Part shown: positions 1-64,000 of the stretch, piece after piece
How the letters are laid out: each line of letters begins with the position of its first letter
Position numbering within the stretch: the first letter of the stretch is position 1
DNA from: Candidatus Eiseniibacteriota bacterium
GTDB taxonomy: Bacteria > Eisenbacteria > RBG-16-71-46
Direction: 5' to 3'
Assembly (NCBI GenBank): GCA_963707915.1
Contig: OY970178.1
Coordinates: 128,001 to 192,000, forward strand
Length of the DNA: 64,000 nucleotides
Notes under the pieces: generated by a model
Seen by the model: the letters and a program-made list of their open reading frames with translations, nothing else
Database searches by the model: none
Told to the model about the DNA's origin: nothing
Made by a program: the position numbers and the translations under genes

Positions 1-57
1 CACCACGCGCTGCAGCCCGAGGCCGGGACCGGCCCGCGCATCTTCTTCCTGACGTGA
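1..57 (+). CDS. C-terminal end of 4Fe-4S subunit (NrfC/PsrB-like), truncated by window edge
   Basis: Frame 1 reads HHALQPEAGTGPRIFFLT*, a typical NrfC/PsrB C-terminus; its stop overlaps the GTG of the NrfD gene (GTGA). Confidence 0.65.
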   Translation, partial: HHALQPEAGTGPRIFFLT

Positions 58-1004
58 GCGCCGCCATGATCGAGTTCACCAGCACGCGCGCCAATCCCCT
101 GGTGGACCCGTTCCTCCACGTCTGGGGCTGGGAGATCCCGCTCTACCTGTTCCTGGGCGGGCTCGTCGCCGGGATGATGGCGATCGCCGGCTGGTTCCTG
201 CTCGCGGGCCGCCACCGCCGGGCGGAATCGGTGATGTCCCTGCTGCCGGGCCTCGGCCTCGTGCTGCTGAGCCTCGGCATGGGAGCGCTGTTCCTCGACC
301 TCGAGCACAAGCCCTTCGTCTGGCGCCTCTACACCAGCTTCCAGCCCACCTCGCCGATGTCGTGGGGCGCCTGGATCCTGTTGGCCGTGTACCCGGCGCT
401 GTTCGGGGCGTGGCTGCTGAGCCTGCCGGGATCCCTGCGCCGGCGCTTCCCGGCGATCGCGGGCCGCTCGGACGCGCTGCGCGCGCGGCCCGGGGCGGTG
501 CGCGGGATTGCCGTCGCCAACCTGGTCCTCGGCGGGCTGCTCGGCGTCTACACCGGCATCCTGCTGAGCGCGCTGGGCGCGCGGCCGCTGTGGAACAGCG
601 CGGTGCTCGGGCCGCTGTTCCTGGCCTCGGGGCTCTCGAGCGCCGCCGCGCTGGCCCACCTGGTGGCGCGCGAGCGTTCCGAGAGCGAGTGGCTGGCGCG
701 CGCCGACTACCGCTTCCTGCAGGCCGAGAGCGTGCTGCTCGCGTTGTTCTTCATCGGCCTGCTGACCGCCACGCAGGTCCACATCCGCGCCGCCGGGCTG
801 CTGCTCGGCGGGCCGTTCACCGCGGTGTTCTGGGTCGGCGTCGCAGGGCTCGGCATCGGGCTGCCGCTCCTGCTCCAGTCGCTCGCGGCCGGCCATCGCA
901 TCCGCCACACGCCGGTCGCGCCGCTGCTGGTGCTGGCCGGCGGTCTCCTGCTGCGTTTCGTGATCGTGTCCGCGGGGCAGCTGAGCCGCTGGGGCCCCGT
1001 GTGA
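54..1004 (+). CDS. nrfD: NrfD/PsrC family polysulfide reductase membrane anchor
   Basis: WGWEIPLYLFLGG, DLEH, TSPMSWGAW, YTGILL, RPLWN, GGLLLRF motifs; multiple TM helices. Confidence 0.9.
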   Translation: MSAAMIEFTSTRANPLVDPFLHVWGWEIPLYLFLGGLVAGMMAIAGWFLLAGRHRRAESVMSLLPGLGLVLLSLGMGALFLDLEHKPFVWRLYTSFQPTSPMSWGAWILLAVYPALFGAWLLSLPGSLRRRFPAIAGRSDALRARPGAVRGIAVANLVLGGLLGVYTGILLSALGARPLWNSAVLGPLFLASGLSSAAALAHLVARERSESEWLARADYRFLQAESVLLALFFIGLLTATQVHIRAAGLLLGGPFTAVFWVGVAGLGIGLPLLLQSLAAGHRIRHTPVAPLLVLAGGLLLRFVIVSAGQLSRWGPV

Positions 1005-1024
1005 TTCCTCCGGAGGGAACGTCC

Positions 1025-1597
1025 ATGAGCACCGTCCCGGATGACGCCGCCGTCGCGCGGCCGCAGCCCCGCCCGCTCGCGCCCGGCGCGGCGCCCTACA
1101 TGAATCCCTACCTCGGCGGCGTCGGGCTCGGGCTCGTGCTGCTGGCCGCCTACGTGCTCATGGGGCGCGGGCTCGGCGCCTCCGGCGCGGTGACCTCGCT
1201 GGTCGCGTGGGCCGTGGGCCTGGTGGCGCCCGCGCACGCCAGCGCCAACGGGTTCTTCGCGGAGTACCTGGAGGGCGGCCTCGGCCACCCGCTCAAGACC
1301 TGGCTGGTGTTCGAGGTGCTCGGCGTGCTGGCCGGCGGCTTCGTCTCCGGCGCGCTCGCTCACCGCCTCTCGCGCACGGTCGAGAAGGGGCCGCGCATCT
1401 CGGTGGCCGGCCGCCTCGGCTTCGCCTTCGGGGGCGGTGCGCTGATGGGCATCGGCGCCAAGCTCGCCCGCGGCTGCACCAGTGGCCAGGCCCTGAGCGG
1501 CGGCGCGGTGCTCAACGCCGGCTCGTGGGCGTTCATGATCATGGTGTTCGCCGGCGCCTACGCGCTCGCGGGGCTGATGCGGAGGCAATGGCGATGA
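1025..1597 (+). CDS. YeeE/YedE family sulfur-compound transporter, half-protein 1
   Basis: ATG 1025 after GGAGG; NPYLGG, GLGASG, GAKLARGCTSGQALSG motifs. Confidence 0.85.
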   Translation: MSTVPDDAAVARPQPRPLAPGAAPYMNPYLGGVGLGLVLLAAYVLMGRGLGASGAVTSLVAWAVGLVAPAHASANGFFAEYLEGGLGHPLKTWLVFEVLGVLAGGFVSGALAHRLSRTVEKGPRISVAGRLGFAFGGGALMGIGAKLARGCTSGQALSGGAVLNAGSWAFMIMVFAGAYALAGLMRRQWR

Positions 1598-2193
1598 GCG
1601 CGCCCTTCTACAAGTTCGCCGCGTTCGGCGACGAGGCCTCGCTGGTGATCGCCTTCGTCGTCGGCACCGGGTTCGGCTTCTTCCTCGAGCGCAGCGGCTT
1701 CGGCAGCGCGCGCAAGCTGACGGCGCAGTTCTACCTCGACGACCTCGCGGTCTTCAAGGTCATGTTCACCGCCATCGTCACGGCCATGCTGGGACTGTTC
1801 TACCTGTCGTGGCTGGGGATCGTGGACCTGGCGCTGGTGGACCTGGTGACCACCAACCTCTGGCCGCAGGTGGTCGGGGGGCTCGTGCTCGGCTTCGGCT
1901 TCGTGATCGGCGGCTACTGCCCGGGCACCTCGCTGGTGGCCGCGGTGACCGGCCGCATCGACGGCGTGGTCTTCATCCTCGGCGTGCTCGCCGGCATCTT
2001 CGCCTTCGGCGAGGCGTTTCCGCTGGTCCAGGGCTTCTACCAGTCGGGCGACCTCGGCCGGCTCACCCTGCCGCAGGCGTTCCACCTGCCCTACGGGCTG
2101 GTCGTGTTCCTGGTGGTGGTGATGGCGGTGGGCGGCTTCGTGGGCGCCGAGTGGGTGGAGCGGCGCTTCGCCCCGCGCGCGGCGGAGGAGTGA
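1594..2193 (+). CDS. YeeE/YedE family sulfur-compound transporter, half-protein 2
   Basis: ATGA overlap with previous gene; GFGFFLERSGF, KVMFTAI, GGYCPGTS motifs. Confidence 0.85.
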   Translation: MSAPFYKFAAFGDEASLVIAFVVGTGFGFFLERSGFGSARKLTAQFYLDDLAVFKVMFTAIVTAMLGLFYLSWLGIVDLALVDLVTTNLWPQVVGGLVLGFGFVIGGYCPGTSLVAAVTGRIDGVVFILGVLAGIFAFGEAFPLVQGFYQSGDLGRLTLPQAFHLPYGLVVFLVVVMAVGGFVGAEWVERRFAPRAAEE

Positions 2194-2195
2194 CC

Positions 2196-2876
2196 ATGGC
2201 GCGCATCCGCTGGACCCGGAACCGCGTGCTGGCCGCGGCCGCGCTGCTGCTGGGGGTGGTAGCGATCGCCGGCGATCCGTACCGCGGCGGCACCGTGCGC
2301 ATCGACACGCAGGAGCTGGCGACCATCGTGGGCAGCCAGGTGGACCACGTCACGGTCCAGGAGCTGGCCGACTGGATCATCCAGGGCCGTACCGACTACC
2401 GCCTGCTCGACCTGCGGTCCGAGCCGGAGTACGCCGCCTACCACATCCCGACCGCGGAGAACGTCCCGGTCGCGCAGCTGCCGGGCCACGGTCTCGGGCG
2501 CAACGAGAAGATCGTCCTCTATTCGGAGGGCGGCATCCACTCGGCGCAGGCCTGGTTCCTGCTTCGGGCGCAGAAGTACCCCGCCGCCTACATCCTGTTC
2601 GGCGGCCTCGAGGCCTGGAAGGACGAGGTGCTCTACCCGGTCGCGCCGGCCGCCGCATCGCCGCAGGAGACCGCCGCGTTCGAGCGCGCAGCCCAGGTCG
2701 CACGCTTCTTCGGTGGCGGCCCGCGCGCCGCCTCCCGGTCGGCCGACTCCGGCGCCGTGATGGCCATGCCGGCAGCGCCACCCGTGGCCGGCGCCGGGAT
2801 CGAGCCGCCCCTGCGGCCGGCTCCGGGCGGGCCCCAGGGGCCGGCCGCGAAGAAGAAGCGCAAGGAGGGCTGCTAG
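2196..2876 (+). CDS. Membrane-anchored/exported rhodanese-like domain protein
   Basis: N-terminal hydrophobic segment; LLDLRSEPEYAAYHIPTA and LFGGLEAW rhodanese motifs; ends KKKRKEGC. Confidence 0.85.
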   Translation: MARIRWTRNRVLAAAALLLGVVAIAGDPYRGGTVRIDTQELATIVGSQVDHVTVQELADWIIQGRTDYRLLDLRSEPEYAAYHIPTAENVPVAQLPGHGLGRNEKIVLYSEGGIHSAQAWFLLRAQKYPAAYILFGGLEAWKDEVLYPVAPAAASPQETAAFERAAQVARFFGGGPRAASRSADSGAVMAMPAAPPVAGAGIEPPLRPAPGGPQGPAAKKKRKEGC

Positions 2877-3054
2877 GGGAGCGGGGCCCTCGCCCCCGGG
2901 GGCAGACCGCCCAAGGCGTCCCGTCGGACGCCCGCGGGCGGCCCTGCCAAGGTCGCGGGCGTGTGTCCCCGGGGCGCGACCGCCGGGCCCGGTCCCGCCA
3001 GCCCGCCGTGTTTCCCATTTGCCCGCAGTCGCTTAGGGCGTCGACGCTTTAGTG

Positions 3055-3083
3055 TTGACACGGACGGGACAGCTTCCTACGTT
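3055..3083 (+). promoter_or_regulatory. Sigma70-type promoter of TBDR operon
   Basis: TTGACA (3055-3060), 17-nt spacer, TACGTT (3078-3083). Confidence 0.6.
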
Positions 3084-3300
3084 CGTATTGCGTTCTCATC
3101 CGGTTCTTCCTCTGAATCGAATCGCGCCACGGGATTGGCGATGACGTTCTGGCGTCTGCGTCCATGATGGGCGAGGGGAGGACTTCGCGCTTGAATGCCC
3201 CCCTCCTCGGTTTCGATCCCCCTGGCGCATCGAGTGTGACCGCGTTCCTGCCCCAGGCCGGAGCGCAGTAGTTCGTCCGCTTCCGAAAGGAGAAGCAACT

Positions 3301-6294
3301 ATGTCCCGCAATGCCTTCCGAGCCATCGGTCTCGCAGCATTGGCCGTGGCCGTAGTCCTGGCGGTCCCGCCTGCCTGGTCGGGAACGACGGGGAAGCTGG
3401 TCGGACGCGTCCTCGACGAGAAGAAGCAGCCCCTGGCCGGCGTGAACATCCGCCTCGAGGGGCTCCGTCTCGGCGCCGCGTCGGACGAGTCGGGCAACTA
3501 CTTCATCATCGGTATCCCCGCCGGCACCTACGTCGTGCGGGCCAACCTCCTGGGCCAGGCCCCTTACGTGGCCGAGAACGTCCAGGTCGCGCCCGACTAC
3601 ACGACGACCCTGAACATCACGATGCGCACCGAGGCGGTCCAGTTGTCCGAGGTGAGGGTGGAGGCGGAGCGTCCGCTGCTGCAGAAGGACGCGACGGGCA
3701 CCACGCGCTTCATCTCGTCCGCCGACATCCAGAAGCTGCCGACCCGCGGCTACCGTGACGCGGCCGCCCAGCAGACGGGCGTCGTGAACTTCAAGCTCAA
3801 CATCGACAACGAAGCGCAGAACAGCCCGACCTTGATCGTCCGCGGCGGGCGGCCCAACGAGACGGCCTACTACGTGGACGGCTTCTCCCAGCAGGACCCG
3901 CTGACCGGCACGTCGAACACGGCCATCAGCAACAACGCCATCGAAGAGGTGGTCGTGCTCACGGGCGGGTTCGCCCCCGAGTACGGGCGGGTCATGTCGG
4001 GCGCGGTCAACGTGATCACGCGCGAAGGGACCAAGAAGTACACCGGTTCCCTGGAGAGCGTGACGGACGTCCTGTCGGGCCGCTGGGTCGGGGCGCCCAA
4101 GACCGACTACAACATCTACGACCTCTCCTTCGGGGGGCCCGTGATCCCCGGGTCGGAGAACCTGAGCTTCTACCTCTCGGGCGAACGGCGCTGGCAGGGG
4201 GACCGCGGCCCGACGTTCATGCCGAGCGTGTTCAAGAACGATCTCCAGTCGCGCGGACTCGGGACCGACCGGCTCCCGAGCAACAGCGCATCCGGTTACA
4301 CGTTCCAGGGCAAGCTGAGCTGGCAACCGACGGACAAGCTCACGTTCAAGGTCGGCGGCCTGGGGTCCCAGGAGGACTGGCGCCAGTTCCTGGACACCTA
4401 CCTGTTCGACCTGACGCATGCCCCGCGCTACCTGGACCGGAGCCAGTCGTACTTCGCCACGGCCAACCACGTCCTGGACAAGCGGACGTTCTACAACCTT
4501 TCGGTCAACTACAACCTGACCGAGCGCAAGCGCGGTGACGGCGTCGCCTTCGACAACCTGAGCCCGCAGTACCGCGTGATCGGGCGGGACAGCGTGGGGG
4601 TGGACGCCGGCGGGAACACCCGCTATGGCGACGTGCTCGCGGCGGACGGCAACGAGCTGGTGACGCCCGGCGGGTACTACCGCACGACGAACCCGCGGTT
4701 CGACCTGACCACTCCGCTGTTCTGGTCGGACGGACACGTCTGGGACGACTACCTGCAGCGCCGCTCGGAGTACGTGGGCTTCGCGGGGGCCATCACCTCG
4801 CAGGTGGGGGCGCACCACCAGGTCAAGGGGGGCGGCGACTTCCAGTACCACACGCTGCGGCTCTACAACCACTACTTCCCCGTCCAGCTGGGCGGCGACA
4901 AGCCGAATCTCGTGGACTGGGACGGGTACGGTTACGACCAGGTCGTCACCTACAAGGACGTCGTGGTGCGGGACGTGTCCGGCGCCGGCGCGCCCGACCG
5001 CGTGGTCCGGGTCGTCGACAAGGTCGAGCTCGTGAAGAACGGGTCGGGCGGCCTGGACGGTCCCAAGCACCCGAAGGTCTGGTCGCTCTACCTGCAGGAC
5101 AAGTTCGAGCGCGAAGGCGTGGTCATCAACGGCGGACTGCGCTACGACTACCTGAACGTGGACACGCCGGCCCTGCGCAGCGACCTGCGCCCGCTCGACC
5201 CGGACAGCACCGGAAGCTCGACGCTCACGTCCGGCGACCTGACCAAGAACAAGAACTACTCGCGCATCTCGCCCCGCCTGGGCGTGGCGTTCCCGGTGAC
5301 GGCGCAGACCGTGCTGCGGTTCAACTACGGGCAGTTCTACCAGCAGCCCAACCTGCAGGATCTCTACGTCTCGTACCGCTTCCTCGAGCACAAGGTCCGG
5401 GACGGCGGCTACTTCGTGGGGTTCGGCAATCCGAACCTGCGGCCCGAGCGCACCACGGCCTATGAGGTCGGAGTGGCGCACCAGATGAGCGACAACGTCC
5501 GGCTGGACGTGACCGCCTACTACAAGGACGTCAAGGACCTGGTCGAGATCGCGACCATCCCGTCGTTCCCGAACCAGTTCTCCTCGTACCGCAACCGCGA
5601 CTTCGCCACGATCAAGGGCGTGGACGTCGGGTTCAAGATGCGGCCGGTCAACCACATCTCGACCGACATCAGCTACTCGCTCTCCTTCGCGCAGGGCACG
5701 GGTTCGGTCTCGAACTCGCAGGGCAACATCGCCTGGACCGCGTCCCAGCCGCCCACGATGACGTCGCCCCTCGACTTCGACCAGCGTCACAAGCTGGCCG
5801 TGAGCCTCGACTACGGACTCGGCAAGGGCGAAGGCCCCCTGGTCCGCGGGGTGCGGGTGTTCGAGAACGTCGGGATCAACGTGCTCTACAACGTGGCGAG
5901 CGGCACGCCCTACACGCCGACCAAGGTGTTCAACGAGGTCACCCTGGCGGCGGTGAGCACCGAGCCCGCCGGCCCGATCAACTCGCGCTACGGACCCTGG
6001 ACCAGCAGCCTGGATCTCAAGGCGACCCGTGACTTCGGCGCCGTGGGGCTCAAGTTCCAGGCCTACGTCTGGGTCCTCAACCTGCTGGGCACGCGCAACC
6101 CCGTCCAGGTCTACGGATCGTCGGGTTCGCCGTTCTCGACCAACTGGCTCGCGACCGACGACGGGCAGACCTACCTGAGGAACGCCAGCGCCGACGGTCA
6201 GAACGGGCAGACGCTCTACGACCTCGCCCAGAACAACCCGAATTTCTACACGAATCCGCGTCTGGTCCGGTTCGGTTTCCGGACCAGCTTCTAG
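3301..6294 (+). CDS. TonB-dependent receptor with N-terminal carboxypeptidase-regulatory-like domain
   Basis: Signal peptide, GTTGKLVGRV, plug motifs (VRGGRPNE, GGFAPEYG), NPNLRPERT, C-terminal F; RBS AGGAG. Confidence 0.92.
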   Translation: MSRNAFRAIGLAALAVAVVLAVPPAWSGTTGKLVGRVLDEKKQPLAGVNIRLEGLRLGAASDESGNYFIIGIPAGTYVVRANLLGQAPYVAENVQVAPDYTTTLNITMRTEAVQLSEVRVEAERPLLQKDATGTTRFISSADIQKLPTRGYRDAAAQQTGVVNFKLNIDNEAQNSPTLIVRGGRPNETAYYVDGFSQQDPLTGTSNTAISNNAIEEVVVLTGGFAPEYGRVMSGAVNVITREGTKKYTGSLESVTDVLSGRWVGAPKTDYNIYDLSFGGPVIPGSENLSFYLSGERRWQGDRGPTFMPSVFKNDLQSRGLGTDRLPSNSASGYTFQGKLSWQPTDKLTFKVGGLGSQEDWRQFLDTYLFDLTHAPRYLDRSQSYFATANHVLDKRTFYNLSVNYNLTERKRGDGVAFDNLSPQYRVIGRDSVGVDAGGNTRYGDVLAADGNELVTPGGYYRTTNPRFDLTTPLFWSDGHVWDDYLQRRSEYVGFAGAITSQVGAHHQVKGGGDFQYHTLRLYNHYFPVQLGGDKPNLVDWDGYGYDQVVTYKDVVVRDVSGAGAPDRVVRVVDKVELVKNGSGGLDGPKHPKVWSLYLQDKFEREGVVINGGLRYDYLNVDTPALRSDLRPLDPDSTGSSTLTSGDLTKNKNYSRISPRLGVAFPVTAQTVLRFNYGQFYQQPNLQDLYVSYRFLEHKVRDGGYFVGFGNPNLRPERTTAYEVGVAHQMSDNVRLDVTAYYKDVKDLVEIATIPSFPNQFSSYRNRDFATIKGVDVGFKMRPVNHISTDISYSLSFAQGTGSVSNSQGNIAWTASQPPTMTSPLDFDQRHKLAVSLDYGLGKGEGPLVRGVRVFENVGINVLYNVASGTPYTPTKVFNEVTLAAVSTEPAGPINSRYGPWTSSLDLKATRDFGAVGLKFQAYVWVLNLLGTRNPVQVYGSSGSPFSTNWLATDDGQTYLRNASADGQNGQTLYDLAQNNPNFYTNPRLVRFGFRTSF

Positions 6295-6322
6295 CGCGAA
6301 ACTCCAGGCAGACAGGAGGCCA

Positions 6323-9300
6323 ATGATGGACTTCCGTCGGAAAAGCGTAACGCTGGTGGCGCTGGCGCTCGCCGCGCTGGCCATCGGCGCGGTCACTTCC
6401 CGGGCCGAAACCCGGGTCTCGAGGGCCGTGCGACGCGTCCGCCCCATGTCGGTCGAGGCGGTTTCGTCGCTCGACAATCAACGGCGCGTCGACGTCAACA
6501 GCATCAACATGTTCGTGACCAACTTCGGGTCGTGGGCCTACGACCTCGGCACCGGGAACGCCGGGCTGATCTACCCGAAGGGCACGAACAAGACCGCGAT
6601 CTTCGCCTCCGGCCCCTGGTTCGGGGCCACCGTGAACGGGGAGGTGCGGACCGAGGTCGGGGAGTACTCGCAGGAGTACAACCCGGGTGTGATCCTGCGC
6701 GAGGGCCCGTGGTCGGTGAGCGCCGACCCCGCGGACCTCGGGATGCTCAAGGTCTGGGACGACCCGGACCGCCCGGAGTACATGGTCTACAAGATGGCGC
6801 GCTGGACCGGGGACCCGTTGGACTCCACGCACCTCGAGCGGACGGTGCCGGCCAACGACCCGAACTCGACCGACCCCCTCGTGCACCATTCGTGGAACGA
6901 GTACATGACGGGGGCGGTGCCGCGGGGGGCGCCGTGGAAGATGTACCGGCTCCCGAACCCCGCTTCTCCCGGCGACAGCCTGGACGTGCCCGGCCCGGAC
7001 GTGGCCGGTGACCAGATGCTCTGGAGCGTCTACAACGATGCCGCGTTCTCGCGCCACACCAACGAGGCCGGCAAGTCGCTGCCGCTCGGGCTGGAGATCC
7101 GCCAGACCACGTTCGCCTTCGACCGGCAGGGTGCCCTGGGCAACGCGATCTTCGTGAAGCTCGAGATCATCCACCCCGAATTGCCGGCCCCGGCGGACAC
7201 CGTCTACCGCACGACGCTCGAGAACATGTACGTCTCGCTCTGGGCGGACCCGGACCTGGGCGGCGCGACCGACGACCTGGTGGGCTGCGACACGCTGCTG
7301 TCGCTCGGGTACTGCTACAACGCCACGAACAACGATCAGCTCTACGGCACGACGCCGCCGGCGGTGGGCTACGACTTCTTCCTCGGCCCGAAGCCCTTCC
7401 ACGGCGCCACGACGACGCTGCCGATGACGTCCTTCAACAAGTACATCAACGGCACCGACCCGGCCTCGTCCGAAGCGACCTACAACTACATGCAGGGCCT
7501 CCAGGCGGACGGGACCGACCTGATCAACCCGATCACGGGGCTGCCCACGCGCTTCTTCGATTCGGGCGACCCGGTCAAGGGCACGGGCTGGATCGACGGC
7601 AATGCGGCCGACAAGCGGATGATGCTGTCGTCGGGGCCGTTCTCCATGTCGCCGGGCGACACCCAGGTCGTGGTCGGCGCCATCGTCATCGCGCGGGGCA
7701 GCGACCGGCTGGCGTCCGTGACCGGCCTGAAGTTCTACGACACGTTCGCGCAGGCCGCATTCGACTCGAACTTCAACCTCCCGCCGCCTCCGCCCCAGCC
7801 GAAGGTCACGACGAAGGTCGCGCACCAGGAGATCCAGTTCTGCTGGGACACCGGCTCGTGGAGCAACTACGTCGCGCCGCCCGGATACAAGTTCGAGGGC
7901 TACGTCGTGTACCAGGGGACGTCGAAGACCGGGCCATGGAAGCGCCTGGTGACCTACGACCTCGTGGATTCGATCGGCGTCGTGCGTGACACGGTGTTCG
8001 ACACCACCACCGGGCAGCTCATCACCGACTACCCGGTGGCCTTCGGCGGCGACAACGGCCTCGCCTACTGCTACAGCACGACCCAGGACGCGATCGGCGG
8101 GGGCACGCTGAGGGACGCGACGCCCTACTACTTCGCCGTCACGGCGTACGCGGTGCCCGCGGACAAGGGGTGCCTCGACGGCACCGCGCTCCCCGGGGCG
8201 CTGTGCCCGGAGCCGCGGGTGCTCGAGACCTCGCAGCAGCCGATCACGGTGATCCCGCAGCGGCCGGCGCTGGGGACCGATCCCGCGACGGCGGCGGCCG
8301 TGATGACCCACCTGCGGATCGACACCTCCAAGCCGCCGGGTACGGACGACGTCCAGTTCAACGTGGTGGCGCCGGAGCTCGTGACGGGGCACATCTACAA
8401 GGTCTTCTACACCCCGACCGAGCGGCCGCCGGTGACGATCGCGGTGGGGCCGGACACCGCCACGGTGCTCTTCGCGTGGAACGTGCAGGATTCGACCACC
8501 GGCGCGATGCTCCTCACCAACCAGCTGAACCGGCGGGGGGACCTGGACTACCAGGTGGTGGACGGGATCCAGATGATGGACATCGGCAAGTACTTCCCCG
8601 CGCTGCAGTCGGTCGCGTATTTCGACAACAAGGGGGCTTCGAGCACGGCGCTCGAAGGCGTCAACTTCGGGCTCGGCCTCTTCGGCGGCGGCGCGGACTA
8701 CGCCTTCAACTTCTTCGGCAGCACGCTGGACCCGATCGCCATGCCGGACTCCTTCACCTCGGTGGAGGTCCGCTTCAGCCACAGCGCCACGCAGAAGGCG
8801 TACCGGTTCCTCCGCCGCGAGATGCTGGACGGCTCGGCGCCGGCAGTCGGGCGCGGGTACATCTACGGCGGGTTCCACCCGTGCAACTTCCAGGTCTGGG
8901 ACGTGACCAACAACGTGCAGCTCGACGCGGCATTCCTGGAGAAGGTGGCCACCGCCTCGGATGGAACGATCCTGCCGCCGGCACAGCAGCCGGCGACCTT
9001 CGACTCGACCTGGCGGACGACGGCGGACGACGTCGGGGACCGCGAGTACCTGTTCGTCTACCGGCGGCCGTACAGCGATGCGCCCAAGGCCGAGCTGGCC
9101 GTGGACGCCAGCGTGTACGACGGGAACGTCCCCGTGCTCTACACGGTGGGCCCCAAGCTCCACGACGCCACGTCGGTGGTCGAGGACGGATCCACGCTGC
9201 AGCTCCTGTACGCGAACCCCTCGACCTCGAACGATGTCTACGTGTTCAACACCTCGAAGCTGGTGCGGGGCGACGCCGGGCTCGCGAAGGCGGGGCTTGA

Positions 9301-9613
9301 CCGCATCCGCGTGGTCCCGAACCCCTACTACAACCGTTCCGGATACGAGCTGAGCCAGTTCAATCGCGTGATGCGCTTCATCAACATGCCGGAAGTCGCC
9401 ACGGTGAGGATCTTCAGCCTCTCGGGGCAGCTCGTGCGGACGCTCCAGAAGACCGACCCAACCACCTCCCTGCTGGACTGGGACCTGCACACCGAGAACC
9501 GGCTGCCGGTCGCAAGCGGCGTGTACGTCTATCACGTCGAGGCGCCGGGCGTCGGGACCATCTACGGTCGCCTGGTCGTGTTCATGGAGAAGGAACGGCT
9601 GAACACCTTCTAG
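6323..9613 (+). CDS. Large secreted protein with C-terminal T9SS/FlgD-Ig-type sorting domain
   Basis: Signal peptide; WADPDLG..DDLVGCD repeat-family motif; C-terminal IRVVPNPY...IRIFSLSGQLVRTL...WDL...VASGVYVYHV. Confidence 0.75.
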   Translation: MMDFRRKSVTLVALALAALAIGAVTSRAETRVSRAVRRVRPMSVEAVSSLDNQRRVDVNSINMFVTNFGSWAYDLGTGNAGLIYPKGTNKTAIFASGPWFGATVNGEVRTEVGEYSQEYNPGVILREGPWSVSADPADLGMLKVWDDPDRPEYMVYKMARWTGDPLDSTHLERTVPANDPNSTDPLVHHSWNEYMTGAVPRGAPWKMYRLPNPASPGDSLDVPGPDVAGDQMLWSVYNDAAFSRHTNEAGKSLPLGLEIRQTTFAFDRQGALGNAIFVKLEIIHPELPAPADTVYRTTLENMYVSLWADPDLGGATDDLVGCDTLLSLGYCYNATNNDQLYGTTPPAVGYDFFLGPKPFHGATTTLPMTSFNKYINGTDPASSEATYNYMQGLQADGTDLINPITGLPTRFFDSGDPVKGTGWIDGNAADKRMMLSSGPFSMSPGDTQVVVGAIVIARGSDRLASVTGLKFYDTFAQAAFDSNFNLPPPPPQPKVTTKVAHQEIQFCWDTGSWSNYVAPPGYKFEGYVVYQGTSKTGPWKRLVTYDLVDSIGVVRDTVFDTTTGQLITDYPVAFGGDNGLAYCYSTTQDAIGGGTLRDATPYYFAVTAYAVPADKGCLDGTALPGALCPEPRVLETSQQPITVIPQRPALGTDPATAAAVMTHLRIDTSKPPGTDDVQFNVVAPELVTGHIYKVFYTPTERPPVTIAVGPDTATVLFAWNVQDSTTGAMLLTNQLNRRGDLDYQVVDGIQMMDIGKYFPALQSVAYFDNKGASSTALEGVNFGLGLFGGGADYAFNFFGSTLDPIAMPDSFTSVEVRFSHSATQKAYRFLRREMLDGSAPAVGRGYIYGGFHPCNFQVWDVTNNVQLDAAFLEKVATASDGTILPPAQQPATFDSTWRTTADDVGDREYLFVYRRPYSDAPKAELAVDASVYDGNVPVLYTVGPKLHDATSVVEDGSTLQLLYANPSTSNDVYVFNTSKLVRGDAGLAKAGLDRIRVVPNPYYNRSGYELSQFNRVMRFINMPEVATVRIFSLSGQLVRTLQKTDPTTSLLDWDLHTENRLPVASGVYVYHVEAPGVGTIYGRLVVFMEKERLNTF

Positions 9614-9660
9614 GAGGGGGTGCGACGATGAACGGGAATCCTTCGCAAAGGAGAGACAAG

Positions 9661-10743
9661 ATGCCTCGTCTCATCATTCTCGCGCTCGTCCTGCCGGCCC
9701 TTCTGGCGGGCGCGGCGGCCCCGGCCCACGCGGGCTCGAACGGCCGCAAGGGAACCGAAGGGGCTCAGGAGCTGCTCATCCCCGTGGGGCCGCGCGGCGA
9801 GGCCCTCGGAGGGGCGGTCGTGGCGGATGTCAGCGGGGTGGAGGCGATGTTCTGGAACCCGGCCGGTCTGGGGGCGTTGACCAAGACCGAGGCCCTGTTC
9901 ACGCACACCCAGTACTTCGCGGACATGAAGCTGAACTTCATCGGCGTCGGCGCCCACTTCGGCAACTTCGGCACGCTGGGCTTCGCGGCCAAGGTGCTCT
10001 CGATCGGGGACGTCATCGTGACCACCGAGACCGCACCGGAGGGCACCGGCGAGATCGCCCAGCCCACGTTCGCGGTGCTGGGGCTGAGTTGGGCCCGGCA
10101 GTTCACCGACCGCGTCCTGTTCGGCGTGACCGGGAACCTGGTGAGCGAGCGCATCATCACGATGAGCGCCACGGGGGTGGCGTTCGATTTCGGGGTGCAG
10201 TACCTGACCGGCTGGCACGGTCTGAAGCTGGGCATGGTGATGAAGAACTTCGGCCCCGGCATGACCTTCAGCGGTCCCGGGGCGGAGGCCAGCATCCTCG
10301 CGCCCGGCCAGGACCCGACCGCCGCGCCCCGCATCTTCACCTCGGAGACCGCGGCCTTCGACCTGCCTTCGTATTTCACGATGGGGGCCTCCGGCAACGT
10401 CTACAGCACGCCCGCGGCCCGGGTGACGCTGCTCGGCGCGCTGCAGAACAACAACTACCAGGGGAACGCCGTCCGGGCCGGCGTGGAGTGCGGATACCGC
10501 GACCTGGTCACCGTGCGCGGGTCGTACTACGGCAGCTTCGTGGGAAGGACGGATCCCATCACCGCCCTCGACCAGTCGAAGTTTATGGGCGGTGACGACC
10601 TCTACACCGGCTTCGCGGCGGGGGTCGGGCTGAAGGTCCGCACCGGCGACACCGGTCACATGGGTGTGGACTTCACCTGGCGGCCGGTCCGCGCCGGGCT
10701 GTTCGACGACATCATCGACGTCGGCGTGAGCCTGGCCTTCTAG
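9661..10743 (+). CDS. PorV/PorQ family outer-membrane beta-barrel
   Basis: GAQELLIPVGPRGEALGGA..MFWNPAGL, AFDFGVQY, NFGP, FDLP motifs; terminal F; alternative start 9628. Confidence 0.85.
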   Translation: MPRLIILALVLPALLAGAAAPAHAGSNGRKGTEGAQELLIPVGPRGEALGGAVVADVSGVEAMFWNPAGLGALTKTEALFTHTQYFADMKLNFIGVGAHFGNFGTLGFAAKVLSIGDVIVTTETAPEGTGEIAQPTFAVLGLSWARQFTDRVLFGVTGNLVSERIITMSATGVAFDFGVQYLTGWHGLKLGMVMKNFGPGMTFSGPGAEASILAPGQDPTAAPRIFTSETAAFDLPSYFTMGASGNVYSTPAARVTLLGALQNNNYQGNAVRAGVECGYRDLVTVRGSYYGSFVGRTDPITALDQSKFMGGDDLYTGFAAGVGLKVRTGDTGHMGVDFTWRPVRAGLFDDIIDVGVSLAF

Positions 10744-10768
10744 CCCGCCCGGCGGCGTCCGGGACGTG

Positions 10769-10805
10769 ACGGCCCGTGGGGAACGTTCCCACGGGCCGTT
10801 CCTTT
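10769..10805 (+). terminator. Intrinsic terminator hairpin (intron target)
   Basis: ACGGCCCGTGGG-GAACGTT-CCCACGGGCCGT followed by TCCTTT, directly before the intron 5' end. Confidence 0.8.
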
Positions 10806-12688
10806 GTGCGCCCGGCAGGGCGCGATGACTTGGAGGTGGAAGTCCTCTACGGACCCTGATGACGGGAACCGTTAGCCGGAGGCAACTGCGTCGCCGCGAG
10901 GCGGGGTGGGAAGGAAGCCCGAGGCAAAGCTCCGGCCCGAGGAACACGAAGCGCATACGAGGCGACGGCAGGTGGGCGAGAGGGCAAAGAGACTCGAAGC
11001 CCGAAGTCATCCGGAACGTGCCGGCGTAGATGCGACGGGTGGATGGAGCGAAAGTCACGCGTCATACCCGGGGAGACCTCGCCTCACGCCCGAAAGGGTG
11101 ACGTTCGGCTGAGCAGTCGGCCCCGAACGGAGCGAGGAGTCAGCCGAGGCCATAGTAGCGGGGCGCACACCCGCGAAGGGCCGAACCAGAGGAGCCGAAC
11201 CGGACCGATGGGTTCGCGACGTGAAGGAGACGCAGGAACGAGGGCTGGGAAGCCCGAGCCGGTCCGGGAGGCAGGCGGCGGAACCGCCGAGGTACCGGAA
11301 CCGGAGCGTCAAGCACACGCGGCACGCAGCGGAGCAGCCGGGGACGAGGCTCGGAGTCTCATCGACGAAGTGCTGCGCCGCGAGAACCTGGCGGTGGCGC
11401 ACGCGCGGGTGGTGTCGAACGGCGGTGCGCCGGGCGTGGACGGGATGACCGTCGAAGCGCTTGGGGCATACTGCCGCGAGCACTGGCCGCGCATCCGGCA
11501 GGAGCTGCTGGGCGGTACGTATCGCCCGCAATCGGTGCGACGGGTGGAGATCCCGAAGCCCGGCGGCGGCGTGCGCATGCTCGGCATCCCGACGGTGCTG
11601 GACCGGATGATCCAACAGGCGCTGCATCAGGTGCTTACCCCCATCTTCGACCCGACGTTCTCGGACGCGAGCTTCGGCTTCCGGCCGGGACGCGGGGCGC
11701 ACGACGCGGTCGTGCGTGCCCGCGAACACATCGCGGCGGGCTACCGGTGGGTGGTGGACCTGGACCTGGCGAAGTTCTTCGACACGGTGAACCACGACGT
11801 GCTGATGCGACTCGTGGCGAGGCGGGTGAAGGACAAGCGGGTGCTCCGGCTGATCGGCTGCTATCTGCGGGCCGGGATGCTGGAGGGTGGAGTCGCGTCA
11901 CCCCGGACGGAGGGCACGCCACAGGGCGGGCCGCTGTCACCGCTGCTGTCCAACATCCTGCTCGATGAGCTGGACAAGGAACTGGAGCGACGGGGACACC
12001 GCTTCGTGCGCTATGCCGACGACTGCAACGTGTACGTGCGGTCGCAGGCGGCGGGCGAGCGGGTAATGGCGTCGCTGGAGGGCTTCCTCACGAAGCGGCT
12101 CCGGCTGAAGGTGAACCGGGACAAGAGCGCGGTGGCGAGGCCGTGGGACCGCACGTTCCTCGGCTACTCGTTCACGGTGGACCGCGAAGCGAAGCTCAAG
12201 GTCGCCCGGAGGTCGGTTCAACGACTGAAGGACAAGCTACGAGCCACGTTCCGGGCCGCCCGGGGCCGCCGCCTCAAGGACACCATCGCGACGCTCGTCC
12301 CCGATCATCCGGGGCTGGACGGCGTACTACCGGCTGAGCCAGGTCGGCAACGTGTTCGAAGAACTGGACCAGTGGCTGCGGCGGAAACTGCGTGCCGTGC
12401 TGTGGCGGCAGTGGAAGCGGGGCCGCACCCGGTTCGACGAACTTCGCCGCCGTGGTCTGACCGCGGAACACGCACGCCTCGGTGCTGGTAATGGCCGGGG
12501 CCCGTGGTGGAATGCCGGGGCCAGCCACATGAACGCCGCCGTTCCGGTCCTGACCCTGCGTCAACTTGGTCTCGTGAGCTTCGTCGAGGAACACCGGCGC
12601 CTTGCGCGCTCAGCTTGAACCGCCGTATGCCGAACGGCACGTACGGTGGTGTGGGAGGCGGGGCCGGTAACGACCCCGCCTACCCGAT
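10806..12688 (+). mobile_element. Group II intron, class IIC
   Basis: 5' GTGCG at 10806; domain V/VI GAACCGCCGTATGCCGAACGGCACGTACGGTGGTGTGGGAGG...CCTACCCGAT at the 3' end; internal RT ORF; insertion after a terminator. Confidence 0.92.
11208..12618 (+). CDS. ltrA: Group II intron reverse transcriptase/maturase, one +1 frameshift near 12300
   Basis: GAPGVDG, IPKPGGG.R.LGIP, FGFRPGR, DLDLAKFFD, GTPQGGPLSP, RYADD; maturase PIIRGW.AYY continues in another frame; no endonuclease domain. Confidence 0.9.
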
Positions 12689-12713
12689 CCTGCCCGGTGC
12701 TCCGCCCGCGCCC

Positions 12714-14189
12714 TCAGCCTGCCAGCTCGCGCAGCCGCTCCAGCAGCCGCACGGTGCCCCAGGTGTCGAGTTCGCAGTAGCGCAGCAGCGCCTCGCGCAC
12801 CCGGCTCCGGTCCGCGGCCGTCAGCGTCTCACCGCGCAGCAGCAGCCGGCCCAGCTCCAGCGTCGCGCTGCCGCCGTCGGCGATCTCGAGCCCCGCGTAG
12901 CTCAGCTCGGGCACGAGCGCGGGCAGAACGCTCTTGAGGCTGAAGCTGCCGCCGAAGGCGGGATGGTAGACATGGTCGCGCACGGCGGGCAGCAGGTCCA
13001 CGATCCGCGACTCGATGTCCCCCATCCGGCGGGCCGTCGCCGGGCCGAGCGCCGCTCCCAGTTCGCGGAGGCGGCCCCTCTCGAAGCTCGCGTTGTACGC
13101 GACGATGGTCGCCGCGCCCGAACAGGCCGCGGCCAGCGCCTCCGCGATCGGCGGCCGCGGGTCCTCCGGGCCGTCGGCCAGCCACGCGACGTGCTCGTGG
13201 CCGCCGCCCGGCCGTTCCCGGTGGCAGCTGAACTGGACCGGGACGTGGTCGTAGGGGTGGCAGCCGTTCCACACCGGGACGGCCGGGTTGATGGTCTCGA
13301 AGTCGAGGAACGCCAGCGGCGGCACGAACGCCTCGAGCGCGCCGCGCAGCGAGGGCTCCACGATCATCCGGCCGGCGACCACGGCGCGGCGCTGACGCGC
13401 GGCAGTCGGGTTGAGGCCCGTCCCCGCGGGCAGCGCGGCGATGGTGCGGCAACCGCCGGCGTCGAGCTCCCAGGCCTGCCTGCCGAGGCGGTAGAGCGTG
13501 CTCACGTGGTGTTCCGGCAGGTCCGCCCAGCAGCGGGGGATGAAGGGACACTCGGTGGGCGCGTTGCAGTGCGGGCCGATCGCGACCCGGGGCAGCGGTC
13601 CCTCGAGCATGCGCAGTTGCCCCCGCGCCATCGCCGGGATGTCGGGCAGCAGGGCTGCGACCTCGCGGGTCACGTCGCTGCGGGCGAACAGGTCGCCCAG
13701 CTCGGGGAACGTGCACGCCCGGTTCAGGTGCATGATCTCGACCCGGCGCACCTCGATCCCCGCCTGACCGAGGACGTGCGCCTGGATGGCCGCATCGGGC
13801 AGGTGCTCGGGCTTGACGCTGGTCGAGGACTTGACCTCGACCAGGCCGAAGCCGCCGCCGCGCAGCCGCTCGAGGATGTCCACCGCCACGAACACGCGGT
13901 CCGCGAGGAACGAGGCCTCGTAGATGACCCGCGCCCCGGCCGCGAGCGCCGCCGCGGTCGCGGCGACCTTCTTCTGCGTCTGGTCGTAGGGGAAGTCGAT
14001 CAGCGTTCCCCCGGGCACGTAGGTGCGTGCCAGCGCCCCGATCCTCGTGCCCTGGTCGAAGATCGCCTGGGTCTGCGGACCTGGCTTCAACTCGGGAGCG
14101 TCCGGCTCGTGCACGCGCCACCAGAGCTGCCTGGCGCACTGCAGGCCGCTGGTGAAGCGGGACTTGGAGAGACGCGGCGCGTGGCTCAT
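12714..14189 (-). CDS. DUF2779-type protein: PD-(D/E)XK nuclease with Cys cluster plus RNase H-like domain
   Basis: LSKS..GLQC, VDILE..VEVKS, HCNAPTECPFIPRC, FLDFET, VPVQFS, AYNASFE, GSFSLKSVLP, YCELDT. Confidence 0.8.
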   Translation of the reverse strand: MSHAPRLSKSRFTSGLQCARQLWWRVHEPDAPELKPGPQTQAIFDQGTRIGALARTYVPGGTLIDFPYDQTQKKVAATAAALAAGARVIYEASFLADRVFVAVDILERLRGGGFGLVEVKSSTSVKPEHLPDAAIQAHVLGQAGIEVRRVEIMHLNRACTFPELGDLFARSDVTREVAALLPDIPAMARGQLRMLEGPLPRVAIGPHCNAPTECPFIPRCWADLPEHHVSTLYRLGRQAWELDAGGCRTIAALPAGTGLNPTAARQRRAVVAGRMIVEPSLRGALEAFVPPLAFLDFETINPAVPVWNGCHPYDHVPVQFSCHRERPGGGHEHVAWLADGPEDPRPPIAEALAAACSGAATIVAYNASFERGRLRELGAALGPATARRMGDIESRIVDLLPAVRDHVYHPAFGGSFSLKSVLPALVPELSYAGLEIADGGSATLELGRLLLRGETLTAADRSRVREALLRYCELDTWGTVRLLERLRELAG

Positions 14190-14217
14190 GCGGGACGGCG
14201 GCCGCCGGCGTTCCGCC

Positions 14218-15330
14218 CTACCGGCCCGACGTCTTCATCACCTTCCGCACCACGTTCGTCCCGGGGCCGCGGAGGCGCACGAAGTAGAGCCCGGGTCCGA
14301 CCGCCTCGTGCGTGCCGCCGGGGTGCCACGTGACGACGCCCTCGCCCGCGACGCCGTCCGCGAGTCGTGCCACGCGCGCGCCGCGCACGTCGAACACCTC
14401 CACGCTCAGCGGGCCCCCGCCGGCATACTCGACCGTCAGCTCGTCCCGGTCGCGCCCGAGGGGCGAGGGATAGGCGAGCAGGCCGGAGCCGAGGGGTGCC
14501 CGCCCGGCGTTCACCCAGGCGGTGGTGACGAGCGAAGCGGTCAGCACGCTGGCCGTGTCGAGCCGTGCCTGCGTCAGGGTGTGCGTGCCGCTCCACAGCG
14601 ACGCGTAGTAGTACGAGTCGTAGGCCCCGGAGGAAGCCCTCCGGGCTTCGTCGTCCGCTGCCAGGATGGGGCTCACGCCGGCCCACGAGGCGGCGATGAG
14701 GTCGAACGCCGCGTCCAGCGCGCTCGGGCAGAACACGGCGGTCATCGCCGGGGTGTCCAGCTGGCCGAGGTACGTGGTGATCATGTCGCTCTCGTAGCGC
14801 GAGTGGATCCCGTTGTTGCCGGTGCGCTGGCCGTCGAAGTTCACGGTGCAGTGGAGCGGATGGCTGGCGTCGCCCACGTAGTGGCAGAGGTCGGCGATGG
14901 TCAGCGCGGCGGCGTCCCACTGCTGCGCCCGGAACTGCGCGGTGAGCGTCCCCACGGCCTCGCCGATCGCCCAGGGCAGCACGCCTTCGTCGGCGACGGT
15001 CGCGGCGCCGTACAGCGCCTCCAGCGCGGCCCGGCTGCGCGGCAGGGTCCCGGCCAGGAACTCGGGGTAGTAGTCGATGTCGATGTAGTGCTTCTCGCTC
15101 TCGCCCGGCGTGGAGCCCTTGCGCGTGTCGGGATCGGTGACGTGCGCATCCACCTCGCCGTCGTACGCGCGCAGCGTGCCCAGGGAGTCGGGCAGGTGCT
15201 GCGAGTAGTGCTGCGCGATGTAGTGGTGGGCGGTCGAGCCCCAGGTCCAGCCGGTCGAGGGCAGGACCGCGCAGAGGAGGGCGGCGAGGCCCGCGACGAG
15301 GATGTGCGGCCTACGGATCGATCTGGGCAT
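14218..15330 (-). CDS. Secreted S1/P1 nuclease / Zn-dependent phospholipase C with C-terminal FlgD/T9SS-type domain (copy 1)
   Basis: Signal peptide then WGSTAHHYI, HYIDID, HYVGDASHPLH, GIHSRYES; C-terminal VFDVRGARV...PGLYFVRL. Confidence 0.82.
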   Translation of the reverse strand: MPRSIRRPHILVAGLAALLCAVLPSTGWTWGSTAHHYIAQHYSQHLPDSLGTLRAYDGEVDAHVTDPDTRKGSTPGESEKHYIDIDYYPEFLAGTLPRSRAALEALYGAATVADEGVLPWAIGEAVGTLTAQFRAQQWDAAALTIADLCHYVGDASHPLHCTVNFDGQRTGNNGIHSRYESDMITTYLGQLDTPAMTAVFCPSALDAAFDLIAASWAGVSPILAADDEARRASSGAYDSYYYASLWSGTHTLTQARLDTASVLTASLVTTAWVNAGRAPLGSGLLAYPSPLGRDRDELTVEYAGGGPLSVEVFDVRGARVARLADGVAGEGVVTWHPGGTHEAVGPGLYFVRLRGPGTNVVRKVMKTSGR

Positions 15331-15605
15331 GGAGTTCCCTTTGCGGCGGGAGGGGCGCCCGGAGGCGTGCATGGAGTGCCGAGGATTGTCCGCGAGGATA
15401 GCATGTCCGGCCCGGAGGCCAAGAGCGCCCACGGGGCGGCAACGGAGCGCCCCGCCCGCCGGTCGGTCGACGCCAGGCGCGGACCGGCGCGCGTTCTGCG
15501 GCACGGCCGGGCCGGGTGACCGCGGGCTCGAACGGACCGGGCGGCCACCCTGGAGCGTGGGTGGCCGCCCGGATCCTGCGTCCCGGCCGAGGTCGCCGCC
15601 AGCTT

Positions 15606-16760
15606 TCATTGCAGCAGCGTCACCCGCCGCACCAGGCTCGTCCCGGGACCGCTGAGGCGCACGAAGTAGAGCCCGGGACCGGCCGGCGCGCCCGAGCTGC
15701 CGGGACGCCAGGTCACGCTGCCTTCGCCGGAGACGTTGTCCGCCAGACGGGCCACGCGAGCCCCGCGCACGTCGAAGACGTCCACGCTGAGGGGGCCGCG
15801 GGCGGCGAAGTGGACGGTCAGCACGTCACGGAACGGCGTGGGGCCGGCGCTCAGCCGGACGCCGCCGTCGGCGATCGGCTGGGGTACGGATACCGGCGGC
15901 GCGCCGCTGGAGCCGGGCACCGTCGGTTGGCCGGCGTCCACCCAGGCGGAGTAGACGAGCGAAGCGGTCAGCACGCTGGCCGTGTCGAGCCGCGCCTGGG
16001 TCAGGGTGCGGGTGCTGTTCCACAGCGATGCGTAGTAGGTCGTCCCGCTGGTCGACCCGCCCGCCGCCGCCTTGGCGGCGGTGTCCGCCGTGAGGATCGG
16101 GCTCACGCCGGCCCACGAGGCGGCGATCACGTCGAACGCCGCGTCCTGGGCGCTCGGGTAGTACGCGACGGTCATCGCCGGGGTGTCCAGCTGGCCGAGG
16201 TAGGTGGTGATCAGGTTGCTCTCGTGGCGCGAGTGGATGCCGGTGTTGCCGGTGAGCTGGCCGTTGTAGTTGACGGTGCAGTGCAGCGGCTGGTTGGCGT
16301 CGCCCACGTAGTGACACAGGTCGGCGATGGTCAGCGAGGCGGCGCTCCAGTTCAGCGCCTGGAACTGCGTGGTGAGCGTGTTCACCGAGGCGACGATGGC
16401 CCAGGGCAGCACGCCTTCGCCCAGCACGATGGCCGGGCTGTAGAGCGCCTCGAGCGCCGCCCGGTCGCGCGGCAGGGTGCCGGCGAGGAACTCGGGGTAG
16501 TAGTCGATGTCGATGTAGTGCTTGTCGCTCTCGCCGGGCGTGGAGCCCTTGCGGGTGTCGGGGTCGGTCACGTGCGCGTCCACGGTGGCGTCGTAGCTGC
16601 GCAGGCCGTCGATGTAGGCCGGCAGGTGCTGCGAGTAGTGCTGGGCGATGTAGTGGTGGCCCACCGAGCCCCAGGTCCAGCCGGTCGAGGGCAGGACCGC
16701 GCAGAGGAGGACGGTGAGAGCCGCGATGGAGGCGTGCCGCACACGAGTATCGTCGAGCAT
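15606..16760 (-). CDS. Secreted S1/P1 nuclease / Zn-dependent phospholipase C with C-terminal FlgD/T9SS-type domain (copy 2)
   Basis: Same motifs (WGSVGHHYI, HYVGDANQPLH, GIHSRHES); close tandem paralog of 14218-15330. Confidence 0.82.
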   Translation of the reverse strand: MLDDTRVRHASIAALTVLLCAVLPSTGWTWGSVGHHYIAQHYSQHLPAYIDGLRSYDATVDAHVTDPDTRKGSTPGESDKHYIDIDYYPEFLAGTLPRDRAALEALYSPAIVLGEGVLPWAIVASVNTLTTQFQALNWSAASLTIADLCHYVGDANQPLHCTVNYNGQLTGNTGIHSRHESNLITTYLGQLDTPAMTVAYYPSAQDAAFDVIAASWAGVSPILTADTAAKAAAGGSTSGTTYYASLWNSTRTLTQARLDTASVLTASLVYSAWVDAGQPTVPGSSGAPPVSVPQPIADGGVRLSAGPTPFRDVLTVHFAARGPLSVDVFDVRGARVARLADNVSGEGSVTWRPGSSGAPAGPGLYFVRLSGPGTSLVRRVTLLQ

Positions 16761-17021
16761 GGTGCTCCCTTTGCCCCGAGGGGGACCTGGATGCGTGTCC
16801 TGATTGCCGTGCAGCCACCCCAATCGTACCACGTTTCGCGCGATGACTGCCCGCGCGCTGCGGGGGACGGCGACCGGGGCGGCTGCGGCATTGCGAAGTG
16901 CATTCCGGGGAGGAGGGAGCGGCGATCCTGCCCGGCCGCCCGCGAATCCCCTGCCGGCCTCCCGGCCTCTCACGTTCGAGACCCGGCCCTGCCGCACCCG
17001 ACCGAACGAAAGGAACCCCGC

Positions 17022-17420
17022 ATGGAGATGACGATCAGCTTCCCCGGGGGCGCCCGCGTGGACGCCCGGTTCGGCCCGTACGTCGTGAGCACCGACCAGC
17101 CGCCCGGTGGCGGGGGAGAAGGCTCGGCACCCACCCCGTTCGCGACCTTCCTCGCCTCGCTCGGCACCTGCGCGGGCATCTACGTGCTGGGCTTCTGCCG
17201 CCAGCGCGACCTGCCGACCGAGGGCATCCGCCTGACGCAGCGCGTGGGCGTGGACCGGGCGACGGGCATGGTGGACAAGGTGGAGCTGGACATCCACGTC
17301 CCCGCCGGGTTCCCGGAGAAGTACCACTCGGCCCTGGTGCGCTCGGCCGAGCAGTGCGCGGTCAAGAAGCTGATCGAGTCGCCGCCGCGCTTCGAGATCC
17401 GCACCGTCGCGGGGGCGTAG
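17022..17420 (+). CDS. OsmC family protein
   Basis: TDQPP.GGGEGSAPTPF..FLASLGTCAG...AEQCAVKK; RBS AAGGA. Confidence 0.85.
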   Translation: MEMTISFPGGARVDARFGPYVVSTDQPPGGGGEGSAPTPFATFLASLGTCAGIYVLGFCRQRDLPTEGIRLTQRVGVDRATGMVDKVELDIHVPAGFPEKYHSALVRSAEQCAVKKLIESPPRFEIRTVAGA

Positions 17421-17684
17421 GCGCGCGGGCCGCCGCGGCCGGCGGGTGCGGCGCGGCCGTCTCCCGGGAGACCGGCCGGGGCCGCGCCCGCGGCCGGCCT
17501 GATCCGCCTGCCGGGCTCGTGCGTGCCGTTCCCCGCCCCGGGACGAGGGCGGGGACTTCCACGGGCCGTCGGCCATCCACCCCGGCCCCGCCGGCCGCCG
17601 GTTGCCTCCCGGTTCCATTTTCCCCGCACTCCTCTTAGAATGCTTGGCCGTCCACTTCGCCCAGGCTTCCGAGAGGATCCGAGC

Positions 17685-18611
17685 ATGATCGAACAGTTCC
17701 ACCGACCGGCCACGATCCGCGAGGCCCTCGCCCTGAAGCAGAGATTCCAGGGGCGGTCGGTCTTCCTCGCGGGCGGGACGTTCCTCAACTCGCACGCCTG
17801 CGCCCGGTGCCCCGAGCACCGCGCCAGCCTGGCCGGGCCGCGGCACGACCGGAGCGAACGTGCGCAGGGGGCCATGTTCTCCCGCTCCCTGTGCTCGAGC
17901 AATTGCACCATGCGCCCCGAGCACCTCATCAGCCTCGCCGGGCTGGGTCACGACCGGGTCGAGACCACGCCGGGCTCGGTGGTCATCGGCCCGCTCTGCA
18001 CGCTCCAGCGGCTGATCGACGACCGGAAGGTCCCGGCAGGCCTGCGGGCGGCGGCCGCGCAGGTCGTGAGCCGCAACGTCCGCGAGATGGCCACGCTCGG
18101 CGGGCACATCGCCAGCCACCCGTCCTACAGCGACGTGATCCCCATGCTGGTGGCGCTGGCGGCGAAGGTCGGGCTGTCGCGCACCGGCGCCGCGAAGACG
18201 GTGCTGGTCGCCGACTACGTGGCGAGGCCGGTCGCGGGTCTCATCACCAAGATCGTCCTGCCGCGGCCGAAGGCGGCGCGCCGGGCCGCGTGCCGCAACG
18301 CGCGGGCCTCCGCCAACGCGCGGTCGATCGTGAGTGCCGCGGTCTCGGTGACCCGGGTCCGCGACGTCGTGAAGGATCCGATCGTCGTCGTGGGGGGCGT
18401 GGCGGAGCACGCCGTGAGGCTGACCGCGGTCGAGGACGCGCTGGACGGGAAGCGCCTGCCCGGGTTGGACGAGTTGCAGTCGCTGGCGAGCCGGACGGTG
18501 CGGCCCGCCGCCGATCTGTCGGGCAGCGCGGCGTTCCGCAGGTACCAGGCCGGGGTGGTCGTCGCCCTCGCGCTGCAGGACGTCCTCGGACCGGGACGGG
18601 GGCGGTCATGA
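17685..18611 (+). CDS. ygfM: Molybdenum hydroxylase FAD-binding subunit (YgfM-like) with 35-aa internal duplication
   Basis: MIEQFHRP, FLAGGT, RNVREMATLGG, DLSGSAAFRR motifs; upstream of xdhD-like gene. Confidence 0.75.
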   Translation: MIEQFHRPATIREALALKQRFQGRSVFLAGGTFLNSHACARCPEHRASLAGPRHDRSERAQGAMFSRSLCSSNCTMRPEHLISLAGLGHDRVETTPGSVVIGPLCTLQRLIDDRKVPAGLRAAAAQVVSRNVREMATLGGHIASHPSYSDVIPMLVALAAKVGLSRTGAAKTVLVADYVARPVAGLITKIVLPRPKAARRAACRNARASANARSIVSAAVSVTRVRDVVKDPIVVVGGVAEHAVRLTAVEDALDGKRLPGLDELQSLASRTVRPAADLSGSAAFRRYQAGVVVALALQDVLGPGRGRS

Positions 18612-21497
18612 GGATCTCGGTCCGGATCAACGGCACGCTCCGGGAGTTCGAGGTCGACCCCGGCGAGCGGGTGCGCGACCTGCTGCGGCGCGAGCACCTC
18701 CTCTCGGTGCGCAACGGCTGCGACGGCCAGGGCAGCTGCGGCGCGTGCTCGATCCTCCTCGACGGGCGCACGGTCAACTCCTGCCTGCTGCTCGCCCCGC
18801 AGATCGACGGACGCGAGGTCCGCACCGTCGAACACCTCGCGAAGCAGCGCGAGCTCTCCGCGATCCAGTCGGCCTTCATCGACACCGGCGTGGTGCAGTG
18901 CGGCTACTGCACGCCGGCCATGCTGCTGGCGACCGAGGCGCTGCTCTCGCGGCACGAGCAGCCGACGCGCGAGCAGGTCCGCGACGCCCTCTCGGGCATG
19001 TTCTGCCGCTGCACCGGCTACGAGCAGTACTTCGCCGCGGTCGAGCTGGCGGCGAAGCGGCGCGAGGACCCGGGCCACGCCGCGACCCGGGGACAGGAGT
19101 TCCGCGATGACCTGCGCATCGTCGGCAAGCCGGGGCGCAAGGTGGACGGCCCGCGCCTGGTGCGGGGCGAGAAGGCGTACGTCGAGGACATGGCCGCGGG
19201 CGACGCCTGTCACCTGAAGGTGCTGGGCTCGCCGCACGCCCACGCCTACATCAGGTCCATCGACACGAGCCGCGCCGAGGCCATGCCGGGCGTGGTGCTG
19301 GTCCTGACCCACGAGAACTGCCCGGACGTCTGGTACAACACCGCCGGGCAGGGGTTCCCGGAGCCCTCGCCCTACGACCGCAAGATGTTCGGTGAGAAGG
19401 TGCTCCACGTCGGCGACCGCGTGGCCGCGGTCGTGGCGGAGACCGTCGAGATCGCCCGGGAGGCGCTGCGCAAGATCAAGGTCGAGTACGAGGTGCTCGA
19501 GCCCGTGCTCTCGATCGAGGCCGCCGCGGCGCCCGGCGCGCCCGTGCTGCACGACGGCGTGGTCGAGTACGTCGCCGGCGCGCCCGCGGACCTCGACAAC
19601 CGCGGCGCCGATCCCCGCGACGGCAAGGTCATCTACCAGTTCCCGATCCACGGCGACCCGCGCCGGAACATCGCGGCCAGCGTGTCCGGCGGCATCGGCG
19701 ACGTCGCGCGGGGCCTGGCCGAGGCCGAGGTCGTGATCGAGCGCGAGTACGAGACCTCGCAGGTCCAGCAGGCGCCGGTCGAGCCGCACGTGGTCTACAC
19801 CCGCATCGAGGACGAGCGGCTGGTGATCCACGCCTCGACGCAGGTCCCCTGGCACGTGCGCCGCATCGTGTCGCGGATCCTCGGCATCAACGAGAACCAG
19901 GTGCGGGTCATCAAGGAGCGCGTCGGCGGCGGCTTCGGCGCCAAGCAGGACATGGTGCTCGAGGAGGTCGCCGCGTACGCCACCTGGGTGACCGGCCGGC
20001 CGGTGCTCTACCGCATGACGCGCGAGGAGGAGTTCATCGCCTCGCGCACGCGCCACCCGATGAAGATCAAGGTCGTCCTCGGGGCGAAGCGCGACGGGAC
20101 GCTCACCGCCGTGCAGATGGACGTCCGCGCCAACACCGGCCCGTACGGGGCGCACTGCCTGACGGTCCCGATGAACGCCTGCTCGAAGAGCCTGCCGCTG
20201 CTGCTCGTGCGACAACGTCCACTTCGACGTCACGGACCTGGTACACGAACATCCCGCCCGCCGGGGCCTACCAGGGCTACGGCGCGCCCCAGGGCTCGTA
20301 CGCCCTGCAGCTGGCCTGCGCCGAGTTGGCCGACGCGCTGGGCATGGACCGCGCTGGCCTTCCTCGAGAAGAACCGGGTGCGCGAGGGGACCATGCTCGA
20401 GATCCTGCGGTGCCTGGGCGAGGGGCGCGAGGGCACCCCGCAGGAGGTCTCGAGCTGCGGCCTCGGGCCGGCGCTCGAACAGGGCAGCGCGATGATCGAG
20501 CTGGGGCACGCGCGCGAACAGCGACGATCCCGACGTGCGGATCGGCAAGGGCGTGGCGATCATCCAGCAGGGCTCCGGGCTGCCGGGCATCGACTCGGCC
20601 AACGCCTCGGTCACCCTGCTCGGCGACGGCACGTTCATGCTGCTGAGCGGCGGGACCGACATGGGCACGGGCCTCGACACGCTGGTCGTCAAGCTGGTCG
20701 CCGAGTGCCTGTGCTGCGGCATCGGCGATGTCTCGCTGATCGTGGCGGACACCGACGTCACGCCGTACGACGACGGCGCGTACGCCTCGAGCGGGACGTT
20801 CTTCTCGGGCAACGCGGCGCTGAACGCGCGCGCAGGAGATGAAGAAGAGGCTGCTCGAGACCGCCGCGCGGATGCTGGGCGAGCCGGTCGACGGACCTGG
20901 CGCTGGCGTACCCGTCCACGGTCGACGGGCGGTTCGCGCCCGGTCACCTACGCCGAGATCTCGCGCTTCACGGTCTCGGGCACCGGCACCGGGCAACTGA
21001 TGAGCTCCGCGTGCTACACGACCGACAAGGCGGCGTTCCCGTACGGCGCGCACTTCTGCCAGGTGGCGGTGAACACGCGCACCGGCGCGGTCAAGGTGCA
21101 GAAGTACTACGCGCTGCAGGACTGCGGCACGCCCATCAACCCCGAGCTGGCCCTGGGGCAGATGTACGGCGGCGCGCTCAAGACCATCGGACACTCGCTC
21201 TTCGAGGAGATGCTGCTGGACGAGCGGGGGCGCTGCCGCAACGCGAACCTGCTCGACTACAAGGTGCCGATGATCCACGACCTGCCCGACGACTTCCGGG
21301 CGGTGCTGGTCGAGACCAACGATCCCTTCGGGCCGTACGGCAGCAAGTCGGTGTCGGAGATCGCCTGCAACGGGGCGGCGCCCGCGATCGCGGCGGCGAT
21401 CCACGACGCGACCGGCGTGTGGATGCGGAGCTGGCCGTTCAGCGCGGAGAAGATCCTGCGGGCGCTGGGCCGGCTGGACGGGGAGGCGAAGCGATGA
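18608..21497 (+). CDS. xdhD: Fused 2Fe-2S/molybdopterin-binding subunit (XdhD/YgfN-like), several indels 20200-20940
   Basis: GCDGQGSCGAC, QCGYC, CRCTGY, SPHAHA, GGGFGAKQ, GAYQGYG, AYASSGT, DCGTPINP, GPYGSKSVSE motifs across frames. Confidence 0.82.
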
Positions 21498-22974
21498 ACA
21501 CGCCGCGCTTCATGCTCTGCCGCGCCGAGTTCCTGCTCCCGCTGGCCGCGCCGGACCGGGGCGAGCGCATCGCGGACGGCTACCTGCTGAGCGAGGGCGA
21601 GACGATCCGCGAGGTCGGCCGCTACACGCCCGGGACCGGCGCGCGCCTCCGCGCGGCCTACGGCTCCGCGCTGCACGTCGTGGGCGACCCGGCGCCGGGC
21701 GCGGAGGCGCCGCGGCTGCGCGCCGTGCTGATGCCGGCCTTCGTCAAGGCGCACGGCCACGACCACGAGCAGCCGCTCATCGGCATCGCCAAGGACGAGC
21801 CGCTGACCGACTGGCTCGACCACGCGGTCAACCCGTTCACGAGCTTCATGAACACGCAGCAGGAGCGGCTCTACCGCGAACTGGGCTCGTCGCCGCACCT
21901 GGTCACCTACCGCCTGGCCCGGGTCTGCGACATCCACTACGGCATCACCACGAGCCTGGTCCACCACTGCAACTTCAACAAGTTCCACGTCGGCGAGCTG
22001 GCGCAGGCGAACGAGGCCGCGGGCACGACCATGATCGTGGCCATCGGCGGGCAGGACCGGAACTACGTGAAGGAGGCGCTCGACCGGCCGGAGCAGGCGC
22101 TCGCGCGCCTGGACGACGCGCTCGCGTTGCCCGGCCTCGCGCGGACCACCTTCTGCCCGGGGCCGGACCAGTTCTTCTCGAACAGCCGCGAGATGCTGGT
22201 GCCGCTCAAGCGCTGGGCGCGCGAGCACGGCACGCTGTTCCACATCCACAGCGCCGAGGAGCCGCGCACCACGCGCTGGTTCAGCGCCGAGATCGAGCCG
22301 GGCCTGAGCGAGGTCGAGTTCGCCGAGTCCATCGGCATCCTCGACGGCGACACGGTGCTGGCGCACCAGGTCAACTGCGGCCCGCGGGACGTCGAGATCC
22401 TGGCCCGCACCGGCGCGCAGGTCGTGCACAACCCGCTCGCCAACACCATCCTCGGCTCGGGCATGCCGCCGGTGATCGAGATGCTCGCCGCCGGCGTGCC
22501 GGTGGCGATCTCGACCGACGGCTCGGGTTCGGCGCGACAACCAGAACATCCTGGCCGCGGCGCGGCTCGCCGCGCAGTACCAGAAGGCGCTGCACCAGGA
22601 CGCCACGCTGCTGCGCTCGCAGCAACTGCTCGAGATGATCACCAGCGTGCCCGCGCGGATGTCTGCGGCAGGACCAGGGCGAGCTGGCGCCCGGCCGGCG
22701 CGCCGACTGGATCCTGGTCGGCCTGGACCGGCCGAACCTGACGCCGACGCGCCTCGACAACCTGATGGAGAACCTCATCTGGGCGGCGGACGGCAGCGAG
22801 GTGGACACCGTGGTCGCGCGCGGGCGGCTGCTCAAGCAGGACGGCCGGGTGCTGCCGTTCGCCGACGGCACCAGCCCGGAGTCGGTCATGGCCACCGCGC
22901 AGCGGCTCTCCGAGCTCTTCGCCGAGCACCGCCGCACCGCGCCCGAGCTGAGGGGCACCGGGGCCCACCGGTAG
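21494..22974 (+). CDS. Amidohydrolase (SsnA/deaminase-like), indels near 22535 and 22665
   Basis: MPAFVKAHGH, FHIHSAE, LAH, HNPLAN, STDGSGS, ADWILV, DTVVARG motifs. Confidence 0.8.
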
Positions 22975-22978
22975 TCCG

Positions 22979-23561
22979 ATGCGCGTCGCCGCCATCCTGC
23001 TGGCCGCGGGCTCGTCCAGGCGGTTCGGTGGACCGAAGCTGCTCGCGGCCTGGCGCGGAAGACCGCTCTACGAGCACGCGCTGGACGCGCTGGTGGACTC
23101 GCCCGCGGTGGCCGAGACGGTGGTCGTCGTCCCGCCCGGCTTCCCCGCGCCCGGGGTCGCGGCCGCGCTGCCGCTTCGTGGAGAACCCGGAGCACGAGGA
23201 GGGCATGGGCGCGTCGCTGCGTGCCGGTGTGCGGGCCGTGCCCGCCGACGCGGAGGCCTATCTCATCGCGCTGGCGGACATGCCCGGGATCACCCCGGGG
23301 CTGATCGCCGCCCTGCTGGCCGGCTACGCGGCGTCCGGCCGGCGGATCCTGGTCCCGGTCCACGGCGGCCGCCGCGGCCACCCGGTGGTGATGGGCCGCG
23401 AGCTGCGCGCGGCGCTGCTTGCCGTCCGCGGGGACGTCGGCGCGCGCGCGATCATCACGGCGCATCCGGAGTGGGTCGCGGAGCTCGAGACCGCGGACGA
23501 GGCGGTGCTCTTCGACGTGGACCGGCCCGCGGACCTGGCCGTGCCGGGGGACGCCGGATGA
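22979..23561 (+). CDS. mocA: Molybdenum cofactor cytidylyltransferase (MocA-like), indel near 23170
   Basis: LAAGSSRRFGGPKLL, GMGASL, LADMP, GHPV, GDVGAR, FDVDRPAD. Confidence 0.82.
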
Positions 23562-24374
23562 ACGACGGACGCGAGAAGGTGCTCGTCAAGGGCGCCGGCG
23601 AGCAGGCCTCGGCGACGGCGCACCGCCTGTTCCGCTGCGGCTACCGCGTCGCGATGACCGACCTCGAGCGCCCGACCGCCATCCGGCGCACGGTCGCCTT
23701 CTGTTCCGCGATCTACCAGGGCGAGATCGAGGTCGAGGGGGTGCGCGGCGTGCGTTCGACGATCGATGAGGTGGCCGCGCGCGCCCGGGGCGAGTGGCGG
23801 CACATCCCGGTCTGCGTGGACCCCGGGGCCCGGCTCGTCACGCTCTGGCGCCCCGACGTGATCGTCGATGCGCGCATCCTCAAGCACAACCTCGACAACC
23901 ACCTGGACGACGCGCCCCTGGTGATCGGCCTGGGGCCCGGCCTGGTGGCCGGCGCGGGACGTTCACTTCGTGGTCGAGACCATGCGCGGGCACGACCTCG
24001 GGCGCATCATCGCGAGCGGGCCGTCGTCGGGGGACACCGGCGCGCCCGGCGAGATCGGCGGGTACACGCACGAGCGCGTCGTCCGGGCGCCGGCCGACGG
24101 GATCTTCACCAGCCGACGCGCGATCGGCGAGCCGGTCGCGGCCGGCGACGCGCTGGGGAGCGTGGCGGGGATCGAGGCGAAGTCGCGGATCGCGGGCGTG
24201 CTGCGCGGCCTGCTGTGGTCCGGCCTGACCGTGACCACGGGCTTCAAGCTGGCGGACGTGGATCCCCGCGGCGACGCCGCCATGTGCTCCACGCTGTCGG
24301 ACAAGGCGCGCATCATCAGCGGCAGCGTGCTCGAGATCGTGGTGGCCCACGCCGGCCGGCGGGGCCCCGAGTGA
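23558..24374 (+). CDS. yqeB: Selenium-dependent molybdenum hydroxylase accessory protein YqeB, indel near 23955
   Basis: VKGAGEQAS, PTAIRRTVAF, VDARILK.N, IGLGPG, ETMRGHDLGR, ERVVRAP, GVLRGL, DVDPR, SDKAR. Confidence 0.88.
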
Positions 24375-25135
24375 TCCTCGACGCGCTCGGGCTGCGGGAG
24401 CGGCGCTACGTCCACCTGATCGGCGGCGGCGGCAAGACCACGCTGATGTTCGCCGCCGCGCACGCGCTGGCCGCCGAGGGGCGCTCGGTGCTCACCACCA
24501 CCACCACGCGCATCCTCTACCCGGTGCCCGCACAGTCCGCCTGTGTCGTGCTGGGCTCGGACGCCGCGTCGCTGGTGGAGCGCCTGCGCGCCGCGTTCGC
24601 CGCACAGCGGCACGTGACCGCCGTGGCGCCGGACCCCGTGGGAGGGCGGAAGGTCGTTGGATTGACCGTCGCAGTGCTCGACGCGCTGGTGGACGCGCGC
24701 GTCGCGGAGCACGTGCTGGTCGAGGCCGATGGCGCCGCAGGGCGAGCGCTCAAGGCGCACGCGGACCACGAGCCGGTGGTCTCGCCGCGTGCCGACCTGG
24801 TCATCGCGGTCATCGGTGCGGACTGCCTGGGGGCGCCGATGGACGATGCCCACGTGCACCGCGCCGCACTGCTGCGCGAGCGGCTCGGCCGTCCGTCCGG
24901 GGCGGTCGTGACGGCGGAGGACGTGGCCGGCATCGTGCTGCACCGCGACGGCTACCTGGCGCGGGTTGCGCCCGGCTGCGAGGTCATCGCGTTCGTGAAC
25001 CAGGTGGCCACGCCGCAGGCGATGGCCCAGGGGCGCCGGCTCGCGGATGTGCTGCGGCGGGCGGACGCGGAGCGACGCCTCGCACGCGTGGTCATCGGCG
25101 ATGTGCGGGCGGGGGTGTTCGAGGCCGCCGGGTAA
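24371..25135 (+). CDS. yqeC: Selenium cofactor accessory protein YqeC
   Basis: IGGGGKTTLM, VLTTTTT, VEADGAAGRALKA..HEPV, VHR, FVNQ. Confidence 0.88.
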   Translation: MILDALGLRERRYVHLIGGGGKTTLMFAAAHALAAEGRSVLTTTTTRILYPVPAQSACVVLGSDAASLVERLRAAFAAQRHVTAVAPDPVGGRKVVGLTVAVLDALVDARVAEHVLVEADGAAGRALKAHADHEPVVSPRADLVIAVIGADCLGAPMDDAHVHRAALLRERLGRPSGAVVTAEDVAGIVLHRDGYLARVAPGCEVIAFVNQVATPQAMAQGRRLADVLRRADAERRLARVVIGDVRAGVFEAAG

Positions 25136-25151
25136 GGACGCGTCGGGCGGC

Positions 25152-25181
25152 TTGCTGAGGCCATCGGCGGGATGCTAGTTT
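25152..25181 (+). promoter_or_regulatory. Probable tRNA promoter
   Basis: TTGCTG, 18-nt spacer, extended -10 TGcTAGTTT, ending 12 nt upstream of the tRNA. Confidence 0.45.
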
Positions 25182-25193
25182 CAATGCCCCTGA

Positions 25194-25268
25194 GGCGGCA
25201 TAGCCAAGTGGTAAGGCGAGCGCCTGCAAAGCGCTTATTCCCCGGTTCGAATCCGGGTGCCGCCTCCA
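25194..25268 (+). tRNA. tRNA-Cys (GCA)
   Basis: Acceptor GGCGGCA/TGCCGCC, discriminator T, encoded CCA; anticodon arm AGCGC-CTGCAAA-GCGCT; T-loop TTCGAAT. Confidence 0.96.
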
Positions 25269-25398
25269 AGAGCATCCTCGAGTCCTGCGTGAGTTCCGCG
25301 CCCCTGGATTGCAGAAGCCTGACAACGAGGCGAAGCAGCGGGGCTAGAGTCTCTGGTCGCATCGTTGCCACTCCTGCCGTATCGGAAGAGCAAACGCC

Positions 25399-25689
25399 AT
25401 GGACGTACATCGCCTGTTGCCCTCGTCTCGCACCCGCCGGCTGGCGCTCCTGCCGGGGTTGCTGCTGCTGCTCGCGCTCGTCGCGAGCGGGGTGCACCAC
25501 CACGCCCGCGAGGACAGCTCGCACCCTTGCGCGATCTGCACGCTGAGTCACGCACCCGCGACCGCCACGGTTGCGAAGATCGATCCCGCGCCGACGCTGC
25601 ACGTCGAGCGCGTGGCCCAGGCATCGGCGGACGTACCCCGCTCCACCGGTCCCGCCTCACCCTCGAGTCGCGCTCCGCCTTCGATCTGA
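25399..25689 (+). CDS. DUF2946-like upstream ORF with TM segment, HHH, CxxC and C-terminal RAPP motif
   Basis: ...LLLLALVASGVHHH...HPCAICTLSH...SSRAPPSI*, upstream of a metal uptake operon. Confidence 0.72.
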   Translation: MDVHRLLPSSRTRRLALLPGLLLLLALVASGVHHHAREDSSHPCAICTLSHAPATATVAKIDPAPTLHVERVAQASADVPRSTGPASPSSRAPPSI

Positions 25690-25820
25690 GGTGCTGACAG
25701 CGCGCCCCCGGCGCGCCAACGATCGAACGAGCAGAGTCCGTCCCGCCTCGCGCCAGCAGTCCAGCGGGTGCGAGGTGGCGCGCACGCTCCCGGCACGCGA
25801 CCTCTTCAAGGGAGACCTCC

Positions 25821-26972
25821 ATGTCACGCAGTCCCGCGATCCTCATTGCTCTCGTTCTTGGCAGCCGTGCTCGGCCCGCCCGTGGCCTGCGCCGGCGTCG
25901 TCAATCCGGATATCTCCGTCCTCGGCCAGCCCTTCATGCACTGGACCGACGACCCGTCGGCCACGTCACCCAAGCGGATCACATTCGACCAGGGCGAGGT
26001 CGAGATGGTCTACGACTCCTACCTGAACCCCTTCGCGAAGGGTTACTTCGTCACTTCCCTGGGGACTGACGGCCTCTCCCTCGAGGAGGGCTATTTCACG
26101 CTCTTCCGCGGTCTGCCGGGCGGGCTCGCGCTGAAGGGTGGCAAGTATCGCGTCGGCTTCGGCAAGCTGAACCAGATGCACCCGCACGCCGTGCCGTTCG
26201 CGGACCGGCCGCACGTGCTCGCCGCGTATCTACCGGGCGAGGAGTCCTTCGACGAAACCGGCGTCTCGCTCTCGGAGCGCGTACCGCTGCCCGGCACGTT
26301 CTCGCTCACCGTCTCGGGCGACTGGCTGCAGGGCGACACATTCCGGATCCCGCGGGCGCCGAGCGGCAGCACGAACGACCCGCTGGAGGCCGATCCGCAG
26401 GGTGGCGACCGCGCCGCCGAGGCGCGGCCCGCGTTCGTCGGCGCGCTCAGCGGGTTCGGCTCGATCGGCGACCGCTCGGGCTACGAACTCGCTCTCTACG
26501 CGACGGGCGGCACGAACAACGTGGCCGCCTCTACGCGCACAGCGATCTACGACGCCTCCGGCAAGCTCAAGCTGTGGACTTCGGCCAACTCCTACCTGGT
26601 CGTGCAGTGCGAGGTGCTGAAACTCGACCGCGAGGAAGCAGGCTGGGACTCGGTCGCGGCCGTGTACACGAAGTCCCGGGTGCAGCCGCTCGGTGGCTAC
26701 CTCTACGCGGACTACAACTTCAGCCCGCGCTACGACGCGGGGTTCTCCTACGAGCGCTACCAGCAGCCGAACGCTGGACGAAGACCTGGGACCAGGCGGT
26801 GGGCGCGTTCGTCGGGCTCGCGCTCATGGAGGAGACCAGTTCCTTCCGGCTGGAATGGAACCGCCTCCTGCCCGGCACGCCCACCGGCGTGTCCGTGAAT
26901 CCGCGAGCCATCAACACGCTCACGCTGCGCGTCATCTACTCGATGGGCCCGCACAAGGCCCACCAGTTCTAG
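25821..26972 (+). CDS. Metal-uptake outer-membrane beta-barrel, indels near 25860 and 26775
   Basis: NPDISV, EVEM..SYLNPF, EEGY, FGKLNQMHPH, C-terminal MGPHKAHQF; RBS GGAG. Confidence 0.7.
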
Positions 26973-26984
26973 AGGAGCGAACCC

Positions 26985-27893
26985 ATGAGAACGTCATTCC
27001 GACTCGTCGTCTTCGCTGCGGGACTCGCGCTCCTCGCACTCGTCCCCGGCGCCGCCTCTGCGAAGCTCCGCGTAGCCGCATCCCTCACCGATCTCGCCTC
27101 GATCGCCAGCTCTGTCGGTGGCGACCAGGTCGAGGTCTTCGCCATCGCCCGCCCCAATGCCGATGTCCATCGCGTGGAGGTGCTGCCCTCCTACATGGTG
27201 CAGGTCTCGCGCGCCGACCTCTACCTCAAGGTCGGGCTCGGGCTCGACCAGTGGGCCGACGGCATCATCGACGGCTCGCGCAACGCGAAGCTCAAGGTGC
27301 TCGACTGCGGCGCGGGGATCACGCCGCTCGAGAAGCCCACGAACGTCAACGCCTCGATGGGCGACGTGCACCCGTTCGGCAATCCGCACTACTGGCTCGA
27401 CCCGCGCAACGGCGTCATCGTCGCGCGTGAAGTCGCGGAGGAGCTGGCCCGGCTCGATCCCGCGCACTCGGCCGACTACGGCGCACGAGCCGAGGCTTTC
27501 GCGAAGGAGGCGGAGGCCGCCTACGAGCGCGGGCAGCAACTCGTGGCGAAGCTGCCGGTCCGGACCGTATTCACCTACCACGCCTCCTGGATCTACCTCG
27601 GCCACGCCTACGGGATCGAGATCGCAGCCACGGCCGAACCGGTGCCGGGGATCCCGCCCACCGCGAAGCACCTCCAGGAGCTCGTGAACATCGCGAAGCA
27701 GCGTGGCGTGACGACGCTGATCCAGGAACCCTACTTCTCGGACGATGCCGGGAAGTTCCTGGCCCGTGAGGCCGGGGTGCACGTGATCAAGGTCTCGCCG
27801 TCGTGCGACGGCCCGCAGGCCGGCAGCTACCTCGCCCACTTCGATGCCGTGCTCGGCCTGCTGGCCGGCGCTAGCCCAAAGGCCCGCCCATGA
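26985..27893 (+). CDS. Metal ABC transporter substrate-binding protein (ZnuA/TroA family)
   Basis: DVH, GDVHPFGNPHYWLDP, TYHASW, EPVPGIPPT. Confidence 0.9.
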   Translation: MRTSFRLVVFAAGLALLALVPGAASAKLRVAASLTDLASIASSVGGDQVEVFAIARPNADVHRVEVLPSYMVQVSRADLYLKVGLGLDQWADGIIDGSRNAKLKVLDCGAGITPLEKPTNVNASMGDVHPFGNPHYWLDPRNGVIVAREVAEELARLDPAHSADYGARAEAFAKEAEAAYERGQQLVAKLPVRTVFTYHASWIYLGHAYGIEIAATAEPVPGIPPTAKHLQELVNIAKQRGVTTLIQEPYFSDDAGKFLAREAGVHVIKVSPSCDGPQAGSYLAHFDAVLGLLAGASPKARP

Positions 27894-28766
27894 CGGCTGC
27901 ATTGTCGTTGCCGTTCTTCTGGACCGCACTGGTCGCCAGCCTCGTGCTGGCCGGGATCCACGCTTACCTGGGGTTTCACATCGTGCGGCGCGGGGTCATC
28001 TTCGTTGACCTCGCGCTGGCGCAGATGGCGGCGCTCGGGGTCGCGCTCGCGCTGGTGCTGCGGGTGAACGAGAACGAGGTCCTTCACCTACCTGATCGCG
28101 CTCGGCATGACCTTCGTGGGTGCCGCGGCCTTCGCCTGGCTGCGCGGACAGGAACGGCGGGCGCCGCTCGAGGCCTTCATCGGGATCGTCTTCGCCACCG
28201 CGCAGGCCGCGGTGTTCCTGGTGCTGGAGAAGAGCCCCTCGGGTCCCGAGCACCTCAAGGAGACGCTGGCGGGCAGTCTCTTCACCGTCGACCCGCACCA
28301 CGTGCTCAAGACCGCGGTGCTCTACGCCGTCGTCGGGCTGGCGCACTTCCTGTTGCGCAAGCCGTTCTTCGAGATCACCAACGACCCGAAGGGGGCCGAG
28401 GGCCGCGGTCGCCGGCTGTTCTGGTGGGACCTCGCCTTCTACGGCATCTTCGGCTTCGTCGTCACCTCGAGCGTGCAGATCGCCGGGGTGCTGCTGGTGT
28501 TCGGGCTGCTGGTCATCCCCGCAGTGGCCGGACTGATGGCGACGCAGCGCACCGGGCCGGCACTGGCGATCGGCTGGGTGTTCGGGTTCACTGGAAGCCT
28601 CCTCGGCCTGCTCGGTTCGATCCAGTTCGATCTGCCGGCAGCACCGAGCATCCTGGTCTCGTTGACCGTGCTGCTCTTCGTGCTGGGGGTAGCCGTGACT
28701 CTGCGTCAACGGATTGCGGTCCAGCGCCAGATGCGCGCGGGGGGCAGCGAGCGGGCGGGCGCTTGA
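27890..28766 (+). CDS. Metal ABC transporter permease (ZnuB/ABC-3 family), indel near 28085
   Basis: GIHAYLGFHIVRRGVIFVDLALAQMAALG, EAFIG, SSVQIAGVLLVFGLLVIPA. Confidence 0.85.
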
Positions 28767-28967
28767 GCGAAGGAGTTCCTACGGCAGGCCAATGGCCAGG
28801 CGACGGTGAAACCATCGCCGCAGCGCGTTCCACCCGTATACCCTGCAGGGCGTGCGCTACCGGGGGCTGCACTGCGGTTTCGACGCTCCGCCCGCGCGCA
28901 AGCCCTTCCGCGGTGGCCGCTGCGAGCAGCCATCGCTAGCAACCCCGACACCGTGGAAGGCGCCTGG

Positions 28968-29954
28968 CTAGAACGAGTGCCCGATCACGAACTTGAACAG
29001 GGCTGGGGCGACGAGTTGGTTGCCGTTGACGTGCTCGTAGAGCGGGACGTCAACGGTCAGTGTTGCGCGCAGCCTCGCGAGGCTCGCATCGAGCCCGGGG
29101 GCGGCCAGCACGCGAGTGTAGCCGCTGTCGCCCGGGTTCGCGTCGGCGCCCTGGTCGTGTGCGCGCGTCGCTCCGATGATTTCGATCAGCGGCGCCACCG
29201 TGGCGGCTCCAAATCGGAAGCCCGCGTGCGAAACCGCTGCCGTCAGGTCCACTTCGGAGCCCGGCCTGTACTCCCCGGAATACGCGAAAGGCCGCGCCCA
29301 CTGCCCGTCGACGAACCAGATCCAATTCCGGTCCGCCGTGAGCGGTCCGATGTGGTACACGCCCAACAGCAGGTCCGTGCTGCCGGTGCCGATCTCCGTA
29401 TCGCGATCGAAGTTGGCGTACTTGTAGTCGCCGGTCGGTAGCTTGAGTCCGGCCGTGACGCCCGTCGAGAGGTCAGCCGAAAACCCGGTGTAGATGCCCC
29501 GCACGCGCACGTCGCCCACCGCGCCATGGGTGAAGTCCACGACATTGCCGTCGTCGTTGGTCGTCTTGAAGAGCCGATTCCAGTACGGCACTTCGACGGC
29601 CGCGCCCCACGAGCGGGTCACCATGTACTGCGCGCTCGCGGTGACAAAGCTCGTTCGGATCTGCTTGTCGGCATTGTCGGACGCCGGCGCCGAGGCGGAC
29701 CCGCTCCAGTTGAGGTTCTGGTCCATGAAGTCGTACTCGAGCGAGAACATGCCTCCGCTCTGAGTGGGGAACATCGAGGCGCTGCCAACCTCAAACACGC
29801 CGCAGCCACAGGCGCAGGCGCGGGCCAATTCGGGAAGCACGGCGAGGAGCATCAACGCCGCCAGGGCACGTAGCCGGGAGGAGCGGTGGGTGCACGCTTC
29901 GGCAGGGCGCCCGTGGGCGGGCGAGGGAAGGCTGGTGTATGGCACGCGCTTCAC
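28968..29954 (-). CDS. Outer-membrane transporter (MetA/phenol-degradation-like barrel) with N-terminal CACGC
   Basis: Signal peptide then CACGC, GDVRV, GLKLPTG, GTGSTD, terminal F; true start uncertain. Confidence 0.7.
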   Translation of the reverse strand: MKRVPYTSLPSPAHGRPAEACTHRSSRLRALAALMLLAVLPELARACACGCGVFEVGSASMFPTQSGGMFSLEYDFMDQNLNWSGSASAPASDNADKQIRTSFVTASAQYMVTRSWGAAVEVPYWNRLFKTTNDDGNVVDFTHGAVGDVRVRGIYTGFSADLSTGVTAGLKLPTGDYKYANFDRDTEIGTGSTDLLLGVYHIGPLTADRNWIWFVDGQWARPFAYSGEYRPGSEVDLTAAVSHAGFRFGAATVAPLIEIIGATRAHDQGADANPGDSGYTRVLAAPGLDASLARLRATLTVDVPLYEHVNGNQLVAPALFKFVIGHSF

Positions 29955-30227
29955 TCCTCGGGGTGGAAGGGGAGTTCGTTACGATCCGGACGCGAGCGGG
30001 ACGCTTGGACCAACCACGATCACGCGGATCTTGAGCCCGGGCAGCCAAGACAGTCGACGGCGCAACCGGAAGACCGGGCCGCAGCACCAGAACGATGCAT
30101 GAGGCAGCGGTGGCAGCGCATCGACAGAGAGTAAAGCAGCCCCTTTCGCGCCGGGCAAACGGCGTCGACGAAGCTCAAGGGGGCACGGCCTTGTCCTACC
30201 TTCGCAACTCCCTTCGAACCCACCACT

Positions 30228-30385
30228 AGCAGCCACCGGACGGGAAGGCCCGCGAGGTGTGACACCGCCGGCAAGACGGCCGCCGAAAGCGCGAGCAGCA
30301 CCGCCTGCGTCGAGATCGCGCGAAGACCGAGATCCGGAAGCGTCACACGGTCGGCAATCCGAACATCGCTTTCCATCGTGTTCAC
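30228..30385 (-). pseudogene. Truncated ECF transporter S-component-like gene
   Basis: GTG with AGGAGG RBS; AVLPAVSHLAGLPVRWLL resembles the S-component N-terminus that normally continues PMH; unrelated sequence follows. Confidence 0.45.
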
Positions 30386-30422
30386 GGCCTACCTCCTTCG
30401 TGCGGGACTGAACAGGTCAGCA

Positions 30423-30766
30423 TCACGCCTTGGCGACGACGTAGACGTAGCGCAGTGACTCGTTGCCCGTGTTCGTGACGTCGTGCTCGGTGTGCGGTGG
30501 GCAGTACGCCGTGCACGGGCCAGAAGGCGCAATGATTCGTGCGCAGGAAAGCGCATCTCGCCAGCACCCGAGAGCACCACGACAAGCTCCTCATTTGCCC
30601 CAGTGGAGTGTCTGCCGACGGATTCCTGAGGATGGAGTGTCACGTACCCCGAGCGCATGGTGACGCTCTCGGGAGGCCCATTGAGCACCGGAAGGTAGCT
30701 CTCAGCCATCGCGTCCAGTGGAACGAGTCGGGGCGAAAGGCTGTTCGTGATCGGTCCCGGCTTCAT
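30423..30766 (-). CDS. Cupin domain protein, indel near 30525
   Basis: SGYVTL...VGRHST..NEELVVVLSG.G, continuing in another frame as AYCPPHTEHDVTNTG..LRYVYVVAKA*. Confidence 0.75.
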
Positions 30767-30776
30767 GGCGGCCTCT

Positions 30777-31205
30777 CTAGCGGTGGGACTCCGTTCCCGT
30801 CGTCGTCATGGTCAGCTTTCCAGGTTTCACACCCTTGACTCTGGTCAGGCGATCCGCAAGCTCCCTGACCGCGCCGGCCGGACCTCGAACGGCGAGGACC
30901 TCCATGCAGTTGTGGTGGTCGAGGTGGACATGCATCGCGGCGATGATCGTCTTGCCGTGATCGTGCTGAATGCCGGTCAGTTGCGCCTGGATGTTGCGCT
31001 TGTGATGGTCGAACACCAGCGTCACATTGCCGGCAATCTCGCGCGTGCCGGTCTGGGCGCGATGCTCCACGAGCTGCCCGCGCACCATGTCGGCGACTGC
31101 CTGGGAGCGGCTCTCGTAGCCCTTGGCCTTGCGCATGACGTCGAGCCGTTCCATCAGCGCGGCCGGCATCGACACGCTGAAGCGCCTGAGCAGAGTCGTC
31201 TTCAC
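30777..31205 (-). CDS. nikR: Nickel-responsive regulator NikR
   Basis: RRFSVS ribbon, GYESRSQAVAD, VFDHH, QH, HVHLDHHNCMEV. Confidence 0.92.
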   Translation of the reverse strand: MKTTLLRRFSVSMPAALMERLDVMRKAKGYESRSQAVADMVRGQLVEHRAQTGTREIAGNVTLVFDHHKRNIQAQLTGIQHDHGKTIIAAMHVHLDHHNCMEVLAVRGPAGAVRELADRLTRVKGVKPGKLTMTTTGTESHR

Positions 31206-31320
31206 GGTGCTGCCTCCGGCGCATTAGGCAACACGAAGAAGAGTAGGCGGTCAAACGCGGCGCCAGCGAAGCGCGTGGGAACGCTCGTCGAGGTACGGAC
31301 TGTTCCATCTCATCGCTAGG

Positions 31321-31494
31321 GGTCCGTGGCGGACGGAAGCCGGGGCACGGGATCCTTACGAGCGCCTGGACGCGGAGGGCGTCGCGATCCACGTCCAACG
31401 CGACGTGCTCACCGTCCTCCAGAGCCCAAAGCGGCTGACCTTCGCCTTCGGTAGCTTCGGCCGCTGCGTGCTTCGCCTCGAAGCCGCTCCGTAG
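31321..31494 (+). pseudogene. C-terminal remnant paralog of the candidate selenoprotein at 36177
   Basis: YERLDAEGVAIHVQRDVL...RLTFAFGSFGRCVLRL aligns with YEGLEGDGLAVHVHRDVL...RLSFAFGKFGRCWLRL; N-terminal half absent, upstream in-frame TAG at 31225. Confidence 0.7.
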
Positions 31495-31521
31495 CTCGCG
31501 CAAGGTCGCGGTTCCGCTCCT

Positions 31522-32220
31522 TCAGTGCGTGAACAGCCACGCTCCTCCGGCCAGGATGAGCACCGCCGCTCCCCACCGCACCCAGCGCGTGGTGGTCTGA
31601 AGTCGCCCCGGGCGCGCCAGCGCGGCGGCCGCCCCGACCGAGGTACCGGCCACCAGCAGCAGCAGCGAGTGCCCGAGACCATAGGCGAACAGGAGGCCGC
31701 CCGCCGCGGCAGGGCCGATTTGCGGCACCAGCCCCAACAGCAGCAGCAGCACCGGCCCGGTGCACGGCAGGGAGACGACCCCGAACACGAAGCCGAGGCT
31801 GAGCGCACCCACCGCGCCCGCCGTGCGCGTGACGGCCGAAGGCATGGGGATCGCCGGCAGGCGGAGCCAACCCAGGAGGTGCAGCGCGGCAACGAGGCAC
31901 ACACCCGCGATGACGTAGCGCCACCACGGCGCACCTAGGAGCGCCGTGGCGCTCGAGAAGACGGTGAACAGCAGCGCCAGCTCGAGCGCGAAGCCCACCA
32001 CGAAGAGGAGGGAGAACCCCAGCGTCCTGCGCCAGGGGCGCTCAGCCGCCCCACGTCCCACCAGGCCCGCCGAGAAGCCGACCAGGAGCGGGACCATGGC
32101 CAGCACGCAGGGATTGAGCGCAGTGAGCGCGCCGCCCAGGAACGCGGCCAGCGGCGCCAGGGCGGGGCTGTGAGCGATGACCGAGGCCAGTTGCTCGCTG
32201 AGGCTCTCGAGGAAGTCCAC
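31522..32220 (-). CDS. ccdA: CcdA/DsbD-type transmembrane disulfide reductase
   Basis: ALNPCVLAMVP and SLPCTGPVL motifs, YGLGH; GTG start. Confidence 0.85.
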   Translation of the reverse strand: MDFLESLSEQLASVIAHSPALAPLAAFLGGALTALNPCVLAMVPLLVGFSAGLVGRGAAERPWRRTLGFSLLFVVGFALELALLFTVFSSATALLGAPWWRYVIAGVCLVAALHLLGWLRLPAIPMPSAVTRTAGAVGALSLGFVFGVVSLPCTGPVLLLLLGLVPQIGPAAAGGLLFAYGLGHSLLLLVAGTSVGAAAALARPGRLQTTTRWVRWGAAVLILAGGAWLFTH

Positions 32221-32234
32221 GCGGCCGGTCCCGG

Positions 32235-32651
32235 CTACTTCGCCGTCGCCGGGCGCAGGGTCACGCCGAGGCTGTCCTTGAAGATCTGCTCGATCTCCTC
32301 CCGGGCGAAGAAGCCTTCGTGTCGGAACCGCTCCCGGCCCTTCCGGTCGAAGAAGACCTGGGTCGGGATCAGCCGGATCTTGTAGGGTCGTCCGGCGTCG
32401 GGGTTCTGCCACACGTCGACGAACTGCACGTCCACCGCGCCCGCGTAGTCCACCCTGAGTGCCTCGAGGATGGGCGCCATGCGCTTGCATGGGATGCACT
32501 TCGTAGCGCCCAGGTCCACCAGACGCGGGAGCGTGGCTGGCGCCGGGGCCGGCGCAGCAGCTTTGGGAGCCTTGCCTGCGAAGGCGGGCACGGCGGAAAG
32601 GAGCGCCAGCCCGACGAGTAACAGGGTGGTGGATGCGAAGCGACCTCTCAC
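32235..32651 (-). CDS. Exported thioredoxin family protein
   Basis: Signal peptide, DLGATKCIPCKRM, IPTQVFFD, RHEGF; GTG with AGGAGG. Confidence 0.85.
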   Translation of the reverse strand: MRGRFASTTLLLVGLALLSAVPAFAGKAPKAAAPAPAPATLPRLVDLGATKCIPCKRMAPILEALRVDYAGAVDVQFVDVWQNPDAGRPYKIRLIPTQVFFDRKGRERFRHEGFFAREEIEQIFKDSLGVTLRPATAK

Positions 32652-32710
32652 GGGAATCCTCCTTCGACACGGCTCACGCGAGGAACCGCGTCGCGAATGC
32701 GCGACGAACT

Positions 32711-32944
32711 CTACGACAGGATGGCTTTGATCTGTTCGACCGAGGGCACCTTGCCGGCCAGCTTCACCTGGCCGTCCACCACCAGCGCCGGCGTGGACAT
32801 GACCCGGTAGCCCACGATCACGTTGAGGTCGGTGATCTTCTCGACCTCGCAGGTGAGCCCGAGCTCCTGCACGGCCTGGCGCGTGCGCTCGTAGAGCACC
32901 TTGCACTTGCTGCACCCGGGCCCGAGCACTTCGATGGTGGTCAT
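32711..32944 (-). CDS. Small redox-active disulfide protein (thioredoxin-like)
   Basis: IEVLGPGCSKC, VMSTPALVVDG, GKVPS. Confidence 0.88.
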   Translation of the reverse strand: MTTIEVLGPGCSKCKVLYERTRQAVQELGLTCEVEKITDLNVIVGYRVMSTPALVVDGQVKLAGKVPSVEQIKAILS

Positions 32945-32967
32945 GGCAGCGTCTCCTTGAAGAGTCA

Positions 32968-34017
32968 TCAAATCAGCCAATTGAACAGGTAGCCGACGGC
33001 GATGATCCCGAGGCTGACCACGCCGAGGAAGACGGCGATGAGCCGGGGGCGGAGGACCTTGCGAAGGATGATGGTCTCGGGCAGCGAGAGCCCGATCACG
33101 GCCATCATGAAGGCGAGGACGGTGCCCAGCGCGGCGCCCTTGCCGAGGAGCGCCTGGACGACCGGGATGATGCCGGCAGCGTTGGAGTACATCGGCACGC
33201 CAATCAGGACCGCCAGCGGCACCGACCACCACGCGCCCTTGCCCATGACGCGGGCCATGAAGTTCTCCGGCACCCAGCCGTGGATCGCCGCACCGACGGC
33301 GATGCCGACGAGTACGTACGGCCAGACCTTGCCGACGATGTCCTGCACCGCCTCGACGCCCATGCGCAGGCGGATGTCCCAGCCAAGGCTCGAGGCGTCG
33401 TAGCCGACTTCGGAGACCGCGGTGTAGACCCACGGCTCGACGTGACGTTCCATGTGCAGCCGCCCGATCACCCAGCCGGAGACGATCGCGATCACCAGGC
33501 CGGTGCCGACGTAAAGGGCCGCAACCTTCCAGCCGAACAGGCCGAACAGCAGGGCCAAGGCGATCTCGTTGACCATCGGGGCCGAGATCAGGAACGAGAA
33601 GGTCACGCCAAGCGGCACCCCGGCGGTGAGGAAGCCGATGAAGAGCGGCACGGCTGAGCAGGAGCAGAACGGGGTGACCACGCCCAGGCCCGCGGCCATC
33701 AGGTTGCCCACGGACTCCTTGCGGCCCGCCAGCATCGCCCGCGTCTTCTCTGGCGTGAAGAACGAGCGGATCACCCCGACGACGAAGACGACGAGCGTTA
33801 GGAGCATCAACACCTTCGGTGTGTCGAAGATGAAGAACTCCAACGCGGAGCCGAAGTGGGTCGACGGCGAAGCGCGCAACACGGTGTATGCCAGCCAGCG
33901 GGAGAGGGGGCCGAGGGCGGCATAGAGCGCCACCCAGGCGAGAAGACCCAAGGCGACACGCCAGGGCAGCGGCAGGCTACGGCGGGTCTTGGTGCGAGGT
34001 GGCGCCGCCTCGCTCAT
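32968..34017 (-). CDS. arsP: ArsP/DUF318 permease
   Basis: [40 protein letters not shown]. Confidence 0.85.
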
Positions 34018-35162
34018 GAGTGCGCCCCTTCGGCGCGCTGCGCCAAGGCAGGCGTCAGCTCGAGGTGGAAGTAGCGCCGCCGGAACCACAGCGCCACGTT
34101 CACCAGCCCGATGAGGGCAGGCACCTCGACCAGCGGCCCGATGACAGCGGCAAAGGCGGCGCCGTGGTGGATGCCGAAGGTCGCCACCGCCACCGCGATG
34201 GCCAGCTCGAAGTTGTTCGACGCTGCCGTGAACGAAAGGGTCGCCGACTGGGGGTAGTTCGCGCCCACCCATTTGCTCATGAAGAACGAGACCACGAACA
34301 TGACCACGAAGTAGATGAGCAACGGGATGGCGATGCGCACCACGTCGAAAGGCAACTGGACGATCTTCTCGCCCTTGAGCGAGAACATCACGACGATGGT
34401 GAAGAGCAGGGCGATGAGCGTGATCGGGCTGATCTTCGGGATGAAGCGGCGCTGGTACCAGTCCTTCCCCTTCGCCGCGATCAGGCTGAAGCGGGTGATG
34501 ATCCCGGCGAGGAAGGGGATGCCGAGGTAGATGAAGACGCTCTTCGCGATCTCGGCCATCGTGATGTTCACGGCCACACCCTTCAGGCCGAACCACGCCG
34601 GCGCGAGCGTGATGAAGACGTAGGCGTAGACCGAGAAGAAGAGCACCTGGAAGATCGAGTTGAACGCGACCAGGCCCGCGCAGTACTCGCTATCACCCTT
34701 TGCGAGGTCGTTCCAGACGATGACCATGGCGATGCAGCGCGCCAGGCCGATCAGGATGAGGCCAACCATGTACTCGGGCTTGTCCCGCAGGAACAGGACC
34801 GCCAGGCCGAACATCAGGATCGGTCCGACCACCCAGTTCTGGACCAGCGAGAGTGCCAGCACACGGCCGTTGCGGAAGACGCGGCCCATCTCCTCGTAGC
34901 GGACCTTCGCCAGCGGTGGGTACATCATCAGGATCAGGCCGACGGCGATGGGTATGGAAGTGGTGCCGACGTTGAAGCGATTGATGAACGGCACGATCTG
35001 CGGGAACAGGAAGCCCCCGCCGACCCCGATGGCCATGGCGAGGAAGATCCACAGGGTGAGGAAGCGATCGAGGAACGAGAGCCGACCGACAATGCCGCCA
35101 GTGCTCCGGTTCTTGTCATGGCCTGTCACGACATCCTCCGTGGTTGCGGCATTCCGCGTCAT
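34014..35162 (-). CDS. acr3: Acr3 arsenite efflux transporter
   Basis: [49 protein letters not shown]. Confidence 0.95.
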
Positions 35163-35596
35163 CGTCCTTGCTCCTTCTTGTTGCCACCGGGTCGCGTCGC
35201 TTCATCCATGAGCCCATGGACCAGTTGCTCGATGCGGTCACGTACGTGCCGGAAGCCGTCGTCGTCGAGAGTCTTGGGATCGGGCAGATCCCAGTCCACG
35301 CGATGGCGCGTCGGCAGCCACGGGCAGGCGTCTCCGCAGCCCATGGTCACGACGTAGTCCCAGGTGATTCCGGTGGGCAAGTCGTCGAGGCCCTTCGACT
35401 GCTGCGGCTTCAGGTCGATTCCCTTCTCGGCCATGAACTGGACCGCGCGCGGGTTCACCTGCCCGGACGGCCGCGAGCCCGCGCTGAAGGCGGCGACGTG
35501 CTCACCTCCGAGAGCCCGGGCGAAGCCCTCCGCCATCTGGGAGCGGCAGGAGTTCTCGATGCAGACGAAGAGCAGGCGGGGGAAGGGCTCAGGCAT
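35159..35596 (-). CDS. arsC: Arsenate reductase ArsC (LMW-PTPase type)
   Basis: [31 protein letters not shown]. Confidence 0.92.
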
Positions 35597-36011
35597 GTTG
35601 CGGCTCCTTCCGCTGAGCGCGGCGCGGGCGTGTCCGGGAGAAGGTGGGAATCCCGGCGGGAGGGAGACTGCAGAGCTGAGTAAGCGGCACGGCGAGGACT
35701 TCCCGAAGGCGCTTGCGATCCGCAAGGATGACTGGGTCCCGGTCGAGGGGGCCACGCAACAGCGCCAGCACCGCGCTGGCGTAATGGTCCGGCGCACCCG
35801 AGAGGCAGTATTCGACCCACTTCCCGTCGCGTCGATCCTCGACGAGTCCGGCCTGCTTGAGAATCGTCAGGTGCTTGGACACGGTGGAGAGGGCCAGGCG
35901 CAGGACTGCCTGGACCTGGCAAACGCAGAGCGGGCGTCCCTCCAGGAGCTTGAGGATCCGTGTGCGGGTAGGGTCGCCGGCCGCCTTGAGGGTGAGTTCG
36001 AGATCGCGCAT
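35589..36011 (-). CDS. arsR: ArsR/SmtB repressor of the ars operon
   Basis: KAAGDPTRTRIL, LCVCQ, STVSKHL, GKWVEY. Confidence 0.9.
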   Translation of the reverse strand: MRDLELTLKAAGDPTRTRILKLLEGRPLCVCQVQAVLRLALSTVSKHLTILKQAGLVEDRRDGKWVEYCLSGAPDHYASAVLALLRGPLDRDPVILADRKRLREVLAVPLTQLCSLPPAGIPTFSRTRPRRAQRKEPQHA

Positions 36012-36028
36012 GGAGTGTCTCCCTTCGT

Positions 36029-36075
36029 CACTTCGTCACATGGCGAAGTGTAGGAGGGACGCCGGGGCTCGTCAA
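36029..36075 (-). promoter_or_regulatory. ars promoter with palindromic operator
   Basis: Minus strand TTGACG-17nt-TACACT; inverted repeat CACTTCG-N8-CGAAGTG (36029-36050) overlapping the -10/TSS. Confidence 0.75.
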
Positions 36076-36176
36076 GTCACCTCCTCCGATCGCTGTGAAT
36101 GCGTGGGCGGTCATGGTCGGCCGTCAGATCCGCAACCAACCCAGCGGTCGGGCTCAGCTTGTGGCATAGTAAAGCC

Positions 36177-36470
36177 ATGCGTCAGGCTCATTTCGAGTCC
36201 GCGGAAGTGCGGGGCTACATCGGCGCCCGGGGCGGGGTTCTGTGCATTTCGCTCCAGGCGATCATGCACGGCTGATGAAGGGTCGACCTCGGCCCGGTCG
36301 GGTCGCTCGAGATTCCTGAGGACGCGGCCGCCTACGAGGGTCTCGAGGGGGACGGCCTTGCGGTCCACGTGCACCGTGACGTGCTCGCCAAGCTCAAGGA
36401 TCCCGCGCGACTCAGCTTTGCCTTCGGAAAGTTCGGGCGCTGCTGGCTTCGTCTCGGAGCCGATCCCTAG
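36177..36470 (+). CDS. Candidate selenoprotein with tandem in-frame UGA-UGA (CC/Se-motif, HesB-like fold)
   Basis: ATG 36177; TGA 36273 and TGA 36276 in frame after HG; frame stays open with high-GC3 codons to TAG 36468; downstream hairpin; paralogous C-half at 31321. Confidence 0.72.
36284..36305 (+). promoter_or_regulatory. SECIS-like hairpin
   Basis: CGACC-[T bulge]-CGGC-CCG-GTCG-GGTCG starting 5 nt after the second UGA, with GGT near the apex. Confidence 0.5.
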
Positions 36471-36518
36471 GCGTTTCCGTGGACTTGGGCACCCCATGAA
36501 CTGCAGCATCCGAGCCGC

Positions 36519-36542
36519 ACTTGAGCCCTAACTTGAGCCCTA
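36519..36542. repeat. 12-bp tandem duplication ACTTGAGCCCTA x2
   Basis: Direct reading, immediately upstream of a -35 box. Confidence 0.8.
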
Positions 36543-36545
36543 ACC

Positions 36546-36581
36546 TTGACGCAGGTGAGTGGGCGAACTAGAATCGCCTAC
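36546..36581 (+). promoter_or_regulatory. Promoter and operator of second arsR operon
   Basis: TTGACG-17nt-TAGAAT; imperfect inverted repeat GTGGGCGA-N7-TCGCCTAC straddling the -10; GTG 7 nt after the -10 suggests a leaderless mRNA. Confidence 0.72.
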
Positions 36582-36947
36582 GTGCATACAGTCGCGAGGT
36601 CCTCACCGGCACAGGTCGAGCGGATGTTTCGCGCGTTCGCCGACCGCACACGGCTCCGGCTCCTTCATCTCCTGAAGGACGGAGAGCTTTGCGTTAGCGA
36701 CATCGTGACGATCCTCGAGGTGCCGCAAGCGCGCGTGTCCCGCCACCTGGGCTACCTGCACCGGGCTGGACTCGTTGACGTCCGCAAGCAGGGGCTCTGG
36801 GCCTTTTACCGGCTCCGCCCGCCAGAATCTCCCTTCCATCAGCGTCTCGTCGGCTGCTTGGGACACTGCTTTGCCGGGGTGCCGGGACTGGCCACTGATT
36901 CCCGCCGCGCCGCCAGGATCAAACGCTCCGGTGGGTGCTGCCCGTGA
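36582..36947 (+). CDS. ArsR/SmtB family regulator with C-terminal CC
   Basis: FRAFADRTRLRLL, ELCVSD, RVSRHL, GLWAFY; ends SGGCCP. Confidence 0.88.
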   Translation: MHTVARSSPAQVERMFRAFADRTRLRLLHLLKDGELCVSDIVTILEVPQARVSRHLGYLHRAGLVDVRKQGLWAFYRLRPPESPFHQRLVGCLGHCFAGVPGLATDSRRAARIKRSGGCCP

Positions 36948-37055
36948 TGACCCACCCCGAGGGAGGCCTCCTGACCATGAAGGCGGCTGCGATGGGCCCG
37001 CCTTGGACTTCGTCTTCGTCGAGAGCTGGGACATCCACCACCTGAGGGGGTAACG

Positions 37056-37814
37056 ATGAATCGCCGTGGCCTCGGACTCGCCTTGCTGTTGCTCTGCACC
37101 CTGGGACCGGTCGCCTCGGCCTCGACGCAGCGTGACGTGGAGTCCGCCGCCAAGCAGCAGAAGATCGCCTTCATCCTGGTTTACGATCAGAGCGCGACCG
37201 GTATGGCTCAGGCACGGGACGTCATCCGCCAGACCATGAAGCAGGTCAGCGGGTCGGTCCTGCTGGAACTGGACCGTTCCGCCCCGGCGAACGCCGAGTA
37301 CGTGGCGAAGCTGCGGCTGGCCGGCGCACCCGTGCCGCTGATCCTCGTCGCGGCGCGAAACGGCGTCCTGGTGGCGGGAGTGCTGGCTGCCCAGGCGACG
37401 CCGGCGGTCCTGCTGAGCGCGGTTCCTTCGCCCAAGCAGGCGGAGATCATGCAGGCTCTCCAGGGCGGCAAGCCCGTGTTCATCACCGTGAGCCGAAAGG
37501 GCATGCCCCGCGAGCCCAAGGCGGTCGCGGCTTGCGTCGCGGCATGCGGCAAGATGGGCGACAAGTCCGCGCTGGTCCGCATCGACATGGCGGATCCCCG
37601 GGAAGCGGCCTTCCTCTCCCAACTCAAGATCGACTCCGCCGCGAAGGAGCCGGTGACGCTGGTGGTCAATGCGCAGGGCCAGGTCACAGGCTCGTACACG
37701 GAAGTCCAGGATGTGGCCAATCTCGTCCAGGCGGCGACCAGGGTCGTGAGCGGCTGCGGCCCCGGTGCTTGCGGTCCGGGTGCGGCGAGTTCCTGCGCTC
37801 CGGCCAAGAAGTAG
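37056..37814 (+). CDS. Exported protein, probable tandem thioredoxin-like folds with Cys-rich tail
   Basis: Signal peptide; two similar alpha/beta units; CVAAC; tail GCGPGACGPGAASSC. Confidence 0.65.
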   Translation: MNRRGLGLALLLLCTLGPVASASTQRDVESAAKQQKIAFILVYDQSATGMAQARDVIRQTMKQVSGSVLLELDRSAPANAEYVAKLRLAGAPVPLILVAARNGVLVAGVLAAQATPAVLLSAVPSPKQAEIMQALQGGKPVFITVSRKGMPREPKAVAACVAACGKMGDKSALVRIDMADPREAAFLSQLKIDSAAKEPVTLVVNAQGQVTGSYTEVQDVANLVQAATRVVSGCGPGACGPGAASSCAPAKK

Positions 37815-37826
37815 CGGCGGGTCGGC

Positions 37827-39050
37827 ATGAACCTCCGCACCATCCTCTGGAAGGAACTGTGGCTGCGGAAGTCCCGGATGATCTCCGGGCTTCTCGCGAT
37901 CACCCTTGGAATCGCCGTCATCGTCGCCATCCAGTCGGTCGCTTCCGTCTCGGAGCGGGCCGTCAAGATCAAGCTCGACAACCTCGGCGCGAACATCCTG
38001 GTGCTGCCACAGGCCGCTTCCGTGGATGACTACTATACCGCGGACATCGACGCCCCGACCTTCCCCGAGGACTACGTGGAGCGACTCGCCACCTCCATGC
38101 TCCCGGGCGTCGACAACCTGTCCCCCAAGCTCACGCGACGGGTCAGGGTCGGCAGCGTTCCGGTCATCCTCACGGGCATCCTGCCGGCCAACGAGCTTGC
38201 CTCGAAACCGATCTGGCAGAGCGCCGGTCTGGCCGGCGCGGCGCTCGCCGCAGCCTGCGGCCCGAGCCCCGAGGTCGCGAAGAAGGGCCCCTCCTATGCC
38301 GACGAGCGCCTCCAGCGCAAGGCGATCACCGCGCTCGCACCGACGGAGGTGCTGCTCGGGAGCGTCGCCGCCCAGCGCCTGAACCTTCGGGCAGGCGGCA
38401 GGGTCACCATCGAGGGACGCGAGTTCTCGGCCGCGCGCATCCTGCCGGAGACGGGCACGATCGACGACGATCGCATCTACGCGCACCTGCACGTGGTGCA
38501 GGGCCTGCTCGGGACCGGAGCGCAGGTCAGCGCCATCGAGATCATGGGCTGCTGCTCCGCGATCTCCGACGGGCTCCTCGGGAAACTGCGGAACATCCTG
38601 CCGGACACCCGGATCACGACCATCGGCCAGATCGTGAACACCCAGATCGAGACCAATCGCTTGTTGGCGAAGGTCTCCCTGATCTTGCTGGTGATCATCG
38701 TGCTCGTGGGCGCGATCTCGATCGCGAACTACATGTGGGCCAACGTCGAGGAGCGCAGGCGCGAGATCGGCACGCTCCTCACGCTCGGCGCGACCCGCGG
38801 GAGCATCTACCGTCTGTTCTTCGCGAAGTCGATCGTCCTGGGTGTCCTGGGCGGGATCGGCGGCTACGCTGTCGGGACGATCGCTGCCCTGATCCTCGGT
38901 CCGCAGCTCGCAGGATTGTCCGTCCAGCCGATCCCGATCTACCTTGCCTGGTCCGTCCTGATCTCCCTGGTGATCGCCGTGCTCGGGAGCTGGTACCCGA
39001 CCTACCGCGCCACTCGCCTCGATCCGGCCTCGATCCTCCAGGAGTCCTAG
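37827..39050 (+). CDS. MacB/FtsX-family ABC permease
   Basis: LGANILVLP, ETGTIDD, IEIMGCC, ERRREIGTL..LGAT, RATRLDPA. Confidence 0.88.
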   Translation: MNLRTILWKELWLRKSRMISGLLAITLGIAVIVAIQSVASVSERAVKIKLDNLGANILVLPQAASVDDYYTADIDAPTFPEDYVERLATSMLPGVDNLSPKLTRRVRVGSVPVILTGILPANELASKPIWQSAGLAGAALAAACGPSPEVAKKGPSYADERLQRKAITALAPTEVLLGSVAAQRLNLRAGGRVTIEGREFSAARILPETGTIDDDRIYAHLHVVQGLLGTGAQVSAIEIMGCCSAISDGLLGKLRNILPDTRITTIGQIVNTQIETNRLLAKVSLILLVIIVLVGAISIANYMWANVEERRREIGTLLTLGATRGSIYRLFFAKSIVLGVLGGIGGYAVGTIAALILGPQLAGLSVQPIPIYLAWSVLISLVIAVLGSWYPTYRATRLDPASILQES

Positions 39051-39052
39051 CG

Positions 39053-39742
39053 ATGTTCACGCTTCAGGGCATCACGAAGTCCTATGCCAGCCGACGCGGG
39101 GTCGTCCACGCCCTCTGGGACATCTCCCTCAGCATCGAACGGGGGAGTTTCACTGCGGTCACGGGTCCGTCGGGCTCCGGGAAGACCACGCTGCTCCTGA
39201 CACTCGGCGGTCTGATCCGGCCAACCTCCGGACAGGTGGTGTTCGAGGGGACCGACCTCGGTAGTCTCGACGAGAAGCGTCTCGCCGGGTACCGCAATCG
39301 GAGCGTGGGGTTCGTCCTGCAGAGCTTCAACTTGATTCCCTACCTGAGCGCCTACGAGAACGTCATGGTCCCGGCGTCACTCGGTGCGTCCACCAACGGC
39401 GACCAGACGCAGCGGGCGAGGTCGCTTCTGGATCGCCTGGGAATGGCGGACCGGATGGACCATCTGCCTCGTGAGCTTTCCGTCGGACAGCAGCAGCGTG
39501 TCGCCATCGCGCGCGCGTTGAGCAACGACCCCAAGGTCATCCTGGCCGATGAGCCGACCGGCAATCTCGATCCAGCCCTGGCCGCAGAGATCCTGGCCAT
39601 CCTCCGGGATCTGAACGAGAAGGAGGGGCGGACGGTGGTGCTGGTCACGCACAGTCCCGAGGCGGCGAAGGCGGGGCGCCAGCACATACGACTGACGGCG
39701 GGGCAATGCACTGCAGAAGACCCGGCGCTCGCGGTGCTCTGA
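39053..39742 (+). CDS. ABC ATP-binding protein (LolD/MacB type)
   Basis: [31 protein letters not shown]. Confidence 0.93.
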
Positions 39743-39920
39743 TTCCGCGTGGGCGCCTGGCCGGCTTGAGGCTGGCGCCAAGCCGGGAAGCCTCCTGACC
39801 CGCTGGTGATCGGATCCCGGCCTCCTGAGGCCTCCCCTGCGCCGCTCCGTCAACCCAGGCGCCGCATCGAGGGTCACCCAGCCGTTCCGCCCTGGGCGGC
39901 TGTCAGCGCGCTCAACCTGT

Positions 39921-40053
39921 GGGCTTCAATTGCCCCTTACACGCCCGGCGAATCAACCGCTACTTGCCAGCTGTCCCCCCGGACCTTGTGGTAGCCTCGC
40001 GCTAGTTTCCAATTGCCCTTGACGCGCCGGTTCGAATCCGGGTGCCGCCTCCA
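39921..40053 (+). repeat. Element end 1: ~106-bp arm + tRNA-Cys 3' 27-mer (exact)
   Basis: 40027-40053 identical to 25242-25268; arm aligns without gaps to 41826-41931. Confidence 0.9.
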
Positions 40054-40349
40054 GTTCTCCGAGTTGTGGCCCTCTCTCCGACCCTGGTTCAGGCCAGGCC
40101 ACCTGGAGCGAGTCCAACCGGAGCCGCCGACGCCAATCTCGCTGCAGTTGGCCGCGCGATGCCCCGCTTGTGGTTGGCGCCGCAAGCGGGGGTTTCGTCT
40201 TGGGGGCAGGAGGGGACTGAAGAGGACCTTGACCCGGCGATCCATCGGTGAACAACGGGTTCACCCTGGGAAGATGACGGAACCCGTCAAAGCGTGGGCA
40301 GCTCGTCCACGCGGAACCGTCATCGGGTTCACCCGAGCTGTCTGCTGGG

Positions 40350-41108
40350 TCAATGACCCTTGGTCGCCGCACGATGCCGGAAGAGCACAAGGCACGCGAC
40401 GATGAAGGTCAGCAGTGCGGCGGACGCAGAGTAGCGGCTCAGCGCCAACCCGCCCGCGCGGACCGGCTTGTCGAGGAAGTCGCCGACCACGGCGCCCAAT
40501 GGACGCGTCAGGACGAAGGCCGCCCAGAAGAGCTTGGTGCGCGAGATCTTGGTCCAATAGTACGCTGCGACGACCAGCGCGAGCAGCACGCCGAATACGG
40601 CGGCCGCGCCAAGATAACCCAGCCCGGCGGTATCGGCCGTCCAGTCGCCCAGCGCGGTGCCCAGGGTCTGGGAAAGCATGATGGTCACCCAGTAGAACAT
40701 CTCGGTCTTGGCCGAAATCACCGTATCCACCGACACCGACCCCATGGTGCGATACCACGTGACGAGCGACGCGATCAGCAACGCGAAGAGCAGCGATGTG
40801 CCACCTGCGTAGCCGATGTGGAGCGAGCGGTCGGCAAAGTCGGCCAGCGTGGTGCCGACGGTCGTCGTGGCGACGATCGTCGTCCAGTACAAGTACGGAT
40901 GGAAGCGCTTGGCGGCGATCTGCGCGCCCACCGCGAGCAGGAAGATCAAGGCGAAGATGCCGGTGGCGACAAGGTAGCCAAGATTCATCGACATCGACAC
41001 CGCGTCTCCGCCGGTCTCTCCCAGCGTCGTGGCGGCGATCTTGACGACCCAGAAGAGCAGCGTGATCTCCGGAACCTTGCTCACGCGCTTCTCAATCGCG
41101 GTGCTCAC
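40350..41108 (-). CDS. DUF347/COG4705 membrane protein
   Basis: SKVPEITLLFWVVKIAATTLGETGGD, YW, TLGTALGD, FWAAFVLTRPLGA repeats; GTG with AGGAG. Confidence 0.85.
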   Translation of the reverse strand: MSTAIEKRVSKVPEITLLFWVVKIAATTLGETGGDAVSMSMNLGYLVATGIFALIFLLAVGAQIAAKRFHPYLYWTTIVATTTVGTTLADFADRSLHIGYAGGTSLLFALLIASLVTWYRTMGSVSVDTVISAKTEMFYWVTIMLSQTLGTALGDWTADTAGLGYLGAAAVFGVLLALVVAAYYWTKISRTKLFWAAFVLTRPLGAVVGDFLDKPVRAGGLALSRYSASAALLTFIVACLVLFRHRAATKGH

Positions 41109-41825
41109 GGAGTCTCCTCTTCGCGAAGGGGTGCTGGACAGACTCCGGTGCGACCAGCGCACACCCACCCCGGCCGCATTCCGACCACGCGCGGCGCCCG
41201 CCACGCGTGGCAAACGGTGTGCTCATGAATGGGCTTTTGCTAGCGCACGGCCAGCTCTGCTTCGTCTACGCACGCCAGCAGCGCGTTCGCCGCATGCACG
41301 TCGCCGGGGCGTCCGTCCGTGACGGCCTCGATCACCGGCTCAAGCTTCTCGCTGAACGCGAGGGCGCTTGTCGAACAGGTGCGCTGAGCAGCGGAGGCTC
41401 CGGAGACACCACCAGAGGCCGATCCCAGCGCGGCCAGACAGGCCACCACGACCAGTGGGGCGGTGGTCGCATCGCGGCACGCAGATCGCGGTCGCAAAGT
41501 GCGGGGCGCGGCGCTCATTCATTGCTCCTCAGGACTCGACGGACGGCCCGGCGTGCACAGCCACGGCATGCTCAGTGTCGTAGCTGACACGAAGCGAGCA
41601 GTTGTGTCAATGCGCAGCATGAAGGCGGCCTCCCGGTGCGCCGACCGCTTCAGCCCCGCCGATCCGGGGTGGCCGGCGATCTTCTCTGCGCTGCCCGCGG
41701 GTCGAGCTGCGGGACGTGGCCCACCCTCGACGGTGAATCGGGCGACCCGGATGTTTCGGTCAAGCAACCTGCCTCGACCGCTATCCGGTCGCTTGGCCCA
41801 GGGCGGCCATACGCGTTCGATGCGC

Positions 41826-41958
41826 GGACTTCAACGGCCCCTTTCACGCCCGGCGGATCAGGGGCCACCCGCCGACCTCCCCATCGGACCTTGTGGGGGG
41901 CTCGGGTAGGTTTCCGATCGCCCTTGACGCGCCGGTTCGAATCCGGGTACCGCCTCCA
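41826..41958 (+). repeat. Element end 2: arm + tRNA-Cys 3' 27-mer (26/27)
   Basis: CCGGTTCGAATCCGGGTACCGCCTCCA at 41932-41958. Confidence 0.88.
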
Positions 41959-42454
41959 GATTCGCTCCCGGCCCGCCGCTGCGACGACCTCTGATTCCGG
42001 TAATCGCCCGGGCATGCGATGTCGGGCCTGGGAGTCGGCGTTCCCACGCCCTGTCCCCGACGGGTTCCGTGGTGGGTCCGCCACCGCCTCCGGGCGACGC
42101 CGGCAGCGGGAACCACCGCTGCCGTACCGCCTTCCCGGAGTCTGCCCACTCCACGTGTGCGATGGCTCGTTCTCCTTGCGATGGTGCGAACCCTCGCAGA
42201 CGATGCGATCGGCGCCGGCGACGTCTCCGTCGCCCGCCTTTCGGGTGCCGCCGTTCCGAGGGGCCCGGTGGCTCGCAGGGCCGGGTGTCAGAGCGGCGAC
42301 AACCCCAATGTGCCCCGGCAAGCGAAGATCACGAGCACTTGAGTTCGGTATGTGGTTCGACGCAGGGGAGCCCGCGGGGAGTCGTCATGGTGGGAGCCGC
42401 CGATCCACCGCGCCCATCTGCGCTGGTCGGCTCGCGCCGGTTCCGCCGCCAGGC

Positions 42455-45400
42455 TCACCGTCGCGAGCGCGACGCTCGCTTGCCGGCCCCGGCGGGGACC
42501 GATGCGCCCAACACCACGCGCACGCGGTGCACCGCGCCATCGTCGGCCAGCGGGATCGCGCCGGCGTCGATCACCGCGCCATCCATCAGCGCCTCCGCGA
42601 CGCCGCGATTGCAGTGCCCGGGATTCTCCACCGTGATCTCGTAGAGGCTCCGCCCATATCGCCAGCGCACGACGAAGCCGTCCCACGTCGCGGGTATGCA
42701 GGGCGCGATCGCCAGGTGCTGACCCCGGCGCCTGAGCCCGAGGATCGACTCGAGACCGAGCCGGTACATCCACGCCGCCGAGCCGGTGTACCAGGTCCAG
42801 CCGCCGCGGCCGATGTGCGATGGGTGCGTGTAGACGTCGGCCGCCACCACGAAGGGTTCCGCCTTGTAGCGCTCGACTTCGGCGCGTGAGCGGGTGTGGT
42901 TGATCGGATTCAGCATGTGGAACAGTTCGACCGCCTCGTCGCCGTTGCCGAGATGCGCGAACGCCATCACCGTCCAGAGCGCGGCATGGGTGTACTGGCC
43001 GCCGTTCTCCCGCACGCCCGGCAGGTAGCCCTTGATGTAGCCGGGTTCGAGCGCGGACTGGTCGAAGGGCGGGGCGAGCAGCTGGATCACGCCCGCGTCG
43101 CGCCGTACCAGTTGCATCCGCACGGCGTCCATGGCGCGCTCGGCCCGCTGCGGCGCAGCGGCGCCGGAGAGCACGGCCCAGCTCTGCGAGATCGAATCGA
43201 TCCGGCACTCCGGGAGCTGTGCGGAGCCCAGCGGGGTGCCGTCGTCGAAGTAGGCGCGGCGATACCAGTCGCCGTCCCACGCCTGCTCGAGCACCGTGCC
43301 GAGCCGCTCGCGTTCCCCACGCCACCGGGCGGCGCGTTCAAGATCGCCGCGCACTTCGACGATCGTTGCGAAGTCGCCCAGGATCTTCGAGAGGAACCAG
43401 CCGAGCCACACGCTCTCGCCGCGGCCCTGGTGTCCGACGCGGTTCATGCCGTCGTTCCAGTCGCCCGTGCCGATCAGCGGCAGGCCGTGCGAGCCGACGG
43501 TCAGGCCGCGCTCGATGGCGCGCACGCAGTGCTCGTAGAGCGTGCCGCTCAGCCCCGACACCCCGGGCTGCCCGTAGCTCTCCAGCTCCGTCCGGCCGGA
43601 GCGCGGGGGCTTCGAGGAAGGCCACGGGCACGTCGAGCACCGCCTGATCGCCGGTGCAACGCAGGTAGTGGGCGACGGCATAGGGAAGCCACAGCAGGTC
43701 GTCGGAGCAACGGCTCCGCACGCCGCGACCCGAGGGCTCGTGCCACCAGTGCTGCACGTCACCCTCGGCGAACTGATGCGCGGCGGCGCGCAGCAGGTGC
43801 TGGCGGAACAGGTCCGGCCGCGCGAACGCGAGCGCCATCACGTCCTGCAGCTGGTCGCGGAAGCCGTAGGCGCCGCCGGGCTGGAAGAAGCCGGTGCGGC
43901 CCCACAGGCGCGAGCTCACCGTCTGGTAGAGCAGCCAGCGATTCATGATCAGGTCGAACGAGTCGTCCGGGGTCTCGACCTGCACGGCGCCGAGCAGGTC
44001 GTCCCAGCGCTGTTCGACCTCTTCCAGCGCCGCGCGCGCAGCCGCGACGCTGGCGAAGCGGCGCGCCAGTTCCAGCGCGTGCTCGCGGTCGTTCCCCTGC
44101 CCGAGCAGCAGGACCACTTCGCGCGTCTCGCCAGGCTCGAGATCCACGCTGAGCTGCAGCGCCGCGCACGGGTCGAGGCCCGCGCCGAAGTGATGCGACA
44201 GCGCCTCGCGGGCCAGCGCCGCGGGGCGGCGCAGCGAGCCGTTCCGGCCGAGGAACTCGATCCGGTCGCCGGTCGCGGACCGGGGACGCTGGCTTGCGTG
44301 CGCGAATGCGACGCGCCCGGCGAAGTCCGGGTTGTACGGGTTGTGCGCCAGGACCGCGCCGGTCTTCGAGTCCTGTTCGGTGATCACGAAGCGCTGCTCG
44401 CCGGCGCGCGGCGGGCACAGCGCCCACTCGTTGTAGGCGAAGACGCTGAGACGCCGTGGCCGGGCCGTGTGATTGCTGAGCGTGAGCAGCGAGAGCCGGA
44501 TCGGCTCCTGGGCGTGAACGAAGACCGCGAGCTCGCAGACGACGCCGTGGTCGCCGTGACGGAAGCGGGTCACGCCGGCACCGTGGCGGATCACCCAGCG
44601 GCCACCGTCGGGCGGCCGCGGCAGCGGGCCCGGCGTGGCGCCCCAGGTCTCGCCGTCCTCCTCGTCGCGCAGGTAGAGGGCCTCGCCGCTGAACTCGCTC
44701 ACCGGGTCGTTGCCGAACGGGGTCAGGCGGTTCTCGCGGCTGTTCCCGGCCCAGGTCCAGGCGGCGCCGGTGGCCCCGATCACCGTGCCGAAGCGCTCGT
44801 TCGCGATCACGTTCACCCAGGGCAGCGGCGTGTCCTCGTCGCCGTTCAGCACGATCGCGTATTCGCGCCCGCCGGCGGTGAAGCCCCCGAGGTCGTTGGT
44901 GTGATCGAGCGGCGGCGCCTCGACCTCCGGACCACGGTCCCGCACGATCGCTGCCCCAGGCCTCGGGTGCGTGGTCAGTGCGCGAGGCCAGCGGGGCTCG
45001 GGGAAGGGCAGCTCGAGCTGGTCGGCGAGCCCGCCGCGCTCACCGCTGAGCAGCGCGTGCGCGGCCGCCAGCAGCAGCCTGCGCTCGGCTTCAGGCATGC
45101 CGTCGCCACGCAGCAGGAACACGCCGCCGGGGCGGTGCTTCCAGGCCGCCCAGGGGCCGCTCTCGAGCAGGCCCTGGAGTTGCTCGTGCATCTCGTCGAG
45201 GTAGCTGGCCGGATGCTCGTTCAGGATCACGACCTCGGCGTCGAGGCCCATGAGCCGCCAGTACTCCTGCGCGCGCAGCACCTGGCGCACCAGCGACAGG
45301 TCGTTCTCCTCGACCACCCGCACGATCAGGATGGGCAGGTCGCCGGAGACGCCGTGGGACCAGAGACCGGGCTGGCCGAGCGTGTTGCCCTGCGAGGAAC

Positions 45401-48400
45401 TCGGGCGCGGCGCGCAGGGAAGCGTCGGTCCAGAGCACGTGCGAGGCGAGTTGCTCGTAGAGCCGGGCCTCGTCGGTCGAGATGCCGAGGTGGCGCAGCC
45501 GCATCTGCGTCTGGGTCGTGGCGAGGGCGAACGTGCGGGCAGCCGAAGCGGGATCGTCGTACTTCTCGGCAAGCGCGATCGCCGCGGCCCGGCTCGTCGC
45601 CACGCCGGTCGCGAAGGCGAGGCGCACCTGCCCGCCGGGGGCGATGCGCACGCGCCGCCGCAGGCTCAGGACCGGGTCCAGCACCGCACCGGTGGTGCCC
45701 GAGAGCGCCCGGCCATCGAGGGCGACGGGGTCCTCCGGCGTGCGTCCGCGGCCGAGAAAGCGCACGCGGTCGGTCTCCCACTCGATCGCGCCGTAGACGC
45801 CGCCCTCGGCGCTCAGCACGTGCACGGCCCAGAGCACGGGCTCGTCGGGCGAGCGTGGGCGGCGTCCGCAGAGCAGGGCCGAGCACTCGGGGCGGTACTC
45901 GGTCTCGAGGAACAGCTTCAGGAACGCCGGGTGGGCGAGGTCGTCGGCGGGCGGCGCGAGCACGATCTCGACCAGGCTCGTCACCTCGATCTCGCGCAGG
46001 CGGTCGCTGCGGTTGACCAGCGAGACGCGGCGCACCTCGACGTCGTCCTCGGGGGACACGGTGATCTCGAGGCGTGTCTCGATGCCATCGTCCGTGCGAT
46101 CGAACACGGCCTCGTCGGCGCGGAAGTTCACGAGGTAGCGTTCGGGTTCGCAGCAGACGGGCTGGTAGGCGGCCGACCAGAGCCGGCCGCTGCGCACGTC
46201 GCGCAGGTAGATGGACTGGCTGCCCGTGTCGCTGGCCGGGTCGTCGCGCCGGCGCGTGACCGCACGGCCGCGCCAGCTGCTGGTGCCGCCGCCGGCGTTG
46301 GTGACGACGGTCGTGTACTGGCCGTTCGAGAGGAAGTGGGCGCTCGGGAAGCGGGTGTGCGGAGAGCGGAAGCGCCGCGGCGAGACGTCCAGGGGCAGCG
46401 CCTCCGCCCGCGTCGACTCGGCTGGGCGCGGCTGGGTGACGGGCACGAAGCGCGGCACGCGCTCCTGCAGCAGCGGCTCCGTGGCCTGCACGCGCGGATC
46501 GGAGTGGAAGCGCCGCACCATCGGTGCTTCGAGCACGGCGTTCGCGAGCGCGACCAGGCTCATGCCCTGGTGGTGGGCGAAGAACGCGCGCACGATGTGG
46601 ACCCGCGCCGGGTCGGGTGCAGGCTCGCCGTTGGCGCCGAAGGTCCTGCGCGGCGTGTAGTCGAGCGCTTCGTCGAAGCCGAAGCGCCCCGCCGCGCCTT
46701 CGCGAGCCAGGCGGCGGAAGTTCGCGGCGGCGCCCGCCGGATCGACCATGGCCGCCAGCGCGGTGGCGTAGGGCGCGATCACCAGGTCCTCGGCGAGCCC
46801 GCGCTTGAGTCCCAGGCCGGGGACGCCGAAAGCCTTGTACTGATGGTCGCCGTGCGGGTCCACCACGTTGAACGCCGACTCCGAGATCCCCCACGGCACG
46901 CCGTGGCGCCGGCCGTAGAGGATCTGCGCGCGCACCACCGCCTGGCAGGTGTTCTCAAGCAGCGTCTCGGGGTGGCTGCGCAGCACCAGCAGCGGCATCA
47001 GGTATTCGAACATCGAGCCGCTCCACGACACCAGGGTGGCGCGGCCCTCGACGCTCACCAGGGCGCGCGAGAGCCGGAACCAGTGCTCCTGCGGCACCTC
47101 GCCCCGGGCGATGGCGATGAAGCTGGCGAGCCGGGACTCCGACGCCAGCAGATCGTAGTACGAGGTGTCGAGGCGGCCCGGCCCCTCGGCGTCGGCGAGC
47201 CGGAAGCCGATCGAGAAGATCCCGCCCTGCCGGTCGTAGAGGAACTTCCAGTCCATGGCGTCGGCGAAGGCATCGCAGCGGACGGGCGAGGTCGCGAAGG
47301 CGGGCGCGCAGGCTGTCGGGCGGTGCGGTGGTCGTCGTCCACCGGCGTAGCGCGTCGAACAGCGCCCGGTCCCAGTCGCCGATCTCGTCGGCCTCGGGCC
47401 CGGCAGAGGCCTCCGTCGCGACCCGCTTCAGCATCGCGCGCAGCACGTCGGTATCGGGTAGCGCGTCGCCGGGCTCGTCGCGCGCGGGCTCCGGGCCGGC
47501 CAGCGCCGCGCGCAGTGGGGCCAGTTCGCGGAAGGCGGCGCGGCAGTGCTGATGCAGGGGCGCCGCAGCATGCGAGCGGCGGGTCAGGGCCGCCAGCGAG
47601 TCCGCGAGCACGCCCGCGGCGTCGAGGGCGCCGGCCCACAGCCGGTGTGATTCCTCCGGCTCCTCGGCGATCTGGCGCAGCCCGGCCGCCAGCGCCATCA
47701 GGGCGCCCGCCAGGTTGCCGCTGTCCACGGTCGAGACGTAGCGCGGGGCGAGCGGCGCCAGGTTGATCGTGTCGTACCAGTTGAGCAGGTGGCCCTGGTA
47801 GCGCTCGAGTGACTCGATGGTGGTGAGCGTGTCGTCGATCCGGTCCGCGAGTTCATCGGTGCGCAGGTAGCCCAGGTCGTGCGCGGCAAGCGTGGAGAGC
47901 AGTCCCATGCCGACGTTGGTCGGGAGAGCTGCGGTGGGCGATGCGCAGTTCCGGCACCTCCTGGACGTTGTCGGGGGGCAGCCAGTGGTCCTGTCCGGTC
48001 ACGAAGCGCTCGAAGTAGTGCCAGGTCCGGCGTGCGACGCGACGCAACTGCCCGGCGTCCTCGGTGCTGAGCGCGAGGCGCCGGGCACGACGGGGCGGCT
48101 CAGCCACCAGGCGACCGCCGGCGAGGCCAGCCAGGCGGCGAGGAAGGGCAGCGCCACGGGCAGCGCGGTGGCGCGGAGCGGCAGCACGCCCAGCAGCACG
48201 ACCAGCGTGGCCGCGGGGCCCGCCCACATCTCGGCGACGAAGACCCGCAACCCCCGGCGCGAGAGCAGCCGGGCGGCGCGCACCGCACCCGCTGCTGCGG
48301 TCTCCCATTCGAGCAGGCGCCGCTGCGTGATCACCATCCGCACCAGGGTGAGGACGATGGCGTGGAGCATCTCGTAGGCGTGGTAGGCGAGGAGCGCGAT

Positions 48401-51083
48401 CTCGAGCAGCACCTGGACGAGCGCGGTCTCGAGCTCCGCCCAGACGTCGCGCAGGAACACGCCGAGCGGCTGCTGTGGGCGCGGGCCCCGTGCGAAGTGG
48501 ACGACCGGCGGGATCAGCGGGAAGCCGAGCACCGCCAGCGCTGCCGAGCGTCCAGCCGAGCGGCGAGCCAGGCAGCCAGGTCCACGCCGACACGAGCAGC
48601 GCCACCAGCGCGGGCGCCACGAGGCTGCGGCGCAGGTTGTCGAGGATCTTCCAGCGGCTGATGAGCGGCAGCCGGCTGCGCTCGAGTCCGCGGCGGGCCG
48701 GCACCAGCGGCAGCAGCCACAGCAGGATCTGCCAGTCGCCCCGCACCCAGCGATGCTGGCGCCGCGCGTGGGCGAGCACGCTCGAAGGGAAGTCGTCCAC
48801 CACTTCGACGTCCGAGACCAGCGCACAGCGCGCGTGCAGGCCCTCGAAGAGGTCGTGCGAGAGCATCGCGTTCTCCGGTACGCGTCCCTCGAGAGCGGCG
48901 GCGAAGGCCTCGACGTCGTAGAGCCCCTTGCCGGTGAAGCTGCCCTCGCCGAAGAGGTCCTGGTAGGTGTCGGACACCGCCGTGGTGTACGGGTCCACGC
49001 CGGTGTGCCCGGCGTAGACGCGCGCGAACAGCGATCCCGCGGCGCTTGCCAGGGTCACGCTGATCCGCGGCTGGAGGATGCCGTAGCCCTCGACGACCCG
49101 CCGGAGCTTGGGGTCAAGACGCGGGCGGTTGAGCGGATGCTCGATCACGCCGATCAGCTGCCGCGCCACATCGCGCGGCAGACGGGTGTCGCTGTCGAGC
49201 GTGATGCAGTAGCGGACCTGCGGCAGGATCGCGGGCTCGCCGATCTGCACGACGAAGCTGCTGTCCGTGGCGCCCCGCAGGAGCCGGTTGAACTCCTCGA
49301 TCTTGCCGCGCTTGCGCTCCCAGCCCATCCACACGTTCTCGCTCGCGTTCCAGCGGCGCGCGCGGTGGAAGAGGTAGAAGCGGTCCGCGGTCTCCGGGGC
49401 GTAGCGCGTGTTGAGGGCGTGGATCCCCGCGATCGCCGCCTCGAGTGCCTCGTTCTCGCCCGGGAGTTGCTCGGCGGCCGCGTCCGGGAAGTCGGTGAGC
49501 AGCGCGAAGTGGATGCGCGGATCCATGTTCCCGAGCGCATGCACCTCGAGGCGTTCGACCAGCGCCCGCGCGCCCTCGACCGACGAGAGGATGGTCGGCA
49601 CGATCACCATCGTGCGCGCCGTCTCGGGCACTCCGCCGCGCAGGTCGAGTCGCGGCAGGGGCCGCGGCCTGACGACGCGGTGGACGATGCGCTGCACGAG
49701 CGCCACCGCGAGATCGCTGGCGGGGATGAGCGCGACCAGGCCCACCCAGGCCCATATCCAGGGCGGCGCCTGCTGCGTCCGCGCGACGGCGACCGCGAGC
49801 GCGACCGCGAGCGCCGAGAGCAGGGAGACCGAGCCGAGGTAGAAGAGCGTGGCGTGGGCGAAGATCCCGCGCCTCAGGCGTTGCCTGAGGTTCGGGTGGT
49901 GAGCCACGTCGATCTCGAGGTCGCGCCGGCCGTGCCCGATCAGGTGGTGTCCGACGTGGGCGGCGCTGGAATCGAGCCCCCGTGTCTCCGCCGCCTGGCG
50001 CGCGCTCTCGATGGCGCGGAGGGCGACCCGCACCTGGGCCTCGCCGGTCGGCTCGGCCAGTTCCTCGACCGCGTGCCGGTAGCGGTCGCGGCTGGCGAAA
50101 TCCATGCGGACGTAGATCCCGGGCGGGTCGCGCTGCAGGACCTGCTCGATCCGGCTGACGCGCTCGACGTACCGGTTCCAGTCGAGTGTGGCACACAGCC
50201 GCAGGCTGGTGATGGAGTTCTCCATCGACACGTGATTCATCGCCTGGCGCTGGTGCTCGGCGCGCACCGCGTCCTCGACCGTGGCGCCGGCGGCGGCCAG
50301 GCGCTCCTCGAGTTGCTTCCGCAGTTCGGCGGTCCCGGCGCCGTACTCGCGCATGCGCTGGAGCAGCTGGTCCACGAACGCGACGTGGAAGACGGCGATC
50401 AGGGGCGGCAGGCGGCCGCCCGCGGGCGCACTCTCGAAGCCGCTGAAGTGGCGATCGGCCCCGAGGCGCCCGTCGCGACTCTCGAGCAGCTCCTCGGAGA
50501 GCCGGCGGACGTGCTCGATCAGCGCGAGCTTGAGCATGCTGGGCCACGCCCACAGCTCGCCGATGCTGAGCGGTGCCACGGTCTGGTAGGCGTTCATGAA
50601 GCGGACCAGCCGCTCGAGATCGAGCCGCGCGTCGCTGTAGCGCAGCAGTTCCACGGCCATCGCGTAGACACGCGCCGTGCCGGAGAGCTCGCGGGTGGCC
50701 AGCTTCGGGAGCTCGAGGTAGTAGCGCGTCGGCAGGTGGCGGCGGATCTCGCGGAGCTCGCCCTCCACCAGATGGAAGTTGTCGAGCAGCCATTCGGCGG
50801 CGGGCCCCACGCCTTCGCCACGCCGCACGTCACCGGCGAGCAGGCGATACGCCTGGCGGAGTACGCGGGCGTCGTCCGTGAGGCGGCGCAGCAGCCGGTG
50901 GGGGCCGCGCCGGGGGTGTCGCGAGAGCGTGAAGCCCGCGGCAAGGACCCGGGCACGCTCCTCCAGGCGCTCGACGCCGAGGAGTTCGCCGTGCAGCGGG
51001 CTGGAATCGAGACCGATCGGCCGCAGAGGGGAGCTGCCCGGCTGAGGAGCGGCGCGGAACGGCGTGAGGAGGGTGCTTGCCAA
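42455..51083 (-). CDS. ndvB: Cyclic beta-1,2-glucan synthase / GH94 fusion (Cgs/NdvB/ChvB), split by about 6 indels
   Basis: [110 protein letters not shown] in consecutive fragments; start uncertain. Confidence 0.88.
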
Positions 51084-51301
51084 CAGCCTGCCGTCCTTCC
51101 GGAATGGACCGCGGAGGGCCCGCAGCCCCGATCGAGGCCAACCCAGGCATAGTAGCAGGGAAGGGTTCGGCGAGCCCTTGAGGGATGGGGGGCTCGTCCC
51201 GGGCGAGGGGCCAGGCGCCTCAGCGGCCGCAACGCCACGATTCACCGGGCGATCCTGGGGCGATCCAGCCGCGCCGGCGAACCAGGTGTTGGATCGTCTG
51301 C

Positions 51302-51434
51302 GGTCTCCAACCGCTCCAGCACGCTGGGAGGGTCAAGGGCCATTCATCCACGCTTCCCGACGGGCCCGGTGGCAGGTCTTGACAACCTTCCGATTGCCGG
51401 CTGCACGCCGGTTCGAACCCGGGTGCCGCCTCCG
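51302..51434 (+). repeat. Element end 3: diverged arm + tRNA-Cys 3' 27-mer (25/27)
   Basis: CCGGTTCGAACCCGGGTGCCGCCTCCG at 51408-51434; upstream GGTCTCCAACCGC..CACGC..GTCAAGGGCC resembles the other two arms. Confidence 0.75.
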
Positions 51435-51928
51435 ACACCAGCTGATCGGCACTGGCCAAAGGGACCTCGGCGCCCAGCACGCGGTGATGTCGGAGCCCTC
51501 GACCAAGGCGGCGGAGCTCCGCGTCCTTCGGTGGGCAGCAGCCCAGGCTCGGTCACACGGCCCGGCTTGCGCCCCACGTCCTGCCGGTCGCGGATTCGAA
51601 CAAGATTCGGGAGCCCGGGCGCGAGATCCTCCGGCTCAAGCTGCGCACCGAGCCCCGATCCGCTGCGCGCAGGCGCCCTCGGCGCCGGAACGACTCCCGC
51701 GCTGGACCGATGCGCCCGGTCCCGGCGCGCACCCTCGAAGGTGGCTTCGGTCCCACTGAAGCGTTCCGAACGGCATCGGGCCCATGCCGTGCGGTCCCAG
51801 TCCCGCTCCACGCTCGTCCCGCAGCGATGCCGCGGCCCGGTGCCGGTCGGGCGCGGTGATTGTGGGGTTCGGTTCCGCGCATCGCAGCATCCAAGTGTTC
51901 GGGCTCCGCGGTCGGAGAAGGAGGACGC

Positions 51929-53056
51929 GTGGAAGGACCGGTGGTGCTGCTTGCGCTCCTGCTCGCCGCGGCGGGCCCGGCTGCCCCGGCGACTCCGCGA
52001 CCCAGCGGGAGCCTGCGGGAGGCCGAGGCGCACTACGCCAGGGCCCTGAGCTGTTTCGAACGCAACACCCTCGACTACCGCCTCGAGGGCCGGCGCGAGC
52101 TCGAAGAGGCCGTGCGCCTGGCACCGGCGAACACGAACTACCGGCTGGCACTGGCGGATCTTCGGTTCGCCGGCGGCTCGTACGACGCTGCGCGCCGGGG
52201 CTACGAACGGGCGGCGGTCTCCGATTCCGCCGACGCCTACCTCGGCCTGGGCCTGCTGTGGCGGCACGACTGGCTGGCCTCGGGGGACCCGAGATCGCTC
52301 GACCGGGCCGAAGACGCGGTCATGACCGCCGCGTGGCTCATGCCGACCCGGACCGACGCCTGGCTCCTGCTCGTGCCGCTGTACCTCGCGCAGGGCCGGG
52401 GCACGGAGGCCGCGTCGTCCGCCTTCAGCGCCCTGGAATCCGACCCGGGACGCCTGGAGGCGCACCTGGCGGTCGCTGCGACGCTCTGCCACCTCGGTGT
52501 GGTGGGCGTGGGGGACAGCATCTTCCGGGCGGCCATCCCGCGCCTGCCGCCCGAGCTGCGCGCGGCTTACGAGCGCGCGGCGCCTATCCCTCCGGATGCC
52601 CAGCCGCTGGCTGTCGCGGCGCCCATCGCGGGCGCGAAACCGGGCGCAAGCGCGCTGGTGCTGGCCCCCGCGGACGAGTACCGGCTGTGGGCCTGGTCGC
52701 GGCTCACCGAGGAGGCGACCCTGATCCCCGCAGGGGTGAGTTCCGGCGCGGCGGCGGGCGCGGAGAGCCAGCGCTCGAACGGGGGACGCCGTTTCGGTTG
52801 GAGCCGCAGCGGCCCCGCTGTGGAACGCTCCCCGGATGCCCCTTGGGAGAGTCCCGACCTGGGCATCCGCATGGAGATCCAGGACCGATTGCTGGTCATG
52901 CGCCCCGCCCTGTCCGAATCACGGACCCGCGATGGCGCCGCCCCGCCGGCCGCCGCCCTGGCCGCCCTGTACGCCAGGATCCTGGCTGCCCTGGACGGAG
53001 CGCGGCCGGACGGAGGTCATCCGCCGGCCGGCGCTCCGAAGGGGAACTGGAAGTGA
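51929..53056 (+). CDS. Exported tetratricopeptide-repeat protein, C-terminal part possibly degenerate
   Basis: GTG with AGGAGG; signal peptide; LEEAVRLAP, AYLGLG, ALESDP TPR-like helices. Confidence 0.6.
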   Translation: MEGPVVLLALLLAAAGPAAPATPRPSGSLREAEAHYARALSCFERNTLDYRLEGRRELEEAVRLAPANTNYRLALADLRFAGGSYDAARRGYERAAVSDSADAYLGLGLLWRHDWLASGDPRSLDRAEDAVMTAAWLMPTRTDAWLLLVPLYLAQGRGTEAASSAFSALESDPGRLEAHLAVAATLCHLGVVGVGDSIFRAAIPRLPPELRAAYERAAPIPPDAQPLAVAAPIAGAKPGASALVLAPADEYRLWAWSRLTEEATLIPAGVSSGAAAGAESQRSNGGRRFGWSRSGPAVERSPDAPWESPDLGIRMEIQDRLLVMRPALSESRTRDGAAPPAAALAALYARILAALDGARPDGGHPPAGAPKGNWK

Positions 53057-53099
53057 CCCTCGGTCAGCCACGCTCGCGCGGAGCGGGACAGCCGCCGCC

Positions 53100-53459
53100 C
53101 TAGTGCTTGGTGGCGTAGTTGCCGGCCGCGTACCAGTCCACCAGCACGGCCGGTTCGCTGCCGACGACCCAAGCGTCGTGCCCGGCGGGCAGATGGGATA
53201 CGGAACCCGCCTCGAGGTCGAACTCACGCCCGTCCTTCATGACGACGTGGAGCGTCCCCGAGACGACGTACTGGAAGTGCGGGGCCTCGCACCACTCGGT
53301 GCCGGCGATCGGCTTGACGTCGGCCGACCAGCGCCAGCCGGGCTCGAGAACGAGGCGGCCGACCGGGCCGCGCTCCATCTTCAGCAACTCCACCCGGCCA
53401 TGGGGGAACTTCCGGGTCTCGTCGGCCTTTCCGAATTCCTTCCACTCCACGTGTGCCAT
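53100..53459 (-). CDS. Cupin domain protein
   Basis: EPGWRWS..VKP, CEAPHFQYVVSG, PAGHDAWVVG. Confidence 0.85.
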   Translation of the reverse strand: MAHVEWKEFGKADETRKFPHGRVELLKMERGPVGRLVLEPGWRWSADVKPIAGTEWCEAPHFQYVVSGTLHVVMKDGREFDLEAGSVSHLPAGHDAWVVGSEPAVLVDWYAAGNYATKH

Positions 53460-53841
53460 GGTCCCTCTCCCTGTCCGGCCGTGCGAACCGCATCAACTGC
53501 GTGAAGGTGCCGGCGACGTCACGATCGCCCACCTTCCGGCGGCGGCCAGTCAAGGTCTTCCGCATCTCGCGAGGCGGGTCGCGGGGCCGGTGAGTGGGCC
53601 AGGGCGATCCACCAGGCGAGGACCACGGGTTCCCGAACTCACCGAATCGTTGGATGCGCGGGAACCCGGCGCGAACCACCCGCCATGGGGCCGGAACCGC
53701 CGGTCGCGACCCGTGCCACGACACCGCCACGGTCCGGCGGGGAGTCCGCTCCAGGGCCCGGCCGCAGCCGGCCGGCGGTGGCCCGTCGGTGCGCGGGGCC
53801 GGGTGGGCCGCGGCCTGCCGGCCCCGCACCTCGTCGCGGTC

Positions 53842-54828
53842 TCAGCGCCCGCGGCCCGGTTCCCTCGGAGCGGCACCCTGCGGTCCGGGCACTCCGGCGA
53901 GCCACCGCACGGTGTTCAGCACCAGTCGCGGATGGTGCGCGGCCTCGGGCGAGTTCATGCCCGCCGGCACGCGCTGTGGCCCGGCCAGCTGGGCGGTGAG
54001 CATCGCGGCCTCGCCGAACACCACGACGCGGCCGCGGCCGTGCGTGAGCGCCGCGGCGACCAGCATGCCGTCCGCGCGGACCTGGGGCGTGAGGGGCGAG
54101 AACTGCCAGGCAACCTCGGGCAGCAGCACGACCGAGCCGCGGCCCATCTCGAGCAACGTGTCCACCGGCATCGCGGTACGGAACGCTTGCCCGGTGAACA
54201 CCTTCACCGAGTCCACGCGCTCGGCGGGGCCGCGTCCGTCGGTGACCGGGTGGGCGTGGAGAAGCCCGTCGCCGCGGCGCAGCACGAATTCGCTCTGCCC
54301 GCTCGCGTCCTGCGCGAAGCCGTTCGACAGGAACACTCCGAACGCCGCCGCCAGTTCCTCCGCGGCGCCGCCGAACGGCATGTGATCGGCCACCAGCAGC
54401 AGCGAGCCGCCATCGCGCACCCAGGCTTCGACCACGCGCACCTCGGTGGGGTCGAAGGCCGACGCCACCGGCAGGTGCCAGGCCTCCACGTTGCGCTCTG
54501 CGAGTGCGTTCGAGATCACCAGCACGCGGGCGGAGTCGAGGGCGGCACGGGTGAACGGGCCGGCGTGGGGGCGCAGCACGAAGCCGTCGCGCGCGACCAG
54601 CCGCGCGAACGCGGCGAAGCGCCCGCCGAGCGTGTGAAAGTTGTGGTGGCCCTCGTCGATCAGCACGACCGGTCCCATGCCGGGCGCGAAGGCGGGGCGC
54701 GCGATCGGCGGCGCGAACGTGGTATCGGGCACCTGCTGGGCGAGCGCGCGGAGCGGGACCAGCAGGGCCAGCAGCGCGACGGCGAACCAGGGGAGACGGG
54801 AAGAGCGACGGGGCGGGAGCGCGAACAC
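53842..54828 (-). CDS. Exported DUF4350/GATase-like domain protein
   Basis: QQVPD, VLIDEGHHNFHT, GGSLLLVADH.PF, GRGRVVVFGEAAM. Confidence 0.7.
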   Translation of the reverse strand: MFALPPRRSSRLPWFAVALLALLVPLRALAQQVPDTTFAPPIARPAFAPGMGPVVLIDEGHHNFHTLGGRFAAFARLVARDGFVLRPHAGPFTRAALDSARVLVISNALAERNVEAWHLPVASAFDPTEVRVVEAWVRDGGSLLLVADHMPFGGAAEELAAAFGVFLSNGFAQDASGQSEFVLRRGDGLLHAHPVTDGRGPAERVDSVKVFTGQAFRTAMPVDTLLEMGRGSVVLLPEVAWQFSPLTPQVRADGMLVAAALTHGRGRVVVFGEAAMLTAQLAGPQRVPAGMNSPEAAHHPRLVLNTVRWLAGVPGPQGAAPREPGRGR

Positions 54829-54955
54829 GGGTTCCTCCGGGAGTGGGCGGCCAGGACTCGCATGCGGGGGGCCCCAGACTACGCCCGGAGAAGCGATCCG
54901 TTCCAGCGCCACGTGGTTCGCACGGCGTGGGCCGGCATCCGCCCCGCGGCGGCGG

Positions 54956-55978
54956 CTACGCGGCCAGCGCCGTGGTCCCGCCGTCCTGCAGCCCGGCGAG
55001 CATGCTCTCGGTCTCGCGGGTGACCCGGTCCAGGATGGGCGCCATCGTCTCGACGTCGTTGAGCTCGAGATCGGAGAAGACGTGCTCGATCGAGAAGTCG
55101 ATGTCCCGCTGGACGCCCCCGATGCCGAGATGCTGACAGACGAGGTTGCCCGCGTGGACCAGGCGGTGCGCGGGAGTGGCCCGGGCACCGCCCTGGTAGC
55201 GGTGGTGCCCGCCGGCCGCGCTGACGACGGCAGGGGACATGCCCCAGCTGCCCAGCACGTGGGCGCCGGTCTCCTCGTGGAGCTGGGAGATGAGGATCTC
55301 CACCATCGCCTCGCCGAGCACGACCCCGCGGTTCTGCTTCTCGGACTCCGCGACGGCGTTGACGAGCACGGGCGTGCCGGTGTCGTGCAGGAGCCCCATC
55401 AGGAACGCACTGTCCCGCTCCAGCCCGGTGGCCACCGACAGCGACTCGCAGGCCACCGCCGTCCCGAGGGAGAGCTTCCACGACTCCTCGAGGATCGAGC
55501 GGTACGCGCGCGCGGAGAAGATTCGCATACGGACCGACTCGGCGAAGACCATGTCCTGCACGACCCGCGATCCCATGCGCATCAGGGCCGGTGTCACGCC
55601 TTCGATCCGGCTCCCGCCGGCGTAGGCCGCGGAATTGGCGATCACCAGGATCCGCGCGGCCAGGACGGGGTCGGTCTCGATCACCTGGGCGATCTCGTCG
55701 ATGGTCGTGTCCGGGTTCTGGGAGAGCTGGAGGATCCGGCCCGCCACGTTGGGAAGCCGCGGGATCTCGAGCGTGTTGGACTCGAGCTTCCGGCGGACGT
55801 GGTTCTTTAGCGCCTCCACCAGGCTGTCGTCCAGCCCGTAGGAGGCCCCGTCGACGTTGTAGACCACGTTCGCGGGCGGGCGATAGGGCTTCTTCCTCTC
55901 CAGCATGGATCGGATCCTCGAGGGAACGACCGGGGCTCGCTTCGTTATCGGCCGGGGGGGCGTGGACTTGAACCGCAA
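54956..55978 (-). CDS. HDOD domain protein
   Basis: IPRLP, DPVLAARIL..ANS, GLLHDTG, HEETG..W, HH; start uncertain (alternative ATG 55906). Confidence 0.85.
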   Translation of the reverse strand: MRFKSTPPRPITKRAPVVPSRIRSMLERKKPYRPPANVVYNVDGASYGLDDSLVEALKNHVRRKLESNTLEIPRLPNVAGRILQLSQNPDTTIDEIAQVIETDPVLAARILVIANSAAYAGGSRIEGVTPALMRMGSRVVQDMVFAESVRMRIFSARAYRSILEESWKLSLGTAVACESLSVATGLERDSAFLMGLLHDTGTPVLVNAVAESEKQNRGVVLGEAMVEILISQLHEETGAHVLGSWGMSPAVVSAAGGHHRYQGGARATPAHRLVHAGNLVCQHLGIGGVQRDIDFSIEHVFSDLELNDVETMAPILDRVTRETESMLAGLQDGGTTALAA

Positions 55979-56151
55979 GTCCGTTCGCTCGGCGCGCGCG
56001 GCAGGCAGACGTTGCGGGTGCCCGGTGGGTGGTGCCCGGCGCCGGCCTTGCCCGCCGGCTCGGACCGGGGGCGGCAGCGGACTTCGCGCCGGCGTCCCGC
56101 TGAGATACCCTCTGCCCGCATCGGGGGGACACCCGCGCGATCACGAGGAGG

Positions 56152-57300
56152 ATGGCCGCCATGAACGCTTCGGGATCCTTGGCAACGCGCATTCGGATTC
56201 TCGGCTGCCTGCTGGCGATGGCGGCTGGCGCTCCGTGGCACGCGGCATCGGCCGCGCCGGCGAACGTGGCCCCCTCGGCCCGCGAGCGGAGCCTGATCGA
56301 GACGCAGCTCCTGCCGCTGCCGACCCGGGTGCAGGTGGCCGTGGCGCTGGTCCGGGGCGACTCCGTGCGCTTCCTCGGGGCCGAGCGGACGCCGGAGGGC
56401 ATCCGCTACCTCGACAATCGCGCGGGCGTCTTCGAGATCGGCTCCATCACCAAGGTCTTCACCGCGACCCTGCTCGCGCAGCAGGTCCGCAACGGCGCGG
56501 TGACCCTGGACACGCCGGTCAAGCGGCTGGTGCCCTTCGAGCTGAAGGCGCCCGGGCGCGACGGCGTGGACGTGACGTTGAAGCAGCTGGCCAACCACAC
56601 GTCGGGGATGTGCCACCAGCCCCCGGGGCTCAACCAGCACGCGCTCTTTCACCTGCACCTGCGCGAACCGTTCCGGGACTACGACCGGAAGCGCTTCGAG
56701 CATTACCTGCAGCGCGAGATGAAGCTGGGGTTCACTCCCGGCACGAAATACAGCTACTCGAACATGGGCATGAGCCTGGTGGGCTACGTCCTCGCCCTGC
56801 GGACCGGGAAGAGCTACGAGGAACTGCTCCAGGCGGGCCTCTTCGGTCCGCTGGGCATGCGATCGTCCACCACGGACCTGGCCCGGGTCCGGGCCCGCGT
56901 GGTGAGCGGGGTGGAGAAGGAGGGTGTGATGGCGCCCAACTGGGACATGAACGCCCTGGCACCCGCGGGCGGCATCAAGACGAGCGCCGAGGACTTCGCC
57001 CGGTTCGTCCAGACCCAGTTCGAGCCGGACCCGGCGATCGCCCTGACGCAGCAGCCCACCTTCAAGATCGAGGACGGCTACTCCGTGGCGCTGGGCTGGC
57101 ACGTCGTCGACCGCCGGAACGGCGAGCGCTGGCTCAACCACGGCGGCGGCATGGGGGGCTACACGGCCATCGTGAACGTGAACGTGCGCCGGAAGCTGGG
57201 CGTCGTCGTCCTCTCCAATCTCGGCAACGCCCACAAGCTGGCGGAGAACGTCTCGCAGCTCGGGCGGGGACTGCTCAAGGAGATGGAGGCGCTCCCGTGA
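56152..57300 (+). CDS. Serine hydrolase, beta-lactamase class C-like
   Basis: FEIGSITK (SxxK), LANHTSG, YSYSN, HGGGMGG. Confidence 0.9.
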   Translation: MAAMNASGSLATRIRILGCLLAMAAGAPWHAASAAPANVAPSARERSLIETQLLPLPTRVQVAVALVRGDSVRFLGAERTPEGIRYLDNRAGVFEIGSITKVFTATLLAQQVRNGAVTLDTPVKRLVPFELKAPGRDGVDVTLKQLANHTSGMCHQPPGLNQHALFHLHLREPFRDYDRKRFEHYLQREMKLGFTPGTKYSYSNMGMSLVGYVLALRTGKSYEELLQAGLFGPLGMRSSTTDLARVRARVVSGVEKEGVMAPNWDMNALAPAGGIKTSAEDFARFVQTQFEPDPAIALTQQPTFKIEDGYSVALGWHVVDRRNGERWLNHGGGMGGYTAIVNVNVRRKLGVVVLSNLGNAHKLAENVSQLGRGLLKEMEALP

Positions 57301-57451
57301 CCCATGCGGCTCGTTCGTCCTCGGTTGCCCGTGCGAACCGCGGTGTGAGGGCGGCCCGCCGGTCCCGGCGGCCTCTCGTGGAGGGATCCTGAGCGAGTCG
57401 CGGAAGCGCGCGGTCGAGTCGACGCCCGGGCGGTCACGGCCGGCCGGCGCC

Positions 57452-60016
57452 GTGCTGGATCTCGGTGGACTCCCCGGACTGGGTGCGGCGGAGGCCCGGG
57501 CGCGGCTGCTGCAGGAGGGGCTGAACGAGCTGCCCGCGCAGCAGAAGCGGAGCCTGCTGACCATCGGCCTCGAGGTCGCCCGCGAGCCGATGTTCCTCAT
57601 GCTGGTCGCGGCGGGAAGCCTGTACCTCGTCATGGGCGAGCTGGCCGACGCCCTGATGCTGCTCGGCTTCGTCTTCGTCGTCATGGCCATCACCATCATC
57701 CAGGAGCGCCGCACGGAGCGCGCGCTGGAGGCGCTTCGCGACCTGTCGAGCCCGCGGGCCCTCGTCGTCCGCGACGGGGTGCACCAGCGCATCGCCGGTC
57801 GCGAGGTGGTGCGGGGCGACCTCGTCGTGCTCGCCGAGGGCGACCGCGTCCCCGCGGACGGCCTGCTGCGGCGCGGCATCAACCTCACGGTGGACGAGTC
57901 GCTGCTGACCGGGGAGTCGGTCCCGGTGCGGAAGGCCCCGTCGGCCGATGCCGCGGCGCTCGACCAGCCGGGTGGCGACGACCTGCCCTCGGTGTTCTCC
58001 GGGACGCTGGTCACCGCCGGGCAGGGCATCGCCGAGATCGCGGCGACGGGCCTGTCCTCGGAGCTCGGCAAGATCGGCAAGGCGCTGCAGCAGGTCGAGC
58101 AGGAGCCGACGCTGCTGCAGAAGGAGACCGGGCGGCTGGTCCGCATCTTCGCGCTGGTGGGGCTCATCGCCTGCGCGATCGTGGTGGTCGCCTACGCGCT
58201 CACGCGCGGGGGCGGCGCCGCCGTCTGGAAGCAGAGCTTCCTCGCCGGCATCGCCATGGCCATGGCGGTGCTGCCCGAGGAGTTCCCGGTGGTGCTGACG
58301 GTCTTCCTGGCACTCGGGGCCTGGCGCATCTCCCGCAACCACGTGCTCACCCGGCGGATGCCGGCGGTCGAGACGCTGGGGGCCGCCACCGTCCTTTGCG
58401 TCGACAAGACGGGGACGCTCACGCAGAACCGGATGACGCTGCGGCGGCTCGCCGCATCGGGCGTCTCCATCGACCTCGCGTCGAGCCCGGGCGCGCTCCC
58501 GGAGGCGCTGCACGGGCTCCTCGAGCACGCGATCCTGGCGAGCCGGAGCGACCCCTTCGACCCGATGGAACAGGCGCTGCACGTGGCGGGGAACGCGCTG
58601 ATCCGGGACACGGAGCACCTGCACCCGGGATGGTCGCTGGCGCGCGAGTACCCGCTCACCCCCGGCCTGCTCGCGGTGAGCCATGCGTGGCACACCGGCG
58701 TCGGGGACGAGGTGGTGGTGGCGGCCAAGGGCGCCCCGGAGGCCATCGCGGATCTCTGCCACCTCGCGCCGGCGCAGCAGGAATCGCTGTCGCGGGAGGT
58801 GGCGGAGCTGGCGTCGCAGGGTCTCCGGGTCATCGGTGTCGCGCGCGGGGACACGCACCGGGAGGACCTGCCCGAGGAGCACCACGACCTCGCGCTCGAG
58901 TTCGTCGGCCTGCTCGGGTTCGAGGACCCGCTGCGGTCCACCGTGCCGGCCGCGGTCGCCGAGTGCCAGGCCGCCGGGGTCCGCGTGGTGATGATCACCG
59001 GCGACTACCCCGCGACGGCCCAGAGCATCGCCCGCCAGGCGGGGCTGGCGAACTGCGACACGGTGATCAGCGGACCCGAGCTCGACCGGATGTCGGACGA
59101 GGACGTCGCCCGACGCATCCGGGACGTGCAGGTCTTCGCCCGCGTCGTCCCGGAGCAGAAGCTGCGCATCGTCAACGCCCTGAAGGCCAATGACGAGATC
59201 GTCGCCATGACCGGCGACGGGGTCAACGACGCCCCGGCGCTGAAGGCGGCGCACATCGGCATCGCCATGGGCGGTCGTGGCACGGACGTGGCCCGCGAGT
59301 CGGCCTCGCTCGTGCTGCTGGACGACGACTTCTCGTCCATCGTCGCGGCCGTGCGGCTCGGCCGGCGCATCTTCGACAACATCAAGAAGGCGATCGCCTT
59401 CATCCTGGCCGTGCACGTGCCCATCGCCGGCCTGTCGATGATCCCGGTCTTCTTCGCCGACTGGCCGCTGCTCCTGCTGCCGGTCCACATCGTGTTCCTG
59501 GAGCTGATCATCGACCCTTCGTGCTCCCTCATCTTCGAGGCCGAGGAGGCCGAGGCCGACGTGATGCGGCGGCCGCCGCGCAGCCCGCACGAGCGGCTGT
59601 TCTCGATGCGGACGAGCGGGATCGCGCTGCTCCAGGGCGTCAGCGTCCTCGTGAGCTGCCTGGGCGTCTTCCTGCTCGCCCGCCCCGGCCACACCGTCAT
59701 GGTCACGCGGGCGATGACCTTCGCGACGCTGGTGGTGGCCTTCGTCGTCATCATCCTCGTCAACCGGTCGTGGACGCGGTCCGCGATCTCGATGTTGCGC
59801 GTTCCCAACTCCGCGATGCGATGGGTGGTGCTCGGCGCATGCGGATTCCTCGCGGTGATCCTCACGGTCCCGTTCGCGCAGCGACTGTTCCACTTCGCGC
59901 CGCTTCACACGGCGGACGCCGTCTTGAGCCTCGGGGCCGGACTGGCCTGCGTCCTGTGGGTCGAGCTGCTGAAGCTCGCGCGGCAGCGACCGGGGCCGGG
60001 GGAGGTCCGGCGATGA
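57452..60016 (+). CDS. Cation-transporting P-type ATPase (P2A-like)
   Basis: TGES, PEEF, DKTGTLT, KGAPE, TGD, TGDGVNDAPALK. Confidence 0.95.
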   Translation: MLDLGGLPGLGAAEARARLLQEGLNELPAQQKRSLLTIGLEVAREPMFLMLVAAGSLYLVMGELADALMLLGFVFVVMAITIIQERRTERALEALRDLSSPRALVVRDGVHQRIAGREVVRGDLVVLAEGDRVPADGLLRRGINLTVDESLLTGESVPVRKAPSADAAALDQPGGDDLPSVFSGTLVTAGQGIAEIAATGLSSELGKIGKALQQVEQEPTLLQKETGRLVRIFALVGLIACAIVVVAYALTRGGGAAVWKQSFLAGIAMAMAVLPEEFPVVLTVFLALGAWRISRNHVLTRRMPAVETLGAATVLCVDKTGTLTQNRMTLRRLAASGVSIDLASSPGALPEALHGLLEHAILASRSDPFDPMEQALHVAGNALIRDTEHLHPGWSLAREYPLTPGLLAVSHAWHTGVGDEVVVAAKGAPEAIADLCHLAPAQQESLSREVAELASQGLRVIGVARGDTHREDLPEEHHDLALEFVGLLGFEDPLRSTVPAAVAECQAAGVRVVMITGDYPATAQSIARQAGLANCDTVISGPELDRMSDEDVARRIRDVQVFARVVPEQKLRIVNALKANDEIVAMTGDGVNDAPALKAAHIGIAMGGRGTDVARESASLVLLDDDFSSIVAAVRLGRRIFDNIKKAIAFILAVHVPIAGLSMIPVFFADWPLLLLPVHIVFLELIIDPSCSLIFEAEEAEADVMRRPPRSPHERLFSMRTSGIALLQGVSVLVSCLGVFLLARPGHTVMVTRAMTFATLVVAFVVIILVNRSWTRSAISMLRVPNSAMRWVVLGACGFLAVILTVPFAQRLFHFAPLHTADAVLSLGAGLACVLWVELLKLARQRPGPGEVRR

Positions 60017-61074
60017 GGGGCGAGCTGGCGGCGACACGCACGAAGCTGGTCTGGATCGCGGTGGTCCTGGTGGTGCTGGTCTGGGCGCTGCGCGACGTCG
60101 CGATCCTGGTCGGCTACTCGGTGCTGCTCGCCTACGCCCTGCTGCCCGTCGTCGATGGGATCGAGCGCCTGCGCTTCGGTCGCGACCGGCACCTTCCGAG
60201 AGGTCTCGTGGCGGCGGTGGTGATGCTCGCCCTGGTCGGCCTGGTGGGGTGGGTGCTCGCCCTGACCGTTCCGCAGCTCGGAGCCGAGGCGGCACGGCTC
60301 GCCTCGGCCGCGCCCGCGACCCTCACGAAGCTGATCGACGGCGTCGACCGCTACGCCGGGGCGAACGGCCTCGATCCCTGGCTCGGCCCGGCGATCGACG
60401 GCGCGCGGAACGACGTGCCGGGATTGCTCCGGCGTCTCGGCGGCACGCTGGCCGGGTCGGTGGGCCGCCTGTCCGGCAGCCTGGACAAGCTGCTCGGGCT
60501 CGCGCTGCTGCCGCTGCTGGCCTTCTACCTGCTGGCCGAGTCCGCGGCCGTGAGGATCAGCGCCTTGCGGTTCGTGCCCGACGAGATGCGGCCCGAGATC
60601 GCCCGCCTCGGCGCCGCCGTGGATCGTGCGCTGCGCAGCTACGTGCGCGGCCAGGCGATGGTGTGCCTGGCCACCGGGGCGGTGGTGGGCATCGCGTTCG
60701 CGTTGCTGCACTACCCGGCCGCCCTTCTGCTCGGGCTCCTCGCCGGGATCGCCGAGCTCGTCCCCTACCTGGGCTTCACCGTCGCCGCCGTCACCATCGC
60801 GCTCGCCGGTCTCAGCGTGGACCCGGTCCACGCGTTGCTCGGCGTCGGGACCTACACGGTCCTCAACTGGACGATCGGCACGTTCGTCACGCCGCGCGTG
60901 ATGGGGCGATTCCTCAAGATGCACGCCTTCGTCGTCACGGTGAGCGTGCTCGCCGGCGCCCGGCTCCTGGGCCCCGCGGGCGCCCTGCTGGCCCTGCCCG
61001 GCGCCGCCATGCTGCAGGCGCTGGTCGGGGAGCTGGCGGGCCCGACGGCGGGCGAGCGGAAGGCCGCCGGCTGA
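60013..61074 (+). CDS. AI-2E family transporter
   Basis: LLAYALLP, YVRGQ, ELVPYLG, TPRVMG, ALLALP. Confidence 0.88.
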   Translation: MRGELAATRTKLVWIAVVLVVLVWALRDVAILVGYSVLLAYALLPVVDGIERLRFGRDRHLPRGLVAAVVMLALVGLVGWVLALTVPQLGAEAARLASAAPATLTKLIDGVDRYAGANGLDPWLGPAIDGARNDVPGLLRRLGGTLAGSVGRLSGSLDKLLGLALLPLLAFYLLAESAAVRISALRFVPDEMRPEIARLGAAVDRALRSYVRGQAMVCLATGAVVGIAFALLHYPAALLLGLLAGIAELVPYLGFTVAAVTIALAGLSVDPVHALLGVGTYTVLNWTIGTFVTPRVMGRFLKMHAFVVTVSVLAGARLLGPAGALLALPGAAMLQALVGELAGPTAGERKAAG

Positions 61075-61089
61075 CCGCGCAGAGCGCTC

Positions 61090-61563
61090 CTAGCGGTCGG
61101 CGGCGCGGGCGCTGCGGCCGCGGAAGGTCCAGCGGTGGTTCAGCCCGAAGTTGACGCCCAGCGCCAGCACGACGCCCAGCGCCTGGGCCAGGTAGATCCA
61201 CAGGCCCAGCCACTCGCGCAGCACCACGCTGCCGGTCCACTGCAACAGCGCCGCGGCGGCGGACACCAGGCAGAACTTCCCCAGCCTCCCGAACCAGTGC
61301 GGTGCCCCGGCACGCTCCCGGTCGCCCCAGGTCCAGCGGTCGTTGAGCACGAAGTTGGTCAGGATGCTGACCAGGATGCCCGCGGCCTGCGCCGCGCGCG
61401 CCTGCCACGCGCCCCAGGCCCCCGGGAGCAGCGCCAGTGCCGATCCGAGCACGGCAAGGTTGACCGCCACTCCGCTGGCGCCCACGGTGCAGAAGCGGAG
61501 AAGGCGTGGCGGGAGCGGCAGCCGCTCGAGCGACTCGTCGACCTTGCGGAGCAGCGCGCGCAT
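61090..61563 (-). CDS. GtrA family protein
   Basis: RFCTVGASGVAVN, NFVLNDRWTW, NFGLNHRWTF. Confidence 0.88.
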   Translation of the reverse strand: MRALLRKVDESLERLPLPPRLLRFCTVGASGVAVNLAVLGSALALLPGAWGAWQARAAQAAGILVSILTNFVLNDRWTWGDRERAGAPHWFGRLGKFCLVSAAAALLQWTGSVVLREWLGLWIYLAQALGVVLALGVNFGLNHRWTFRGRSARAADR

Positions 61564-61825
61564 GGGGAGCAGGCTACCCGCTCGGATGGAGATGTCAACG
61601 ATCACGCGGCGCGGGTGCGCCGGCCGGGCCGGCCGGCGCACGCGGGAGGATACCGCCGCGGGTCCGCCGGGCTTCGCGCTCGAGCGGACACGAGCGCAAG
61701 CGGGCACGGCGGGCGACCTTGGTGTTGCCGGTCCGGGAGTGGTACCTTGCGGGCGACCGCAACGCTCAGGCCCGCTAGAAGCGCACGGTGACGGAAGGCG
61801 GAACCCGCTGCTCGAGACGACGCGT

Positions 61826-63262
61826 ATGGCCACGGGCCCCGACGACGCAGCGACGCTGAAGCTGCCCTTGATCATCCAGGGTGGCATGGGGGTGGGAGTC
61901 TCCAACTGGCGGCTCGCACAGGCGGTGTCCCGCCTCGGGCAGCTGGGGGTGGTCTCGGGCACGGCGCTGGACACCGTCTTCGCGCGCCGGCTCCAGTGCG
62001 GTGACCTGGGCGGCCACATGCGCCGCGCGATGGAGAGGTTCCCCATCCCGCAGGCGGCGGCGGACGCGTTGAAGCGTTACTTCCACCCCGACGGGCTTCC
62101 GCCGGGAGCGCCGTACGCCACGCTGCCCATGCCCCAGCAGGTGATGAGCAAGGCGCGCCAGCAATTCACCATGCTGGCGGCGTTCGTCGAGGTCCAACTC
62201 GCGAGGGAGGGCCACGACGGGCCGGTCGGGATCAACCTGCTGACCAAGGTGCAGCACTCGAACCTGCCGCTGCTGTACGGCGCGATGCTCGCCGGGGTGG
62301 GTTTCGTGCTGATGGGCGCGGGCATCCCGCGCGAGATCCCCGCGGCGCTCGACGCGCTCGCGCTGCACCAGCCGGCCGCGCTGCGCCTGGAGGTCGAGGG
62401 CGGCACCACCGGCCCCGGCCAGTACCTGAGGCTGGACCCGGCGGGCTTCTGGGAGAGCGCGCCGCCACCCATCGGCCGGCCGCTGTTCCTGCCCATCGTC
62501 GCCAGCCACTCGCTCGCGACGATGCTGGCGCGCAAGGCCTCCGGCCGCGTGGACGGCTTCGTCATCGAGGGCCCCACCGCCGGGGGGCACAACGCGCCGC
62601 CGCGCGGGGGCAGCGGGCCGGCTGGGCCGGGCGAGATCGCGTACGGGCCGCGCGACGTGGTGGACCTCGCGAAGGTCCGCGAGCTGGGCCTGCCGTTCTG
62701 GGTGGCGGGCGGGGAGGGCTCGCCGCAGCGGCTGCGCGAGGCGCTCGCGGCCGGGGCGGCCGGCATCCAGGTGGGCACCCTGTTCGCCTACTGCGACGAG
62801 TCCGGGATCGAGCCCGGACTGCGCGGCACCGTGCTGGAGCACCTCGCGCGCGGCGAGATCGTGGTGCGCACCGATTCGCGCGCGTCGCCGACGGGCTACC
62901 CGTTCAAGGTGGTCACCTGGGGCGCGGTCGCCGCGGTACGCAAGCGCGTCTGCGACCTGGGCTACCTGCGCACCGCCTACCAGATGCCGGACGGGCGCAT
63001 CGGCTACCGCTGCCCGAGCGAGCCGGAGGAGACGTTCGTCGCCAAGGGCGGCGACGCCGCGGACACGGTGGGGCGCCTGTGCCTGTGCAACTCCCTGCTC
63101 GCCACCATCGGGCTCCCGCAGGCGCGTGCCGAGGGCAACCCCGAGCCCCAGGTGCTGACCAGCGGCGATGACCTCGTCCAGCTCGGCGGCTTCCTCGCCG
63201 GTCGCACGCGCTACGCGGCGGCGGACGTCGTCGCCTACCTGCTCGAGGGCGCCACCGCCTAG
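61826..63262 (+). CDS. Nitronate monooxygenase family flavoprotein
   Basis: IIQGGMGVGVS, MGAGIP, EGPTAGGH, GIQVGTLF, SPTGYPFK, CLCN. Confidence 0.88.
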   Translation: MATGPDDAATLKLPLIIQGGMGVGVSNWRLAQAVSRLGQLGVVSGTALDTVFARRLQCGDLGGHMRRAMERFPIPQAAADALKRYFHPDGLPPGAPYATLPMPQQVMSKARQQFTMLAAFVEVQLAREGHDGPVGINLLTKVQHSNLPLLYGAMLAGVGFVLMGAGIPREIPAALDALALHQPAALRLEVEGGTTGPGQYLRLDPAGFWESAPPPIGRPLFLPIVASHSLATMLARKASGRVDGFVIEGPTAGGHNAPPRGGSGPAGPGEIAYGPRDVVDLAKVRELGLPFWVAGGEGSPQRLREALAAGAAGIQVGTLFAYCDESGIEPGLRGTVLEHLARGEIVVRTDSRASPTGYPFKVVTWGAVAAVRKRVCDLGYLRTAYQMPDGRIGYRCPSEPEETFVAKGGDAADTVGRLCLCNSLLATIGLPQARAEGNPEPQVLTSGDDLVQLGGFLAGRTRYAAADVVAYLLEGATA

Positions 63263-63281
63263 CCCCGGCCGCCGCGCCCGC

Positions 63282-64000
63282 TCAACTCCGCGGACCGCGC
63301 CGGCGCCGCGGGCGCTCGCCGGCCACCACGGTCACCCGGTAGGTCCCGCTGCGCTCGTCCTTGCTCAGCGCGACGACCTTCGCCTCCTGCGCGTCCTCCA
63401 GCAACTCGCTGAAGCTGCCGTAGCCGAGGGCCCCCTCGCTGAAGGCGGGGCGCTTGCGCTTCATGGTGTCCTTCACCAACGACGCCTGGATCACGTCGAT
63501 GTTCTCCCGCTGCAGCGCCCGCACCGTGTCCGCCAGCAGCCGGAACGCCTCGTCCTTGTCGTGCGCGGGCCGGGCCCCGGCCCGCGCCGGCTCCGGGCCG
63601 TGCTCGAGGTCCTCGTAGTAGATGAACTCGTCGCAGGCGTTGGCCAGCAGCGCGGAGGTGGACGCCTTCATGCCCAGGCCGATGACGTGCTTGCCGTTCT
63701 CCTTGAGCTTGGCGACCAGCGGGGAGAAGTCGCTGTCGCCGGAGACGACCACGAACGTGTCGATGTGCTCCTTGCTCCAGCTCAGGTCCATGGCGTCCAC
63801 GACCAGGCGGATGTCCGCGGAGTTCTTGCCGGTGCTCTCGCGGCGCGGGATCTCGATCAGTTCGATGCCGTTCTCGTGCAGGCTCTGGGTGTGCCCGCGG
63901 AATCGGTGCCAGTCGGCGTAAGCCACCTTGACGATGACCTTGCCCTTCTCGAGCAGGCGGTCGAGGACGCGCCGCACCTCGAAGGGGGCGCTGGCGTCGC
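63282..64000 (-). CDS. NYN (LabA/DUF88) domain protein with C-terminal OST-HTH; start beyond window edge
   Basis: AYADW, GKNSADIRLVVDAMD, SGDSDFSPL, CDEFIYY, GYGSFSELL. Confidence 0.9.
   Translation of the reverse strand, partial: DASAPFEVRRVLDRLLEKGKVIVKVAYADWHRFRGHTQSLHENGIELIEIPRRESTGKNSADIRLVVDAMDLSWSKEHIDTFVVVSGDSDFSPLVAKLKENGKHVIGLGMKASTSALLANACDEFIYYEDLEHGPEPARAGARPAHDKDEAFRLLADTVRALQRENIDVIQASLVKDTMKRKRPAFSEGALGYGSFSELLEDAQEAKVVALSKDERSGTYRVTVVAGERPRRRRGPRS

Follow-up and report, generated by a model that had tools for sequence, protein, structure and literature searches.

Can a frame interrupted by two adjacent UGA codons be an intact gene, with both codons read as selenocysteine (Sec), and what might such a protein do among arsenic resistance genes? 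The question is raised by a locus in a 64,000-nucleotide stretch of DNA from a Candidatus Eiseniibacteriota bacterium (here called the window), which corresponds to positions 128001 to 192000 of a genome assembled as one contig of 3.62 Mb. On the plus strand, the frame that begins at ATG 36177 contains 32 sense codons, TGA TGA (36273 to 36278), 63 sense codons, and TAG (36468 to 36470). The TGA pair is the sole interruption of this 97-codon frame (36177 to 36470), and the read-through product, in which the paired UGAs are U33 and U34, is exactly the 97 residues written out in an earlier note on this DNA. As that note had remarked, the gene is missed by ORF listing; with translation table 11, only a 58-residue piece that stops at the first TGA, together with a 33-residue tail from GTG 36369, is found. 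Third-position G+C is 0.79 to 0.81 in this frame on either side of the UGAs, and the G+C content of the window is 70%. We consider it likely that 36177 to 36470 is a true Sec-Sec selenoprotein gene, the Sec identity of both residues being our reading of the evidence below. Such a gene would encode, intact, a small cytoplasmic selenoprotein, with both UGAs decoded as Sec by the SelB pathway.

Gene context, decoding machinery, and additional copies

Pfam annotation of the neighbors agreed with the placement given in the earlier note, between a divergent ars operon and a second arsR gene. The divergent operon, on the minus strand, starts with an ArsR-family regulator (35589 to 36011), followed by an ArsC of the LMWP type (ORF at 35159 to 35797), Acr3 (34014 to 35162), and, further downstream, an ArsP_1 permease, Thioredoxin_3, and DsbD_TM. 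Downstream of the Sec-Sec gene, on the plus strand, lie a second ArsR-family regulator (36546 to 36947), an ORF without an assigned family, and a MacB-type ABC transporter (MacB/FtsX permease and ABC ATPase). Given a promoter-like site at 36546 to 36574, ATG 36624 is the probable true start of the second regulator. An inverted repeat with 19-nt arms (36020 to 36059) overlaps a minus-strand promoter-like site (36075 to 36047), and from these consensus matches the region from 36020 to 36075 is the probable ArsR operator and promoter of the divergent operon. A sigma-70-like promoter for the Sec-Sec gene was not found in the interval from 36076 to 36176, nor was an intrinsic terminator found 3′ of the gene; several members of the family have GGAGG a few bases 5′ of the start codon. 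Pfam gave no match for the read-through protein, for an antisense ORF (36111 to 36509), or for an overlapping ORF in another plus-strand frame (35857 to 36531).

The genome carries the genes for Sec insertion that the earlier note had wanted confirmed, with matches to selA (543.7 bits), selB (345.1 bits, or 370.8 bits with a C-terminal piece), and selD (368.1 bits), which itself contains one in-frame TGA and thus a Sec residue, and to tRNA-Sec (71.3 bits), just downstream of selD. All 11 genomes with a Sec-Sec gene have a selA match (only a partial one in G003), as do 190 of the 206 phylum genomes overall. This tally and that of IscA-like proteins include G026, a genome flagged as unpublished that was omitted from alignment A11; no claim about the Sec-Sec gene depends on it. 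TGA ends 467 of 769 long codon-biased frames and is therefore the main stop codon rather than a reassigned one.

We compared contigs from four public runs over 35900 to 36900. One DNA contig covers the entire interval and shows 34 differences; another DNA contig extends from 36257 to 36628, and a metatranscriptome contig spans 36123 to 36390 on the plus strand and shows 4 differences, namely, C>A, two C>T, and G>A. The earlier note had allowed that raw reads might show TGC TGC here; no difference is listed at 36273 to 36278 in the independent contigs, a statement that covers all but 17 differences whose positions are not displayed. In X2, all A>C and A>T changes are located elsewhere than 36273 to 36278, and X8 has no changes of A or T, which leaves in neither contig an undisplayed change that could produce TGC or TGT; one A>T change in X1 belongs to those without a displayed position. 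As contigs, these sequences speak to presence and not to expression level, and the RNA contig could be DNA carry-over. A separate RNA run (X20) covers only 36545 to 36784, that is, the second arsR gene, outside the Sec-Sec gene.

Two additional copies were found in the genome. Copy B, at 1821553 to 1821838, has the same MHG-TGA-TGA-R sequence and is frameshifted by one extra base after codon 64. Copy C is the window sequence that the earlier note had described as a diverged paralog at 31321 to 31494. The similarity is real (61% identity over residues 52 to 97); the element is only a C-terminal fragment, at 31351 to 31494 on the plus strand, with neither a UGA site nor a start codon, its frame containing no start from the stop at 31225 to 31227 to a GTG at about 31400. 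Since the similarity begins at about 31351, where there is no start codon, the start proposed at 31321 is some 30 nt too early. With one copy frameshifted and another a fragment, the family is dispensable or decaying in this genome. A genome-wide heuristic scan for in-frame TGA codons gave 80 candidates, mostly gene junctions, and recovered copy B; no further TGA-TGA gene was found in that scan.

Conservation of the UGA pair and the search for cysteine forms

A profile search of the 206 phylum genomes gave matches in 12, and 11 of these, from three families of the phylum, contained true homologues (12 genes in all). The match in G001 was considered as a possible Cys form and rejected, as it consists of no more than 22 N-terminal residues, a remnant that is fused to another ORF. 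Metagenome contigs were scanned with a seed consisting only of the C-terminal motif RF[HN]FGx[FYM][GC]W, a scan that is blind to the UGA site, and each of the 13 loci confirmed had G-TGA-TGA at the same place (L073 is identical to L074, and one locus is in a contig with 52% G+C). Two other candidates from metagenomes were rejected: L035, in which only the seeded peptide pattern matched, and L032, which is unrelated. Altogether, adjacent in-frame TGA-TGA codons occupy the same column in 25 of 25 homologous genes at identities down to about 20%, well beyond what chance would give, and full-length orthologues in two other species of the genus (77% and 66% identity) both have the pair. In an alignment of 11 full-length proteins (A7, which excludes the frameshifted copy B) with identities as low as 20%, the only invariant columns are L22, U33, U34, G42, P47, and G87. 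The earlier note had named residues 33 and 34 as the columns to test and expected C/C, C/U, or U/U among homologues; the alignment is U/U throughout, and no CC or CU relatives were found.

The split that gene callers introduce here in every relative, the frameshift in copy B, and the fragmentary copy C would fit a true tandem stop, which either separates two short genes (one for a 32-residue peptide, the other for a C-terminal domain with its own start) or marks a dead gene. In the window copy, however, no in-frame start follows the UGAs until GTG 36369, at codon 65, which leaves the C-terminal half without an independent start. Moreover, the spacing is identical and a single frame is kept in 25 of 25 genes, with both halves conserved as protein, and the predicted structure is a single confident domain that takes strands from both halves. 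A conserved, covarying hairpin follows the pair, and the Sec machinery is present. In answer to a further question posed by the earlier note, no homologue ends at the first UGA by design, the two halves sharing one frame and both being conserved. We therefore consider a tandem stop, in either form, highly improbable and continue with the gene as a single coding unit. TGA is also the terminating codon in 6 of 8 distant homologues.

Cysteine homologues exist for nearly all selenoprotein families according to a 2026 review (PMC13188914), and we looked for them here in several ways. A HMMER profile search of 1.84 billion representative proteins returned 38 matches, none of which was a full-length relative. 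The real matches were N-terminal halves that end at position 31 or 32 and C-terminal halves or shorter pieces that begin no earlier than position 36; one N-terminal piece (P0027) ends in “...MRR” and not in “...HG.” Two apparently long relatives (P0009 and P0032) proved on inspection to be translations of tandem repeats and were rejected, as was P0038, which is long and repetitive and has 8 matched stretches. Fragments were also all that came from two word-indexed searches of 5.8 billion proteins, and six-frame searches of the 206 phylum genomes, which are equally able to detect Cys forms, gave none. Cys was placed against the UGA pair only in a distant profile-profile comparison, by the “CC” of IscA-like proteins. 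Because no Cys homologue was found, the Cys/Sec-pair support that is usual for a selenoprotein is missing for this family. A selenoprotein family of this kind, without Cys relatives, is invisible to methods based on Cys/Sec pairs and is always split by gene callers.

One hairpin downstream of two UGAs

A putative SECIS hairpin follows the UGA pair in the window copy, with its stem at 36290 to 36295 and 36300 to 36305 and a GGUC loop at 36296 to 36299 on the plus strand; the seventh, outermost pair (36289/36306) is U-C in this copy and is unpaired. The family falls into two subfamilies that differ in the amino acids encoded here. Subfamily 1, which encodes GPVGS, has the hairpin GCGGCCC-GGUC-GGGUCGC or GGGGCCC-GGUC-GGGUCCC, and subfamily 2, which encodes PSGRM, has GCCGUCC-GGUC-GGAUGGC, so that the stem is preserved by changes on both strands despite the differing amino acids. 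We counted pairs over 25 sequences (17 distinct), using the 7-bp stem and GGUC loop; G041, which has a 3-nt loop, is out of register in this count. Standard pairs made up 93.3% of 119 cells, compared with 76.7% for shuffled sequences (0 of 500 reached the observed value) and 30 to 63% for slid partners, and a 12-sequence version of the count agreed (range, 93 to 94%). Compensatory changes were seen in three of the seven pairs (CG/GC, 8 versus 8; CG/UA/GC; and GC/CG/UG/UA). Among four close genes, synonymous differences at amino-acid-invariant codons numbered 1 in 19 for codons 24 to 47, compared with 4 in 13 for codons 2 to 23 and 14 in 27 for codons 48 to 95, which defines a zone of suppressed synonymous change at 36246 to 36317. 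The encoded G-P-V-G-S could be a partial source of the conservation of the hairpin. Folding energy was no better than that of shuffled sequence (z, 0.09 to −1.10), and Rfam matched no SECIS family at an E value of ≤10 over 36150 to 36500, where there was one chance match to a snoRNA. The earlier note had described a bulged-U hairpin after the UGAs; the hairpin is there, and its conserved stem showed a G-U wobble and no bulged U.

The spacing between hairpin and UGAs falls into two classes. In subfamily 1, including the 13 metagenome loci, the loop starts 24 nt from the U of the first UGA and 21 nt from that of the second, and in subfamily 2, the corresponding distances are 28 and 25 nt. In the same genome, the loop of the selD hairpin starts at nt 21, and a gene for a UshA-like selenoprotein (272.5 bits against NF041198, for which the cutoff is 275) has a longer hairpin with its loop at nt 29; both UGAs are thus inside the range that this organism seems to use. 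The Sec-Sec hairpin resembles SECIS elements of the Escherichia coli fdhF type in lying immediately downstream with a GGUC apical loop about 21 to 24 nt from a UGA. It differs from that type in serving two UGAs, in having a loop 4 nt further away in subfamily 2, and in that no bulged U was seen. The spacing between UGA and hairpin is rather strict in fdhF, and one hairpin cannot lie at the ideal distance from both of two UGAs. The two spacing classes, and loops at 21 to 29 nt elsewhere in the genome, suggest that Sec insertion would tolerate a range of distances. The available text of PMC8659212 contains nothing on the spacing of bacterial UGAs and SECIS elements.

A hairpin at one distance from two codons that are 3 nt apart invites the reading that only one UGA encodes Sec and that the other is skipped or decoded by a near-cognate Trp or Cys tRNA, and NF041239, the one protein family matched (see below), is catalogued with a single Sec in PMC13188914. 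If either position tolerated Cys or Trp, however, TGC, TGT, or TGG should appear there, and all 25 genes, deeply diverged as they are, have TGA at both. The frame is the same on both sides, so that a hop could only be one of 3 nt, for which there is no support. Insertion of a single Sec is, in our estimate, improbable. For insertion of two, we propose that SelB with Sec-tRNA, bound to the GGUC hairpin, would decode the first UGA and that, once translocation had advanced the ribosome by one codon, another SelB complex would read the second UGA by means of the same, still unmelted hairpin. This reading poses a testable question about SelB, namely, how a single hairpin with one SelB molecule bound at a time would serve codons that are 3 nt apart, and natural sequences in two spacing classes are available for testing it. 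Eukaryotic SELENOP, which also has multiple Sec residues, uses SECIS elements in its 3′ UTR and a different mechanism.

Bacterial proteins with more than one Sec have been catalogued. Table 1 of the 2026 review lists 119 prokaryotic selenoprotein families and subfamilies, of which a small subset has 2 or 3 Sec residues (PMC13188914). The multi-Sec motifs given in the available text are UxxU, UxxxxU, CxU, CU, and similar ones, and none of these has adjacent Sec residues. Examples with two separated Sec residues are the metal-binding protein NF041115 (UxxU), TsoB (UxxxxU), and MbdU, which resemble the Sec-Sec protein in having more than one Sec in a short motif of the metal or redox type and several of which are tied to the handling of Hg or As (PMC13188914). 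Separated UGAs can have their own hairpins; in the Sec-Sec genes, by contrast, one hairpin follows both. Nor is there mention of adjacent or multiple Sec residues in the available text on deep-Sep (PMC12013277). A search of the full-text literature, with Haft & Tolstoy 2025 outside its scope, found no natural bacterial case of tandem, adjacent, consecutive, or vicinal Sec residues or UGAs. As neither the catalogue nor the literature searched has adjacent Sec residues, we regard this as a new and mechanistically surprising selenoprotein variant; if both UGAs encode Sec, it would be the first natural bacterial adjacent Sec-Sec pair found in that literature. The study by Haft and Tolstoy (mSystems, 2025) is reportedly the source of many new selenoprotein families.

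Predicted fold, arsenic operons, and possible function

The only family match of the protein was to NCBIfam NF041239 (29 bits; E value, 8.6e-7), over residues 9 to 72 and profile positions 7 to 70. This score is below the family cutoff of 40 bits, as are those of the nine relatives (of ten) that match it (18.4 to 38.2 bits; one has no match), and none of the 206 phylum genomes has a member above the cutoff. NF041239 is the “CC/Se motif family (seleno)protein,” a hypothetical selenoprotein first predicted in Moorella thermoacetica; the available text of PMC2398784 and PMC5029168 has no passage on the Moorella protein. The likeness lies in small size (about 90 to 100 residues), a motif in mid-chain, and a match that spans the UGA pair. 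The catalogue description of NF041239 gives one Sec in a CxxU motif (PMC13188914), in contrast to the two adjacent Sec residues and absence of Cys forms in the Sec-Sec family. The link to the “CC/Se motif” family that the earlier note drew stands as a real match and a weak one, 29 bits against 40, and as judged from sequence, the Sec-Sec protein is a distant, below-cutoff relative of NF041239. No other NCBIfam model matched, including TIGR01911; there was no Pfam match at an E value of ≤1, including PF01521 and PF06953; and a sequence search of the PDB with the family profile gave chance matches only (E > 0.5).

AlphaFold2, run with a 40-row alignment, predicted a single domain (pLDDT, 94.3; pTM, 0.84) in which U33 and U34 lie at a turn, the tip of a beta-hairpin, between strands 21 to 31 and 35 to 43. 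The only consistent fold matches of this model were to IscA, SufA, and DsrR. Profile alignment by hhalign to the IscA-like proteins of the genus had a probability of only 22.5% (E value, 9e-4) and placed UU exactly on the CC of “PG-CC-SG.” We use “HesB/IscA-like” for a putative alpha/beta fold and not for family membership; the “HesB-like” label of the earlier note is supported by the fold prediction and, with no Pfam match, not by membership in the sequence family. The likeness to the HesB-like selenoprotein TIGR01911 (UxGP) and to IscA/SufA/ErpA (PF01521) would be one of fold and topology, as predicted. IscA has its first ligand Cys at the position of the Sec pair, where the IscA-like proteins of the genus have Cys-Cys (“PGCCSG”). 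The Sec-Sec family differs from HesB/IscA in lacking the C-terminal CxC, in having two Sec residues and not one, and in occurring in ars and not isc/suf operons.

These fold matches, and the alignment of UU on the first cluster-ligand Cys, raise the possibility that a true Sec-Sec protein serves as an A-type carrier of an Fe-S cluster or of selenium or sulfur, for example, in selenide delivery. The ligand set of A-type carriers, a mid-chain Cys and a C-terminal CxC, is not found in the Sec-Sec proteins, however. The C-terminal ligands are absent; subfamily 1 has only Cys89, near the C terminus, and subfamily 2 has no Cys. None of the neighbors examined is an isc/suf or sel gene. We consider a carrier function doubtful.

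The neighborhoods drew attention to arsenic. Of 15 distinct loci whose flanks were usable, 7 (the window, G003, G004, G066, L070, L071, and L073/74) have a gene for Acr3, ArsC, or ArsD within those flanks, and the other 8 have no core ars gene; in nine further loci, the flanks are too short to judge. G003 has ArsP_1, Thioredoxin_3, Acr3, and ArsC on one side of the Sec-Sec gene and thioredoxin and DsbD_TM on the other, and G004 has ArsR, Acr3, ArsP_1, and a CDF transporter just upstream. The order in G066 is ArsP_1, Thioredoxin_3, thioredoxin, DsbD_TM, the Sec-Sec gene, Acr3, and ArsR. In L071 (arsR-acr3-…-Sec-Sec gene-arsC-ArsP_1) and L070 (acr3-…-Sec-Sec gene-arsC), arsC directly follows the gene. 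In L073/74, acr3, an unassigned gene, and a methyltransferase gene precede the Sec-Sec gene, with ArsD further on; the methyltransferase gene abuts it in L073.

The earlier note had proposed a vicinal diselenol for As/Sb/Hg binding or redox, and the conserved ars neighborhoods support this view, which stays at the level of inference. The protein may be an arsenite-binding or redox accessory of ars operons. ArsD, itself a product of ars operons, coordinates As(III) through a vicinal Cys-Cys pair and a third Cys. The analogy to ArsD (PF06953) is one of function only, consisting of a Sec-Sec pair and, in subfamily 1, Cys89 in a protein of ars operons; the Sec-Sec protein has no sequence or fold relationship to ArsD, and no ArsA partner was seen in the neighborhoods examined. 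By this analogy, the working site would be a vicinal diselenol (or diselenide) formed by Sec33 and Sec34, and a soft-ligand As(III) site would form at the Sec-Sec tip, with a contribution from Cys89 (subfamily 1) or from a second protomer (subfamily 2). Arsenite would be held by three soft ligands (Se, Se, and S) and passed to efflux or modification proteins; alternatively, the protein would relay reducing equivalents to those proteins. An arsenite-binding role in ars operons is possible, and we put it forward tentatively. The combined proposal, that this is an obligate Sec-Sec family without a Cys counterpart, in which one SECIS element directs two insertions and the diselenol is the arsenite site of an ars chaperone with an IscA-like fold, is more speculative still.

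A redox relay and a carrier function are the main rivals to the As(III) site. As a redox protein, a true Sec-Sec protein would pass electrons, by a diselenide/diselenol couple, to thioredoxin-dependent ArsC, to the TlpA-like thioredoxin/CcdA pair, or to peroxiredoxin-like neighbors and would not bind metalloids. Genes with thioredoxin domains and DsbD_TM/CcdA genes are neighbors in G003, G004, G066, G063, and L080 (where DsbD_2 precedes the Sec-Sec gene), an AhpC/Redoxin gene is directly 5′ in G063, and the LMWP-type ArsC is directly 3′ in L070 and L071. The predicted fold is not thioredoxin-like, however. A diselenide between adjacent residues is a strained eight-membered ring with a very low potential and would be awkward for turnover, which disfavors this role. 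Most selenoproteins, on the other hand, are redox proteins (PMC13188914). Weighing these points, we judge a purely redox function rather unlikely. With regard to the As(III) site, a vicinal diselenol would be an unusually strong ligand for soft metals and metalloids and, as such, of interest for arsenic biochemistry and protein engineering, and the gene is a candidate for a selenium-dependent component of arsenic resistance operons in sediment bacteria.

The remaining loci with usable flanks had varied surroundings. The order in G063 is thioredoxin, DsbD_TM, a multiheme cytochrome, AhpC/Redoxin, the Sec-Sec gene, and a MacB-type ABC transporter; the neighbors in G044 and G041 are unrelated. 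A gene for a Fer4/HMA protein lies upstream in G073, a methyltransferase gene follows the Sec-Sec gene in L078, and ThiF and AFOR genes are neighbors in L079.

Further copies and remnants of the Sec-Sec gene

On the contig that includes the window, the Sec-Sec gene has a second copy at G000:C1:1821553-1821838 (positions 1501-1786 of locus L026 and about 7054-7339 of locus L055). The frame of this copy is shifted by one additional base after codon 64, and the MacB permease gene immediately upstream is likewise divided between two ORFs (L055 5053-5862 and 5917-6186). The frameshifted copy and the divided MacB gene could reflect either indel errors in the assembly or a decaying locus. In G001, another genome of the phylum, 22 residues resembling the N terminus of the Sec-Sec protein, MRRAHFTSPRLRESIVARGG, are encoded on the minus strand (locus L046, G001:C1:100487-100675). 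This stretch forms the beginning of an unrelated 400-residue ORF and appears to be what remained after a rearrangement.

Within the window, a NikR-type regulator (30777-31205, minus strand) and a ZnuA/ABC-3 metal-uptake system (26985-28766, plus strand) are located just left of the gene fragment, and the island therefore combines Ni/Zn and As functions.

Putative transcription and start sites around the arsR genes

An inverted repeat with 19-nt arms (36020-36038 and 36041-36059) is present within window positions 36020-36075, where it overlaps a minus-strand promoter-like site ahead of arsR; judged from the sequence, it is likely to be an ArsR operator. For the second arsR, the TTG given as its start, at 36546, is inside a promoter-like site (TTGACG-17-TAGAAT, 36546-36574), and we consider the ATG at 36624 (MFRAFADRTRL...) the more likely start. 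In the four close Sec-Sec genes, a TAnnnT-like hexamer (CATAGT, CATACT, TATGCT, or TACGCT) is found 6 to 7 nt upstream of the ATG (columns about 45-67 of alignment A1; window 36150-36176), hinting at a leaderless mRNA for the Sec-Sec gene. However, the RNA contig from metatranscriptome run X8 begins 54 nt upstream of that ATG.

Other candidate selenoprotein genes and IscA-like proteins

Outside the window, selD (G000:C1:534747-536011; loci L010 and L014) contains an in-frame TGA of its own, in the motif ...VACAG-U-ASKLGP, and a tRNA-Sec gene is situated ~250 nt downstream. Two additional candidate selenoprotein genes, both on the plus strand, were located at G000:C1:549-1928 and G000:C1:3290162-3291586 (L056 and L057). 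One of the pair encodes an exported thioredoxin-like protein with the motif WAPW-U-HTC; the other encodes a UshA-like/multihaem protein with the motif DPCG-U-HTPKGG, which scored 272.5 bits against NF041198 (cutoff, 275).

The IscA-like proteins (PF01521) of the genus (loci L063 to L069; G000 copy at G000:C1:3087696-3087986) have Cys-Cys ("PGCCSG") at the site where the order's other A-type carriers have "GGGCSG," and their matched stretches stop ahead of the C-terminal CxCG seen in the order's other copies.

Follow-up and report, generated by a model that had tools for sequence, protein, structure and literature searches.

Two arsenic-linked elements side by side in an Eisenbacteria genome: an ArsR-associated three-gene ABC cassette and a separate predicted tandem-selenocysteine protein

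Type VII ABC transporters are represented by MacB, LolCDE, and FtsEX. MacB-type pumps work at the periplasmic side, and FtsX-type pumps are established drivers of partner proteins in the periplasm. In the ArsD-ArsA-ArsB system, ArsD, a thioredoxin-fold protein with vicinal cysteines, is a cytoplasmic As(III) chaperone feeding an ATPase-driven pump. The SAO operon combines repeated CC/CU motifs with an ABC transporter, a thioredoxin-like protein, a CC-COOH protein, and selenoproteins, and was read by Haft and Gwadz as a system for heavy-atom handling (bioRxiv 10.1101/2022.07.06.499078); FtsX, MacB, ArsR, and NF041239 are not mentioned in the accessible part of that text. Among selenoproteins, NF041239 has one Sec in CxxU and TIGR01911 (HesB-like) has one Sec in UxGP, according to the available portion of a review table (PMC13188914).

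The stretch analyzed here (64,000 nucleotides of Candidatus Eiseniibacteriota contig OY970178.1; hereafter, the window) contains, side by side, an ArsR repressor (ArsR2) with a three-gene ABC cassette and a separate gene for a predicted UU selenoprotein. The five co-oriented genes at 36177–39742 of the preliminary description were all confirmed on the + strand: the UU gene (36177–36470; 97 aa, with in-frame TGA TGA at codons 33–34), ArsR/SmtB repressor ArsR2 (36624–36947; 107 aa from the probable start ATG at 36624), an exported Cys-tailed protein, hereafter called the partner (37056–37814; a signal peptide and two tandem thioredoxin-fold domains), an FtsX/MacB-type (type VII ABC) permease (37827–39050), and an ABC ATPase of the LolD/MacB/FtsE kind (39053–39742). 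A divergent ars operon occupies 31525–36011 on the − strand and encodes ArsR1 (35592–36011), LMW-PTP-type ArsC (35162–35596), ACR3 (34017–35162), a SaoE/ArsP-like permease (32971–34017), an MTH895/ArsE small thioredoxin (32714–32944), an exported thioredoxin (32238–32624), and a CcdA/DsbD-like protein (31525–32220). A remnant of a second UU gene (31354–31491, + strand) retains the C-terminal half only, without the UU part. The G+C content of the window was 0.65–0.68 in the region of 26–42 kb and 0.70–0.74 elsewhere, and this low-G+C island adjoins a tRNA-Cys gene. Metatranscriptome contigs, possibly derived from DNA carry-over into the RNA libraries, span 36123–36390 and 38996–39289. The second copy of the cassette in the same genome is broken by frameshifts, indicating that the cassette is dispensable in at least one copy.

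The permease matched PF02687 (FtsX C-terminal; 74.9 bits, cut-off 25.5) and PF12704 (MacB_PCD; 32.2 bits, cut-off 27), and the ATPase matched PF00005 at 115.6 bits. Hydrophobic stretches at residues 15–43, 274–307, 335–366, and 364–391 of the permease gave the arrangement of four helices with a large loop. Thus, like MacB, LolCDE, and FtsEX, the cassette has a permease with an FtsX C-terminal domain, a MacB_PCD domain between the first two membrane helices, and four hydrophobic stretches, together with a separate LolD-like ATPase. The motif IEIMGCC (residues 237–243) lies between the first and second stretches, 15–43 and 274–307, and is therefore periplasmic by MacB topology. It was present in 40 of 45 picked permease ORFs, the other five being mis-picked or frameshifted, and C144, C242, and C243 were invariant in 24 of 24 sequences with a mean column identity of 76%. 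The best solved match was MacB (5nik; E 6e-24), although solved structures cover only the membrane part, residues 265–403. FtsX (8tzj) was also among the sequence matches. Unlike MacB, LolCDE, and FtsEX, the cassette permease has a periplasmic domain with an invariant Cys triad and occurs in an arsenic context. Its scores were far below the cut-offs of the lolCE equivalog (52 versus 362) and the MacB equivalog NF007826 (61 versus 966), and the ATPase scored 206.5 bits against LolD TIGR02211, below the cut-off of 307.75. Lipoprotein release by a LolCDE system was rejected based on the lolCE and LolD equivalog scores. A MacAB-TolC tripartite pump was likewise rejected, as no MacA gene or outer-membrane channel gene is adjacent; MacA/TolC-type genes, which distinguish MacB systems from the cassette, were found neither among the 30 commonest neighbor clusters of 49 loci nor beside the operon in the window.

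The structural model of the partner (pLDDT 85.7) contained two thioredoxin folds, and its Cys-rich tail, GCGPGACGPGAASSCAPAKK, with the consensus GGCCP...SC, was disordered at residues 234–252. With 103 PDB matches at E ≤0.001, the thioredoxin fold was assigned; the best Foldseek match was P. furiosus PDO (1a8l; E 8e-7), PDI, QSOX, and the AhpF N-terminal domain also being among the best, with TM values of just 0.29–0.38 across both domains together. CxxC, which in PDO/PDI-like oxidoreductases forms the active site where helix 1 begins, was absent from the thioredoxin domains in all 24 sequences examined, which makes classical oxidoreductase chemistry unlikely. The conserved cysteines lie instead in a CxxxC motif within helix 153–166 of domain 2 (CVAAC; C160 and C164) and in the tail, and C160, C234, and C247 never varied among the 24 sequences. 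The partner had no match in Pfam or NCBIfam at E ≤0.01. By analogy only, the partner and its transporter resemble ArsD-ArsA-ArsB, in that a thioredoxin-fold vicinal-Cys protein with a Cys-rich tail stands beside an ATP-driven transporter in an ars operon; no sequence relation to ArsD was detected in Pfam or NCBIfam, where the ArsD family profile matched neither the partner nor the UU protein at E ≤0.01. Unlike the ArsD system, the cassette has an exported partner with two thioredoxin folds and a MacB-type pump instead of ArsAB. The locus also shares with the SAO system, as described in the accessible part of the preprint, the combination of CC/Sec motifs, an ABC transporter, and a thioredoxin-like protein, and the neighboring permease at 32971–34017 matched SaoE at 135 bits, below the cut-off of 325. 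However, SAO has a MetI-type uptake permease and substrate-binding proteins (bioRxiv 10.1101/2022.07.06.499078, same part), whereas the cassette is linked to ars genes.

ArsR2 matched NF033788 (89 bits, cut-off 55) and PF01022 (HTH_5; 55.7, cut-off 22), with weaker matches to the CmtR and BigR profiles. Its ORF spans 36546–36947, and a sigma-70-like promoter, TTGACG-17-TAGAAT (36546–36574, + strand), matching the consensus at 10 of 12 positions, falls within this ORF; the start is therefore probably the ATG at 36624, which would give a protein of 107 aa. Two promoter-like sites were found in 4.2 kb, compared with 0.3 expected. A promoter of its own, as previously proposed for this gene, was thus found and is read as that of the ArsR2-cassette operon, and the accompanying proposal of an operator held in part. 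A block over the −10 box, running downstream to about 36592, is common to nine ArsR2-type upstream regions and in our reading of the alignment is an 8-6-8 dyad; this dyad is perfect in two regions, 7/8 in two, 6/8 in one, and only 3/8 in the window, where no inverted repeat was found at the ArsR2 promoter. A 12-nt tandem repeat at 36519–36542 was absent from related DNA contigs and was therefore rejected as a conserved operator.

The Cys motifs ELCVSD, CLGHC, and SGGCCP, the last at the C-terminus of ArsR2, were all present in 10 of 10 sequences, and the pair CxxxC and GGCCP is common to ArsR2 and the partner. ArsR2 reproduces none of the proven As(III) sites of R773 (C32/C34/C37), AfArsR (C95/C96/C102), and CgArsR (C15/C16/C55), ELCVSD corresponding to one Cys of the R773 pair. 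Like AfArsR, SpArsR, and ArArsR, whose site types were taken from the available part of PMC11868830, it belongs to the ArsR/SmtB fold family and has C-terminal cysteines including a vicinal pair; unlike them, its set of ELCVSD, CLGxC, and GGCCP exactly matches no type listed there. Judged by its motifs, ArsR2 is a distinct ArsR/SmtB subtype. The C-terminal CC pair was assumed to be a metalloid site, which was not supported as written: a C-terminal CC pair of ArArsR was dispensable according to the same part of that source (PMC11868830), and the pair of ArsR2 need not be the sensing site.

The cassette was surveyed in 49 loci, all from MAGs of several phyla and including non-independent kin; the MAGs are labeled Eisenbacteria, Bipolaricaulota, Gemmatimonadetes, Ignavibacteria, Zixibacteria, Bacteroidetes, Deltaproteobacteria/Syntrophaceae, and others. 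The permease gene directly followed the partner gene in 44 loci (44 of the 47 in which 1300 nt or more was available), and the ATPase gene was present in 43. ArsR was encoded somewhere in 43 of 49 loci, and a same-strand ArsR gene lay within 1.1 kb upstream of the cassette in 32 of 49; 22 of these 32 upstream ORFs contained C[VA]C, as in the classical As(III) site. ACR3 was found in 32 of 49 loci, on the same strand every time, within 300 nt of the cassette block in 16 and within 1.5 kb in nine more. Other recurrent neighbors, named by our own reading of representative sequences, were an ArsP-like permease (17 loci), a small thioredoxin (9), a DGC protein (9), CcdA (8), and ArsM (7). Five of 49 loci (L047, L051, L063, L072, and L073), three of which are short or weak matches, had neither ArsR nor ACR3 in the DNA covered. 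Thus, the partner, permease, and ATPase genes form a conserved cassette linked to ars operons across many phyla, and the invariance of the motifs across phyla and the recurring gene order place it beyond chance. The ArsR linkage of the ABC genes in the preliminary description was borne out, and the neighborhood analysis proposed there showed that the genes co-occur. Because the motifs are conserved and the genes travel together, two of the grounds that it had named for abandoning the module, unconserved motifs and unlinked genes, do not apply. The genes had generic names only, and literature searches returned no description of the three-gene cassette, consistent with an undescribed module. Metalloid export, in contrast, was not upheld: MacB-type pumps act from the periplasmic side, and no adaptor (membrane-fusion) or outer-membrane gene recurs nearby, so that no path out of the cell is apparent.

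The UU gene is a credible selenoprotein gene, for which Sec insertion is predicted. Its tandem in-frame UGA UGA (36273–36278, + strand), read through in relatives, would yield the motif HG-U-U (Sec33-Sec34) in a cytoplasmic protein with a further cysteine, C88. The in-frame UGA-UGA pair recurs in G003, G004, L030, and the second UU copy of this genome; the 11 metagenome copies contain it by design of the search pattern. Library fragments of the protein stop at ...MHG or begin directly 3′ of UU, and none of the 21 library matches was a full-length form with Cys. Substitutions relative to G004 numbered 7, 11, and 23 at codon positions 1, 2, and 3, respectively, and position 3 was the most variable in six of six pairs; this peak confirms the reading frame. 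SelB (345 bits), tRNA-Sec (71 bits), SelA (544 bits), and SelD (368 bits) were all detected in the genome above their cut-offs. A SECIS-like hairpin at 36290–36305 (+ strand) has a stem of 6 bp in the window and 7 bp in the consensus, with the apical loop GGUC at 36296–36299, 24–27 nt from the first U. In the alignment, 11 of whose 15 rows had some stem positions set by the search pattern, 95.2% of cells were paired and three pairs showed compensatory changes; one of 500 shuffles scored as high, and slid controls reached at most 58%. The conserved in-frame UGA, SECIS hairpin, and Sec machinery by which bacterial selenoproteins are recognized were thus all found.

Like NF041239 and TIGR01911, the UU protein is small, with predicted Sec in a Cys-type motif; it differs from them, as far as the available portion of the review table shows, in having two adjacent Sec residues. 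It scored 29 bits against NF041239, below the cut-off of 40 (19–23 bits in the genome search), and did not match TIGR01911 at E ≤0.01. Its model (pLDDT 91), with UU at the tip of a beta-hairpin, has a predicted IscA/HesB-like fold: the top nine Foldseek matches and the top seven VIA matches were all IscA/SufA/HesB-like, and the next fold in VIA dropped to Z 2.2. The best individual matches were weak, namely 1s98 in Foldseek (E 6e-3, probability 0.98, TM 0.43) and 1r94 in VIA (Z 5.6, rmsd 2.9 over 75 residues). In our own reading of the model, U33, U34, and C88 may correspond to the IscA cysteines. Of the 11 metagenome loci with the UU gene, 8 have ars genes beside it and 10 lack the cassette. 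The gene likewise stands without the cassette in two genus relatives and is missing from 48 of 49 cassette loci; the protein is commoner beside ars operons with ACR3, ArsC, and a small thioredoxin than beside the cassette. Its earlier placement as an integral part of the module was therefore not sustained. Literature searches gave no description of the UU element. We propose that it would be a cytoplasmic selenoprotein of ars operons, separate from the cassette and IscA/HesB-like in fold, whose Sec33-Sec34 pair and C88 may provide three ligands to one site or give a vicinal diselenide, and which would most likely bind As(III) as a chaperone or buffer or act as a low-potential redox partner.

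The best explanation of the locus, which we hold with slightly more than even confidence, is an ArsR-controlled cassette acting on periplasmic trivalent arsenicals and a separate cytoplasmic UU selenoprotein of ars operons. The cassette probably handles arsenic outside the inner membrane; its substrate (As(III), methylarsenite, or Sb), export, protein contacts, direction of transfer, and role in resistance are matters that we infer. ArsR2 and the cassette would constitute an ArsR-controlled accessory module of ars operons, in which the periplasmic domain of the permease may offer a three-thiol site (C144, C242, and C243) and the partner, as a putative periplasmic counterpart of ArsD, the GGCCP...SC motif of its flexible tail along with the CxxxC on its helix. 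Cytoplasmic ATP hydrolysis would move the periplasmic domain, as in LolCDE or MacB, and this movement could power the transfer of As(III), or alternatively of methylarsenite or Sb(III), between the thiol sites of the permease and partner. In this way, the cassette may clear the envelope of metalloid expelled by ACR3 or stop its re-entry, and the neighboring exported thioredoxin and CcdA could keep the thiols reduced.

The cassette could also serve to protect envelope thiols, with arsenic as the stress and not the cargo: an FtsEX-like ABC pair would switch the partner, which would shield or repair arsenite-attacked periplasmic dithiol proteins (cytochrome c maturation, DsbD/CcdA clients). The resemblance of the partner to PDO and PDI, the CcdA and exported thioredoxin genes in the same island, CcdA in 8 of 49 loci, and the general role of FtsX-type pumps in driving periplasmic partners are in line with this explanation, but neither thioredoxin domain has CxxC, and the invariant three-Cys set of the permease suits direct metalloid coordination; we consider it fairly unlikely. 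Slightly less probable still is another soft cargo co-regulated with arsenic, such as Sb(III), Hg(II), Cd(II), or sulfur/selenium-arsenic species, e.g., thioarsenicals in sulfidic sediments. The four-Cys sets (CxxxC and CC) of ArsR2 and the partner would be suitable for Cd or Hg as well, the ArsR/SmtB family responds to many different metals, as the weaker CmtR and BigR matches illustrate, and the DNA runs with this stretch are labeled sediment or soil metagenomes, most holding small shares only. The recurrent neighbors, however, are ACR3, ArsC, ArsM, ArsP-like permeases, and C[VA]C-type ArsR, and no mer, cad, or czc genes occurred among the 30 commonest neighbor clusters.

A role in sensing or uptake, in which the ABC pair would detect periplasmic arsenite in a Bce-like manner or import an arsenical for methylation or respiration, appears very improbable. 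MacB-type pumps are not known to have an import role, no kinase or response-regulator gene recurs among the 30 commonest neighbor clusters, and the tight linkage is to the exporter ACR3; on the other side, ArsM is present in 7 of 49 loci, and AioX, a periplasmic As(III) binder with a signaling role, is known (cited within PMC7965956, in the part available). The idea that the cassette is an unrelated envelope ABC system hitch-hiking by chance on metal islands would fit the low G+C content at 26–42 kb, the adjoining tRNA-Cys, and the distribution of the partner, which was found in 5 of 61 related genomes but in none of the 7 from the same genus, a pattern that mobile DNA would be expected to give. 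The idea is difficult to maintain even now and deserves hardly any weight: immediate same-strand adjacency to ArsR and/or ACR3 recurs in phyla far apart, where the gene orders vary in detail, and the cysteine motifs are invariant.

It is possible, though rather doubtful, that the cassette is the first bacterial ABC-type and the first periplasm-side arsenic determinant and that the UU proteins are the first bacterial family with tandem Sec and one SECIS. If the joint reading of a periplasmic arsenical cassette and a cytoplasmic UU selenoprotein is true, a MacB-type motor with a Cys triad would hand trivalent arsenicals over to a secreted ArsD-like carrier or take them from it, and the UU protein would serve ars operons as an arsenite chaperone or redox partner that works through selenols.

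The five genes at 36177–39742 on the plus strand are co-oriented, and the motifs attributed to them in the preliminary description were confirmed in the sequence. The first gene (36177–36470), called the UU gene here, runs from ATG to TAG over 97 codons, with TGA TGA as codons 33–34. Its product lacks a signal peptide, and its sole family match, NF041239 "CC/Se motif family (seleno)protein", was sub-threshold (29 bits versus a cut-off of 40). The second gene (ORF 36546–36947) encodes an ArsR/SmtB protein, ArsR2, with the C-terminus SGGCCP (NF033788, 89 bits; cut-off, 55). The remaining three genes, referred to as the cassette, encode an exported protein of 252 aa (37056–37814), an FtsX/MacB_PCD permease of 407 aa (37827–39050), and an ABC ATPase of 229 aa (39053–39742), whose ATG lies two bases past the permease stop. 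The exported protein, hereafter the partner, has a signal peptide, CVAAC, and the tail GCGPGACGPGAASSCAPAKK, and Pfam and NCBIfam scans assigned it to no family. The permease, with IEIMGCC at residues 237–243, matched PF02687 (74.9 bits) and PF12704 (32.2 bits), both above gathering, and the ATPase was nearest to LolD (206.5 bits), below the cut-off of that equivalog. Rfam at gathering thresholds yielded no match in the 36–40 kb part of the window.

Divergent from the UU gene, an ars operon on the minus strand encodes, in this order, ArsR1, an LMW-phosphatase-type ArsC, ACR3 (458 bits; cut-off, 283), a SaoE/ArsP-like permease, an MTH895/ArsE-family small thioredoxin (108 bits; cut-off, 62), an exported thioredoxin, and a CcdA/DsbD-like membrane protein. 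A 19-nt inverted repeat (36020–36059; 79% complementary) overlaps the promoter-like site of ArsR1 on the minus strand (36075–36047); it is a candidate ArsR1 operator and could govern the divergent UU gene as well. The G+C content at 26–42 kb is below that of the flanks, and this stretch comes after a tRNA-Cys gene (25194–25268). Reading of the ORFs over these approximately 16 kb (26000–42000) gave a ZnuA-like binding protein, a metal ABC permease, and a NikR-like regulator, followed by the ars genes, and the stretch is probably a metal-resistance island. In a sample of 61 related genomes, several of them incomplete, the partner was found in five, including the window's own genome, and in none of the seven remaining genus members; the island therefore seems to have been acquired. 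Just 3′ of the ATPase gene, a 148-nt direct repeat (39907–40054 and 41812–41959; 77% identical, no Rfam match) brackets a membrane-protein gene (40350–41213, minus strand), and the two repeats may mark the edge of a mobile element or of the island. Group II intron RNA domains (RF02001, 125 bits; RF01998; RF00029) were found elsewhere in the window, at 10890–12688 on the plus strand.

The partner had 125 database relatives, none of them named, and its neighbors in the protein atlas were unnamed clusters only. Scanning of the genome collection revealed 49 cassette loci, all in MAGs and including non-independent kin, labeled Eisenbacteria, Bipolaricaulota, Gemmatimonadetes, Ignavibacteria, Zixibacteria, Bacteroidetes, Deltaproteobacteria/Syntrophaceae, Hyphomicrobiales, and others. 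The permease gene lies directly 3′ of the partner gene in 44 of the 49 loci, that is, in 44 of the 47 with room for it, so that these two genes do co-occur elsewhere; the ATPase is present in 43 loci. In one Bacteroidetes locus (L048), the permease is upstream of a second partner paralog. Some Bacteroidetes loci (L048, 3268–6729, and L051) have a second exported Cys-tail paralog after the ATPase. The preliminary description had placed the genes in an ArsR-regulated metalloid system built on vicinal Cys/Sec pairs, and the loci supported the ArsR linkage and pointed to arsenic: ArsR was found in 43 of the 49 loci, encoded on the same strand no more than 1.1 kb upstream in 32 of them; ACR3 was found in 32, on the same strand every time, at most 300 nt from the block in 16 and at most 1.5 kb from it in nine more; and one or the other was present in 44. 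The C[VA]C motif of the classical As(III) site occurred in 22 of the 32 upstream ArsR ORFs picked, and a GGCCP-type ArsR like that of the window occurred in seven loci. After clustering of all locus ORFs and naming by reading of representative sequences, the recurrent neighbors were an ArsP-like permease (17 loci), a small thioredoxin (9), a DGC-domain protein (9), CcdA (8), and ArsM (7). At least 1434 protein clusters matched the periplasmic domain of the permease at E ≤ 1e-20, and those bearing names were all called merely "ABC transporter permease". In the RNA libraries, a pile-up at 39429–39682 corresponded to conserved ABC motifs of other organisms; window parts devoid of RNA cover are uninformative, and no habitat conclusion was drawn from labels that came mostly from runs with small shares.

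Three cysteines of the permease, C144, C242, and C243, were invariant in all 24 intact sequences compared, at a mean column identity of 76%. IEIMGCC was found in 40 of 45 picked permease ORFs, the other five being two mis-picked frames and three frameshifted copies. The triad lies between hydrophobic stretches 15–43 and 274–307 and is thus predicted, by MacB topology, to be in the periplasmic domain. In the partner, C160, C234, and C247 were invariant in 24 of 24 sequences and C164 was kept in 19 of 20. The commonest form of its tail was GGCCPS...SCxPxKK; the GCGP variant of the window is a minority form. In the partner model (pLDDT 85.7), two thioredoxin folds are arranged in tandem and the tail is disordered from residue 234; the model resembles P. 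furiosus PDO, PDI a-b pairs, QSOX, and the N-terminal domain of AhpF. CxxC is absent from both thioredoxin domains; C160 and C164 are one turn apart in the helix at residues 153–166 of the model.

The preliminary description had given the ArsR gene its own promoter and operator. The promoter stands: a sigma-70-like TTGACG-17-TAGAAT is located at 36546–36574 and, because it falls within the long ArsR ORF, the true start of ArsR2 is most likely ATG 36624, giving 107 aa. The operator claim was retained in part. No inverted repeat was found at the ArsR2 promoter in the window, and alignment of nine ArsR2-type upstream regions revealed a common block, ACTATAATCACCTACATGAGTACA, over the −10 box, read by eye as an 8-6-8 dyad. 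This dyad is perfect in L029 and L030, 7/8 in L031 and L052, 6/8 in L036, and 3–5/8 in the remaining four regions, with 3/8 in the window; on this comparison it is a plausible ArsR2 operator candidate, degenerate in the window. Immediately 5′ of the −35 box, a perfect 12-nt tandem duplication, ACTTGAGCCCTA, occupies 36519–36542; two related DNA contigs from two sediment runs carry a single copy only. All ten GGCCP-type ArsR sequences carried CLGxC and GGCCP, the same two motifs as the partner, which suggests a common ligand for the two proteins. Caution is due, as a C-terminal CC pair proved dispensable in ArArsR, whose site is built from other cysteines (PMC11868830).

The genome encodes SelB, SelA, SelD, and tRNA-Sec, each above its cut-off. 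SelD (G000:C1:534747–536011) adjoins the tRNA-Sec gene and is itself a selenoprotein, because its gene contains one in-frame TGA. A stop-tolerant protein search of 61 genomes (E ≤ 0.01) matched the UU protein in four. Three genomes, the window's own and two of the seven other genus members, have full-length copies with two in-frame TGA, and the match in the fourth is weak and partial. Database proteins of this family are fragments that end in ...AIMHG or start right after the UU position, and the 21 matches in a library of 1.84 billion proteins were all partial, with no full-length Cys form among them. Substitutions among four copies were most frequent at codon position 3 in six of six pairs (e.g., 7/11/23 at positions 1/2/3). 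An antisense ORF over the gene (36111–36509), open and conserved, was rejected as a coding frame on this plus-frame pattern. Scanning of metagenomes with a degenerate DNA pattern gave 121 stretches, of which 80 were fetched and 11 were true relatives, carrying UU by construction of the pattern. By tblastn, the UU protein was found in none of the 49 cassette loci; a subsequent profile search with the family HMM gave one divergent copy, in L030, with TGATGA also present.

A SECIS-like hairpin of 7 bp with a GGUC apical loop lies 24–27 nt past the first U of the first UGA in 15 sequences; the E. coli fdhF element likewise has a GGUC loop, with G23/U24. In these 15 sequences, 95.2% of cells were paired, with compensatory changes at three pairs. 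The stem was partly fixed by the search pattern in 11 of the 15 rows, and the compensatory pairs are at free positions. One of 500 shuffles reached the observed values, and slid controls were at most 58% paired. Single-sequence folding was uninformative (z = −0.68), the signal coming from the alignment. One hairpin could plausibly serve both UGAs. A 268-nt sediment-metatranscriptome contig covers 36123–36390 with four differences, a stretch that takes in the start codon, the two UGAs, and the hairpin, and is weak evidence that the region is transcribed. Taken at sequence level, these results argue that the UU gene is a real selenoprotein gene.

An AlphaFold model of the UU protein, of high confidence (pLDDT 91), places U33-U34 at the tip of a beta-hairpin. 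Its nine best Foldseek matches and seven best VIA matches were all of the IscA/SufA/HesB type (best E 6e-3; Z 5.6), and the next fold scored Z 2.2 in VIA; this fold is thus probable but weakly supported for the UU protein. C88 in the motif FGxxGxC near the C-terminus was kept, by manual count, in 15 of 17 covering rows of the family alignment. Two selenols and one thiol would form a three-ligand site of the type that As(III) prefers. Alternatively, the pair may be a vicinal diselenide redox center, similar to the neighboring Cys and Sec of thioredoxin reductase.

The UU gene had been regarded as part of one module with the cassette, and this was not upheld. It accompanies same-strand ars genes in eight of the 11 metagenome loci, for example in the orders ArsR-ACR3-permease-small Trx-CcdA-Trx-UU (L084), ACR3-UU-ArsC (L101), and ACR3-ArsC-ArsC-small Trx-UU (L147); in L081 (a 1.5-kb contig), L115, and L132, the queries matched no ars genes near it. 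It was found beside the cassette only in the window, its near-identical relative L151, a second copy in the same genome, and L030, and two genus relatives (G003 and G004) have the UU gene and no partner. The UU protein therefore belongs to ars operons independently of the ABC module, of which it is no constant member. The second copy (G000:C1:1818785–1821838; L026, 5158–8850) comprises ArsR(GGCCP), the partner, permease, ATPase, and UU, with UU last. The UU gene of this copy is frameshifted, and frame changes break every gene except that for ArsR; the copy is therefore probably a decaying duplicate. The window also carries a UU-family remnant at 31354–31491 (plus strand; C-terminal half alone, approximately 61% identical); it is convergent with the last gene of the minus-strand ars operon, the CcdA-like one. 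In G003 (L024, G003:C30, 7543–7826), the arrangement is odd: UU sits between arsC and arsR but on the opposite strand, and some 50 nt of it overlap the 3′ end of arsR.

By family, the permease and ATPase belong to the type VII ABC superfamily but not to the MacAB-TolC or LolCDE systems: the equivalog scores are far below cut-offs and an adaptor gene is absent. The nearest published theme is the SAO system (Haft and Gwadz, bioRxiv 10.1101/2022.07.06.499078), which likewise brings CC/CU motifs together with an ABC transporter, selenoproteins, and a thioredoxin-like protein; it differs in having a MetI-type importer and no ars linkage. Yang et al. 2015 (PMC4435449) counted, in a set of about 700 transporters from ars operons, five ABC transporters of unspecified type, all with ACR3, and these may belong to the permease family of the cassette. 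The terms ABC, FtsX, and MacB are absent from the ars-gene review of Ben Fekih et al. 2018 (PMC6205960), and our searches of the open-access literature gave no account of ars operons with a MacB/FtsX pump. Nothing relevant on adjacent Sec codons in bacteria was found there either; a 2026 review (PMC13188914) tabulates one Sec for NF041239 (CxxU) and one for a HesB-like family (UxGP), and mentions a small subset of selenoproteins with two or three Sec residues.

The gene content, motifs, folds, and linkage of the cassette are observations. As to its substrate, contacts, direction, and benefit, we infer the following. In MacB-type transporters (MacB, LolCDE, and FtsEX), cytoplasmic ATP hydrolysis moves a periplasmic domain, and to our knowledge they carry no cargo across the inner membrane; the cassette is therefore most likely a periplasm-side machine. 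The permease triad and the thiols of the partner would bind a trivalent arsenical, and ATP-driven motion would force its hand-over between the two proteins, as LolCDE passes lipoproteins to LolA. The net effect would be that arsenite expelled by ACR3 is cleared from the envelope or kept from re-entering, and the exported thioredoxin and CcdA of the island could hold the thiols reduced. Export by the cassette, the function first proposed, found no support: MacB-type motors act on the periplasmic side, and membrane-fusion and outer-membrane clusters were absent from the 30 commonest neighbor clusters of the 49 loci.

A thiol-protection system driven in the manner of FtsEX is a minor possibility. 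A different soft cargo (Sb, Hg, Cd, or thioarsenicals) is rather unlikely; mer/cad/czc clusters, as well as kinase clusters, were absent from the same 30 neighbor clusters. That the cassette is a sensor or importer seems improbable. Mere hitch-hiking on a mobile island is very improbable; the ars linkage is hard to ascribe to chance, because it recurs across phyla in differing gene orders. For both the cassette and the UU protein, a putative role in arsenic handling has strong comparative-genomic support.

Textbook accounts of bacterial arsenic resistance comprise sensing in the cytoplasm, reduction, and efflux through the inner membrane, either secondary or driven by ArsA, and the fate of periplasmic arsenite in diderm bacteria has, as far as we know, been largely unaddressed. 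If the proposal is true, a conserved, ATP-driven, cysteine-based periplasmic module would be a new step in the ars pathway; many sediment lineages carry the cassette within their ars operons. A large family of "hypothetical protein / ABC permease" entries would thereby gain a name, and arsenic biosensing or capture could draw on new parts. The UU family offers a natural setting in which to examine how one SECIS serves to decode adjacent UGAs and how selenium and arsenic react in proteins.
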